In this document: piece by piece, positions 1 through 64,000 of the stretch
Layout: each line of letters starts with the position of its first letter
Numbering within the stretch: position 1 is the first letter of the stretch
Assembly (NCBI RefSeq): GCF_021869535.1
Contig: NW_026262679.1
Span: forward strand, 59,582,001 to 59,646,000
Source of the DNA: Mytilus californianus
Taxonomy: Eukaryota
Direction: 5' to 3'
Length of the DNA: 64,000 bases
Notes under the pieces: model-generated
What the model was told of the DNA's origin: nothing
The model's database searches: none
The model's input: the letters and a program-made list of their open reading frames with translations, nothing else
Translations under genes and position numbers: made by a program

Positions 1-2449
1 AAACCAAACCAAACAATTTGTTAATGTGCAAACTAGCACTATAGTCAAAGATATTCTTTGAAAATTTATTAAAAATTAACTTTGCTCGAGGATGTTGGAA
101 CTGTACGATGTTTAAAAAAATCTAAATCTTCTGAGATTTTATGTATGGGAAAATGCATGGTTTACGTCGATGCAATAATGACTTGATGTATAATACCTAC
201 AGCAATATTGGGTTTGGTACCGACCATTGGCATTAAAAAATCGATTTATTTGATTGTATTGAAGTATGGCTTGATTATTCATAAATTACCTATATTTCAA
301 AAATATGTTAATAAAGCTTACTCTCTTTATTTTCGTATATTTCCTTTTCGTTGTATATCAATAATCAGATGTTCAACTGCTTTACACATCAAATTCATTA
401 ATTACTATTTATATTTATCGTACATTATGTACAAGAAGTCGTAAATGAGCAATTTTACAACAAACCGTATACTTCACGATAAATTCAAATACGACAGACA
501 TACATGCTTGGTAAGCATTTTTTGTCTTTAAATCATTCTATCCATGGCGATTTAATAGAATTTTATTATCTTTGTTGTATTTTTTTTTATATTCTTCCAG
601 GTCCATTTCCATTAATAACAGCATCCAGCAATCATTTAATCTGAAATGATCTCTAAATATCAACATGCATGTTAGACACAGTTGTGCAAACAATCAATCT
701 GTCATAGTAGAAACCAGCTGATTACAGGACATTTGATAGTTCATGAAAATGACTCATGTACTTTAATCATGTATAATTCAGGTTTATAAAGCATGGATAA
801 TAACTTACGGAACTTAAATAAACAAATCACGAAACTGTAGTGTGTTCTAATATTTGTGCCAGTTTGAAATTGACGTTGACATTTTATCAAAAAGCATAAT
901 TCATTGACTGAAGATTTAAAACAAAAAAAAGTGTACGGATTGGTATGTTAGTCTTAGATATATGATTTTTTAAATTAGTTGTTGTTGGCTTTAAAGTACT
1001 CTCAGATCTATACTTAGTGTCTTTTTTGTTGTGGGATGTATAGATACGCTGCTACGTCCGGTCTGTGTTTTCGTTAGATGTATTCTTCTTTGTATCGATC
1101 TGATGAGTTAGGCTATTTTCAACTGATTTTTATATTTTGTTCTTATGTTGTACTGTTACACCACTGTTCCAGGTTAGGGGAGGGTTGAGCGCTCACATAG
1201 ATGTTAAACCCCGCCACATTATTTATGTGCATGTCTCAAGTCAGGAGCCTCAGGTTTAGTTATACCCTTAAATATGCAAAGTAAGCTGTCAAAGTGATAA
1301 TTGGTGTGATTCTTATAGTTGTTATCTTATGTTGGATGGACAATAAAGCCTTTATATTTTATGTACTTATGTATCCCGTCATACTTTGAACGACAAAATT
1401 ATTTTATATCTACCTGTGTGACGTCAAACGCGCGATTCTACGCCAGTATTTAAAACCTTCCATCCTTTATGGATGGATTTTACATAGATAAATAAAATCA
1501 TATAATAAAAAAGCAAAATGAGGATGTTAACTTTGATGTATGCCTTTTTGTGCATCTTTGTTACATTTGTTTGTTTTTATAGTGATTAAGATGATAACAC
1601 AATGTTGACTGCTGTACCCCTATTTATGACATTTTTAACTATTGTGTCTGTTTGTTTTGTTCACGCATCGTTGTCAATATAATGGAATTTGATGCGACTG
1701 TCATACAAGTGAGAGGTTTAGCTAGCTATAAAACCAGGTTCAATCCACCATTTTCTACATTGAAAATGCCTGTACCAAGTCAGGATTATGACAGTTGTTA
1801 TCCATTCGTTTGATGTGTTTGAGCTTTTGATTTTGCCATTTGATTAGGGACTGTCCTTTTTGAATTTTCCTCGGAGTTCAGTATTTTTGTGATTTTACTT
1901 TTTTTTAGAACAGTTATAAACAAAAACCGTATCCTTTTTTCAGCGTTTATTATTTAACCCGAAAACGACTTGTCACTAAATTTGAACTTGTTAAGAGCAA
2001 CACATCGAATGTCCCTACTGACTTTGGTGTGAAACTATTTAACATTTCAAAGCAAGTGAGTCACCTATAGTTTATGGTTTGGTCGATGATGCTCAATTTT
2101 ATTTTGAGCATTTCTTTGTCTTGTTGCCATGGTGTTTTGTGTCTTCAATCGAAGTATGGTTTTTGATTGCTCAATTTGTATCTTCGGCCTGCTCCATGTT
2201 TAGATAGTGTCGAATGAAACTAGTGATGTATACGTCATTACTCAATAACACTGTAAATACTCAATAACAGAATATTGTTGAAACTTGATAACGTGTAACA
2301 CACTTTGCTACTCAACAGACTGTTATTGAACGTTAGTAGCTTGTTATTGTCTCAGATCAAAAGAACTTCAGGGAAAGATAACCGAGATATCTTATTTGCC
2401 ATTTATAATGTTATAAAGAACTGTTCTTGATAAATGAAATCGATTGGAA

Positions 2450-3497
2450 CAAGAAGTTTATATATCTCAACTTGTACGATTCGCTCGTGTATGTAACAAT
2501 GTTTTAGATTTTAACGAGAGAAATGTATGTATTACTGAAAAATTATTACACCAGGGTTTTCGATATCACAAACTAGTCAAACATTTACTAAATTTTATCA
2601 TCGGTATAAGGACATCATTCGTAAATATAGCTCAACATGCAGACTTCTTATACGTTCAGGTATTTCACATCCAATTTTTTATGGAAATATTCTTTATAAA
2701 GCACAAAAATGTCAGTATTCACCTCTGAAACTAACAAAACCTTTAAATAGACTTATTAAGAAGGGATATAGTTACGATACTGTTGTCAGGTCATTAAAGA
2801 TTGCATATTTTGGCGTTGATATTGATTCACTTATAGGGTCTTTGCATCTGCACTAAACACATTTATTTAAAAACCAGTTGTTGGCATGACACGGGTTATG
2901 TTCTTCTCATATATGTTATGATGGTATGATACTAAACCCCTAACGGGAAGGATTGTGCCTGATATTCATATGATGAAGACATAATCTTTCAATCAGTTTA
3001 ATTGAAGTCTGGAGCTGGCATGTCAGTTAACTGCTAGTAGTCTGTTGTTATTTATGTATTATTGTCATTTTGTTTATTTTCTTTGGTTACATCTTCTGAC
3101 ATCAGACTCGGACTTCTCTTGAACTGAATTTTAATGTGCGTATTGTTATGCGTTTACTTTTCTACATTGGCTAGAGGTATAGGGGGAGGGTTGAGATCTC
3201 ATAAACATGTTTAACCCCGCCGCATTTTTGCGCCTGTCCCAAGTCAGGAGCCTCTAGCCTTTGTTAGTCTTGTATTATTTTTAATTTTAGTTTCTTGTGT
3301 ACAATTTGGAGTTTAGTATGGCGTTCATTATCACTGAACTAGTATATATATTTGTTTAGGGGCCAGCTGAAGGACGCCTCCGGGTGCGGGAATTTCTCGC
3401 TGCATTGAAGACCTGTTGGTGGCCTTCTGCTGTTGTCTGTTCTGTGGTCGGGTTGTTGTCTCTTTGACACATTCCCCATTTCCATTCTCAATTTTAA
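2450..3497 (+). mobile_element. 5'-truncated Penelope-like element (RT C-terminus) continuous with a high-copy repeat tail
   Basis: YISQLVRFARVCNNVLDFNERNVCITEKLLHQGFRYHKLVK, then after a frameshift FTKFYHRYKD..., ending near 2856. The downstream 2815-3280 recurs inverted at ~23230-23716. Confidence 0.75.
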
Positions 3498-3526
3498 TTC
3501 TTGAAATACATGTAATTTGATTCGAG

Positions 3527-3568
3527 CGTCACTGATGAATCTTTTGTAAACGAAACGCGCATCTGGCG
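3527..3568 (+). ncRNA. Degenerate type I hammerhead ribozyme motif
   Basis: CGTCA-CTGATGA-ATCT(TTTGT)AAAC-GAAA-CGCGCA-TC-TGGCG: core intact, with mismatches in stems II and III. Confidence 0.6.
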
Positions 3569-5328
3569 TATAAAATTTCAATCCTGGTATCTATGAGGAG
3601 TTTATTTAGCTAATAGTAAAACCAAGTTCTTAATTAAATCAAGAATGTACAGTTCGTTCTAGGATGGTGATATGTTTTATTAGGGAATGTTGTTGGAACT
3701 AGTTAGATTTTCTATTGTGGTATGTTAGTTGAACTAGGCTATTTTGTTACTGTCGTATATCTTAGGAATATTGGCGAAAAAGCTAGTTCCGCTACTGTCA
3801 TATCTAAGATATGGTATAGAAAGATACCAAAGCGATAACAACTCAATGGCTAAAAAAGAAAAAAAATCGAAAAGACAAACAATAGTTTAAAAAACACAAC
3901 ATAGATAACTAAAAACTGAGCAACATGAATCATATCAAAACCCGTAGTTGATCTTAGGTGTTCCAGAAGGGTAAGCAGGCCGTGAACTTATGTGGCACCT
4001 GTAGTGTTGCTCATGTACAATGTTAGTATCGATTCGTTGATGTGTATTTAGTGACGACAGAATCGAGGAAAAGAGGGCGAGGTTATGGCTACGACAATTG
4101 GAACATATTCTTCGTCATCTGTGAAACAGATATTTCTTAACCGTTAACCAACTCATGTACCTTTTTTAGGAGGGATGACTTCAACTTTACCACTTGCAAC
4201 CTTTGGTTTGTTTGCTTCCTTGTTAGCAGTTTTGTTATTTTCAAATGTCTACTGATTGTAAACGGAACTATGTATTGTCATTACAGTCGTATGTGTTAGG
4301 CATATTAGTTGAACTAGATAGTATTTTCAGTGTCGTATGTCTAATGACTGTTCGTGAAATATAACCAATGCATCTGCATTTTATGTTTACAATTCATTTG
4401 TATTGGTACCGTCAAACAAATCCTTTTTTTTTTTCTTATATTGTTTCCAACAGATGTTTAATCTTTGTAAAGCGTGGTAAACGAACACACTCACACGTAA
4501 CACACATAAATGGCATTTATTTTGTGAATATCAAGGAAGGACGATAGTGTTCATCTTGGTAAAATTTAAAAAAGATATATTTTCTTTTTATAACGTTTAA
4601 TTCTAAAAATTGTTCAGCTCCTTTTCTCATAAGGAGATAATGATTGATTACAAATAAAAGAAAACTAACCATAAAGACTCGAGGAAAAAAAATAAACAAA
4701 TATGGGTCACCATACAGGCTTCAACAATGAGCAAAACCCATAGTAAGCTCTAAAAGGCCCCATTATATCTTCATATTATATTGTATTCTTAGTATTACAA
4801 GAGAAAAAAAAATAACTTTAATAAACCAGAAAAACACGCACCTATATCGCATATAGTTGAAAAGATGAAACTGTGTACAATAAAAAAAAAAGTGTGGTCG
4901 CAAAAATCAAGAATGGCCACATTTTTGTGAAATTGATTTCAAGAGTCAAACCTTAGATATATAATGAATTATATATTATGAGAAATAATTATAAATATAT
5001 GAGAAAAACTGATGGAATTTTCTGAGATATATTCATTAAAATGCTACAAAAACGATTGTATCACAACAATGTATTGCAATAGATGCCAAAACGACAAGTT
5101 TGACTATTCGCATGAAGAGCTGTCATTTCAAAAATTTTCCATTTATGACAAAATATAGATGTGACCTTGACTTTTAAAACCGATTAGCTTTTAAATTGTT
5201 AATATTTTTCAGCACAACGTTTATTGAAATCATTTTCTAATCCGTATTTCACCAGTTTCACAATATTTTTAACCAAAATGTAGGCACTATAAGTCTACAG
5301 ATCAGTTGATTAAACCCCCCTCCCCCTC

Positions 5329-5359
<31 letters not shown>

Positions 5360-5849
5360 ATTGTCATTTGAAGCGAAAGTGAGGTGTGATTCGCTTTGTT
5401 TTACCTATTGGTTCAGTTTAAAATAGAATCAGTTTTATGCCATGGGCATTTTCTTGTAGGGATTATTCTAATGAAAATGTGTTGTCATACCTAATTGTTA
5501 AAGACGTTATTGATTAGAAACTCGATTTTCTAACGTTGTAATTTGATTTTCGGTCAAGGCAATTTTTTAGTTTGTCTTTGAAGAGCCACATACACCAGCT
5601 CTGGTTGTTATTAAAAGGTAATAGACAGTAAAAATGCTATGAAAGTTACACTGAGAAATAATATAAAAAGATCTTAGCTAGACGTCATATTTTTTGTAAT
5701 CGTTTGGGGATATACTCTGTGTATTAGCACTGCACCACGCTTCACTTCCTTAACACGTGCAAAGTTTGGTGCAAGACAGATTTTGTTCAGAACAAAAATA
5801 AACCTTTTGAGGACAAAGATTTTGTAAAACTTGCAAGTATTCGGAACAC

Positions 5850-6300
5850 ATTAGCGCCTTGAAAAAGACAAGCATCCTTCCCAGCCTGAGTCTAAATCAG
5901 ACTGTTGTGTTGGCTGTGCTACATGTGAAGAAGTCCAAATACTGGTCTGCAACGAAACTCTTATGACATGTTGCAGGGAAGTTGATTTGCATAGGTACAC
6001 TTTGAGCTAGCTGGCATCTTTATGTTTAGCTTTCCTAACCATAAGTTTATTAAGATCAGCGTGATGAAATTTATGGTCATAGAGCCTTGCAAAAAATGTT
6101 CTATTGACATCATCATATTTTTCAATGTCATCGTCTGAAATGTGGTCTAAATCACTAGTACTGAAGTCAACATCTTTTTGCCTTAATTTTTGTAAACAGT
6201 TTTTGTCCCTATTCCAAACATTGACGATGAGGTGCAACATCGGGTAAAACATAATTAGCTGATGAAATTGGCACATTACGGGGCTACACATAATACACAT
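5850..6300 (-). pseudogene. Decayed fragment of a PIN/FEN1-like (H3TH, 'GCD...LPPT...H..R...Q...W') domain of the kind found in large invertebrate transposon ORFs
   Basis: Frame-shifting translation gives FTRCCTSSSMFGIGTKTVYK (cf. LTGCDTTSSFFGIGKKTV), RTFFARLYDHKFHHADLNKL, and QHVIRVSLQTSIWTSSHVAQPTQQSDLDSGW (cf. QH..RA..Q..IW...H...P.....GW). The superfamily is not assigned. Confidence 0.55.
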
Positions 6301-6867
6301 CCCTAATGTACAGTTGATCTAAGACGTGTTTGGTTATTTAGTGTAGCCCTTTTCGTATTTATGGTCTCAAACGTTATATATTTTTGCCTTCAGAATTTGT
6401 GTTCTCGAGCGTACCCGTTGAGGATTATTCATGTTGTGCACACGGAGATCATATCTTCAGTTACTAACTTAGATAATGGTTTGTAAAATCAAAGTATTTC
6501 AGCGTTCTGAATTAGCACCCTAGAATGTGCTTTTCTGGATTTTCTGTCTTAGTAAAAAATATTTTCAAAAGCAAACGATATGTAAATGTTTCTCGCTGCA
6601 TTGAAGACCCATTGGTGGCCTTCGGCTGTTGTCTGCTCTATGATCGGGTTGTTGTCTCTTTGACAAAAAGTTAAAGATTGATAATATTTTTTTTGAGATG
6701 AAGTCTACGGGTCGCCAAGAATAAAAATAAGCATGAAATTCCAAATTCATTTTTCTGAAAGTGCTGAAAAAATCTGGTCGGCAAATCTGTAAACTGATAA
6801 AATAAAGAATACTGGCCTAAAAACATCATATTCATTTCCGAATATGTAGTAGACAAAAAACAGATAT

Positions 6868-7593
6868 GATGATAAATTTGAGGAACTTGAAAGCTCAACA
6901 TTAAATGACAAATAATGCTATTTCTATCCAAGCCTGCAAACAAATAAAGAGACAGATTATTCGAAATCTGCATAGTTGGCATGCGAGCAGCAATATCGCG
7001 TCATCTTACCAGTCCACCATTTAATCGTAAATGTTAACTTGATGAACGATAACTCATACATGACGTCTAATCATGTAAAAACCTTAAACAAAGATGTTAT
7101 GGTGCACAAAAAATCATGTAGCTGAAGGCGACATACAGCGGTAGTAATCAAGTGTTTTTTTTTTAACACGGATACACCAGTTACAATTCAAAATAAAGTT
7201 TTCTGGGACTTGATGTTAAATTTTGGTAGACGAGGACAGGAGGGGCTAAAGAGCTTGAAAAAGTCATCTTTCGGTAAACTCACAGATGAAAAGGGTAACA
7301 CTTACTACACAATGACCTATAACGAGGCCAATAAAACACACCACAAAGTAGATTCAGACAAGAGGTCCGTGTGTATTAAAAATGAGAAGATATTAACTGC
7401 CCAGTTGCAAGCTTGAATTTCTATTTATCTAAATTAATCAGTCCTAAATGTAATGCATTGTTTCAGCAGCCATTGCTTTATCCAAAACCAAAATATTGGT
7501 ATGCTTATAAAGCAATTTGGAAAAAAACTAAATGAGAATGTAAAGATATGTTTCCGGAAATAACAAATAAGTGTATCAAAGCACTTTATTTGA
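6868..7593 (+). mobile_element. Duplicate of Crypton exon 2 (exon 1 lost with block C)
   Basis: Copy of ~12985-13710 within block B; includes ORF 7210..7416 (LNFGRRGQEGLKSLKKSSF). Confidence 0.8.
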
Positions 7594-7779
7594 CTAAAAA
7601 CATATTAAAAAGAGTAATTAAATCTGTTATCTGCCTTTGAAAGATTAAAAAGAACTGCAACTGAAAAAACAGAAGAAAAGCAAAGTACATATTAAAAACA
7701 TGTCTGCAAGAAAACACTTAGTTTTTTTTTATCGAGTTGGAATAATAGTTCATATAAAAGTACCCCCAACACAACGAAA

Positions 7780-8023
7780 TTACTTTGGTTTCAGATATAA
7801 GTCTTTGGTTAGCATATATAGATGACGGCTGCGGATTTTGTCTTATCATATTCTTTGACACTTTCAGACTTTGCTACTAATTCTCGAGCCATTTTCCCAC
7901 ATACTCTGGTTAAAATCTGAAGAAAATCTTGTTCGTAGTTGGTATCTAATAATTTCTCAAATACGTGAAACAGACAGTACATGAGCCATCCTCCTTTACT
8001 TGGATCGGATATACCCAGTCTGC
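7780..8023 (-). pseudogene. Duplicated copy of caspase exon 4 with a 1-bp deletion
   Basis: Copy of 13897..14141 with TAT CAT ATG changed to TAT ATA TGC TAA, so it ends AVIYIC* (stop at 7809) instead of AVIYHMLTKDLYLKPK*. Confidence 0.85.
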
Positions 8024-8382
8024 CTGTAAACAAATAATATATACAAAAATAGTAGATGTACATAAAAGCATGTAAATAAATTAGTGGGTACCCGAAGGGT
8101 CAAAACCAGCTATAAAATTCGCGGTGAAATCAACTTTAGTATCAAAAGTAAATATTTGATGACAAAATATGTGTAGCTATCTGACAAATACAACATAAAC
8201 AAGTGAATCGACTATCATATTTTTGTCAGAAATGTGTCTTTATGCTTGGCACAGACTTTGCTTTTTGCAAAGATTACGCGTGATATGGGCACATTATGTA
8301 ATCATGTTTAATAATATAAACTATGTTTGACATGGTGTTCATAAAAGATTAACATTAGTAAATTTTTACTTGCTATACATAC

Positions 8383-8557
8383 CAGAGGAACAGGTAAACA
8401 TAACCAAAAAATCCTCATCACATGGTATTTGGAAAACAGATTCTTCGTTCATATTCTCTGTAGATGAAACTGCATTGCATTTTGCAGATTTATCTTGAAT
8501 ATCAAATCCTTTGTCAATATCACTAGTCTTTGAAACACCACCAACACATCGACATGC
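8383..8557 (-). pseudogene. Duplicated copy of caspase exon 3 (frame and splice sites intact)
   Basis: Same sequence and splice sites as 14557..14731, inside duplicated block 6665..9612. No upstream exons were duplicated with it. Confidence 0.85.
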
Positions 8558-11403
8558 CTATGAAAAAAAAATTTAGGAGGAAGATTTAATTCATTGTTGT
8601 CGCTATCTATGGTTAAAATGTTTAAGAAATTGACTGGTCGCAAAAGGGAAAAGGGAAAAGCTGAGCCTACCAGAATAATCAAAGAACATTTTTTTAATAC
8701 ACTTCTTTAGGGTTAAGTCCATAATAAGTAATAACATGACAATCTTGTTTATTATTCCTTCCGACGACATTATTTCTAATGATGGATATTTAAAGAAAAC
8801 GCATAATATCTAAAAATTTAGAAAAGAATACTAAGAAAAATGGGTAAAAAATTCTACTCTACGTTCACAATTTACCTAATAAGATCTATAAAAATACAAT
8901 TCATTAGACTGCATCAGTTATATACTTTTGTATGTAAAATTTGTTCATCTAATATATTATGCTTGTAAATTCCATTTGCGAATTTAGAAGAGAGGAATGA
9001 TTTACAAAATATTTTCAATCGACATCTCTTTACCCTATAAGTAGACGTACAATATACTTGTAGGGATATTCTATATATAAAAATAAATCATTTTCAGTTT
9101 GACATTTTTAACATCCAACTTGACAATTTTAAGTTCCAACTTGATTGTTCTCAGTTACTAATATGCAAAGTAGTATTTAAATTCCCTAGGAACAAAGTTC
9201 AGGACAACTATTTTTTATCTATATGGTTTACTTTGGCAGTTGCTAGTAAAACTAATGTTAAAATGTTTATGGTCATCAACATTTATATATAGTCTTTAAC
9301 ATATATCAATTCGGATGTTGGAGGTCCTTCGAGAAATTAAATATCATATACATATATTCGTTATATTCTATTAAAATTTAAAAACAAGCATTTTTGTTTA
9401 GGGGCCAGCTTTTCTCGCTGTGTTGAAGACCCATTGGTGACCTTCGGCTGTTTTCTGCGCTTCGGTCGGGTTGTTATCTCTATGACACATTCCCCATTTC
9501 CATTCTCAATTTTATTTGCATTGCACATGATCATGTTGTTCTCTGACTGTTAATGACGCCTTTATACTCAATCCATTGGATGTTGAATGTGAACTGATTG
9601 ACATTTTAGTCTAATACATAATACACATCCCTAATGTACAGTTGATCTAAGACGTGTTTGGTTATTTAGTGTAGCCCTTTTCGTATTTATGGTCTCAAAC
9701 GTTATATATTTTTGCCTTCAGAATTTGTGTTCTCGAGCGTACCCGTTGAGGATTATTCATGTTGTGCACACGGAAATCATATCTTCAGTTACTAACTTAG
9801 ATAATGGTTTGTAAAATCAAAGTATTTCAGCGTTCTGAATTAGCACCCTAGAATGTGCTTTTCTGGATTTTCTGTCTTAGTAAAAAATATTTTCAAAAGC
9901 AAACGATATGTAAATGTTTCTCGCTGCATTGAAGACCCATTGGTGGCCTTCGGCTGTTGTCTGCTCTATGATCGGGTTGTTGTCTCTTTGACACATTCCC
10001 CATTTCCATTCTCAATTTTATATCAGCAGTATTTAGTCAAGAAGAGTCCGAAAGGAATTTCTTTAACGTTCAGTTTGCCAGAGGATGTATGAATCGTTGT
10101 TTTTGATTAATTTTCTTAATTCATCTTCTGAGATTTTCTGCATGGAAAAAGGCATGCTTTGTGTCGAATGATTACTGGATGTATAATAGCCTCGGTAAGA
10201 TCAGCAGTGGTACCGACCCAGTGACAGTGAATAAAAAATCGATTTAAGATTAATTTGATATCTTAAAATGAACATGGATTGCGTATTCACAAAAACCTCT
10301 ATCAAAAAATTTCACAGTAAAACTTATTCTCCCTTTTCTTGCATCACCATTCATTGTATTAGAACAATCTTACAGTCAACTGCCTTCTACGTGATAAGGT
10401 TGTTTTTGTTATTCATGCACTATTCCATGTATATATATATTCATACATTAATTTACTTGTAATCTTAAATAAACAAAATTTTACGACATACATATAAATG
10501 ACAAAGGGAAACATGGTTAGAGGTTTTTGTTGTTAATGCATTCTATTCATGGAGAGATAATAACATTTTAGCATTTTATTATATCGTCTTCCGGGCCCAT
10601 TTCCGTTATTTGCAGCATCTAGCAAACATTTTATTTCGAATTATCAACATGCATGTTAGACACAGTTTTAAAGACAAACAATCAGGCATGCTAGAAATTA
10701 ATTGATTAACAATTGTTGGTTTAACAAAGAATAGCTCATGTACTCTAATCATGCTTATTTCATGTTGATAAAACATAGGTAATATTTTAGCAACATAAAC
10801 AGACAAATCACGAAACTTAATGTCTTTTATAGTTTGTGTTTCTTTTGTGTTAGTTTAAAATTGACGTTAAAGTTTTATCAGAAAAACTAAATTTGTTCAC
10901 TGAAGATTTAAAAAAAACCTTAAGTTATATATTATCTAGATCTATTTCAGATTTAGTTACACACATAATGTACAAACCGTACTCTGGTTGCATGGTAACT
11001 TGTATAACTTTAATAGCGGTCATACGATTTTGGATTGTATTAACAATAAAGACTTCATTCGTAGAACAATTGTTTACAATCACATATGACGTGCTTCTTT
11101 CGTTTTGTAAACAAAGCCATGCTCGAAAACCAATAAAATTTATTTGCACATGCGTATGTTGACTACTGCAGAAAAAATAGATTTTATCAAATTGGCATGC
11201 ATTTAATATATGTTATTAACTTAAAACACTTTCAAACTCTTAAATGACGCACATTTTGTTACTAATAAATAAACAACGACTACAATGTGTTACAATTCGC
11301 AATTGACATAATTGACCTAGATACGGCAACGTTCATGTTGGCTTTTCAAAACTCCTCCCTCTGAAAAACATATTTCATGGCGTCTGCTTGTTTACAGACA
11401 AAA

Positions 11404-13710
11404 TGGCATACGCACGGACAATACGATTGCAATTTGGGCTAAAAGTATATCACAGAGGACAACTTTATAAGATTATAGACCACCACAGACAAGAACACTC
11501 TGTAGTTCAATATGTGATTCAATCTTTGTCACCTGGACAGACCAACAGGGTATTTAGCCATGAAATTTACAATGCATCTGTCAATTCAATGTTTAATCGC
11601 CTAACAGAAGAAATCATATTCCAGTTTGAGCATGAGAGTTCACAATCAGATGATGAACTATCATCCATAACTTTGACTAAAGATGTACCAGAAGCAGTGT
11701 TAGAACCAAAACCATCCACAAAAAATCCAAGGTTCAAAGAAAAGCCAAGCAGAGAGCACATATATATGTTGTCTCAAGCTAGAGTTGAACAGACTACTAA
11801 GCAACAAAAAAGGAATGCGCCTTTTCAGGGGTAAATAAAATTCAAATACACAACAATATACTTAATAAAAGATTTTTAAAATAACAATATAAATAAGAAG
11901 ATGTGGTATGAGTGCCAAACATGTAAATTGACAAGTGACATGTGGACACAAATCAAAATAAAACCATGATAAATACAAATACGGGATACTTAAATCCCAT
12001 TCTAATCAATCAAATTCAACTTATTCATTTAAATGCTGTTAAAAGGAAAGTGAAGTACAGGTAACTAAGACTGTAGTACTGAAATGGCAAAATTGCTACA
12101 TAAATAATAAAATGGATTGACGCTAACAGGGAATCGAACACCATTCTCATATTAAAAAAAGGCGTTAGTACCAATATACCACCAATGTTTCTAATCCATT
12201 TACAAATGCAACAAGATCGTCACTCAGTTTATATTTTCATCGTCACGGAAAAAAAACCCATATTTTATGAACTGACAATGTATGCATGTTGTGTGTATAC
12301 TACAACTAGACTATTCAGAAAGCTCAACATGTTGATGAAAATTGTGAATTTCAGACAATGAGCCAATGACGTAATAAATTTGTTAATCTTAATCCTCTGA
12401 TGACACAAAAAATGACATGAATCAAATTCCATGGAAACATATTGTTGACCTCATAAATAAGGTTTTACACATCTACTTTAGCTGCCAGTATGTAAATAAC
12501 AAGACAATACTTAATAAACACTAAATTGTACTTGTACAATGTACATGTATGCCGGTGATGTTTAAGGGGAAGACAAAATTGCCACATTATTCACATTAAT
12601 AAGACCATTATTTTCTAATTTATTAGCTTACGTATTTCCGACCTGAATATGTTTGTGTATAAGTATTTTAAGTTGACAAAGTTTGAAAGTCACTTGTACA
12701 TGTATCAACCTAATATTGAGCGAACATTAATTTTGAAGAGACCATTCAAACTGCAAAATATTATGATACCAATATACGGTTAAAAAGTTAAAGATTGATA
12801 ATATTTTTTTTGAGATGAAGTCCACGGGTCGCCAAGAATAAAAATAAGCATGAAATTCCAAATTCATTTTTCTGAAAGTGCTGAAAAAATCTGGTCGGCA
12901 AATCTGTAAACTGATAAAATAAAGAATACTGGCCTAAAAACATCATATTCATTTCCGAATATGTAGTAGACAAAAAACAGATATGATGATAAATTTGAGG
13001 AACTTGAAAGCTCAACATTAAATGACAAATAATGCTATTTCTATCCAAGCCTGCAAACAAATAAAGAGACAGACTATTCGAAATCTGCATAGTTGGCATG
13101 CGAGCAGCAATATCGCGTCATCTTACCAGTCCACCATTTAATCGTAAATGTTAACTTGATGAACGATAACTCATACATGACGTCTAATCATGTAAAAACC
13201 TTAAACAAAGATGTTATGGTGCACAAAAAATCATGTAGCTGAAGGCGACATACAGCGGTAGTAATCAAGTGTTTTTTTTTAACACGGATACACCAGTTAC
13301 AATTCAAAATAAAGTTTTCTGGGACCTGATGTTAAATTTTGGTAGACGAGGACAGGAGGGGCTAAAGAGCTTGAAAAAGTCATCTTTCGGTAAACTCACA
13401 GATGAAAAGGGTAACACTTACTACACAATGACCTATAACGAGGCCAATAAAACACACCACAAAGTAGATTCAGACAAGAGGTCCGTGTGTATTAAAAATG
13501 AGAAGATATTAACTGTCCAGTTGCAAGCTTGAATTTCTATTTATCTAAATTAATCAGTCCTAAATGTAATGCATTGTTTCAGCAGCCATTGCTTTATCCA
13601 AAACCAAAATATTGGTATGCTTATAAAGCAATTTGGAAAAAAACTAAATGAGAATGTAAAGATATGTTTCCGGAAATAACAAATAAGTGTATCAAAGCAC
13701 TTTATTTGAC
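11404..13710 (+). mobile_element. Decayed Crypton-type (tyrosine recombinase, DUF3504/KCTD1-like) transposon gene, two exons
   Basis: Exon 1 ORF ends ...PRFKEKPSREHIYMLSQARVEQTTKQ, then after a frameshift GMRLFR G|gtaaat at ~11829. Exon 2 fragments read KFEELESSTLNDK*CYFYPSLQTNKETDYSKSA, VGMRAAISRHLTSPPFNR, NTDTPVTIQNKVFWDLMLNFGRRGQEGLKSLKKSSF, LFQQP...WY and TNKCIKA. Multiple stops and frameshifts. Confidence 0.8.
12118..12188 (-). pseudogene. tRNA-like relic (resembles tRNA-Gly) in the Crypton intron
   Basis: The reverse complement ACATTGGTGGTATATTGG...GGTGTTCGATTCCC has A-box- and B-box-like segments. It contains an internal T7 run and a broken acceptor stem. Confidence 0.3.
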
Positions 13711-13896
13711 TAAAAACATATTAAAAAGAGTAATTAAATCTGTTATCTGCCTTTGAAAGATTAAAAAGAACTGCAACTGAAAAAACAGAAGAAAAGCAAA
13801 GTACATATTAAAAACATGTCTGCAAGAAAACACTAAGTTTTTTTTTTATCGAGTTGGAATAATAGTTCATATAAAAGTACCACCAACACAACGAAA

Positions 13897-14141
13897 TTAC
13901 TTTGGTTTCAGATATAAGTCTTTGGTTAGCATATGATAGATGACGGCTGCGGATTTTGTCTTATCATATTCTTTGACACTTTCAGACTTTGCTACTAATT
14001 CTCGAGCCATTTTCCCACATACTCTGGTTAAAATCTGAAGAAAATCTTGTTCGTAGTTGGTATCTAATAATTTCTCAAATACGTGAAACAGACAGTACAT
14101 GAGCCATCCTCCTTTACTTGGATCGGATATACCCAGTCTGC
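13897..14141 (-). CDS. Caspase-3/7-like protease, coding exon 4 (p10 C-terminus, stop)
   Basis: Acceptor tttacag| at 14141, phase 1. Encodes (G)RLGISDPSKGGWLMYCLFHVF...DFLQILTRVCGKMA...HMLTKDLYLKPK*, matching the caspase 'GSWFI...DLL.ILTRV...SMLTK.LYF' pattern. The four exons total 993 nt, or 330 aa plus stop. Confidence 0.9.
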
Positions 14142-14556
14142 CTGTAAACAAATAATATATACAAAAATAGTAGATGTACATAAAAGCATGTAAATAAATT
14201 AGTGGGTACCCGAAGGGTCAAAACCAGCTATAAAATTCGCAGTGAAATCAACTTTAGTATCAAAAGTAAATATTTGATGACAAAATATGTGTAGCTATCT
14301 GACAAATACAACATAAACAAGTGAATCGACTATCATATTTTTGTAAAACATAAATTAAACCAATTTTTGTAAAGATTGAAAAGTAAACTAATTTGATGTA
14401 CAGAAATGTGTCTTTATGCTTGGCACAGACTTTGCTTTTTGCAAAGATTACGCGTGATATGGGCACATTATGTAATCATGTTTAATAATATAAACTATGT
14501 TTGACATGGTGTTCATAAAAGATTAACATTAGTAAATTTTTACTTGCTATACATAC

Positions 14557-14731
14557 CAGAGGAACAGGTAAACATAACCAAAAAATCCTCATCACATGGT
14601 ATTTGGAAAACAGATTCTTCGTTCATATTCTCTGTAGATGAAACTGCATTGCATTTTGCAGATTTATCTTGAATATCAAATCCTTTGTCAATATCACTAG
14701 TCTTTGAAACACCACCAACACATCGACATGC
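14557..14731 (-). CDS. Caspase-3/7-like protease, coding exon 3 (catalytic Cys, ACRC..., intersubunit linker, IPCDEDFL)
   Basis: 175 nt flanked by ttttcatag| and TCTG|gtatgt. Not in the ORF track in this frame. Manual translation gives ACRCVGGVSKTSDIDKGFDIQDKSAKCNAVSSTENMNEESVFQIPCDEDFLVMFTCSS(G), which completes Q|ACRC across the splice. Confidence 0.9.
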
Positions 14732-16929
14732 CTATGAAAAAAAAATTTAGGAGGAAGATTTAATTCATTGTTGTCGCTATCTATGGTTAAAATGTTTAAG
14801 AAATTGACTGGTCGCAAAAGGGAAAAGGGAAAAGCTGAGCCTACCAGAATAATCAAAGAACATTTTTTTAATACACTTCTTTAGGGTTAAGTCCATAATA
14901 AGTAATAACATGACAATCTTGTTTATTATTCCTTCCGACGATATTATTTCTAATGATGGATATTTAAAGAAAACGCATAATATCTAAAAATTTAGAATAG
15001 AATACTAAGAAAAATGGGTAAAAAATTCTACTCTACGTTCACAATTTACCTAATAAGATCTATAAAAATACAATTCAATAGACTGCATCAGTTATATACT
15101 TTTGTATGTAAAATTTGTTCATCTAATATATTATGCTTGTAAATTCCATTTGCGAATTTAGAAGAGAGGAATGATTTACAAAATATTTTCAATCGACATC
15201 TCTTTACCCTATAAGTAGACGTACAATATACTTGTAGGGATATTCTATATATAAAAATAAATCATTTTCAGTTTGACATTTTTAACATCCAACTTGACAA
15301 TTTTAAGTTCCAACTTGATTGTTCTCAGTTACTAATATGCAAAGTAGTATTTAAATTCCCTAGGAACAAAGTTCAGGACAACTATTTTTTATCTATATGG
15401 TTTACTTTGGCAGTTGCTAGTAAAACTAATGTTAAAATGTTTATGGTCATCAACATTTATATATAGTCTTTAACATATATCAATTCGGATGTTGGAGGTC
15501 CTTCGAGAAATTAAATATCATATACATATATTCGTTATATTCTATTAAAATTTAAAAACAAGCATTTTTGTTTAGGGGCCAGCTTTTCTCGCTGTGTTGA
15601 AGACCCATTGGTGGCCTTCGGCTGTTTTCTGCGCTTCGGTCGGGTTGTTATCTCTATGACACATTCCCCATTTCCATTCTCAATTTTATTTGCATTGCAC
15701 ATGATCATGTTGTTCTCTGACTGTTAATGACGCCTTTATACTCAATCCATTGGATGTTGAATGTGAACTGATTGACATTTTAGTCTTAGACACATGCTTT
15801 TGTATTATTTGTTATTTGGCTTTGAACTAGCTCTCAGTATTTGCAAGTACTCTGAGATATGTAATTTGTGTTTTTTTGTGAGGGTTTTAATGTGCTTTGT
15901 ATCGATCTGACGAGTTTAGCCCTTTCCATTGAGTTTTATAGTTTGTTCTTATGTTGTTCTGTTACACCACTGTCCCGGTTTAGGGGAGGGTTTGACGACA
16001 GCAAACATGTTAAATCCCGGCACTTTCTGTATGTGTCTGTCTCAAGTCAGGAGCCTGTAATGTCGAGGTTGTCGTTTGTTGTTATATATTATGTTTGTTT
16101 TTCGTGTATTGTTTTGTACATAATTCAGGCCGTGAGTTTTCTATAGTGTGAATTGTTTTACATTTGTCAATTCGGGGCCTTTTATAGCTTACTATGCGGT
16201 ATTGGATTTGCTCATTGTTGAAGGCTGTAAAGTGACCTCTAGTCTTTAACTCCTATGTCATTTGGTCTCTGCTGGAGAGTTGTCTCATTGGCAATCATAC
16301 CACATCTTCTTGTTTTTATATTTAACCAATTATTTAAAGTTTCTGAATAATTTTAATATCCTATCTGTATCTGTAATATTATGGAATATATGAATAGCCT
16401 ATCATAAGCAATAAGTCTTATTAAACATTGAATTAGCTACATCAGTATAAACGTTTGAGACAAAAGTCCAATATATGAGCCTTGGGTTACACCCACATTC
16501 AATGTTCCAAGTGTTGACTCTGAATTTTTAGAAGAATGTTCTGTCTTTAGTTTTCTTTGTTGTGTTTTGTATACTGTCTTTTTGGTCTTTTTCTTTTTCC
16601 GAAATTAAATTAGTTTTTTTGAATAAAGGAAATAGGACGATAATTTTGAAAATAAGCTGTAGAATTCACCATTATCCAGAGGGGGCGGGCCCTTTCCTAT
16701 AACATGGATATTTCGAAGTTCTCAGTGAACAGTTGTTCATATATGTCTATTTGCAATATAGTTTAACATTTGTTGGCGTATTTAATCTTTGACGAGTGCT
16801 TCAGCAAATTGCAGGATTCTTCCTCTGTTTTTTTTCATCAAAATATAAATCTAGACGTAAAATACCATCATCCGAAGAAGTAGATAAATTATAAAAAAAA
16901 TAGAAATTAGCATATCTTCATATTATTGA

Positions 16930-19900
16930 ACGCCACAGCTGTCTTATGTGGAACTCTGATATAACGTTATGTTGTTTTATTATTACTTGATGATATTTTG
17001 TCTTCACATAATATGGTTTTGACATTACGTAATGATGTTTTGATATAACTCAATATGGAATAGTCATTACTTAATGATATTTCGATATTACACGATATGG
17101 TTTCGTATTGACTTGATATAGTTATGTCATTACTTAATATGGTTTTGTCATTACTCAATGTGGTTTCACCATTATTTGATGTTGTTGTGTCATTAGGCAA
17201 TGTGGTTGTAACATTACTTGATGTGTATGTGACGTAACGTTATGTATTTGTTTCATTAAATGATTTGGTTTTATTATTTCGTAATGATGATTTGCCAATT
17301 CTTTATATGGCTTTAACATTACGTAATGATGTTTCAAAATTTGACGATTTTACACTTCATGATGTGTTTGTTTCAGTATTTGATGTGGTCCTATCATTCT
17401 TTGATGTGGTTATCACATTACTTGATGAGGTAAAAACACGTGACCAATTTGGAAAAACTAGTTCTATTTTTAAATAGATTTCCATGTTTCATGTGCCTTG
17501 GATGAGTGTGGCCATCCATCGAGTTAGAGATTAAATAAAGGTTTGGGTTACTGTTCGAGTTAAACTTTGCGTTAGTCTTCGATTTCGAGTTAGAATTCAA
17601 GCCATTATTAGAATTAAAGTTCTAGTTAGCATTGAGTTTCGAGTTGAACTTCGAGTTTGAGTCACATTTAAAGGTAGAGTTCTAGTTACAATTCGACTTC
17701 AACTTTGAATTTGAGTCACCTTTTGAGGTAGAATTTGAGTTAGACTCGAATTTGAGTCTCATATAGATTACGATTTCGAGTTGAAATTCGAGTTATCTAA
17801 TATGAGTTTGTATTTAAATTTTTTATTGCGGATCAAGGGCTTTTGCTCGTGCTTTCGAAAAGAGGGCTCAGGGTTATGCGTACAACAGATAATTATAAAC
17901 AATGTTACAGTATACAAAACACAACATAGAAATTGAAATAAAGTTAGATGTGGTGTGATTGCCAATGAGACAACTATCCATCAGAGTTTAAATGCAGTGG
18001 ATGTAAGCAATCATAGGCAACCGTACAGCCTTCAACACACCGTATAGTAGGCTACAAAAGGCCACCACGTGAAAATGTGAAACAGTTCAAACGAGAAAAC
18101 TAACGGTCTAATTTATAACTAAACAATCAACGAAATACAAATGTGAAACACATGAAACAACGACAACCATTGAACTACAGGCTCCTGACTTGGGGCAGGC
18201 ACATAAAGAAAGTGCACGTGGCGGACTGTAGTGTAACAGCACAGCATAAGAAATAAATGTAAAAAAACAGTTTCAATTGGCTTAAATAAATAGATCGGTA
18301 TGAATGGGTAATATAAATTCATCGGGATGATCTCGGGTGCTCCGGAAGGCACGTGTGGCACCCGTCGTGTTATTCGTGAAGGTAAAAACCCAGTGATTTG
18401 GTTTTATTTGGTAGTTCACATTCGAGGAAAAGATGACGGGATTGTGGTACGACAACTGGAACATATCCGTCGTCATCTGTGAAACAGATATTCAAAAAAG
18501 TTTGTTTTTTTCAATTAGTGGGAGGTATATCAGACAATGCAATTTATAAAAATAAAAGATCGATATTAGTATATGTTCAAATGATCATACACGCTAAAAA
18601 AATCGGAGAATTCTTATTTTATAGATTTGATGCTTTGTCGCTTAGTCCGATCCCCCCCATTTCCCTGTAACTTTAGTGTGAGTTTATTTAAAGTGTCTCA
18701 TTTGTTGACAATAAAGTAAAAGTCTTTTGATTTGTGTCGAGCCTCCGACATTAATGTAGCGGCAGTGAGACACACCAAACCTATATTCCGTCGTCGGTAG
18801 TGGCGTCAGCGTCTTAATCATTTAGATTGTTAGGTTTCTCGTTTGGATTGTTTTTACATTATTCATTTCGGGACCGTTTATAGCTTACTATATGGTATGG
18901 GTTTTGCTCATTGTTGAAGACCATACAGTCATATATAGTTGGTAACTTCTACGTCATTTGGTTTGTTGTTGAGAGTTTTCCTATTGGCAATCATACCACA
19001 TTTTCTTATTTTCATATATATTTTTTTTGCATTAAATATTCCGATTTAAACTGTTTTGACATGATAAATTTGTAAAACTCCATGAATTGTTATAAAACTT
19101 GTATAGGAGTTATTCTTCAAGATCAAGATAAAGCATCTACAGAAAAATATTTTTTTTAAATTTTGTTTTTACCAATAAATGTACCGATAAATGCAACATT
19201 ACGCTTTTACACTGACAGCAGCAATATCAGGCGAAACACAGGGTTCCGTGGGATCTTTTACGAATTTATTATCATACTGCTTCCATTTGAGAACTAGGGG
19301 AAAAACGGCAGGAACAAGTGGTTTGGGGATATTCCCCTTATGTCCGAAATGCTGTTAATTTTTTAGTACTTTTTTTGTTAGTTTTGTCTGCCGTTCCCCT
19401 TTTTCATACCAAATGACTCTGAACAACAACTCGAACTTTAATTTGAACTTTAACTCAATGGATAGCGATACTCATCCAAAGCACATTAAACAAATGACAT
19501 ATGGAAATAGGTTTAAAAATAGAACATATTTTTTTCCGAAATGGTCACGTGGTTTTACCTCATCAAGTAATGTGATAACCACATCAAAAATGACAGGACC
19601 ACATCAAATACTGAAACAAACACATCATGTAGTATAAGATTGTCAAATTTTGAAATATCATTACGAAATAATAAAACCACATCATGTAATGAAACAAATA
19701 CATTACGTTAAGTCACATAGACATCAAGTTATGTCAAAACCGCACTGCCTAATGACACAAACACATTAAATAATGGTGAAACCACATCGAGTAATGACAA
19801 AACCATATTACGTAATGACAAAACTATATCAAGTCAATACGAAACCATATCGTATAATATCGAAATATCATTAAGTAATGACTATTCCATATTGAGTTAT

Positions 19901-20015
19901 ATCAAACCATCATTACGTATTGTCAAAACCATATTATGTGAAGACAAAATATCATCAAGTAATGTTAAAAACAACATAACATATATCAGAGTTCCACTTA
20001 AGACAGCTGTGGCGT
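16930..20015. mobile_element. Foldback-like element with ~600-bp internally repetitive inverted arms (16930-17540 / 19430-20015), in caspase intron 2
   Basis: ACGCCACAGCTGTCTTATGTGGAACTCTGATAT at the left end matches the reverse complement of ATATCAGAGTTCCACTTAAGACAGCTGTGGCGT at the right end. The arms contain degenerate 21-bp periodic subrepeats. No TSD was identified and there is no transposase. Confidence 0.75.
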
Positions 20016-20376
20016 CCCATTATCTGCCTTTTATTTTTTACTAATAGTATTTTGTTGGTTGTTCCTCTAAAAAGATCCATAGAGTTAAGAAAAAAACTTC
20101 TTTGTATAAATGATCAAGTTATTTATCTTATTACAGTAAATGTGTAATTCAATCAAACATGTACGATGCCGATTTTCGCATTTTTATTAAGTCAATCACT
20201 AAGTGGTATCAGTTATCGAATTTAAGAAACTAAACCACGTTTTAGTTAAATTATCGAATTGTGACAATATAAGTAAGTATTGATATGTTGGCCAAATCTA
20301 TATATTTTCTCTTTTCATGGCCAAGTCAAATAGCTGCATTAATGTTTGATATAATAAACATTAAAATATGACATAC

Positions 20377-20582
20377 CTGAATAAAAAACATTTTAGGCTT
20401 TCCAACTAAATTTTTACATTCATCGTCACCAAAGTTGTGTAGTATATCTTCTGTCAACACAGTGCTGTCCTTAGTAAAAATTACGTGTTGTCTCTCGTTG
20501 TTACGTGTGGGAATTTCACAACCATGTGAGCTGATTATACACGTCATACAGTCATGATCCCTGCCTATTGAATTTCTTATAA
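20377..20582 (-). CDS. Caspase-3/7-like protease, coding exon 2 (catalytic His in SHG; ends KPKMFFIQ)
   Basis: 206 nt flanked by ttttgatag| and CAG|gtatgt. Encodes (V)IRNSIGRDHDCMTCIISSHGCE...KNLVGKPKMFFIQ. Phase 1 in and phase 0 out, matching the neighbouring exons. Confidence 0.92.
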
Positions 20583-21539
20583 CTATCAAAAGAAAAGAAT
20601 AATTAAAAGCTACAAGGATACTTGTTTTATTTTACAAATTGCAAGAGTAACCTTAAAAATATGTAAATGCACATCTGATTACCTTCTAACTTTAATACTT
20701 TATTTATGACAACACCAAACATTCCAAAAGAGAATGCATGCATAAAATACAATTCTTTATCAAGTGTACACTCCTGTGTTACTGCATTCAGAAAACTCCT
20801 GTACCAATTCAAAAATACGACAGTTATTTTTCATTCGTTCAGTTGGTTGATATAAGCGAGCGTTTGATTTATTCAGGTTTTATGGACCTCCCCCTTTTCA
20901 ATTTACCCTGGACTTTAGAATTTTTGTTAATATGTGTACCTTTTCACATACGAAACCAAAGCTCTTCTCGGAAACCGGACTTGCAGTACAAATAATGATC
21001 AAGTTGTCTACCTAAATGTTCGGTCAAAGTCGGTCATATGAATGCTTATATATTCGGTTTCAGAAATCAAATAAATATCCTTGGTACAGTTATGATAATT
21101 CAATTTAAAAGTCCACAAACTTGCTGATATTGCATTGTTTGGTATATTCTTAGGGTATCTGAATGGAAAATGTTTGCTGTAGAGTTGTCACATAATAAGA
21201 CGCACAAGACTATAATATATTGATGCTATTATATGCCAAGTATTTAGATTCTTTTTGGCAGTAACAAAACCTGATCTGCAAGGTATTCCATCTGTATGAC
21301 TCTATGCAATTTGCACGTCAATGTGTACTGTGTATGAAGTCGACAAGGAAAATAATCACTCGACTAAGAATTGTGTCGATAGGTATAGGGAACTTGACAT
21401 AGTGCATGCGGATGTGCCATGAAGTCACAGAAACATAATTCTAATCCCAAATGAAGGAATGGAAAGAAGCTACAACAAATTTGTAGATCAAGGATTATTT
21501 GGGTAAAATACAGACTAAGTTTGTTTTTGTTTTTGTTTA

Positions 21540-23200
21540 TGTGTCTTTTTGATCGAGTTAAGCCATTTCAATTGATATTTTATTGTGTGTCTTTTTATGT
21601 TGTAATGTTACACTACTGTTTCAGGTTATGGTGAAGATTGGTGCCTGATAAAACGTTTAAACCCGCTGCATTTGTATGCAACTGTCCTAAGTCAGGAGCC
21701 TGTTGTTCAGTGGTTTTCGTTTGTTGCATTGATGTGGTTCATAAGTGTTTCTCGTTTCTCGTTTTTTATAATATAGATTAGACCGTTGGTTTTCCTGTTT
21801 GAATTTTTACACTAGTCATTTTGGGGCTCTTTATAGCATGCTGTTCGGTGTGAGCCAAGGCTTCGTGTTGAAGGCCGTCCTCTCAGATCTGTACTTAGTG
21901 TCTTTTTGTTGTTTGGATGTACAAGTACCCGGCCACGTCCACTTGTAATTGTAGTATTCGTTCTTATGTTGTACTGTTACACCACTGTCCCAGGTTAGGG
22001 GGAGGGTTGGGATACCGCTAACCTGTTTAACCCCGCCAAATTCTGTATGTATGTGCCTGTCCCAAGTCAGGAGCCTGTAATTCAGTGGTTGTCGTTTGTT
22101 TCGGTTACATATTTGTTTTTCGTTAATTTTTTGGACATACATTAGGCCGTTAGTTTTCTCGTTTGAATTGTTTTACATTGTCATTTCGGGGCCTTTTATA
22201 GCTGACTGTGCGGTATGGGCTTTGCTCATTGTTGAAGGCCGTACGGTGACCTATAGTTGTTAATTTCTGTGTCATTTGGTCTCTTGTTGAGAGTTGTCTC
22301 ATTGGCAATCATACCACATCTTCTTTTTTTATATTTGACCTATAATTGTTTACGTTTTACACATTGTGACTTGGATGGATAGTTGTATCATTTGCACTCA
22401 TACCACATCTTCTTATTTATAAGTATATGTTTTATGTAGTGTTAGTCCTGTGTAATAGTGTTTATATATCTCAATGTATACGTTACGTTCGAGAATGTTA
22501 ACACTATAAAGACTTCATCAAATCTGGTTTGTTGATTGTGTCCTTTTTCCGATTGTGACGTTTTCACGGTTTATGGATTTGCATGGTGGGTGATTCATGC
22601 ATGCGAGTATCTCAGATCTATACTTTGTGTCTTTAGTGTTTTTGTCAGTTGTTTGTTTTGCTTTGTATCGATCTTACGAGTCCAGACCTTTTCAACTGTT
22701 TTTTTATAGTTTGTTCGTATGTTGTGAAGTTACAGTCATAGGTGGTCATAGCACCTTGTAAGATTTACACAAATGAATGATTATATATTCGGTATGAATT
22801 ATCAAATAAATATCCTCATAAAGATGTAAGTATAACACTAAGAGCAATACCCAGTTTAGGGAGAGTGCTGGACGCCCTCGGACATGTTTAACCCCGTCAC
22901 ATTCTTTATCTGCCTGTCCTAAGTTAAGAGCCTGTAATTCAGTGGTTGTCGTTTGTTGTTGTATATTAGATTTGTTTTACGTTCATTGTTTTGTAAATAA
23001 ATCAGGCCGTTAAGTTTCTTGTTTCTTGTTTGAATTGTGTTACATTTGTCATTACGGGGCCTTTTATATCTAGCTATACGGTATAGCTTTTGCTCATTGT
23101 TGAAGGTCGTACGTTGACCAATAGTTGTTTACTTCAATGTCGCTTGGTCTCTGGCTGAGAGTTGTCTCATTGGCAATCATATCACATCTTCTTATTTTCA
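21540..23200 (+). repeat. Cluster of high-copy mussel-type interspersed repeats (ending GAGAGTTGTCTCATTGGCAATCATACCACATCTTCTT)
   Basis: Several nested copies. The same family occurs at ~960-1255, 15840-16320, 17920-18200 (minus), 18830-19015, 26710-26835, 27200-27530, 36945-37200 (minus), 40800-41225 and 56260-56345. The superfamily is not determined. Confidence 0.8.
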
Positions 23201-23716
23201 TAGTTCAGGAGATTAAAATTGACCCCATCCTAAACTCCGAAACATACAATTGTACCAAAACAAAAACACAAAAGACTAACAAAGGCAGAGGATTCTGACT
23301 TGGCACAGGCGCAAAAATGCGGCGGGGTTAAACATATTTTGTGAAATCTAAACCCCCCCCTATACATCTAGCCAATGTGGAATAAGCAAAAACACAGCAA
23401 TACATATAGTAAAACACAGTTTAAAAGAAGTCTGAGTCCAATGTTAGAAGAAGTAACAGTAGAAACCAAGCATAATAACAATGATCAACATAAATTATTA
23501 AAGTACTTCTAGTAGTTACTGACATGTCACCTCCAGACCTCAATAAACTGATCAAAAACTTATGTCTTCATCATATGAAAATCGAACACAATTCCTCCCG
23601 TTAGGGAGTACCATGCCATCATAAAATATACGAGGAAAACATAACCCGTATCATGCCAACAACTGGTTTTAGAATAAATGTGTTTATTTCCGATGCAAAG
23701 ACCCTATGAGTATATC

Positions 23717-24230
23717 AACACGACCCCGCCATCTCAGGTGCTCCGGAAGAGTAAACAGATCCTGACCTACATGTGACACCCGCTTTGTTGCTCATGCTGT
23801 ACAAATCCGGTGGTAAGTCTTATTCGGTAGGTCACATTCGGAGAAAAGGGAACGGGATTGTAGTTACGACAATTGGAACATATCCGTTATCATCTGTGAA
23901 ACGGATATTCCATAACGGTCAACCAACTCGTGATGAGGTCCATAAAATTGACGAATGAATGATTTTAACTTTACCACTTGGAACTCTTGGTTTAATAGCT
24001 TCCTCGTGAGCAGCAACCCTCTATCAAGAATATCATGATAGGAAATACAAGCACTGGAATATCGTATCAACTGGGAGATATATACTCCGTATGCAGGCGC
24101 TGCTGGAATTTGCTACATAGAAATGGAAAGTTTACAATTGTGAAGCTGAAATCATCTCTTTTGTCGTAAATTTTGTTTTCATCCTATCCTCATTGTTTAT
24201 TTCTAGATGTAAGTCAAGAGATGAGACAGA
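23717..24230 (-). mobile_element. Penelope-like retroelement 3' fragment, inverted relative to 24760-25563
   Basis: Reverse complement of ~25050-25563; includes ORF 23864..24070 (IRYSSAC...HHELVDRYGISVSQM). Confidence 0.85.
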
Positions 24231-24759
24231 CTGTCGTCATTCACCATAAAATTGTCACAAAATTAGACAAATATATAGATGTCACTGCATAGTGAATATA
24301 ATTATCATTTACAACGGACAGATAACGGCTGATCTGCTCGTTATACCGTTAAAATAGCATCATACATCATGTATTGTGTTATAACCGTAAATAAGACCGA
24401 GTTGGGAAGGGCATTTCTCGACAATTGAGAGTTATATTTTATATAGCCTACCTGATCAATTAGTTGAAGGGCACAGGACGCTGATCATACGGATGAGCCA
24501 CAATCTCACAGCAGTACGATTTCGAATCCTGCTGATGAACATATAAAACTCATCAATGATATTTTGCTTATACTATGCATTAAATGCTTGATTTTGTTTA
24601 TTAAATCAACCTATCAATAGTTTTGATAACTCAACAAATTTTAACTTTTAAACAAAGTAATGGTTGAATAAGGCAAGATAAGAGAGGCCATAAATCAGAC
24701 ATCAACAACAATGCAAGCGACATTCTTTACTAGCATTTTAACCAGCATGATCATTCAAT

Positions 24760-25563
24760 TCTTTCTATGTGAATTAGGTATTGACAATTCACTTGGAAAC
24801 CCAACATATACACAAACGACAATTAGCAAGGAGGAAATTCTGGATTATTTAATTTATATGAGGCTTACTTCATTCAGGAACTTCTTAAGAAGACAAAAAT
24901 TAGAAAGAAGCTAGCAGTATCCTTTAACCTTACTTTCCGCTATATAGATGATGTTCTATCACTAAATAATTCAAAATTTTGTGACTATGTTGAACGCATC
25001 TATCCCATCGAACTTGATATAAAGGATACAACAGATACAGTTAAGTCGGCCTCATACCTTAACCTACATCTAGAAATTGAAAATGTGGGTCGCTTTAAAA
25101 CAAAGCTTTACTACAAAAGAGATGATTTCAGCTTCCCAATTGTGAACTTTCTATTTCTATGTAGCAACATTCCAGCAGCGCCTGCATACGGAGTATATAT
25201 CTCCCAGATGATACGATATTCCAGCGCTTGTCTTTCCTATAATGATTTCCTTGATAGAGGGTTGCTGCTCACGAGGAAGCTATTAAACCAAGAGTTCCAA
25301 GTGGTAAAGTTAAAATCATTCATTCGTCAATTTTATGGACCTCATCACGAGTTGGTTGACCGTTATGGAATATCCGTTTCACAGATGATAACGGATATGT
25401 TCCAATTGTCGTAACTACAATCCCGTTCCCTTTTCTCCGAATGTGACCTACCGAATAAGACTTACCACCGGATTTGTACTAGCATGAGCAACACGGTGAG
25501 TGCCAAATGTAGATCAGGATCTGTTTACCCTTCCGGAGCACCTGAGATGGCGGGGTCGTGTTG
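24760..25563 (+). mobile_element. Penelope-like retroelement RT fragment, internally deleted, with 3' tail
   Basis: ELGIDNSLGNPTYTQTTISKEEIL jumps at ~24846 to ...SFNLTFRYIDDVLSLNNSKFCDYVERIYPIELDIKDTTDT..SASYLNLHLEI...KRDDFSFPIVNF..LCSNIPAAPAYGVYISQMIRY. The RT YIDD motif is near 24943. Confidence 0.85.
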
Positions 25564-25784
25564 TTCATTCTTTAGTTTTCTTTGTTGTGTTTTGTGTACT
25601 GTTGTTTGTCCGATGGCCATGGCGTTGTCAGTTCATTTTCGACTTATGAGATTGAATGTCCCTTTAGTCTCTCTAAGCAAGTTTTGCTAGACAAAAGTAT
25701 CTGAAACTAAATTGATATGAGTCCGTATCAACAACAGTTAAGATAGGGTCAGGTAGTTTTTATGTATTTGATTAAATGATATAC

Positions 25785-26151
25785 CTTTCAGGTTTTGGAG
25801 CAGTTCCTCGCTAGAATTATTTTCTAACATCTTTATCTCAAATCCTAGTTGCTCGAACAGTTTCTTCATATTCTTACAGTCTAGGTCAGCAAATGGACGC
25901 TCGCTTTGCGCATCAAACTTACAATTAATTATGAATATGGCATATCCAATCTTACGACCGGTGAATTGGTAGCTATTACTGTTTCTCGTGTCTGATGAAA
26001 ATCTAGTGGTGTTTAAGTGTGCGTTTAGTTCCCTTTGCCTTGATGAAAAGCCGTAATTGTCGTTAAATTCTCCGGACGGGATTGAGGACCTGATGTAATC
26101 CTCATTTGTCCCAGAGATACTCTCTGGTTTTACTATGAAAGCCTGTTTCAT
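25785..26151 (-). CDS. Caspase-3/7-like protease, coding exon 1 (short prodomain and start of p20)
   Basis: ORF 25738..26151 reads MKQAF...GYAIFIINCKFDAQSERPFADLDCKNMKKLFEQLGFEI...LQNLK, matching the caspase N-terminal pattern (IIN..F....R.G...D...L...F..LGF.V). A phase-1 GT donor (AAAG|gtatat) lies at 25785/25784. An AG acceptor lies 1 nt before the ATG (tgtag|A ATG), so an upstream exon is likely. Confidence 0.9.
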
Positions 26152-26369
26152 TCTACAATAGAAATTGTCAAAAGTATATCATTAGGAGCAATATCTAGTT
26201 ATGATACAGCTGATAGATATTTTTAATGATAATTATTATGTAACGTGTAGTGGAATAATGTAAGATAACCCACATAAAGGGCAATTGACCTAGAAAAAAA
26301 GTTTCATCCTTTCCTCCCGAATTATGTTTTTCTATAAATGACAAATGAAAATTGGTGCAAATGTTTTTT

Positions 26370-26706
26370 TTTACACTATCAAAGATGCGCCAGACGCTCG
26401 GTTTGTCTCATAATACTCACCAATGCTACTCTAATAACAAACAAAATAGAAGGCAAAACCAAACACGAAGTCGAAGAGCATTGCAAGCCAAACAATTTCC
26501 AAAATACAGCTAAGACCATCTTTGCCTGGCAGTATCGAATAATTCCAATTTTTATACAAAATATCTACAGAAAAAAAATTATCATTGATATTTCATGTCA
26601 ACACAAAGTGCTTGCTACTGGGGTCGTGATATCATCAGGAACATAATGTCCAACCCCGTGGCATTAAATATTGACTCAGGGGTTGTAAAAACTCCTCAAA
26701 GATACC
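26370..26706 (-). mobile_element. Retrozyme-like monomer, inverted, decayed hammerhead
   Basis: The reverse complement carries ...CACTTTGTGTTGACATGAAATATCAATGAT... and ...TTGGTGAGTATTATGAGACAAACCGAGCGTCTGGCG, homologous to 46510-46835. A further decayed head lies at ~39613-39700 (plus). Confidence 0.55.
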
Positions 26707-27059
26707 ATGCTTATGGGTTTTACTCATTGTTGACGGCCGTACGGTTGCCTATGATTGTTTACATCCACTTCATTTGAACTTTGGTGGATAGGTGTCTCAT
26801 TGGCAATCCTACCACATCTCCTTATTTTTATATTATAATTTGTTACGTTATTTTCAAGCAACAGTAAAATTATTAGTGACATTCGCAGCCTTCGGCTAAA
26901 TATTAAGTACGATTTTGATAGGTTTGATCCAGTTCCAAATAAAGAATATTATTACACAAATGGTAAAATTATTTAATGACATTATTCCCATACATGAAAT
27001 AATCAAAATTAAAATTTTTCTTTTTTTCAAAAACTTGATTTGCCGATTATTTTTCATAT

Positions 27060-28160
27060 GATCTGTTGGAATGTTGCTACATATAATTAGAAAATTCGCC
27101 AAATGGATGCGGAAATCATCACGTTAGTCGTAAATTTTGTTCTCTCAACCGATCCTCATTGTCAATTTCGAGATGAAAGTTAATATAATAGGCAGACTGT
27201 CCCAGCATAGGGGAAGGGTTGAACACTGACAAACATGTTTAACTCCGCCACATTCTTTATGAGTCTGTCCCAAGTCAGGACCTATAGTTCTGTGGTTGTC
27301 ATTGCGCAGATATAACATATTTGTTTTAACGTAAATTGTGTTGTTATTTACTAGACCGTCAGTTTTCTCGTTTGAATTTTTTCTACATTTTTCATGTGGC
27401 CTTTTATAGCCGATTATACGTTATGAGTTTTTCTCATTGTTGAAGTTCGTACGGCGGCCTATGATTGCTTATATCCACATCATTTGAACTCATTGGCAAT
27501 CATACCACATCTCCTTATTTTTATATTAAAAGTATCTATTGTATCCTTTATTTCAAATCTGATGGAATAGATGCGTTTGATTCTGAATTGTTTAGTGAGA
27601 GGACACCATCTATATAGCTCAACGTGGAGTTAAAGAAAAAGGCAAACTTCATTATATTCTTCCTTAGAAGCTGTAATGTTCAAACTTACTCTACCCATCG
27701 TGCGGTGCTTACATATCTAAATTGATACCTAACGCTGGTGCATGTTTACACTGTACAGACCTCAATAGCAGAGGTGTGCTCAATATACAAAAACTGGTAG
27801 AACAGAGAAATGTAAAAGAACGATTGAAATCGACACTACCAGAGTTTTATCGTCACCATCGGAAATTGGCTGACCAAAACGATTTGTCTGTGTCTAAATT
27901 CACTAGTGACATGTTTTTTGCAGTTTTAAATCTTAAGATACAAGAATAGATCTGTAATTTTATCGATTTTTTCCTATTGCGAATGTGACATTTAGAATGA
28001 GTATGGATTCGCATGCCGGGTGATACAAGCACGGCAAGGGACGTTTACCCGTCTTGCTCTGTTATGAGTTCATGCTATTCACTCAGTTTTTGTTTGTTAC
28101 CTTGATTTGTCTTTATCGACTTATGTGATTTGAACATCGTAAACAACCGGTGCCCTTATT
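27060..28160. mobile_element. Cluster of older Penelope-like RT remnants (27060-27180 minus, 27530-27680 minus, 27720-28160 plus)
   Basis: Remnant motifs LHLEIDNEDRL..TKF..RDDF...NFLIICSNIP, YIDGVLSLNNS, and QKLVEQ...ERLKSTLPEFYRHHRKLAD. Further 3'-tail fragments lie at ~3940-4230 (minus), 18320-18490 (minus), 43470-43630 (minus), 47510-47700 (plus) and 56020-56150 (plus). Confidence 0.65.
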
Positions 28161-29217
28161 TACCAACGGCATTAATCACCTAATTGCGTTAACTTCTAAC
28201 ATAAAATTTCTGATTAGGCAGAAAAAAAATGTGTTATACAGATTTACTTATCTTCTTATGAAATTAAATGTATGATGCAACATTGTTATATGCTTTGAAA
28301 ACGTCATTTACCTTCTAACAAGCTTCATTATACTGGAATCGTCGAACTGGCTTTCTGTAAAAACAGATGATATATGGTTAACATTTTGATTAAAAAAAAA
28401 CTTTAACAAAGTATGTTTGCATCATATCCTATGGGATTAACTTATTGTTGAGGGTCGTATGGTGGTTTATGATTGTGTAAATTCCTAGCGGATTGTTGTC
28501 TCATTAGCAATCATACCACGTTTTCTGATTTTTGTATTACATTTCCTATATCCTACCTTCTATATATTTCAATAGAATTCTGCGGTGTCACATGCTGACT
28601 GTGTGTACTAGTATCTTGAAAATACACGACGATACAAGAGTTATCGTTCATGTGATTCTACGATATAAGATATGTAAAATATTCAAAGTTAGTAAATGTA
28701 TTCATCATAGATACAGATACTCATGTTTTTTTTTCAAAGTAACAGACAGTATGTATGATATAAATATTACATAGTCCATCAGTGGCCTAAAATTTTATAT
28801 ATACGCTCAAAAGTTTAATATCGGGACTCGACATGAGCTCTCATCCAATATACAATTTACTGACCGTGTATATGTTACAGGGAATTTGTAAAATCAGGGA
28901 TTTTGTAAAATCACTGAAATTTCAGGGAATTTGTAAAATCACTGAACTGATTAGTGATTTTATAAAATCCCTGATTTTGACCAGTGATTTTACAAAATCC
29001 CTGAAATAATTAAGATCTGTTTTACAGATTCACTGATTGTTTTCAGGGAATTTGTAAAAATAATTTCATTCTTATTGATTGAAAATTTCTGTGAAAAAAG
29101 CCTACAGCAGTAACACTCAATAAGTTTGAGGTTAATCTGGCCTTTATTTTAATACTAAGTGAGCAGTTTTCATGCACTAAACAACTGACATACTGTAGAA
29201 AAATGTCTCAGGCATAG

Positions 29218-32196
29218 ATGTCTTTAAATCAAGAGCAAACATACACACAAAAGTTACTCCAAATAGTTGAGGGAAAATTAAAGTGCAACATATGGAACCG
29301 GGAAAAATATGATGAAATTTTGGAACTTATTGTCAAAGAGCCACAGAAAGAAGACAAAACAAACTCTTATTGCTACCTAGTTAGAAAGTAAGTTACTGTT
29401 TATTATAGTTTTTTCTGTAATTACTGTAAAAATAAAGTAAAAAAAATATTTCATTTTTTTATGATAATCAAATATAAAATTTTAAACGGAAGATTAGGTT
29501 GATTGCTGTCATAAGAGAAGAAAAACACATATGTAAGGAATAAGAAATTGAGTGGGTTTGGTTATTTGATCAAGTGGCAAATATTACAGTCATGCCTATC
29601 AGGGCAAGAGCATCTTATTGTGACATGAAAATTGATATATAAAAAGCAAATAAGTGTTGTATTATTTATTTGCTGACTAGAAAATAACATTTATATTCAC
29701 AAAATGGTTATTTGATCCAGTGGCAAATATTACAGTCATGCCTATCAGGGCAAGAGCACCTTATTGTGACATGAAAATTGATATATAAAAAGCAAATAAG
29801 TGTTGTATTATTTATTTGCTGACTAGAAAATAACATTTATATTCACAAAATGGTTATTTGATCAAGTGGCAAATATTACAGTCATGCCTATCAGGGCAAG
29901 AGCATCTTATTGTGACATGAAAATTGATATATAAAAAGCAAATAAGTGTTGTATTATTTATTTGCTGACTAGAAAATAACATTTATATTCACAAAATGGT
30001 TATTTGATCCAGTGGCAAATATTACAGTCATGCCTATCAGGGCAAGAGCATCTTATTGTGACATGAAAATTGATATATAAAAAGCAAATAAGTGTTGTAT
30101 TATTTATTTGCTGACTAGAAAATAACATTTATATTCACAAAATGGTTATTTGATCCAGTGGCAAATATTACATTCATGCCTATCAGGGCAAGAGCATCTT
30201 ATTGTGACATGAAAATTGATATATAAAAAGCAAATAAGTGTTGTATTATTTATTTGCTGACTAGAAAATAACATTTATATTCACAAAATGGTTATTTGAT
30301 CCAGTGGCAAATATTACATTCATGCCTATCAGGGCAAGAGCATCTTATTTTGACATGAAAATTGATATATAAAAAGCAAATAAGTGTTGTATTATTTATT
30401 TGCTGACTAGAAAATAACATTTATATTCACAAAATGATAATAAAAAAAGACAACAGAGAATATAGGTAAGAATACGTACTTGCATGTCAACGTTTTACTT
30501 ACTTTGGTCATATCTCAAATACATGTATTCTATCACAAAGTGATAAAACTCTAAATAAATTTCTAAACTTTCTCATCTCTTTTAATCCAAATAAAAGTAC
30601 AGTAAATATTTTGTTTAATGTAGGTATGAAGTTCTTCAATGTGGAGATGTGAAAAAAATCGTAAAAAACGGTATTCGTCAGATGAAGATGTAAAATATTA
30701 TGTATGTCTTGAAGACATGTACAGCATAGTGCAGAAAATTCACATATCAATAGGTCATGGTGGTAGGGATAAAATGGTAAAGGAGGCAAATAGAAAGTAT
30801 GCAAATGTTTCATACGAAGCTTTATAACTTTACAAGGAACTTTGCGAGGAATGCCAACTTAAAAAACGTAGAACTGCTAGTAAAGGCATTGTCGTTAAGC
30901 CTATAATAAGCAAAGAGTTCAACTCCCGAGGACAGGTTGATTTGATAGACATGCAATCATTTAAATACAATGACTATAGATTTTTAATGGTATACCAAGA
31001 TCATTTAACAAAATTTGTAATTTTACGCCCACTTACATCAAAGCGTGCATATGAAGTAGCAATGCAAATACTTGATATCTTCCTACTTTTCGGAGCTCCA
31101 AACATCCTCCAAAGTGATAATGGTGCCGAATTCACTGCAAACATCATTAGTGAGCTTAAAAACTTATGGCCGGAATGTAAAATTGTTCATGGTAAACCTC
31201 GACACCCCCAGAGTCAGGGCAGCGTTGAGCGAGCTAATGCTGATGTCAAGGATATGGTTATCACATGGATGCGAGATAATCATTGTAAAGACTGGCCTGT
31301 CGGTGTCAAATTTGTACAGTTTGAGAAAAACAGAAGTCATCATTCAGGCATAAACAGAGCTCCCTACAAAGCTATGTTTGGGGTAGACGCAAGAGTTGGG
31401 CTAACATCATCCTCACTCCCTGATGAACTTATAGCTAAAATTGACAGCGAAAAACATTTGTCAGATTTAGCAAACATGGAGCTCAATATAAATACTGATG
31501 ACGAAAACATATGTACAACTGATGATGAAGCAATGGAGATTTCTGAGCCACAACCTACTGAACCAAAAACTGACATGTGTGTTGTATGTGAAGCAACTGC
31601 ATTGAATGCAACTTCTTTGTTCTTCTTGTAACAAAACTGTACATGCTTTATGTGGAAAATCTATCATAACAGAAGACTTTCAGTCAAAAGTAATTTGCTT
31701 TCTGTGTGATACAGAAACGGTCATTGAAAAAGAACGTGCAAACGCTTCCGAGTCAATGGTAAAACAAGCTAATCGTATGCTTAGTCGGTCTAATAGAGTT
31801 TTAGAAGAAGTAGACATTGGATGTAATATTATCATTCCTATCCCAGTCGTTGATCGCGGAAAAGGTGATCCCCGAAATATAATGGCTATTGTCCATGGAA
31901 AGTCAGAGAAAGGCTATCGTCTTGCTACCAAGCATGGTATTCTGTTAGGGTCATACACAAGAAACCAGTTTGAACCCACTGATTCCTTGTTTTTGAGTCC
32001 ACCAGCTGTTTCAATTGAAAACTTTATATCTATTCGACAAGCTGTTAAACTGTCTTCCATTTGTGATGGACAAGGATTTTTAAAATGTCGATGTTCTGGA
32101 AAGAATAAATGTGAACAAAATAGGTGTGCCTGTAGAAAATCAGGACAATTATGTAATAGTATATGTCACCCAAACTTGTCATGCAAAAATAAGTAA
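29218..32196 (+). pseudogene. Transposase gene of the Ginger-like element: exon 1 29218-29387, exon 2 30624-32196
   Basis: Exon 1 is MSLNQEQ...YLVR, followed by AA|gtaagt; the acceptor is tgtag|G, giving K-YEVLQCGDV. Domains: HHCC (H-ISIG-H...CEEC), DDE (QVDLID, QSDNGAEF, QGSVERAN), C4HC3 finger and C-terminal CxC. Lesions: a frameshift in the A-run near 30665, TAA at 30825-30827, and a frameshift near 31615. Confidence 0.85.
29559..30434 (+). repeat. Tandem repeat, 6 x 146 bp, inside the transposase intron
   Basis: Units start (TGGTTATTTGATC) at 29559, 29705, 29851, 29997, 30143 and 30289, with only a few substitutions between them. Confidence 0.97.
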
Positions 32197-34084
32197 ATAG
32201 TGGTCTAAATATATGTTTATATGCCTTTAAGTCATTATCATTATATATTAGTTTTAGCTCATAGTATCTATTAAACAAATGCATTTCAAAATCATTAGTC
32301 TATTTTTATATTAAGAAAAACACATTTCTAATAGCAAGTTAAACTTGTAATCAGGGATTTTACAAAATACCTAGCTTTATTTTCAGTGATTTTGTAAACT
32401 CCCTAACAATTTCAGGGATTTTACAAAACCACTGAAACTGTTAGTGATTTTACAAAATCACTAATTAGTCCAGTGATTTTACAAAATCCTTGATTTTACA
32501 AATTCCCTGTAACATATATACCATATTAGGCAATTCTAGTCTGTGTCATATATATTATTATTTGTAGTACGAATTATTCTACCGGTTTGTCTATTATGAA
32601 TAATAGAAAAAAAGCAGTAGGGGCCATTTAGACCATATTTGGCTACAATATTTGGTCACTCCATAGATAATCTTAAGATTTCACGAATCTTAATATGTTC
32701 AGTCAGTAAAAATAAGACATGTCATAAATGAAATGATTTTCTTCTGAATTTTCTGTCCATAGTTGGGGTTTAGGTTATGTGTTTTGTGCGATTTGGCAGT
32801 TTAATCATTTTATAGGGTCTACTCGTTCGGTCACGTTAATAAAACTAACTGTGTTTATCGATTGAAGAACATTAGAATTTGTAATGAGTAATGAAGGTGA
32901 ACCAGATATCTCGTTGACAACCGTTTAAACGCTGTAAACCAACAGAGTAAAGAAAATGAGGCAATTATTGGTTCTAAAGTGACTCTGAGAAGCGTATCAG
33001 GGTGTTAACCAGTTGATGAAATCCCAGGTTAAGAAGTTTAAAACAGACGCTATCTATCAATGGAAATATGACAGTACTAAGATCCAATTTAACTTTAACG
33101 CTGAAAATCTCGAGGATCTTGTTCTGACATTATGGGCCATAGACAAAGAGAAAGAAGATTATGCACGAGATTTGTTATCATCTACCGAAGATAGAATGAA
33201 TCATCGTAACAAGATCATTTAAACAGCTGACACCCCCCAGGGAGGTTGAGATATCGCTAGGCAATATGACGCTAATCCTGTTACAAGGGATTCTGAGGAT
33301 AAAACGAAAATAATCCGAGCTGATAATAGATATGTTCACAAGAAAAAAGGGAAGGCTTAGTTAGGCCAACAATCAGTCTCTTTTAGGTTAGGCTCCAAAT
33401 TTCGTTCCGCAGTACTTTCGTGGGCCTCAGCAACCTTTGTTCAACGGAATTCCCTTTTAACAAGGTTTCAATGCTGGAAAAATGCAGAAGGGACAATGCT
33501 CCTGTTGTAGGTCCTACACACACTACCGGTCAAGCTGTCCTTACGTCAACAGTAGTAAACCAGCCACCCAATCCAGACCTCAATCAATTTCTGAAAAATG
33601 AGTATTCTTTTCATTAACTTGAACTTTCACCTATAGATAATTATATTTATTATAATTTGACCAATGATTATTTTGAATATGAACTAGGTCAATCTGATAT
33701 AATTTGTGAGATTAAACCTAGCAAAATCAATCAATTTTTGATAGATATTGGTGAGCCTAAATTTATGATAAATAATATACATGATAAAGGAGATGGTTAT
33801 ATTTTACTTTTCTATTCAAATCCAATATCGATTTGGTTGTCTAATAATTTATTTTCTTTGACAAATGTAGATTTTGTTAGATCGGCTAATACAGATTTAG
33901 TAGCTAGAGGTTTAATTGTAGAGACGTCAGATATTCCCTTTGTTGTTAGTCCATTAACTATTTCAGTTCAGTCAAACAGTAAAAGACGTTTAATATTAGA
34001 TTTGAGAGAATTTAACAGACAATTATGGAAGCAGAGTGTACAATTGGAATTTATGCGTATTCCAAAACATTATATTCTTCCAAT

Positions 34085-34535
34085 TCATATGGGTCAATAT
34101 CCCTAATGCGCCCCAAAATGAGGTACTCAACTATGAATAGAAATAAAAAAAAACCTGTATGCAATGATGTTGGACATGATGCTCTTTAAGTTATTGACTG
34201 AGCTTAGCCATTTGTCCTTTTTTGAAGAGCAGAGGACTGTACAATAAAGATGTAAAAACTTTAGAGCTGTTAAATGTTTGTAAAGAACTGAATTTTCAGA
34301 GAATTTAACTGACTTTTCACTTGCTGAAGCGGCATCACGTAGGGCCTCTCGGGGTTGCCCAATTTTTTGAAAAAATTGATCTCACTTCATGCCTCGAAAA
34401 TTTAACCACATTTTTGAAAATTTCTAAGCTTCGAAACAAGCTATCAGACATATCCAAGTTTACGATATGGACAGAGGAATGGACGAAAAGACTACCATTG
34501 TGGCCTACCTGAAATGAATTTACCATCTTCACCCA
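34085..34535. other. Unclassified ~450-bp insertion splitting the DIRS RT
   Basis: RT homology stops after ...PKHYILP (~34082) and resumes at (F)MFKYDVH (~34536). Confidence 0.55.
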
Positions 34536-34648
34536 TTTATGTTTAAGTATGACGTACATTCTGCAATCACCATGTCGATATTTTCCCGCCTCTTACTAAA
34601 TATCTAGGATGTGCATGGGAATTTAACGGTGTTAAAATATTTCAAATA

Positions 34649-34996
34649 TTAAAATTGAGAATGGAAATGGAGAATGTGTCAAAGAGACAACAACCCGACC
34701 ATAGAGCAGACAACAGCCGAAGGCCACCAATGGGTCTTCAATGCAGCGAGAAACTCCCGCACCCGGAGGCGTCCTTCAGCTGGCCCCTAAACAAATATGT
34801 ATACTAGTTCAGTGATAATGGACGTCATACTAAACTCCAAATTGTACACAAGAAACTAAAATTAAAAATGATACAAGACTAACAAAGGCCAGAGGCTCCT
34901 GACTTGGGACAGGCGCAAAAATGCGGCGGGGTTAAACATGTTTTTTGAGATCTCAACCCTCCCTCTATACCTCTAGCCAATGTAGAAAAAACAAAC
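34649..34996 (+). repeat. High-copy mussel-type interspersed repeat inserted in the DIRS RT
   Basis: TTAAAATTGAGAATGGAAATGG...GAGACAACAACCCGACC...AGCCAATGTAGAAAA is the reverse complement of 3157-3497. Partial copies lie at 6590-6665, 9400-9515, 9915-10020, 15575-15690 and 63645-63790. Confidence 0.85.
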
Positions 34997-37519
34997 GTAC
35001 AATAGTAGTATTGTTGTTCTCAGTACTGCTTGTTATATTTTTACTAAACTAACTTGACCACTGATTACAAAATAGAGAGGAGAAGGAAAGCAAAACATTG
35101 TTTTATTAGATGATGAACTTGTTGTACATGATGATGAGGAATTGTGTAGTCAAAAGAGAAATATTAAGTAGGGGCTTGTACCAAAGACCGAAAATTCTAT
35201 CTGGACACCTACTAAAAGCCTCACTTTTTAGGCATCAACATTGATACAGATAAAGGAGTTTATAGTATTCCTGACAATGGTATTGATAAGATTATGAAAA
35301 CAATTTCAGAAATTGACTTGTGCTTACCCAAAATAGTTTTTGGAAGTGAAATCTACATGAAGCCAATGTTAAACCTTTCAAGTAAGCTGTTTCTTGACAG
35401 TCTAATGTGCATAGTGACCCAAGCAATAAGGGTTACGGTGATTATATTGTGAAAAACCCATGTGGTATTGTTCACGGTACGTGGTTAGAATCTGAAATTC
35501 CACAAGGAAGGAGTTGACTGCATTGAAAAATTAATTTTTGTCGTTGATAAATTTTTGAACTGGCAAGAATATAAAATGGTTAACCGCCAACCAAAATGTT
35601 GTTAGTATTATAAGTAAAGGGAGCACTAAATCAATACTGCAAAAGTTAGCTTTAGACATGTTTAGCAACATATCAAACACAATGATGATATTAGATTCAC
35701 ATTGAGGGCGTAAACCCGAATCGGTGTATCGAATTTAAACCAAGATATTATTGTCACTGCAGAATGATAGTTTTCAATAATTTAGGAGGGTTTTTTTCAG
35801 CAATTTGAATATATGTTATTGAAAAGCATGATGTATGCAGGGTATCCACGACATCTTGGTGTAAATTTTGGTATTGTATGGATTACACGTACTGAGAATG
35901 AAAGAGTAGATTAACTTTTTTGGATTATTGATTTAGATTATTGGACTATTTCTGAATTTATATTTTAGATAGTTTAATCTCTTTGGGGACCTTATAAGAT
36001 TGATTGGTTTACCTCTGATGACAGTTAAAATTGATTGTTTATTATTTTGGAATTTGTATTCATCAAGCGTTGACGCTTTATAGGTTTACTGCCGAGGAAT
36101 CGATGGGTGGTTTGTTACACCTGTTTCTTTTATCCCACTCGCATTAGTGTATATGCGATAGTGTAAAGCTGTTGGTACTTAAATTACCTTACTGGCGCAC
36201 TACCACTTATTGACCAATGCTCTGTCCTTATGGTGACGATTTCATTTCTGAGGTGTCAAATTTTATAGATCTTCCTACTTACAAAAATGCTTCTATCGCT
36301 GGTAAGAGTAAGAAGTCTATATTTGGCAATGTTGATTTAACATCTCGCATATGTAGGCATTTATGATGGATTTTAAATCCAGTTAGATAATTTGGATATG
36401 ACCATGTATTATATATTCAATTACAAGTAAATTTGTACAGGCATTTGCTGGAGAATTGCAGAATCTACCTGTTTTGCTTGTAAGTAAAATGAATACTTCT
36501 AGAATTATTTTCGGATTCTCTAGCATTTTCTACTACAAAAGGATATTATAAGAGTGGTTTTTTTATGGTGGAAGAATAAGGCTACATTGTATGGAACTGA
36601 AAATGATGATAGTTTACCACCTAAAGCTTTATACGTTGGTATATACTTAGTTTCCTTCACATAGTAGAGCAATACTGTTAGTCCACTTCTTCAGGCGTTT
36701 TACTCTTTAAAGTGGATACATTCTCTTATTGGCACACACTAATTCATCTTTAGTAGTCAACGTTCTAGAAGGTGCGAAACATAGTTTAGCTACCCCTTTG
36801 AATAAAAAGGAACCTTTTTCGGTAGAACTTCTGAATTGGCCAAGTCGTATGGTCTTGCAATTTACCTTTTTTTAATTTATTATTTAGGAATATGAATTGT
36901 GGTTTCGAAATGTGGGTTTTAACGAAAATGAACTAAAATCACTGTAGGGCCTTCAACAATAAACAAACCCACACAGCACAGTTATCTTCAAAAGGATCCA
37001 GGCCTGACAAAATGTTAAACAATATAATAGAGAAAACCAACGGTTGTAATTTGCAAAAAAATAAATAAACGAAGAACAAATGTGACAGAAAACAACTATC
37101 AATGTACAGGCTTCTGACTGGATGATAAAAAAATGTACGGGAATTAAACATTTTTTAGTACTCAATCCTCTCCTTACCACAAACAGTAGTGTAACAGCAC
37201 AACATAAAACAAACTGTGTAAAATTCTGTCAAAATGAGTTTGACAATAACACGAGGTACCATTCCAAGACCATTCGCAGTTATTTAAAGTTTGTAAATAT
37301 ACCGATTATGACATATTTTTTATTGTAATATTTTTAATTAGTTTTTGCACGGCGGGCTTTACAAGAGAGCAGGAGGCGCTTAGTCTGTCGGCGCAACCAA
37401 TCTCGTTTTTTTTCTGGAGTTTATTCGTTCCCCAAGTCTTTGTTTTTTACCTATATTTTTTATGATTTTAATGGATTGATAAGATTAAAACTACCGACGA
37501 CAGCAAACATTGCATTATA

Positions 37520-40500
37520 AACTTGCAACTAATAACGAAGTTATCACCAGAGAATGACGAAAAACTGTACTGTCACGAATTTGTTTACTTCTGTAATTGT
37601 TTGTTAGTCAAAACTAATCATCTGCATAATTATCCTAGTTCGTACCGAAGTGTGCAATTACACTTGATACCAGGAATTGAGCTGTATTTCAGAACGGCAC
37701 TTACCTGGTTGCATATTTATCCTTTCTTTAACATTTATTTTGATGTAATATGCTGTTTTTTACCATTTTTGGTAGTCGAATAATATACACAGTCACGACT
37801 TAAATAGTGTCTAATTGTTTTAAAAATATAATTAGTCAGTTCAACGAATATGTAACCAAATATAAGGTTGGAAGACTAATATTTTTTTTAGATCTGTTAT
37901 TTAAATTCAACGAAAAGTTTAGAAGTTTAATCTTATGAAACATTTATTTAAACGCATGTCGTCTATACATTTGCTATTTGATTTAAAACCGGTTTTTAGG
38001 CTTTCTTTTATACTCAAGTGTATAGCTGATTGTTTTAATTTGTGTAATTTGATGTGTACATTGTATATAGTCGGTGACAAGTAATATAATGACAATTTCG
38101 TTTGATAATAATTATAAACTTTGACAGTTTGTGAATTTGCATATAATTTAATTGTCAAAACTGTTTAGGGTGAAGCAAAATATTATGGTAGTTACAACCG
38201 AGTCATATTAATTTTGATAAGATCCATACAACCTTTACCATGTAAGCTCGAGTCCTAAATGGGGGTTAGGATAAGGCTATATGAAACGATTTACAGCACC
38301 AGAAAGGGTCTAGCAGAGCATCCAGAGCCAGTCGCAAACAAAGAGGTGATTACGTGACAAAGTTTATAACTTTTATTATAGCTATAATATTCTGAAAGAA
38401 ATCCATGTTAACAAAATCTGAATAAACAAATTATTTTTTAGCCCGTAACGCAGATTTTTTTTTAAATTTTCGATTGTACATTGTGCAAGAAGGGCCGCGC
38501 TTTTTAGTATAAAATAAGTTCGGTCACATGATTGGTTGCTCATATGATCAACGACCGTAAAAGATGGAAAGTGTTCATTCACAAATAAAAGAATGTTAGT
38601 ATTTAGCTTAAAGTCAGCGACAACAGGTGAAATTGAAAGGAAAACTGAAAATTTAACCACTTAGCTAGAAGCTTGTTGCTTGTATAAACAGGTCTTGAAA
38701 TCGTCATGATAACTGTAAGCTACCGAGCTCTTTTGAAACTATAATTGGCCACAATATTTTGTAAAGGTGGTTTGTAATTATTCAGTCAATTCCGTGTTTC
38801 TAATCACATGGGTTTCTCAGGTTTATATTTTTCTATGCTACAATTTGGAGTTTAATCTGTGGCAAGAACTTTAAATCTCGATGTTTGTCATGAGGGGCTA
38901 GAATTTGGTTTGGTATCTGAACCTCGAAGTTGGCGATAAAGTTAAAAATAACTGTTTCAAGTTAAAAAATTTATACGATGTATATAAAAGGAGATCGGTT
39001 TAAGCCTCTATTTGTTGATAGCAGAGTGAAGTGTTCGAGCTTCGTAATCCTATTACAGACTGTAGTTTACAGTTCCACAAGACACCAAGGACGAAGATGT
39101 AAACAATCCTAATCAAACGCATAGCCCTAACAACGATCAAATCCTATACTGTACCGTAAGCTATAAATTGCCCTCGCAATAAAAAATGAAAACACTTAAT
39201 AAGTCGACGTTACCAGTCTCCCTTCTTTTGAAATTAATGCGGTTCCCTCAGTATAGAAATTAGAAGATTTGGTATGATTGTCTATGAGACAACTTTCCAC
39301 CAGAGACCAAATCACGTAGGTAGCAAGTTTTCTGCTTTTACCTTGATTTGTAATTTGTTATAGGATTTAAGAGATTCAAACATTGACATACTACAGTGAC
39401 TGTTGTTTTTAATCCATTTTCAGTTGTAACTAATGAATAAATCAGACTTCATTATCATTCAGTACACATCCAACGGATTAAGTGTAAAGATTTTATAGAC
39501 ACTCTTAAAAAGCATAACATTACGCAATGCTAACATATAAGTATTGACAGAATGTAGGACCATAAATGGTTGTCGACATGATGTAGGATAATAAATTATT
39601 GTAACTGTATACAAGCGCTGATTCACTAATGAGTGGTTTGTAGAGAAAACGCGCGTCTGATATACAGATTTTGAATCCTGTTAAATATGATGAGTTTATT
39701 TGCATTTTTCATTATCAAAATATTTCAATTTATTAAACAGACATCAATGTTACAATCGATGACAGCAATGATAACATGATAGACTATCAACCAACAACAA
39801 AGTTGTCATCACAAGGATGACGAAATACTGCACTTCTTAATTTCATTTACTTTTATAAGGTATTGTCAAACAAAATTAATGACCTGCGCTCGTAATCGAA
39901 CTGGAGTGTGATTTTACAATTGATACCACAAATTGAACAGTATTTCAAAATGACACTTACCTGACTGCATATTTTTTTTTTTCTTGCTAATATGTGATAT
40001 GCTGTTACTTTTACCAATTGATATATTCATGTGTAATTGTCAAATAAGTATCCAAAGCAAATCTTTAGATACTGTTTCTTTCTTGAAAATCTATCATTTG
40101 TCAATAAAGATCCGTCCAATAACGAATACGTCAACAGATAAAGTTAACAGACAAATATGTTTCCCTTGAACTATTACCTTGAATTCTACAAAAGGTTTAA
40201 AATTTTATTTTGATGAAACATTTGATAAGCACATGCCAACTAACCCCGTCAATCTTCTATACATTTAAAACCCGTTTCAAACCGGGTGTACGATTTTCTG
40301 TTATGTTTAATTTTATGACATACATTTAGCTAAATATGTGTTATTTGACAAGTTATTACAGTCAGTAATCACAAATAAGTATAGTTAAGTGTAACAATTT
40401 GCGAATTTTCTTATTCTTTAAATGTCTAAACTGTGTAGGGCGAAACTATATATAATGATTATATAAACGTGGGATATTAATATAAATGAGATGAGACCAA

Positions 40501-41480
40501 CTTAACCCCTTAGTTTATTTATTTTGTATTCAAAATTATTTATTTTGTAAAAATATTTCCTTTCTCTATTGGTACTGTACAGGTATACCTAACAACAAAA
40601 TTATTTTCATTTACCTGTGTTTAAAGTTATTGCAAATGGATGGTATTTTTGTTCGAGCATATTGTTTTTCTTTAATTGTTTAACATTTCTTACCGATATA
40701 ACATGTTACTTTTATTATTCTTCCCTTAGTTTATTTATTTTGTATTTACATTGTGTCATAGGTCAAATTTATTTGTTCAGTGTATGTTCAATGGTGTTAA
40801 TATGTCCTTTGATTGAATTAAGCTATTTCAGTTGATATTTTATAGTGTGTTTTTCTATGTTGTGATGTTACACTATTGTTTCAGAAAAAGGGTGAAGGTT
40901 TGGTACCAATAAAACGTTTAAACCCGCTGCATTTTTTTGCACCTGTCCTAAGTCCGGAATCTGATGTTCAGTAGTTGTCGTTTGTTGATGTGGTTCATAA
41001 GTGTTTCTCGTTTCTCGTTTTTTATATAGATTAGACCGTTGATTTTCCCGTTTGAATGGTTTTACACTAGTAATTTTTTGGGGCCCTTTATAGCTTGCTG
41101 TTCGGTGTGAGCCAAGGCTCCGTGTTGAAGACCGTACTGTGACCTATAATGGTTTGCTTTTATAAATTTTGACTTGGATGGAGAGTTGTCTCATTGGCAC
41201 TCATACCACATCTTCTTATATCTATTAACCCGTGTTTTCGAATACCTTAACCAAATACGGTCGAGACCTAAATTGGAAGGACAGAGCGAATCCCTAAAAC
41301 AATTTAATGGAACAACCAGAACCAGTGGCCAAAAATGAGTTTAATATGCTATCAATGTTTCTCTTATTCTAACGACCGTAGAAATTAAAGGTAGCGTTTA
41401 ATTTGAAGTGACAATGAAGAAAATTGAAAAGTAGTCTGAAAATGTTCACCACTTAGTTAGAAGAATTTTGTTTATCAGAG
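37520..41480. repeat. Old diverged tandem duplication (37520-38700 vs 39780-41480)
   Basis: Collinear matching blocks include GATGACGAAA(A/T)ACTG, TTGATACCA..AATTGA..GTATTTCA...CACTTACCTG..TGCATATTT, GATGAAACATTT and GAAAAT(T/G)T(A/T)(A/C)ACCACTTAG.TAGAAG. Confidence 0.65.
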
Positions 41481-44400
41481 GCAAGTGTCCGACATTCATA
41501 TAATCTTAAATCGTTTTTACTATACAGTTTACTGTTCCAAATTTTGCAACAACGATTTGGATAAGGAAAAACCAATGTTCAAAAGTATTAATATACAGTT
41601 AGATATTTGCATTCAAGTAACGTTTGATATTTCAAGTTCTATCAAACACGCTTTATTTTAAGGACAACCATTCTTGATAGTTTTTAAACTCTTTCCACTA
41701 AATCCCTTATATAATTGTTTGTATCTAATTTATGAAAAACAAGGTTTATGTATTAGTTTGAGTTTGAATTGAACTGGCTTTGGGTAATTGTGAGAACTCT
41801 ATGATCAGCAACTTACTGATTTGTATCTTGTTTCCCATTCTTTATATAATGTGATTTTAAATATTATAAGGGATAAACACTCAAGTATTTAATAAATTTC
41901 AAAAGGTATATGTAAAAAGTATATGTTAATAGTCAATTTATAATAAATCACATCCTTCACCGCGATTTCTTTCGTTATGTTACTTACTTTCTATAACATT
42001 GCCCACTATGCCAGCGAACTGCTAGTTTCCAAAATATCTGTAGTGGTTCCTTATAAATTTGAGCCATGAAATGAGATTCTTTGTTGTAAAGAAATGATTC
42101 TGCTTTAGGAAGGATGCAAATTCTTAAAAAAAAGAGCGAACAATTGACACACTATAATAAAGGTTTTATGGGTCTTTTGTTTCTTACACTTTACGATAAT
42201 TGCCATATGAAACGTAGGTGTAATGTTAACGTCGTTACTTTATTGCTTATTCTGTAATAACAAATTTTAGAAAGCTATAGATATTAATAAACCAAAACAC
42301 ATTTATAAGGTAAAAATAATCGTTTTCGTCAGAAGCTTACATTAATACTAAAAATAGTTATTAGCTTCCAAGCATATTAAATCAATGAAAAATGAAATTC
42401 TGTCAGAAGCAGAAGTAATTATAAATATATTTGAGTATATTTTTAGTTCTACTTATATATCATTTCTAACCTACGGAATGGATTTTGACAGCATTTTATT
42501 AGGTGCTAAAGTTGATCTTTTAATGAATTGACAGAACCTAAGTACGTGTAAATGCTCGTCTCGATACGGAAGGAGGTGTTAAGATATTCTTCCAGATTTC
42601 GCTTTACTAAGGCCCCTTGCAAGAATATAACATGGAACTAAAATTCTTATGTATATCTGTCAATACAAAGAATTTTCAAATACCGTCAAACGTTTGGTGG
42701 TAGCATACACAGGTTGAGCCCTTTAATTCGTCATTGCGTATACAGACCTTTTTTGATATTTTTACTAACAAAACCCCAATTACTTCTCTTTTCTGAACAC
42801 ATTTTCATATTGTGGTATTAGCCGTAATAGCAGGTATGCCGCATGTCAATTCAACTAGTTTTGCAAATTTTTCGAGTCTGATTTTCTTGGCGTTTTAGAA
42901 TTGTTATCCATTTTGTTTGTTAATTTTTTAACACAACTTTGTATTGAAAAATATCCATCAATGGACGTTTTACTTCGAACGCGATATAGCTGTGAAACCA
43001 ACATCGTAAAAGCCGACCTGTATCACTGAAGTTATCATCCTAACACCCGACGAAACGCGTGTAAATTTGTATTGGTTGATCGTTGTTGGAATGCCAATTA
43101 CTATTTTTAATTTTATTCATAATTATAGCTCAATGAAATAAACCTTAATAATATTAATTTAGCATCCGCTTGTAGTCTTTGAACACATTTTTTAAAGGTT
43201 AATAACTGAGGTCACGAGCAACATCCTGTTATGAGTAATAATACTAGTGTTGTGATCAGGGTTCACTTTGACATCCAGTTTGCTTTATTTAAAAAAATTC
43301 AGTCTTTTCATTTAATGACGTTTTTATCAAACATTACTGATTGCAATATAGGAAAAAAATAAATATCAGAATGACATAGTTAACACAAGGTGAGCGATTC
43401 AGGCTCTTAGAAGCCCTTTGTTATCCTAAGCAGAAGAATAACAAGTTGTGTGAATCTTATTGATAAACTAACAATAAATAAAGGCAACAGTAGTATACCG
43501 CTGTTCAATAGTCATAATTCGATTAAGCAAAAACAAATCCGGGTAACAAACGAAAACCGAGGGAAACACATCAACTATAAGAGGAAAACAACGGAACAAC
43601 AGAAACACTAAACTACAATAAAAGCAAACACCAATAAGTCAGTATCTCAAAACTATATATCAGAATAACATACAGAATTATGTCAATAAGTGGATGTAAC
43701 CTGGACCTAAGTTACAAATATACCTGATTATATATAGTCATGCGGCTCAACGCTCTTGATAATAATATTTTTCAGGTTCTGATTGTGATGGTATTCAAAT
43801 AGCTGCTGTATAAAATGTCAAATTCATTTATTTGATATCCTGAGGGATACTGGTTTTTATCTTGATGAAATAGCCTCAGTACTGACAGTTCTAACATAGT
43901 TAAAGTGCATATTAGACCAAATCAGATTAGACTCAAAGTAGACGAGGTGGTTCCGTAGATGGTGAATGCACTTTAATAGTTCGTGTTTTGCCTATTTAAT
44001 GACAGTCATCATGTAAATATTTTCAAAACATCGTCTGTTCAAAAGTCCAACCAAACGAACCATCATATTTTGCTTTTGAATTTGTTAACCTGTAATTTGC
44101 AAATTTGATTAATTATAGATAGAAAAATCTGACAACGCTATAAGATAACTTCAAACGAATTTTATGTTATATGTGCAATAATTATTGACTAGTTGATGAC
44201 ACAATATCTCTATGATTAGCCTTTCTAATATTGATAGAGATAATTTTACTTTCCTGAATAATTCTTATCATTGGCTAATTTAGTTCGAAAAGATTGACGT
44301 ATTGGACGATACTGCAAACATTGAACTTCAGATTTGTTTTTCTTGTTCTTATTAATAATGATTTTCAAATTGTTTAACTATTCCTCTACAATCAACGAAA

Positions 44401-44689
44401 GAATGATTCCATGTAAACAAGTGAGTTGAGATAGTACAAAATTAGGAGACACCGAAAACAATTTATGCACGGATTCACAATAATTCACAATTTGTTTTTC
44501 GCTTCAACAGAATTACCGACTGATATAGGTAGATATACATAGTTGAAAACATATTCTACAAGTTGACTTTCATAGCTAGGTAGTTATGTGATATCAATTT
44601 ATACGGGCTATCATCACGACGACAAGAGTTAATGTGTTATTCGGTCGAATAAAGGCTTTCTTATACCATTTTACGTGACTCTGTATTTA

Positions 44690-45216
44690 TGTATCCCCTC
44701 ATACTTTGAACGACAAAATTATTTTATGTCTACCTGTGCGAATTTCAAACGCACGATTTTACGCCAGTACTTAAAACCTTCCATCCTTTATGGGTGGATT
44801 TTACATAGATAAATAAAATCGTATAAGCAAAATGAGGATTTTAAATTTGATGTATGCCTTTTTGTGCTTCTTCGTTACATTTGTTTGTTTTTATAGTGAT
44901 TAAGATGAAAACACAATGTTGACTGCTGTACCCTTATTTTTTACATTTTTGCCTATTGTGTCTGTTTGTTTTGTTCACGCATTGTTGTCAATATAATGGA
45001 ATTTGATGCGACTTTCATACAAGTGAGAGGTTTAGCTAGCTATAAAACCAGGTTCAATCCACCATTTTCTACATAAGAAAATGCCTGTACCAAGTCAGGA
45101 ATATGACAGTTGTTATCCATTTGTTTGATGTGTTTGTTTTTTTGATTTTGCCATTTGATTGGGATCTTTCCTTTTTGAATTTTCCTCGGAGTTCAGTATT
45201 TTTATGTTTTTACTTT
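44690..45216 (+). repeat. Interspersed repeat shared with 1365-1905 (plus) and ~53095-53520 (minus)
   Basis: TATGTATCCC..CATACTTTGAACGACAAAATTATTTTAT...TTTGATGTATGCCTTTTTGTGC...CCTCGGAGTTCAGTATTTTT occurs at all three sites. Confidence 0.85.
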
Positions 45217-46509
45217 ATACCCCCCTTCATACGACGAAAAACAATCAGATTTGAAATCCGATTTGACAATACCGGTTTGAGCTCGCACATTAAATGAATA
45301 TTTGTGAATACTGAGTCAAACCATATGAGGTAGTTAATTTGACATCTGATTTCAACTTGCATCGAATTTGAGTGCTAAAAAAATATACTAGAGAACGCGA
45401 ATGCATATTATAATCTAGAATATATCCTTGCGTATCTATTTTGTTTATTATATTTTGCATCAGAAAATCACTGGCATGCATTAATATTGATTACTCTTGT
45501 ATGCAGATTTGAAGCAAGAATATCAATTAGACATTTATTTACAGAATTTCGTGTGAACGCAATCAGGATTCAATTCCAATACGATGAATCCAGATATACA
45601 TCGGATTTAATGGTATCCGCTTTGAATCTTGCATGCGTGTTAAAAGGGTTTATGACTATCTGTTTGTTATGGAGTTTGTCAGCTCTTCGCCGAAAGTTTA
45701 TCGCTTTATACGGACACTCCAGTTGCCTCCAATAAAGCTGCACGCTATGAAATTGTTCATGTAAAGGTAAAGAGTTGTTACATGAAATTAAACGAACTAT
45801 TAAAGGCAGAGAAGTAATCAATATGGAGACATAACACTTTCGGTTTAGAAAGATAGTTGATACCCAACTCTGTTCTATGAAGATTTTATCAATTAAAAAT
45901 ATGCCAACGACAAAATTGTTTTAAGAAATTTCTTTAATACATATCTTATTACGGCATATCTTTTTAATTTCCATGTCCTAAAAAATGATACTTTAGGGGA
46001 AATAAATGCGTTGAAGATTTCATATGAGGATTTAAACATGAATACAGTAAAATAATAGAAGAAAAGAAATGATATAACATTCAAAGTTTCTTTAATCAAT
46101 TCATCAGATGAATCGTGTCATTTCAAAATTAACAAGTCAACAACTCGATAAATAAAATAATATGTATACAACCATTTCTGTTTATCCTATTTGACAAATC
46201 ATGTCCCATTCAGTTTGAAGATATAAGTAATCAAAAGGAGGTATAATTGCAAAATTACATGTTAATGTTCACTAGACTAGTATCACTATAAATACTTTCA
46301 ACAACATGTTTAAGTCTGCAGATACTAAGTTTCTAGACTACATTTTTACTTATCTCGTAGTGTTGTTCTATCTTAATTCGCTTTTTTAAACGACATTTTA
46401 CTTTCGTGAATTGTAGAGGAATAGTTTCACGATTTGATAATTATTATTAATAAGAACTAGAAAAAAAATCTGAAATTTATATTAGATAAGGAGATGTGGT
46501 ATGTCTTGG

Positions 46510-46835
46510 TCTAGGCCACTACAAGTAGAGGTTTTCTTCCCGAGGGTATCAACAGTCAAGTAGTCATCACTTCTGTGTTGACATGAATTATCATTGATAT
46601 GGTCATAATTATAAATTTACTGTTTACAAAATTTAAAACTTCGAAACACTAAGGATTTTCGACCCCAGGTATAGATTACCTTATCTGTAATTGGCAAAAC
46701 CTTTCGTAATTTTGGGTCCTCTTCAACATCGTTCTTTAATTGGGCTTTTGATTGAGCGTCACTGATGAGGCTTTCGTACTAAATGCGCGTCTGGTGTAAA
46801 ATGTTAAGCCTGGTATCTTTGATGAGTTTCATTAT
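46510..46835 (+). mobile_element. Retrozyme-like monomer (~330 bp) ending in a decayed hammerhead motif (46757-46797)
   Basis: GAGCGTCACTGATGAGGCTTTCGTACTAAATGCGCGTCTGGTG, followed by CCTGGTATCTTTGATGAGTTT as in the other copies. The body is homologous to the inverted copy at 26370-26706. Confidence 0.6.
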
Positions 46836-49133
46836 GATTGCCAATCAGATAATTACCCTTCAGAGACAAAATTACGTAGATGTTAGCAACTAAAGCCTAT
46901 TTTCTTGGAGCACTTATGAAGGAATATCTATCTATCATCCAATTACTTGTTTTTATATCATCACCAAATGTGACTTGTTTGGATTTTTGACAATCTCGAT
47001 CACACAGTTGGTATCCGTTAAATGCGTGCTTTGCAATGTTTCACTAATATATATTGTAGTGTTACGTACATGTAGTAGGGACAAAAGTAGTATTTCATTT
47101 TCCTGGCATTAGGTTGGCCTTTTGTGTACCCAAGGCAGGTTAAGAGCGCTGTGATTAGATGTAGATAATATATTCTTTTTATGAGTATCTGCATTGTGAA
47201 TATTTACAATGTTAATTTTGAAACACATGGACATATTTTTCTTGGGAATTATTTGAAAAGACTTTCAAAATTTCATTAACTGTATGTAACATGACGGTAG
47301 CCATAGGTACTATAAACAAGCCCTCTTCGAAGATGGTCAAACAGAATGATAAAGTACTAATGTCCAACTCTTTTGTCCTTGTTTTTATCATTAAAGTGAC
47401 AAATTTAGAAAATGTTAGTTTTGTCGCCTATGATGAAAAAAATACTACCGTTTTCCGCCAGGACAGAATGGAACAGTTATGATATCTGCGCCGAAGATTT
47501 GATTTTACTTGACATGAGCAACACGACGAGTGTTACTTGTGGTTAAAGGACTGTGCCTTCCATGTCATATGAGTTCACTAACGGTTTATGTTGAGGTTCG
47601 TGTTGCTCAATATTCAGTATTCTGCCAGATGTTTTATGTTTTTGTTTTCTTCATTTGTCCATGGTGTTATTGTCTTTTTTCGACTTATTGTTTTTGGTCA
47701 CAATCTTTGTATCTTGTTCCCTATAAATTATATAATGTGATATTGAATAGTATAAGGGATCAACACTAAAATATTCAATAGCTTTCAAAATGTATATATG
47801 TAAAGAAGTTGTCTGAATAATAGCCAACGATAAATCTTACGGGGCGATGGATCATATGATTATGATACAGTACACTACAAAATATAATATATAAAAAGCA
47901 AGTCTTAAAGGGTACAACATCACCCCCCAAAAAAAAGTAAAATCATGAACAAATGTTAAATATTTCGGATAACTAATATCCTTCATCAGTAAAATGTCAA
48001 ATGTTTCTTATCTTGACATGTGGTACATGTAGTCAAACTGAAATAATAATCTTGACCGTTATACAAAAAGTATATTTGTAAACAGTCAATTAATTATAGG
48101 TTTCATTCCGAGCGCAAATTCATTCGTTATGTTACTAATTTTCTATAAGATTGCCCACTATGCTAGCGAACTGCAAGTTTCACTATGTACATATCTGAAA
48201 ATATCTCTAGTAGTTACATATAAAGTTAAACAATAAGATAAGATTTTTTAATACGAAGAAAATATTTTGCTTCAAGAATCTATAGGATACAAATTCTTTT
48301 ATAAAAACCCGAACAATTGACAAACAGTTGAATACAATCATGAAAAGTTTTATGGTTCTGCAGTTTTTTACACTCAATGATACTCGCCAAATAAAACGTA
48401 GGTGTAAAAAACTTCATTTATTAGACTAGAATATAAAACATTTATAAATATTAGAAAGCTATAGATATTGATAAACCAAGACACATATATAAAGAAACAA
48501 ATAATCGTTTGCATCAGAAGCTAACAGTAATACTAAAAATAGTTATAAGCTCCCAAGCATATTTAATCAATGATAAATGAAAATTCTGTCAGAAGCAGAA
48601 GTAATTATAAATACGTTTTAGTATATTTTTAGTTCTACTTATATTTCGTTTCCAACCTACAGAATGGATGCTGACCGAATTTTGTAGGTGCTAAAGTTGA
48701 TCTTTAAACGATTTGACGTGTACGTGTAAAGTAAATGCTCGCCTCGATACGGAAGGAGGTGTTAACATACTCTTCCAAATTTAGTTTTACTTAGACCTTT
48801 AGCTAGAATAAAACCTGGTTATGAAAATTCTTTTTTATAACTGTCAATATTATTTCTTCATAACATAAGGTGAACATTGCTAATTAAGGTTTTCATGTAT
48901 TACCAAACAAGTATCACCAAGAATTATCAAATAAAGTCAAACGTGTGGTGGTAGCATACACAGGTTGAACCCTTTATTTCGTCATTGCGTATCCAGACAT
49001 TTAGATTTATTTTCTCACAAAACCCTTATTACTTTTCTATTTCTACTTCACTATTCCTTTAGGTATTTTGGTCCCTCAACGCTCTTCAACTTCGTACCTC
49101 ATTTGGCTTTTTTTCCTAATATTTTGATTCGAG

Positions 49134-49175
49134 CGTCACTGATGAGTCTTATATAGACGAAACGCGCGTTTAGCG
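49134..49175 (+). ncRNA. Minimal type I hammerhead ribozyme (best-preserved copy)
   Basis: CGTCA-CTGATGA-GTCT(TATAT)AGAC-GAAA-CGCGCG-TT-TAGCG: intact core, perfect 4-bp stem II, palindromic stem III, GUU cleavage triplet, one stem-I mismatch. It sits in a ~160-bp insert (49055-49212). Confidence 0.75.
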
Positions 49176-52100
49176 TACAAAATTTCAATCCTGATATTTA
49201 TGATGAGTTTATCTAAATATATTATCACATTGTGGTATTACCTGTATAAACAGAGATATGCAGCCTTTCAATGCAACCAGCCTTGCAAAATTATACAAGT
49301 CTAATATTCTTCGACGTGTCAGAGTTACTATCCCTTCCTGGCCTGGATATATATTTAGAAAGACCTTCGTCAATCGTTTATTTTTTCTCCTACATGTATA
49401 TATTGGACCATGAATCGTTTTTCAATTTTCGGACACAATTTGGTATTGCAAAAAATCTCTCAATCGACGTTTAACTTTGGGCGCGTTATCGCTATCATAC
49501 CGTTTCACGTCTTGAAAACCGACCTGTTTCATTGAAGTTATAACCCTAACACCCGACGAAACCCGTGTCAAGTGATCAAAATAGCTTTTTTATATTTTGT
49601 ATTGGTGATCGCGTGTTCAAATGACAATTACACCATAACTTAATTTATATTGGTAATCATTTTTGATCAAGTAATAAACCTTAAAGAAGACATTTTTGTT
49701 AAATGAACTGAATGTGACTTTTTTTGTTTGAAAAACTTGTTGTTCAAGAATTACTGTAAAGTTTTGTCACAATTCGTTCAATAGTTTGAGAGAAATTTTG
49801 TATAATGTAAGACGACATCTACAGCGATTTGAGCAAAATTTCTTCGAAAAATGCAAATCACGCCGCATCATGATAGAATATAGTGTTGACCAATAAATGA
49901 TTAAATATTCATCTCATCTGCATAAAAAGAGTTGAATAGGCTACAAAAGAGTACTCTAATATGATAAACACCGCTAATGTACATCTTTGTCTTCATTCTA
50001 AGGTTCCTTTTGATCCATTTACACCTCTCATTCCCTCCCTTTTTTTTTGGCTAATAAATCAAAATTTTGGAGTAATTATCACACATTTATGTAAGAAGTG
50101 TGATAATAAATGAATAATTGAAGTGTTTAAGCTGAATGAACTATCCATATATGTTTATGACCCGGAATTTTTTTTCTGCAATGAAATGCAGGGTTAAGTT
50201 CCTACAACTGTCAAGTTCAAAAGAATATTTTTTTTTTCGACCCTTTTTCGTATGAAACCGAATGTGACGTACCATCTTTTGGTGGAATTATATCTAAAAA
50301 TGTTGATTTGGAGTGCGCTTGTAGTCTTATGTCGTATATTTTTCAAGGTTAGCAAATGAGGTCACGAACAACATTCTGTAATGAGTATTGATACTAGTTT
50401 TTGTGTTCCGGGTTCACTTTGACATCTAGTATTTAAAGAAATTATGCCTTTTAATACACCTCAGTTGTCACTAATATCATGTTCATAATTATATATGCAC
50501 ATAAAAACTCCAAAAGAACCTTGGGATTTGATAATTGACTGGTTTCATAGTTTTACATTTTCGGAATGAAAATCCATATCACAATTTAGAATATTTGAAA
50601 CACGATTTTCTTGGAATTTATGTAGTGTATAGTGTCAAGAGATTGAAATCAACATTAAGAAGAATTGCACATGAAAAACATCGAAAAAATGTGTAATCAG
50701 ATTAGTTATGCTAAATTTGCCTATTCTTTGATACAATCTTTTGTCTGTTCTATTAGGACTTATATTAATTGAGAATTATAGGAAAAATAAACCTTTGGTA
50801 CATCTTATCTTATTAAAATGAGTAAATGGAGATGTAGAGGACTACTACCAATGACATAAATAACCACAAAATAACACCAAGAGGGCACATACAGTCTTTA
50901 ATTATAGATAGGACTGGTGTCTTTACAAAACGTCTAGCTCTCAATCGTCCCGAGTCTAAAGAGCTATAAACAACTTAAACGGATTCTATGAAAGAACCTA
51001 ATAAGAAAGATTTCAAGAAAGGTAAAACGATATCAATGAAAATAACGAGTCGACATAAGACAGACAATATTACAGCCAAAACGAAAAAGCCGAAAAGTTA
51101 ACAATAGAATTTCACCAAAAACTGAACAGCAGACACGAACCCCAAAAGCGTAAGCGGACGGGTAAGCAGTTCATATAAAATTGAAAAGACCACTTAACAC
51201 CAAACAATTATCATGACTGTATTCTTTTAACCTTGATGAAGTTTTAGTTTTTTGTTATTCTTGTGACGCGTTTTTGATTTTTGGATCTGGCTGTAAACAA
51301 CTTTTCTTCTTGCGTTACTTCTCCTCATATGAGGTTTTCTCTCAGTGTTTAAAAGGTGTCATAAAGGATTCATTTATTTTTCCGGTGAAAGGATCTGCTA
51401 ATTTTACAGTTTCCTTTTTTTTAAGGTATAATATTTTCTATTCGTATAAATTAATATGTACATTTGAAAGGTCCATAGGTCTTCAAAAGTTCACTTATTA
51501 AAAGACATTTGGTAAACTCTGTCGAATTAATTCACGATCTACTCATACTCAGGGCGATTTCAAATAAATCCATGTATTTTCCATCGTAGAAAGTCATATG
51601 GTGACCTTTAAATATCTATATTAATTTACTTGCGTTGTTGGCTCTCTTTCTTATTGTTGTTGATCGATGATTTTTATCTTTAAAATCTATACGTGATTCA
51701 TTTTAGTAAAACAATATTAGATGACGGTGTACGCATTTTACAAAGTTTAAATGTCTGTGTATTATTTGCGCTAATTGGATTTAACGAATATGATTTAAGT
51801 ACGACAAAACCATATATAATTCACATGTGATAAATCAGTATTAAAATGAATTACAGGAAGACCTGATAATGGATGATAATGAAAATGTCAAACTATAGAA
51901 ATATACGATATCATTTCTTGTGCATTTCATCAGGTATAATTGTCAATTGTTATTGAATTCTCTTGATATAAAACATTTAATACAATTATAGTTAAGTAGC
52001 GACAGACAATTATATTTTTCATGGAGTACTTAAAAAATAAATAATCGTCAAAACGGATCAAAATTGGCCTTGAAAGGTGTCAGACCACCAATTCAAAATC

Positions 52101-55100
52101 CCAATCTATTCAACCAAATTTTTCAAGTTCCACAGCTTTCTAAATATTTTACCTTAAGTTTAACTTAATAGAAACCAGGTATATCCTGCATTTTACATGT
52201 ATCACTTTCTACATGCCAATTCTCAACCCATGTTTAAAGTCTTGTAGTAAATTAACAACCTTCCGAGGGTAACTTCTACTAAAACTAAACCCTGGTTTTC
52301 TTGAAATCTTTAGTATACTATGGAGAGCACTTTTCCTCAATTTTCAATGCAAACTCAATGACAAGTAAATTTTGGCTCAAAATCGTCTAAATGTATTTCT
52401 CTTTCATCAACAGTTTCATTTCTGCAATTTTGTTGGTTAGTTTAAGTAAACAATGACATCAAAAGCACTATTTTTGTCCGGGAAGGGCTACTTTTACATA
52501 CGTTCTAAGTTGGAGTGGGTGAAATGGTGGTCTGACACATGAAAATGTAACTTGATACGTCTGTTCAACTTCTACGAAAAAACAGCAACTCCACAATTCG
52601 TGAATGAATCACTTAGAATTTTTTGAAATTAAATCTATCAAAATACAAAAAAAAAAAACCATTTTGGTTATGTTCGGACTGTTGATAGAAAAAAATCATT
52701 ATTTGGCAAATTCAATGCATTTTCATTGTTAAAAGTGTCCCTCTTAATGGAAAAAGAGGCCAAGTTTTTGAAATTAGATACAATTTATTCTCTCTTGTGT
52801 TTAACATTGTTCAACTTACTGCCAAATTAGGCAACAAAAATTTCATTAGTGCTTCATTTTATAGTTTCTATTTTTCAAAAATGATGAACTTAAAAAAAAA
52901 TTATACTTGACAAAGTATTTTTTTTTTGGAATGAAAACTCCCAAGTGACATAATTCGGCAATTATATACTTAAGATGAGTACAGTCAACACACATTGGTT
53001 TTGCATATTTCATGTCTGAAATGTTTAACAATGGTTTGCATCATCATAAGACAGTCTTGTCTTACTGATTTTATAACAACCTCTGAAATTTTGGAGCAAA
53101 AAAAAGGAAAATCACAAAAATACTGAACTCCGAGGAAAATTCAATCGGAAAGTCCCTAATCATATGGCAAAATCAAATGACAAAACGCATCAAACGAATG
53201 GACAACAACTGTCATATTCCTGACTTGGTACAGGCATTTTCAAATGTAGAAAATGGTGGATTGAACCTGGTTTTATAGCGCTAAACCTCTCACTTGTGCG
53301 ACAGTCTCATTAAATTCCGTTATATTTACAACGATGGGTGAACAAAACAGACATTATAAATAAAATAGTCAAAATATGGGTACAGCAGTCATCACTGTGT
53401 TACAATATCAAAACAAACAATTATTTACAAAAAATCACAAAAGCATCTATCAAATTATAAACCACATTCATTGCTTCGCGCGTCTGACGTCAGAAAATGT
53501 AAACGTCACATAAGAAGAAATTTTGTCATTCAATGTTTATTCAAAACAATTTTATAATTTCACATGGGGAATGTTGGTATACAGGGTTAAAATATCAAAA
53601 GTTATGTTAGAATTAATTTCAGAAATAGACCGAGATTTAAAATTGTCCAGAAGTTCTTTAGAATTTTTAAGAATCCACATATGGTTAATACCACTACGCG
53701 AGTAAAATAAATTTGTCGTTCAAAGTATTTGTGGAGATTTAATGGAAATTTAAATATGTTGTATAAAAAAACCTAGATTTTGTGTTTATGTTGCACATTT
53801 TGGACCGAATAAATTCGAATTTAATAGCAACTTTTCTGTTGAAATTGTATTTTACATACTTTGTTTTAAATGTAATAAAAAATTGGTTACAATTTACTCT
53901 AACAGGTTTTTATAAGGAAAGAGGGATATTGTAGGTGTGGGAACATAAAGCAACTCTCTTTTCTATAATTAATCGGTATAGACAAGTATTCTCAATAGCA
54001 AAACTCAGCTTTGCATTGATGCTTTCACAGTTTTTCATATAACGAAAATAGTAGTATGTCATGTATATGGTTCAATATTGCCCTTTTTGTGTACCCTACA
54101 GGGGAAAGAAGTCATCTGTGGAGGGCTATGATTGAACGAATGAGTATAATTTAGTTACGTATTATTTGTGAATATATTTAAGATCTTTATTTACAGGATA
54201 AATTTGAAACACATAAAAATATGTTTTTTTTTTGAGATTCTCGAAGTACCTTCTTAAGTTTCAAAAATATGATGTAAAATAAAGACTGCAATGAATACTA
54301 TAAACAAGCATAATATAGGCATGCCGTCATTTGACTTCATTTCTGAAACAAAATATTACAGTGCGGCTATCACAAATAACTTCACTGTCCTGATTTATAT
54401 TATAAAAAGTAGCAAGTTTTGAATATGTGAGTATTATTGCCTACAACTACAATGTATGGTGTAAAAATAATATCGTTTTCCCCATAGTTCCTACTTTCAA
54501 ATTAAGACACAAAGCAAAAAATAAGACCTTAAGGTTTTGTTAGGAATCCATTGGGAAATAAATAATATCAGGGTTAAAGCTTTTTGAAGAAAAAAATTGT
54601 CTTTCTTTAGGTGGTAATAAGAAGTAGAATTACTCTACAATACAGATTTTTGCAATTTATAATCTTAATCTATGTGAAGAAATCATTTATCAAAGAAATC
54701 ATCATTAGTAAATCCAATTTCATGTCGATTATAGAAACAATTTGGTTTATTAACAATGGTTACACTAACTGATATTGACCGATTTATTTCCCATTCATTA
54801 TCATCGATCTTTTCATTGTTTAGTTAATAGTTTGACAAAAACATCTAAGATCATTGTTTAAATGTGTAATCTTAATTGCATTCGACCTTTTTATTGCTTG
54901 TGTATTCGTTTAGTAGTTGTTGCTTCCTCATGTTCCTGCCTATTGTTTTATTAAGAACTCTGACTACAGGAAATTTCTATCGATTGAGTTTTGGTTGTTT
55001 TAGTAAAAGTATGACAAACTTTTCATCAAAGTATATAGTTCATTAAAAATGCTACCAAAACAACTTTCCGAAGGTAACGAGACAAAACCGTCTACTTTTA

Positions 55101-56473
55101 GTGTATTGGTCTTAATAGAACTTCGTAATGCTCATTCGTTGCGTTTAGTTCACTAAATGTTAACAATTATATACAACTTACTATCCAATGTTCCATATCT
55201 ATTAAGGACCGACAATTTCATCTTTTGTTGGGGGTAATTTTGTCTTAAGATAAATTGTTTGATTCCAAATCTCTTGAACAAAAATTTTTTCAGAAGGGAA
55301 GTGAAAATGGTTTGTTTCTTATTGAAAATTATTCTGAAAAAAAATATATTAGAACAACATTTGTTTTTCTTTTTCTTGTTTCTGTAAGTTATAAAAAAGG
55401 TTATATTCAAGTTGAAGACAAAGTTTGTCCCGACAAAAATCCACACTCCAACAAAAGAGGAATGGTCAGTATCTAATAATTCAAGAGTAGATTTTTGTCA
55501 GTAGCAAACTAAGACTTGAATTTTGAAATTGAGATAAAACTGGTGTACACATCTATATTGTACATTTGATAACACAAGGAGGATGCGGCAGCTTCTAAGC
55601 GGTGTTGTCCCTTTGAAGGAATACATCTAAAGTTGAATAAAAGAATATTCCATACGTAGCACCAGTTGATTTATAGAAATGCTATTATAACACAAAAAAA
55701 ACACAAACATGAAGCCATATGTATACATATTTATTGATAGTTCTGTATGTTGACGTATAATTATACCCAATGAAAATGTACGACCCTTCTCTCTTCCATT
55801 GTAAAGGAAAAACACAAACCAACGATTTTTTTATTTATCTCCATCGAATGATACAAGAAACACATGTTATATGTGATATAAATCATTTTCAATATACTAA
55901 ACAGAAATTGTTTGATTATTGAAACAACTCTAAGCCATATATAAGAGATTTTTTAATGATTCATCACGAAATCCGTTTAAGAGTTTGTGTCTTTCAATTA
56001 TCAGACCTTTATACACATTACCTGCTTACCCTTCCGGAGCACATGAAAGTTTTTGGTGGGGTTCGTATTGCTCGACTTTAGTTTTCTGTGTAGTGTTTTG
56101 TATTCTGTTGTTTGTCTTTGTTGTTTGTCTTTTGATCCTTGGTATCTTCTATCTCTGTTCTAGATATTCCAATATGTTATATACCATAAAACGTGACATA
56201 AAAGAAAATCATGTACTTTGCATATTACAGAGCAAAATTTCTACTACAACAGTACATTAGCTATAATGGTTTACTTTTATAAATTTTGACTTGGATGGAG
56301 AGTTGTCTCATTGGCACTCATACCACATCTTCTTATATCTATTAGCACCTGCATATGGGTTATAAATCTAAAAGAATTCACTAGCTTGTTTTAAAGAATT
56401 GTGTATACCAGAAAGCTACTAAACTTTTCATCAAAGTATATAGTTCACTAAATGTTAACAATTATATACAACT

Positions 56474-56949
56474 TAATTTATCTCAAAAGCTAGACTTTTC
56501 TTCATCTGCAAAAACCCGAAATCCCATGAATTACAATAGTACATTTGAACGGCCCAAAAATGACCATTCCTCTCCCTCAATCATATAGATTTGTTGAACG
56601 GACGGAAATGCAGGAGGATCAACAACACTAGTCTGTCCTTTTTCCTTTTTTTTTGTTTTTTGCCATCTTTGTTGCGTTTTACCTTGGTATAAGGGTCCAT
56701 GCAATTAGGTGTGCAGAGTATACATAATTAAGGGAAAATATGTCAGCTTGATGTATTATAAACAGGTGGGACGGTTCCCGAATCCCTGTCTAATTTATCT
56801 CAAAAGCTAGACTTTTCTTCATCTGCAAAAACCCGAAATCCCATGAATTACAATAGTACATTTGAACGGCCCAAAAATGACCATTCCTCTCCCTCAATCA
56901 TATAGATTTGTTGAACGGATGGAAATGCAGGAGGATCAACAACACTAGT
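56474..56949 (+). repeat. 159-bp direct repeat pair (56474-56632, 56791-56949)
   Basis: Identical except for one substitution (GACGG/GATGG); the spacer is 158 bp. Confidence 0.95.
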
Positions 56950-59676
56950 TTAATATAGTCACATGTTTATGTGCGCGTCCCAGGTCTTGAACCTTGTTGT
57001 TAGTTGTCGTTTACACCAGATTTTTCAATAATGAACTCTGATGACTTTATTGATGACCTACTCATACACAGGCCTAGGGCCATTTCGAATAAATCAAGGT
57101 ATTATCCATCGTAGAAAGTCATTTGGTGAACTTGAAATATCTTTATTGATTTACTTGCGTTGTTGGCCTGCTTTTTTATTGTAGTTGATCCTTGATTTCT
57201 ATCATTAAAATCTAAACGTGTTTCATTTTGGTTAAACACTATACGGTGACGGTGTACTCATGTTAAAAAGTTAAAATGTCTGTGTATTATTTGCCTTAAT
57301 TGAATTTAACGAAGATTTACGTGCGATAGTATTAAGATGAGTTAGAAGAAAACCTGATAATGGATGATAATGAAAATGTCATACTCTAGAAATATAAGAT
57401 ATCATTACTTGCGGATTCATCAAATATTAATGTCAAATACAAATGTATAACGGAATTTTCTCGGTCATTGTCAATCTGAAATATTTAATACAGTATTCAA
57501 GTAGATGAAAACAAGTATTGTTCCATGAAGTACTCAAAACACAAAGTTAAACAGATTCAAATTAGCCACATCAACTATTAAATCAACTTTGTTCAAAAAA
57601 ATATCTTATATTTTTATTTTGATGACAATTTTTGCGCGCGCGTATCGGTTCACATACAAAATTTTTTATCCGTAATTAGAACTTTTGACAAAGATGATTG
57701 AAGGAATGATTGAGTGTCAGGTGTAGTAAAATTAAAGATGAAATATACAACTTCTTACATATTTTTATTGGTAGCTAACTAGTTCTTTGATTCGTTCTCA
57801 TAGAATTGACAAGAGTCTGAAACATTTGGAACAATTATTACGTAGATAAGAGATGTTGAGACAATGCAATAAAACAGCGCCCCAACAACACCATTAAAAC
57901 CAAATGCGATTATCTGAACAGTACTGAATTAACCGCAGTCGACAAATCAGGAAAAAGACTGAACATGACTTAATAATTTATTATTCACACTTTTCAGATA
58001 ATGTAAAGATCAAATTGAGTGTTTCAGACTAAAATCAAATTACCAGTGGTATCAACTTTAGCTTCAAACATACCAAAATAATATTAAAACAAGAATTTTT
58101 TACTTTTTAAAGTGTACAAACTATTTTGGAAGTTGGGGAACGATCATACATTTTCGCAAAATATACTTATCTGCTACCGCTCTTTTGCGGAATTCGTTAT
58201 GTGTATATATATTTTATTCGTTCTGAATGAGGAATTTAACATTTCTTTTTCTTCAAAACTAGTATATATATATAATATATATATAGTGTAATTCAGTTTT
58301 AGATAGTTTTCTCCCATTGGAAAAAACATGTTTATAAGAAGGGTTGAAAACGTAGAATGTTGTTTTTTTTAAAGAAATATTTAACTAATAATTCTAGTAC
58401 AATGAAACAATGAAAAACAATACAAAAGTCCCACGATATACTGTTTCTCAGAGCTCGATCTCATGTTATACGCAAGTCACGTAATAACGCGAGGAAGTTA
58501 GCCATGTATGAGATCAATAACACGTTGTTTGCATAAAATGTCAACATATGGGTAGTGTCACCTGCTGAAATGTTTTTAACAGGGTCAGGGGTCAAAAAAG
58601 AGAAATGGTAAATTACCATAAGTCTAAATTTGTTTCAAATCATTACATTTGCCTAGTTGTTGTCTTTTTGAGAAAGACTATACAAATACATAGAAATGGT
58701 CCCCTGATACATTTTCTTCAATTTCCACTTTGAACCTTTGTCTGCAATTTCTGAATGTATCAAAAAGGGGAATTCCTGCAAGGTATTCTATCTAAATTTG
58801 AAATCTTTGTGGTAGAGTTTGGATTACTTGGGAAATTTTATGTATGGCAAATTTAATGCATTTTCAGAGTTGAAAGTATCTTTCTTAAGGGAAAGAGAAG
58901 CCGTTTTAGTTCAATTTAGATGCAATTTACGCTCTCCTGTGTTTAACTTAGTTCAATTTATTGCCAATTTATGCAACGAACATTTCATTAGCGCTTTATT
59001 TTATAGTTTCTATTTGTCATTATATCAAAAAGACAGAATTTTCCAATTTATTTTTTATTCTTGGAAAAAGTATTTTTGGGAATGAATACTCCCAAGTGAC
59101 ATAATTTAGCAATTATATAGATGAATACAGTCCACAAAGACAACTTTACATTTGGATATTTCATGTCTGAAGTGTTAAACAATTTTGTTTGCACCATATC
59201 TTACTCAATTATAACAAGCTCTGACAGTTTGGACCAAGTGATGGAGATTAAAATATTGTGTATGAATAATCTGGATTTTGTGCATATGTTGTACATTTCG
59301 GACCCAATGAATGCAATTGAATAGTCAATTTCTGTTGAAATTATATTTTACATTATTAGTTTTGAATGTAATAACAAAAAATAGATATAGAAGGAGACAT
59401 AAAGCAATCGTTTCTTTTTTATAAGTAACTCGGCTTTGCATTGATGCTTTCAAAATTGTTTTTCATGTCCTTGTATCCCAGTATAGAGAAAATAGTGGTA
59501 TGTTATTTCTATGGTACAAGATTGGCCTTTTGTATACCCTTCAATGGAAGTAAGTCAGCTGTGGAGAGCTATGGTTTGATGGAAGAGTAAAGTAATTATT
59601 TATCATATATTTAGTACTAAATACAGACATTTTGTATATTTAATAAAGGTTCTGTTCTCCAGTGTGTATCATCTAC

Positions 59677-59768
59677 CCTGTAGCGCATACCCCGTGTGGC
59701 AGAGCTAAACCTGTATCGCATACCCCGTATGGCATAGCTAAACCTGTATCGCATACCCCGTATCGCAC
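59677..59768 (+). repeat. 33-bp minisatellite, ~2.7 copies
   Basis: CCTGTATCGCATACCCCGTATGGCATAGCTAAA units start at 59677, 59710 and 59743. Confidence 0.9.
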
Positions 59769-60835
59769 CCCTTTCGGAACATCTCGAGACTGTTTTCGGA
59801 ACTCCTCAGTTGTTATCCGCTTGAAATTGCAGAGGACGAAAATGTAGTACATGTTAACCCTCTTGCTACCGAAGGGACACATGTGCCCCATATATTTACT
59901 TTATGCAAGCACTTGGTCATTACCGCATTTCTTTCAAATAAAACACCAAAGAATAAAGAGTAACAATGTATCGTCATCAGGGCGTGACGTCATATATGGA
60001 ATGACATCAAAATGACCTTCAGTTGTTGTATTTGCTGGCATGATATGAATGTAATCACATTTAATTAGAGATAACAAGAAGTTTTATCCGCAGTCCCCGA
60101 ACAATTGAAATGGGAGAAAAACAGAATTTATTTCAGCCATGCCTCAAATTTGTTTCTATGGAACTTCGTTATTCTGATGGTGTTTGTATAATTTAAAACA
60201 AAGAACAAAAACTTATCATTTCAGAGTGAGTAAAATAGATTGTTTCCCCATTCATTTCCTCTGTCTGCGGACTGCAGCATAACATGAACGAATTCTAGAC
60301 TCTTTGGCACCGAGACAAATCGGCGCAATGACAACTCGGCATATGTGAAAAACAGTTCGGCATTCAAGAAAAACAGTTCGGTATCGAGACAAATCAGCAC
60401 CTAGACAAATCGTCGCCTCATAAAGCTACTTTTTCTATTCCACTGTTGAGCTTTCAGACCTTATTATTTACAACTACAATGGCCTGATACTGATGTAGGG
60501 TTTCTTAGAATTAAATACATGTTTTCGATTAGGAAATTTTATATATTTTTTGGAGCCAGTCAAAGCAAGTGTTTTGTAATATGAAATCCTTTAGATGACA
60601 ACCATTTTATTCTGAGGGAGGAGGCTGGCAAATTTGATATTGTCAGAATATTTGTTTCCAAATTGAAGGAGACCAGATTACTTATGTTTACTTACTTAGT
60701 AGACCAGGGCCAAAATATTTATTTTCTGCTTCTCCAAAAGTGACACAACATATCATTTAATTTTTGGAAGGAGACTTCAATTTAGAAAAATAAATTCCTC
60801 TGTTGAAATATATGATAAAGTGATTAATACAAGAA

Positions 60836-60945
60836 AAAATCTGTATCACATGCTGTATCACCCTCGACTAATATCAGTCAGAGGGCTGAAGGTCCGAGGG
60901 CTGATATTGGTTACTCGGGCTGATACATCATTTGATACGGATTTT
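60836..60945. repeat. Imperfect ~110-bp palindrome (hairpin/MITE-like)
   Basis: AAAATCTGTATCACATGCTGTATCA...ATATCAG pairs with CTGATAT...TGATACATCATTTGATACGGATTTT. Confidence 0.75.
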
Positions 60946-63900
60946 ACTATGTATTATTATTTGTGAATAGATTTAGTCTATATGTTTACACATGATACAT
61001 TTTGATTATATTCTCGAAATATTTTCGGACTTATCATAAAAATGTGATGTAAAATGACGATTGCAATGAATAAAATAAATAAGCCCACTAATAAGATAAT
61101 AGGAATGCCGTCATTTGATCTCCATTTCTGATATAGAATAATGCTGTGTGACTGTCACATATATAACTTTATTGTCCTAATTTTTTATTATAAAAGAAAA
61201 AAATTAAGAATATATGAGTATTATTGTATATGGTGTAAGAATAATATCTTTTTCTCCATAGTTTCTTCAAACAAATTAAGACACAAAGCAAATATTCAGA
61301 CCGTTGGCTCTAGAAGGAATCCATTGGGAAATACATATTATAAGGTTAATAGCTTTTTTGAAGAAAAAAATGGGCTTTTTTAAAGTATATAATAAGAAAT
61401 AAAATTGTCCTAGAAAACTGATCTTTGCAATTTATCTTATTAACATTAATAAATCATTTATCAAAGAAATCATCATCAATAAATCCAAATTCATGTCGAT
61501 TACAGAAACGATTTGTTTTGTTGACAATAGTTACATTAACTGATATTGACCGATTTATTTCCAATTCATTATCATCGATCTCTTCGTTGTTTAATTGATA
61601 TTTTGACAAAAACATCCAAAGTCATTGTTTTCATGTTAAATCCTATTTTGCAATATATATTTGTATTGCTTGTGAATGCATTTAGTAGTTTTTGCTTCCT
61701 GCATATTAGGTGCCTGTTAAGCATTAAGCACGTTGACGAAAGGATATGTCTTTCGATTTTGTTTTGGTTGTTTTAATAAAACTATAAGATACTCTACATT
61801 AGAGTATATAGTTCATTAAAATTCATCAACTGGCAACCAAAAAATCTTTCCGAATGTAACTCGACAAAAGCCGTCTGCTTTAAATGTATTTGTCTTAATG
61901 GAACATAGAAATGCTAATTCGTTGCGTTTAGTTCACTAAATGTTAACAATTATATACAATTTCCTATCCAATGTTCAATATTTAAAAAGCACCGACTACC
62001 CATATTTTGTTTGGGGTAACTTTTTCCAGAAACAAATTGTTTGATTCTAAATCTTATGAAAACAATAGTTTCAGAAGGGAAGTGAAATATGATTTGTTTC
62101 TATTGAAAATTATAATGATAAAAAATATAATAAAACAACATTTGTTTTTTTCTTTTTCTTATTTCTGTAAGTTATTAAAAATCATATTTAAGTTGAAAAC
62201 AAAGTTTGTCACGACAAAAACCCAAATTCCCACAAAAGAGGAATGGTCAGTACTTAATAATTCAAGTACAGGTTTTTGTCAGTAGCAAACTTAGACTTGA
62301 ATTGTGAAATAGAGATAAAACTGGTGTACCAATCTATATTGCACATTTGATAACATAAGGAGGGTTGGGCAGCACCAATTTGGTGTTATCTCTTTAAAGT
62401 AATACATCTAAAGGTAAATATGAGAATCGTCCATTAGCAGCAACACCAGTCGGTGAGTCCGAAAGAAGTTAAGCTATCCATGAAAATGATACTGTAACAA
62501 AAAACACACATACATGTAGCTTTATGTTAGATACATATTTATTGAAAATAAACTTTGCCTAGTAGATTTTTATGTTTGTTGGTTAGTCTAGTCAATTTAG
62601 TGAATAACCTGCAACTAATTGCAACACAAAGTTTTTCTCTGAAAAACAAGTCTGTTACTATCTATAAACAACATACTAAAACTATATAAAAATATATTTT
62701 GCGGAAAGTGGTGTAATTTATAAAAATGTTTTGTAGTAAAAGTAAGGCTTCTATGAGTTGCTTCCCCTTATTTGCCAAAGTTAAAAAAAAATAAAATTAT
62801 ACAAAAAATGTTCTGTATTTTTTTAAACAGTTGAAATAATACAATACAATACATAATTATTTCAATTTAAAAGAATAATGTTACAAATAAATCACTTTCC
62901 TGTCTTAAAATTTGTATATTTGAATAAAGATATAGACCGAGATTATGTTCTGCTATTTTACAATCCAAGAATCTAATTCTCCAAAATAGTGTTGGTAAGT
63001 AACCTATAAATGGAAAATTGTACTGAATTAGAGTAACCAACTTAGTCACATTCTTACTTGGTATTTGAAAGAATACTGCCCCTGTGTTAAAGGCACACAC
63101 AGTTTATTTTTTGTTGGGGGAGGGGTTCAAGAAACACATGTTTTGTTCTTTATAAAAAAAAAATGTTATTGCAAGATTCAAAGTCTTTAATGTATTTTTT
63201 CTCCACAACTTTAGAAAGAAAACAATATAATTTTTTCATTTACCTTTTGGAACAAACATGTTAAGATTTAGAATCCAACAATGTTTCATAAAAAAATAAG
63301 AATGATGAGTGTTAAATGATTTTATGTTAAATATTTTTTCACAAATGAAAATTTCAGGCTTCTCGAGGCAAATAGCTACTCATGTAATTTGCGACGATCT
63401 CAGTACTCACACACCATATAAATAAAGCTTTGACTGTAACACTGAATCCACTTTTCACTTTGGTTACTAATCGGATGTGTACTTATATTTTAGTCGGTGC
63501 CAACAGTATTTATTCATCAACTATAATTACTAAGCTTTCAACTAGCTATGAGAACTCAGTTTCTTTTTGTTAATTGGTTATTTACTCCGTGCTGATCTTT
63601 TTGAGTTGAGCCCTTTCCAACTGGGTTTTACAATTCGTTCTTACGTTGAGAATGGAAATGGGGAATACTGTTTGTCAAAGAGACAACAACCCGACCAGAT
63701 TAAGAGCAGATAACAGCCGAAGGCCACCAATGGGTTTTTAACGCAACGAGAAAATCCCGCACCAGGAGGTGGTCCTCAGCCGGCCCCTAAACAAAAACTG
63801 TTCCTGATTATTGGATGGTTGAGTGCTCGCAAACAGGGTTAACTCTGCACACTATGAATATGATTATCACAAGTCAGTGGCCCTTTATTACTTGGTTGTT

Positions 63901-64000
63901 ATTGTTTGCTGTCTGTCATATTTGTTTTTCCGTTTATTGTTTTAACATTAATCAGGCCTTTGAGTTTCTCGTTTGACTTGTTTTATATTTTGACGATGAA

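What the first reader, a model, noticed from the sequence alone, without database searches (positions are those of the whole stretch)
13897..26151. Caspase with intact catalytic dyad but rewired substrate pocket (QACRC; SWR loop replaced)
Seen in the sequence: a clean 330-aa spliced ORF with H142 (SHG) and C193. The pentapeptide is QACRC rather than QACxG, followed by an extra segment before DKGFDIQD, a candidate cleavage site at D213. By manual alignment, the specificity loop GYYSWRN reads GRLGISD, so the Arg341 equivalent that binds P1-Asp in caspases (established) is Ser255, while the Arg179 (SER) and Gln283 equivalents remain. Inference: a non-Asp-specific or low-activity caspase, or a decoy/regulator, still kept intact (no stops in four exons over 12 kb of transposon-rich DNA).
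Basis: partly seen in the sequence, partly recalled or inferred. Interest (0 to 1): 0.78.

Follow-up and report, generated by a model that had tools for sequence, protein, structure and literature searches.

The report
Mussel effector caspase lacking Arg341
This is a real, expressed and already annotated California-mussel caspase gene whose altered substrate pocket is not private to it: it is the hallmark of an old bivalve caspase clade that earlier mussel and oyster caspase surveys have partly described.

Summary
The minus-strand GT-AG exon chain 26151..13897 gives a 330-aa caspase with His142, Cys193, QACRC, and Ser255 at the Arg341 place.

- **Already annotated.** The protein is identical to RefSeq XP_052098335.1, "caspase-7-like isoform X6" of Mytilus californianus.
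- **Gene is longer.** Other isoforms add upstream coding exons at 28354-28312 and at 40030-39961 or 37714-37705.
- **Expressed.** Spliced RNA contigs from two studies confirm the last two junctions. They show no change in 420 coding bases against 7-10 changes in the 3'UTR.
- **Clade-wide trait.** Arg341-to-Ser/Cys/Gly is shared by a well supported clade of mussel, oyster, pearl-oyster and scallop effector caspases. In that clade Arg179, His237, Gly238, Gln283, Cys285 and a linker Asp (Asp206 here) stay invariant.
- **Private or narrow traits.** QACRC is shared with several Mytilus paralogues. Only Trp340-to-Ile is private to this gene.
- **Constraint.** Against its collinear M. edulis counterpart, dN/dS is 0.43 (p20 0.40, p10 0.33).
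- **Literature.** Papers from 2011, 2021 and 2024 already report Arg341 and pentapeptide variation in bivalve caspases.

Most likely it is a still-active, acid-directed protease with weakened or altered S1-S3 recognition. A decoy role is not excluded. The scan had already noted the partial 3' duplication on this window and other divergent caspases elsewhere in this genome.

The parts
39961..40030 (-). Alternative first coding exon A (ATG at 40030, second in-frame ATG at 39970, donor GT at 39960). Used by isoform X1 (368 aa).
   Evidence: tblastn of the P0053 N-terminus; sequence read
37705..37714 (-). Coding end of alternative first exon B (ATG CAA CCA G|GT), which gives the MQPE... start of isoform X4.
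   Evidence: Pattern search; P0054 sequence
28312..28354 (-). It is conserved in the M. edulis counterpart.
25785..26152 (-). The exon begins at 26152 behind an AG acceptor; the internal ATG at 26151 starts isoform X6.
20377..20582 (-).
14557..14731 (-).
   Evidence: the RNA loose end at 14733 matches the exon 2 end
13897..14141 (-).
   Evidence: RNA joint 14140->14556
13497..13896 (-). 3'UTR covered by the spliced RNA contigs, carrying 7-10 substitutions plus small indels relative to the window.
   Evidence: tables 3, 4 and 8
6665..9612 (-). 99.4-99.6% identical duplicate of 12782-15786, holding second copies of the last two exons (about 8557-8383 and 8023-7809). A 1-nt deletion opposite 13935 shifts the frame 12 codons before the normal stop. 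RefSeq isoforms X2/X3 end there (...VIYIC).

Best explanation
The interval holds the caspase-domain exons of an annotated and expressed Mytilus californianus effector-caspase gene (RefSeq 'caspase-7-like', isoforms X1-X6). The gene spans at least 40030-13897.

It belongs to an old clade of pteriomorphian bivalve effector caspases. The clade hallmark is an L3 loop reading A-W-S-D instead of S-W-R-N, a beta-hairpin insert after the catalytic His, and a QACRX pentapeptide. This gene sits in a fast-evolving Mytilus subclade with QACRC and a short linker, and has additionally replaced Trp340 by Ile.

Inferred mechanism:
- It is made as a zymogen and cut in the linker after the invariant Asp206 (SDID|K), and perhaps after Asp213.
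- It then acts as a cysteine protease through His142/Cys193.
- Its S1 pocket still holds an acidic P1 through Arg85 (Arg179 equivalent) and Gln191 (Gln283 equivalent).
- Without the Arg341 clamp and with Asp next to it, P1 binding is weaker or looser, and P3/P2 preferences differ from DEVD-type caspases.

Shown here: gene structure, expression, fold, residue equivalences, clade membership and purifying selection. Inferred: activity, the processing site and the specificity.
For: - **Gene model and identity:** exons and canonical splice sites; identity to XP_052098335.1.
- **Expression:** spliced RNA contigs from studies P1 and P2 confirm both 3' junctions. They show 0 differences in 420 coding nt against 7-10 in about 380 nt of 3'UTR.
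- **Family and fold:** Pfam C14. AlphaFold model with mean pLDDT 81.9, above 90 over most of the domain. Best structural matches are caspase-7 and caspase-3, TM 0.9 by target.
- **Residue equivalences:**
- **Clade:** the 23-row clade lacking Arg341 has SH-aLRT 99, while neighbouring bivalve groups and canonical caspases keep Arg.
- **Conserved residues:** R85, H142, G143, Q191, C193, R194 and D206 are invariant or nearly so across 42-45 sequences.
- **Linker motif:** the linker Asp lies in DEVD|M in oysters and in SEID|K or SEVD|E in mussels.
- **Selection:** dN/dS is 0.43 against the collinear M. edulis gene, which has the same exon structure.
- **Published activity:** DEVDase activity is reported for an oyster long-linker caspase-3/6/7 with QACRS (PMC11543851).
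Against: - No biochemical data exist for this protein or for any relative verified to carry Ser341. I could not obtain the sequence of the assayed oyster enzyme.
- In mammalian caspases Arg341 is treated as essential for P1-Asp recognition. Its replacement by Lys in mouse caspase-12 is taken as a sign of a pseudo-enzyme (PMC11121540).
- This gene has also lost Trp340 and the pentapeptide Gly, both close to the substrate groove.
- Omega of 0.43 is relaxed for an enzyme.
- No clade-wide compensating basic residue was found.
- The conserved linker Asp could be cut by another caspase, so it does not prove this enzyme's own specificity.
Confidence: 0.55

Rival explanations
1. Regulatory pseudo-enzyme. 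The protein keeps the fold and the dyad but has too little activity to matter as a protease. It would act by heterodimerising with, or competing against, active paralogues, as cFLIP-L does and as proposed for rodent caspase-12.
For: - Loss of Arg341, Trp340 and the pentapeptide Gly in one protein.
- Arg341Lys alone is taken to disable mouse caspase-12 (PMC11121540).
- The C-terminal strand MLTKDLYL, which forms the dimer interface in solved caspases (established knowledge), is highly conserved.
- Many paralogues are available as partners.
- Evolution is relaxed, with omega 0.43.
Against: A scaffold has no need for His142, Gly143, Gln191, Cys193, Arg194 and Arg85 to stay invariant across the clade. 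Other mussel caspases that really are dead have lost these residues (PMC10967218).
Confidence: 0.25
2. Protease with a truly new P1 specificity, either non-acidic or Glu-preferring. Replacing the bulky Arg341 by Ser enlarges S1 and removes one positive charge.
For: Ser, Cys, Gly, Thr or Phe at position 341 and Asp at 342 are fixed across the clade. The authors of the M. coruscus survey also suggest broadened substrate recognition (PMC10967218).
Against: - Arg179 and Gln283, the other two P1-Asp ligands, are invariant.
- The conserved linker site is an Asp in DEVD-like context.
- DEVDase activity is reported for an oyster long-linker relative, though its residue at 341 is unverified.
Confidence: 0.12
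3. A young gene copy on its way to becoming a pseudogene, still open by chance.
For: - A long stem branch, and only 61% identity to the nearest relative.
- A partial duplicate of the 3' exons is already frameshifted.
- The locus is repeat-rich.
Against: - dN/dS is well below 1 over 343 codons, with pN 0.23 against pS 0.43.
- The exon structure is intact and conserved with M. edulis.
- Spliced transcripts are found in two studies, with no coding change but many UTR changes.
- All catalytic residues are kept.
Confidence: 0.05

Closest known systems
Human caspase-7 and caspase-3 (e.g. PDB 1F1J, 4JR2, 4FDL)
   Same: Same fold (TM 0.9 by target) and short prodomain. His/Cys dyad, Gly238, Arg179 and Gln283 equivalents are kept. 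The linker Asp and the C-terminal MLTKxLY strand are also shared.
   Different: - Arg341 is Ser, Trp340 is Ile and Asn342 is Asp.
- The pentapeptide is QACRC, not QACRG.
- There is a 9-aa hairpin insert after SHG and a 7-aa insert after the pentapeptide.
- Identity is about 27-30%.
Bivalve 'caspase-3/7' group with QACRX (Vogeler et al. 2021, PMC7836458), and the 'novel caspase-3/6/7 with long inter-subunit linker' cluster of Bivalvia and Gastropoda (Wang et al. 2024, PMC11543851)
   Same: QACRX with a variable fifth residue and an intact His. The relatives recovered here from oysters, scallops and mussels carry long linkers. This gene nests among them.
   Different: The linker here is short, about 37 aa between the pentapeptide and FQIPC, against the 63-286 aa reported. 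The fifth residue is Cys and Trp340 is lost. Equating my clade with the published clusters is an inference from motifs and taxa, not from shared accession numbers.
Mytilus galloprovincialis caspase-3/7-4 (Romero et al. 2011, PMC3037946) and the expanded M. coruscus caspase-3/6/7 set (PMC10967218)
   Same: Mussel executioner caspases with an intact dyad in which Arg341 or other P1-Asp ligands are substituted. Their authors already inferred changed specificity.
   Different: Those papers do not report QACRC (no paper holds the string). They do not trace the change to one old clade and give no enzymology. Orthology to this gene was not tested.
Rodent caspase-12 (Arg341Lys) and cFLIP-L
   Same: Caspase-fold proteins whose altered active-site region goes with a modulatory role (PMC11121540).
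   Different: cFLIP-L has lost the catalytic residues and caspase-12 belongs to the CARD-bearing inflammatory group. This protein keeps all catalytic residues and is an effector type. The likeness is functional analogy only.

Membership tests
Caspases (peptidase family C14A) | p20/p10 caspase fold | tested here: met
   Pfam PF00656 on three exon pieces. AlphaFold model with pLDDT above 90 over the domain. Foldseek best hits are caspase-7 and caspase-3, E 2e-23, TM 0.92 by target.
Caspases (peptidase family C14A) | Catalytic His237/Cys285 dyad with Gly238 | tested here: met
   His142, Gly143 and Cys193 align to them and are invariant in 45 sequences.
Caspases (peptidase family C14A) | Pentapeptide QACXG | tested here: not met
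   The pentapeptide is QACRC. The fifth residue is Cys here and in five Mytilus relatives; it is Ser, Glu or Gly in other clade members.
Caspases (peptidase family C14A) | P1-Asp pocket formed by Arg179, Gln283 and Arg341 | tested here: not met
   Arg85 and Gln191 are present, but position 341 is Ser255.
Caspases (peptidase family C14A) | Cleavage after Asp | not testable with these tools
   Only indirect evidence: the invariant linker Asp206 in a DEVD-like context across the clade.
Pteriomorphian effector-caspase clade lacking Arg341 (as defined here) | Placement inside the clade on a tree rooted with vertebrate caspase-3/7 | tested here: met
   The 23-row clade has SH-aLRT 99. This gene pairs with M. 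edulis XP_071166087.1 (support 100) inside an 11-row mussel clade (support 97) (quick search, no bootstrap).
Pteriomorphian effector-caspase clade lacking Arg341 (as defined here) | L3 motif A-W-[SCGFT]-D followed by GGWL | tested here: inconclusive
   Ser-Asp and GGWL are present. Ala-Trp is replaced by Gly-Ile; the M. edulis relative has Gly-Met.
Pteriomorphian effector-caspase clade lacking Arg341 (as defined here) | Insert after SHG ending in a conserved His (His155) | tested here: met
   The insert is 9 aa, and His155 is conserved in 22 of 23 clade members. It is predicted as a beta-hairpin, E143-147 and E152-158.
Long-linker caspase-3/6/7 cluster (PMC11543851) | Inter-subunit linker of 63-286 aa | tested here: not met
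   There are about 37 aa between QACRC and FQIPC. The nearest mussel relatives P0008 and P0036 do have long linkers.
Pseudocaspases (cFLIP-like) | Loss of catalytic Cys and/or His | tested here: not met
   Both residues are present and invariant.

The most novel reading that the evidence does not exclude
The whole pteriomorphian clade with Ser (or Cys/Gly) at position 341 and Asp at 342 is a separate specificity class of caspases, kept across the four bivalve orders sampled. Examples would be enzymes that accept Glu as well as Asp at P1, or that reverse the P3 preference from acidic to basic. On this reading the gene here, which also lost Trp340, is an extreme derivative with a reshaped S2/S4 groove. 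No member verified to carry Ser341 has been profiled.
Probability: 0.25. Interest if true: 0.6.

Novelty: new member of a known kind. Interest (0 to 1): 0.3.

Why it matters
For this single gene, little changes. It is an annotated paralogue in a caspase family known to be expanded and variable in bivalves.

The useful result is at clade level. Loss of the Arg341 clamp, with every other catalytic and S1 residue held invariant, is an old and selected state shared by mussels, oysters, pearl oysters and scallops. It is not decay. That makes it a clean natural experiment on how far caspase P1/P3 recognition depends on Arg341.

It also warns against reading bivalve 'DEVDase' assays and apoptosis annotations as if these enzymes were caspase-3/7 equivalents.

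Tried and rejected
- **Searching for the assayed oyster enzyme.** I looked for the sequence of CgCASP3/6/7-like6 (464 aa, QACRS) to check its residue 341. No supplements are held for that paper and it gives no accession. A third protein search with an oyster relative did not return it. The link between Ser341 and DEVDase activity therefore stays unverified.
- **Literature string search.** 'QACRC' occurs in no paper. Neither it nor the loop motifs occur in the M. coruscus supplements.
- **Compensating basic residue.** I scanned for columns conserved in the clade but not in canonical caspases. None is a conserved Arg or Lys. Arg/Lys251 predates the loss and is Thr in oysters. Arg153 in the hairpin is common but not universal. 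The stretch from the FLVMF strand to GGWL has exactly the canonical length, so there is no room for a register shift. A residue-level structural superposition could not be obtained from the tools.
- **Raw RNA-seq run X12.** It laid no reads, with only 6% of the run sampled. That is no test.
- **'caspase-1 [Crassostrea gigas]' (P0046).** I considered whether it is the published DEVDase Cgcaspase-1. The sizes do not fit (424 aa against about 34 kDa implied in PMC3923871), so I did not use it.
- **Pseudogene reading.** Rejected on dN/dS, expression and conserved exon structure.
- **Both splice junctions in one read-laying run.** The span exceeds the 6,000-letter limit. The exon 2-3 junction therefore rests on the loose-end sequence rather than on a laid joint.
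Full report
**1. What is in the sequence**

On the minus strand, four exons join into a 993-nt reading frame of 330 codons. They are 26151-25785, 20582-20377, 14731-14557 and 14141-13897, each bounded by AG and GT. The exon 1, 2 and 4 pieces each match Pfam Peptidase_C14.

HMMER alignments to solved structures place the protein nearest caspase-7, caspase-3, caspase-6 and a resurrected ancestral effector caspase. In those alignments 'grlgisd' lies opposite 'gyyswrs' with no gap between the preceding strand and the following G-x-W. Ser255 therefore stands at the Arg341 place and Ile254 at the Trp340 place (caspase-1 numbering). Arg85 and Gln191 match Arg179 and Gln283. There is a 9-residue insert directly after SHG and a 7-residue insert after the pentapeptide.

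**2. The gene is annotated and longer than described**

A search of 1.84 billion representative proteins with the last-exon piece returned a 100% match. Its cluster holds six RefSeq isoforms of 'caspase-7-like [Mytilus californianus]'.

The other isoforms add upstream coding sequence:
- A 43-nt exon at 28354-28312.
- One of two alternative first exons, ending at 39961 (ATG at 40030 or 39970) or at 37705 (ATG at 37714).

The 43-nt exon is conserved in the M. edulis counterpart and resembles the N-terminal motif of the wider family. The longer forms are therefore probably the main products.

**3. Expression**

Three small runs from two studies hold about the exonic share of the 3' region. Their contigs lie on the last exon plus 3'UTR and skip exactly 14141-14556. 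They cover 14556-14733 and then run on into letters whose reverse complement is the end of exon 2.

Both junctions that create Q|ACRC and the G|RLGISD loop are thus seen in spliced RNA. The contigs run 538-766 nt further, enough to reach the upstream exons, but those letters were not shown.

The 420 coding bases covered carry no difference from the window in any run. The roughly 380 bases of 3'UTR carry 7-10 substitutions and small indels.

**4. The partial duplication**

The stretch 12782-15786 recurs at 6665-9612 with 99.4-99.6% identity. The copy carries second versions of the last two exons.

A 1-nt deletion opposite 13935 shifts the frame 12 codons before the stop. RefSeq isoforms X2/X3 end with that shifted tail. 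The RNA contigs carry the duplicate's state at three 3'UTR sites but not the deletion. So the intact frame is what these animals transcribe. I could not test whether the duplicate is real or an assembly effect.

**5. The family**

Relatives fall into a distinct bivalve group. Profile scores are 280-570 bits for them against about 170 for vertebrate caspase-7.

A maximum-likelihood tree of 42 sequences, rooted on vertebrate caspase-3/7, gives a 23-sequence clade with SH-aLRT 99. This was a quick search without bootstrap. The clade contains proteins of Mytilus, Crassostrea, Saccostrea, Pinctada, Pecten, Ylistrum and Argopecten.

- **Position 341.** In this clade it is Ser (19), Cys, Gly, Phe or Thr, and never Arg. 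Position 342 is Asp or Asn.
- **Neighbouring groups.** Neighbouring bivalve groups (among them the scallop proteins with QACRE) and all canonical caspases keep Arg, apart from a small Tegillarca-type group with Gly. That gives two changes on the tree.
- **Invariant residues.** Across all 42-45 sequences Arg179, His237, Gly238, Gln283, Cys285, Arg286 and a linker Asp (Asp206 here) are invariant or nearly so.
- **Linker motif.** That Asp sits in DEVD|M in oysters and in SEID|K, SEVD|E or SDID|K in mussels.
- **QACRC.** It is shared with five Mytilus relatives.
- **Trp340.** Only its loss is special to this gene. The M. edulis partner has Met there.
- **No compensation.** No clade-wide new basic residue that could replace Arg341 was found.

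**6. Selection**

The nearest relative is M. edulis XP_071166087.1, at 61% identity. It has the same exon structure. Collinear non-coding similarity of about 70-80% extends upstream of the gene, so it is probably the positional counterpart.

Nei-Gojobori estimates over 343 codons:

| Region | dN/dS |
|---|---|
| Whole (dN 0.275, dS 0.646) | 0.43 |
| p20 | 0.40 |
| p10 | 0.33 |
| Linker | 0.65 |

Protein distance between the two is 0.71. Three other pairs of family members compared between the M. edulis group and M. californianus or M. coruscus lie at 0.18-0.40. The gene therefore evolves fast but under constraint. It is not decaying.

**7. Structure**

An AlphaFold model built with 45 aligned relatives has mean pLDDT 81.9, and above 90 through most of the domain including the L3 region. 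The first 50 residues and the linker are of low confidence. The post-His insert is predicted as a beta-hairpin.

Foldseek finds caspase-7 and caspase-3 first, with TM 0.9 by target. The tools give no coordinates, so the S1 pocket could not be inspected residue by residue.

**8. What is already published**

- Romero et al. 2011 reported that Arg341 is substituted in M. galloprovincialis caspase-3/7-4 while the dyad is intact. They inferred changed specificity (PMC3037946).
- Vogeler et al. [quoted passage not shown]
- The 2024 M. coruscus survey states that the Arg and Gln ligands of P1-Asp are deleted or mutated in many of 47 caspases. It calls such variation ubiquitous in bivalves (PMC10967218).
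- Wang et al. 2024 described a bivalve and gastropod caspase-3/6/7 cluster with long linkers. They showed DEVDase activity of one oyster member with QACRS (PMC11543851). I could not confirm that this enzyme has Ser at 341.
- A 2024 review treats Arg341Lys in mouse caspase-12 as a mark of a pseudo-enzyme (PMC11121540).

**9. Reading**

The identity of the feature is secure. It is an expressed, constrained member of an old bivalve effector-caspase clade in which absence of Arg341 is the norm.

For the mechanism I favour a still-active, acid-directed protease (0.55). It would be activated by cleavage after Asp206, with a weaker P1 clamp and changed P3/P2 preferences. The reason is that selection has held the dyad, the oxyanion Gly, Arg179, Gln283 and a DEVD-like linker site in place throughout the clade.

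| Alternative reading | Confidence |
|---|---|
| Regulatory pseudo-enzyme | 0.25 |
| New P1 specificity | 0.12 |
| Decaying copy | 0.05 |

**10. Verdict**

Novelty is that of a new member of a known kind, because the gene is annotated and the class of change is in the literature. This analysis adds three things:
- The Arg341 loss maps to one well supported clade across four bivalve orders.
- The invariant processing Asp is D206 rather than D213.
- Only the Trp340 loss is private to this gene.

Interest is 0.3.

Noticed in passing
window 6665-9612 versus 12782-15786: Near-identical (99.4-99.6%) duplicate of the gene's 3' part, with a 52-bp indel in the intron and a 1-nt deletion that frameshifts the second copy of the last exon. 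RefSeq isoforms X2/X3 use it. RNA contigs from other animals carry the duplicate's 3'UTR states but not the deletion. Whether it is a real tandem duplication or an assembly effect is open.
   Followed up: partly
window 23716-24232 versus 25563-25044, and 16930-17293 versus 20015-19653: Two pairs of inverted repeat copies at about 93% identity inside the introns. The first pair carries the same roughly 50-aa ORF fragment in opposite orientation. They look like young transposon insertions.
   Followed up: no
window 30942-32196 (+): Two adjoining ORFs, one with a weak integrase-core match (rve, below the Pfam cut-off) and one with a SCAND3-like zinc-finger match (E 1.7e-13). This is probably a transposon remnant, on the opposite strand, inside the caspase gene's long 5' intron.
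   Followed up: no
window 49058-49215, 46505-46798, 39623-39704, 3513-3608; L001 14825-15290: A short repeat family present at several places in the window also sits in an intron of the M. edulis counterpart gene.
   Followed up: no
L001 5641-6472 and 9729-10025 versus window 40491-39730: The M. edulis locus holds two regions similar to the first-exon region of the M. californianus gene. This echoes the two alternative first exons found in the window (40030-39961 and 37714-37705).
   Followed up: no
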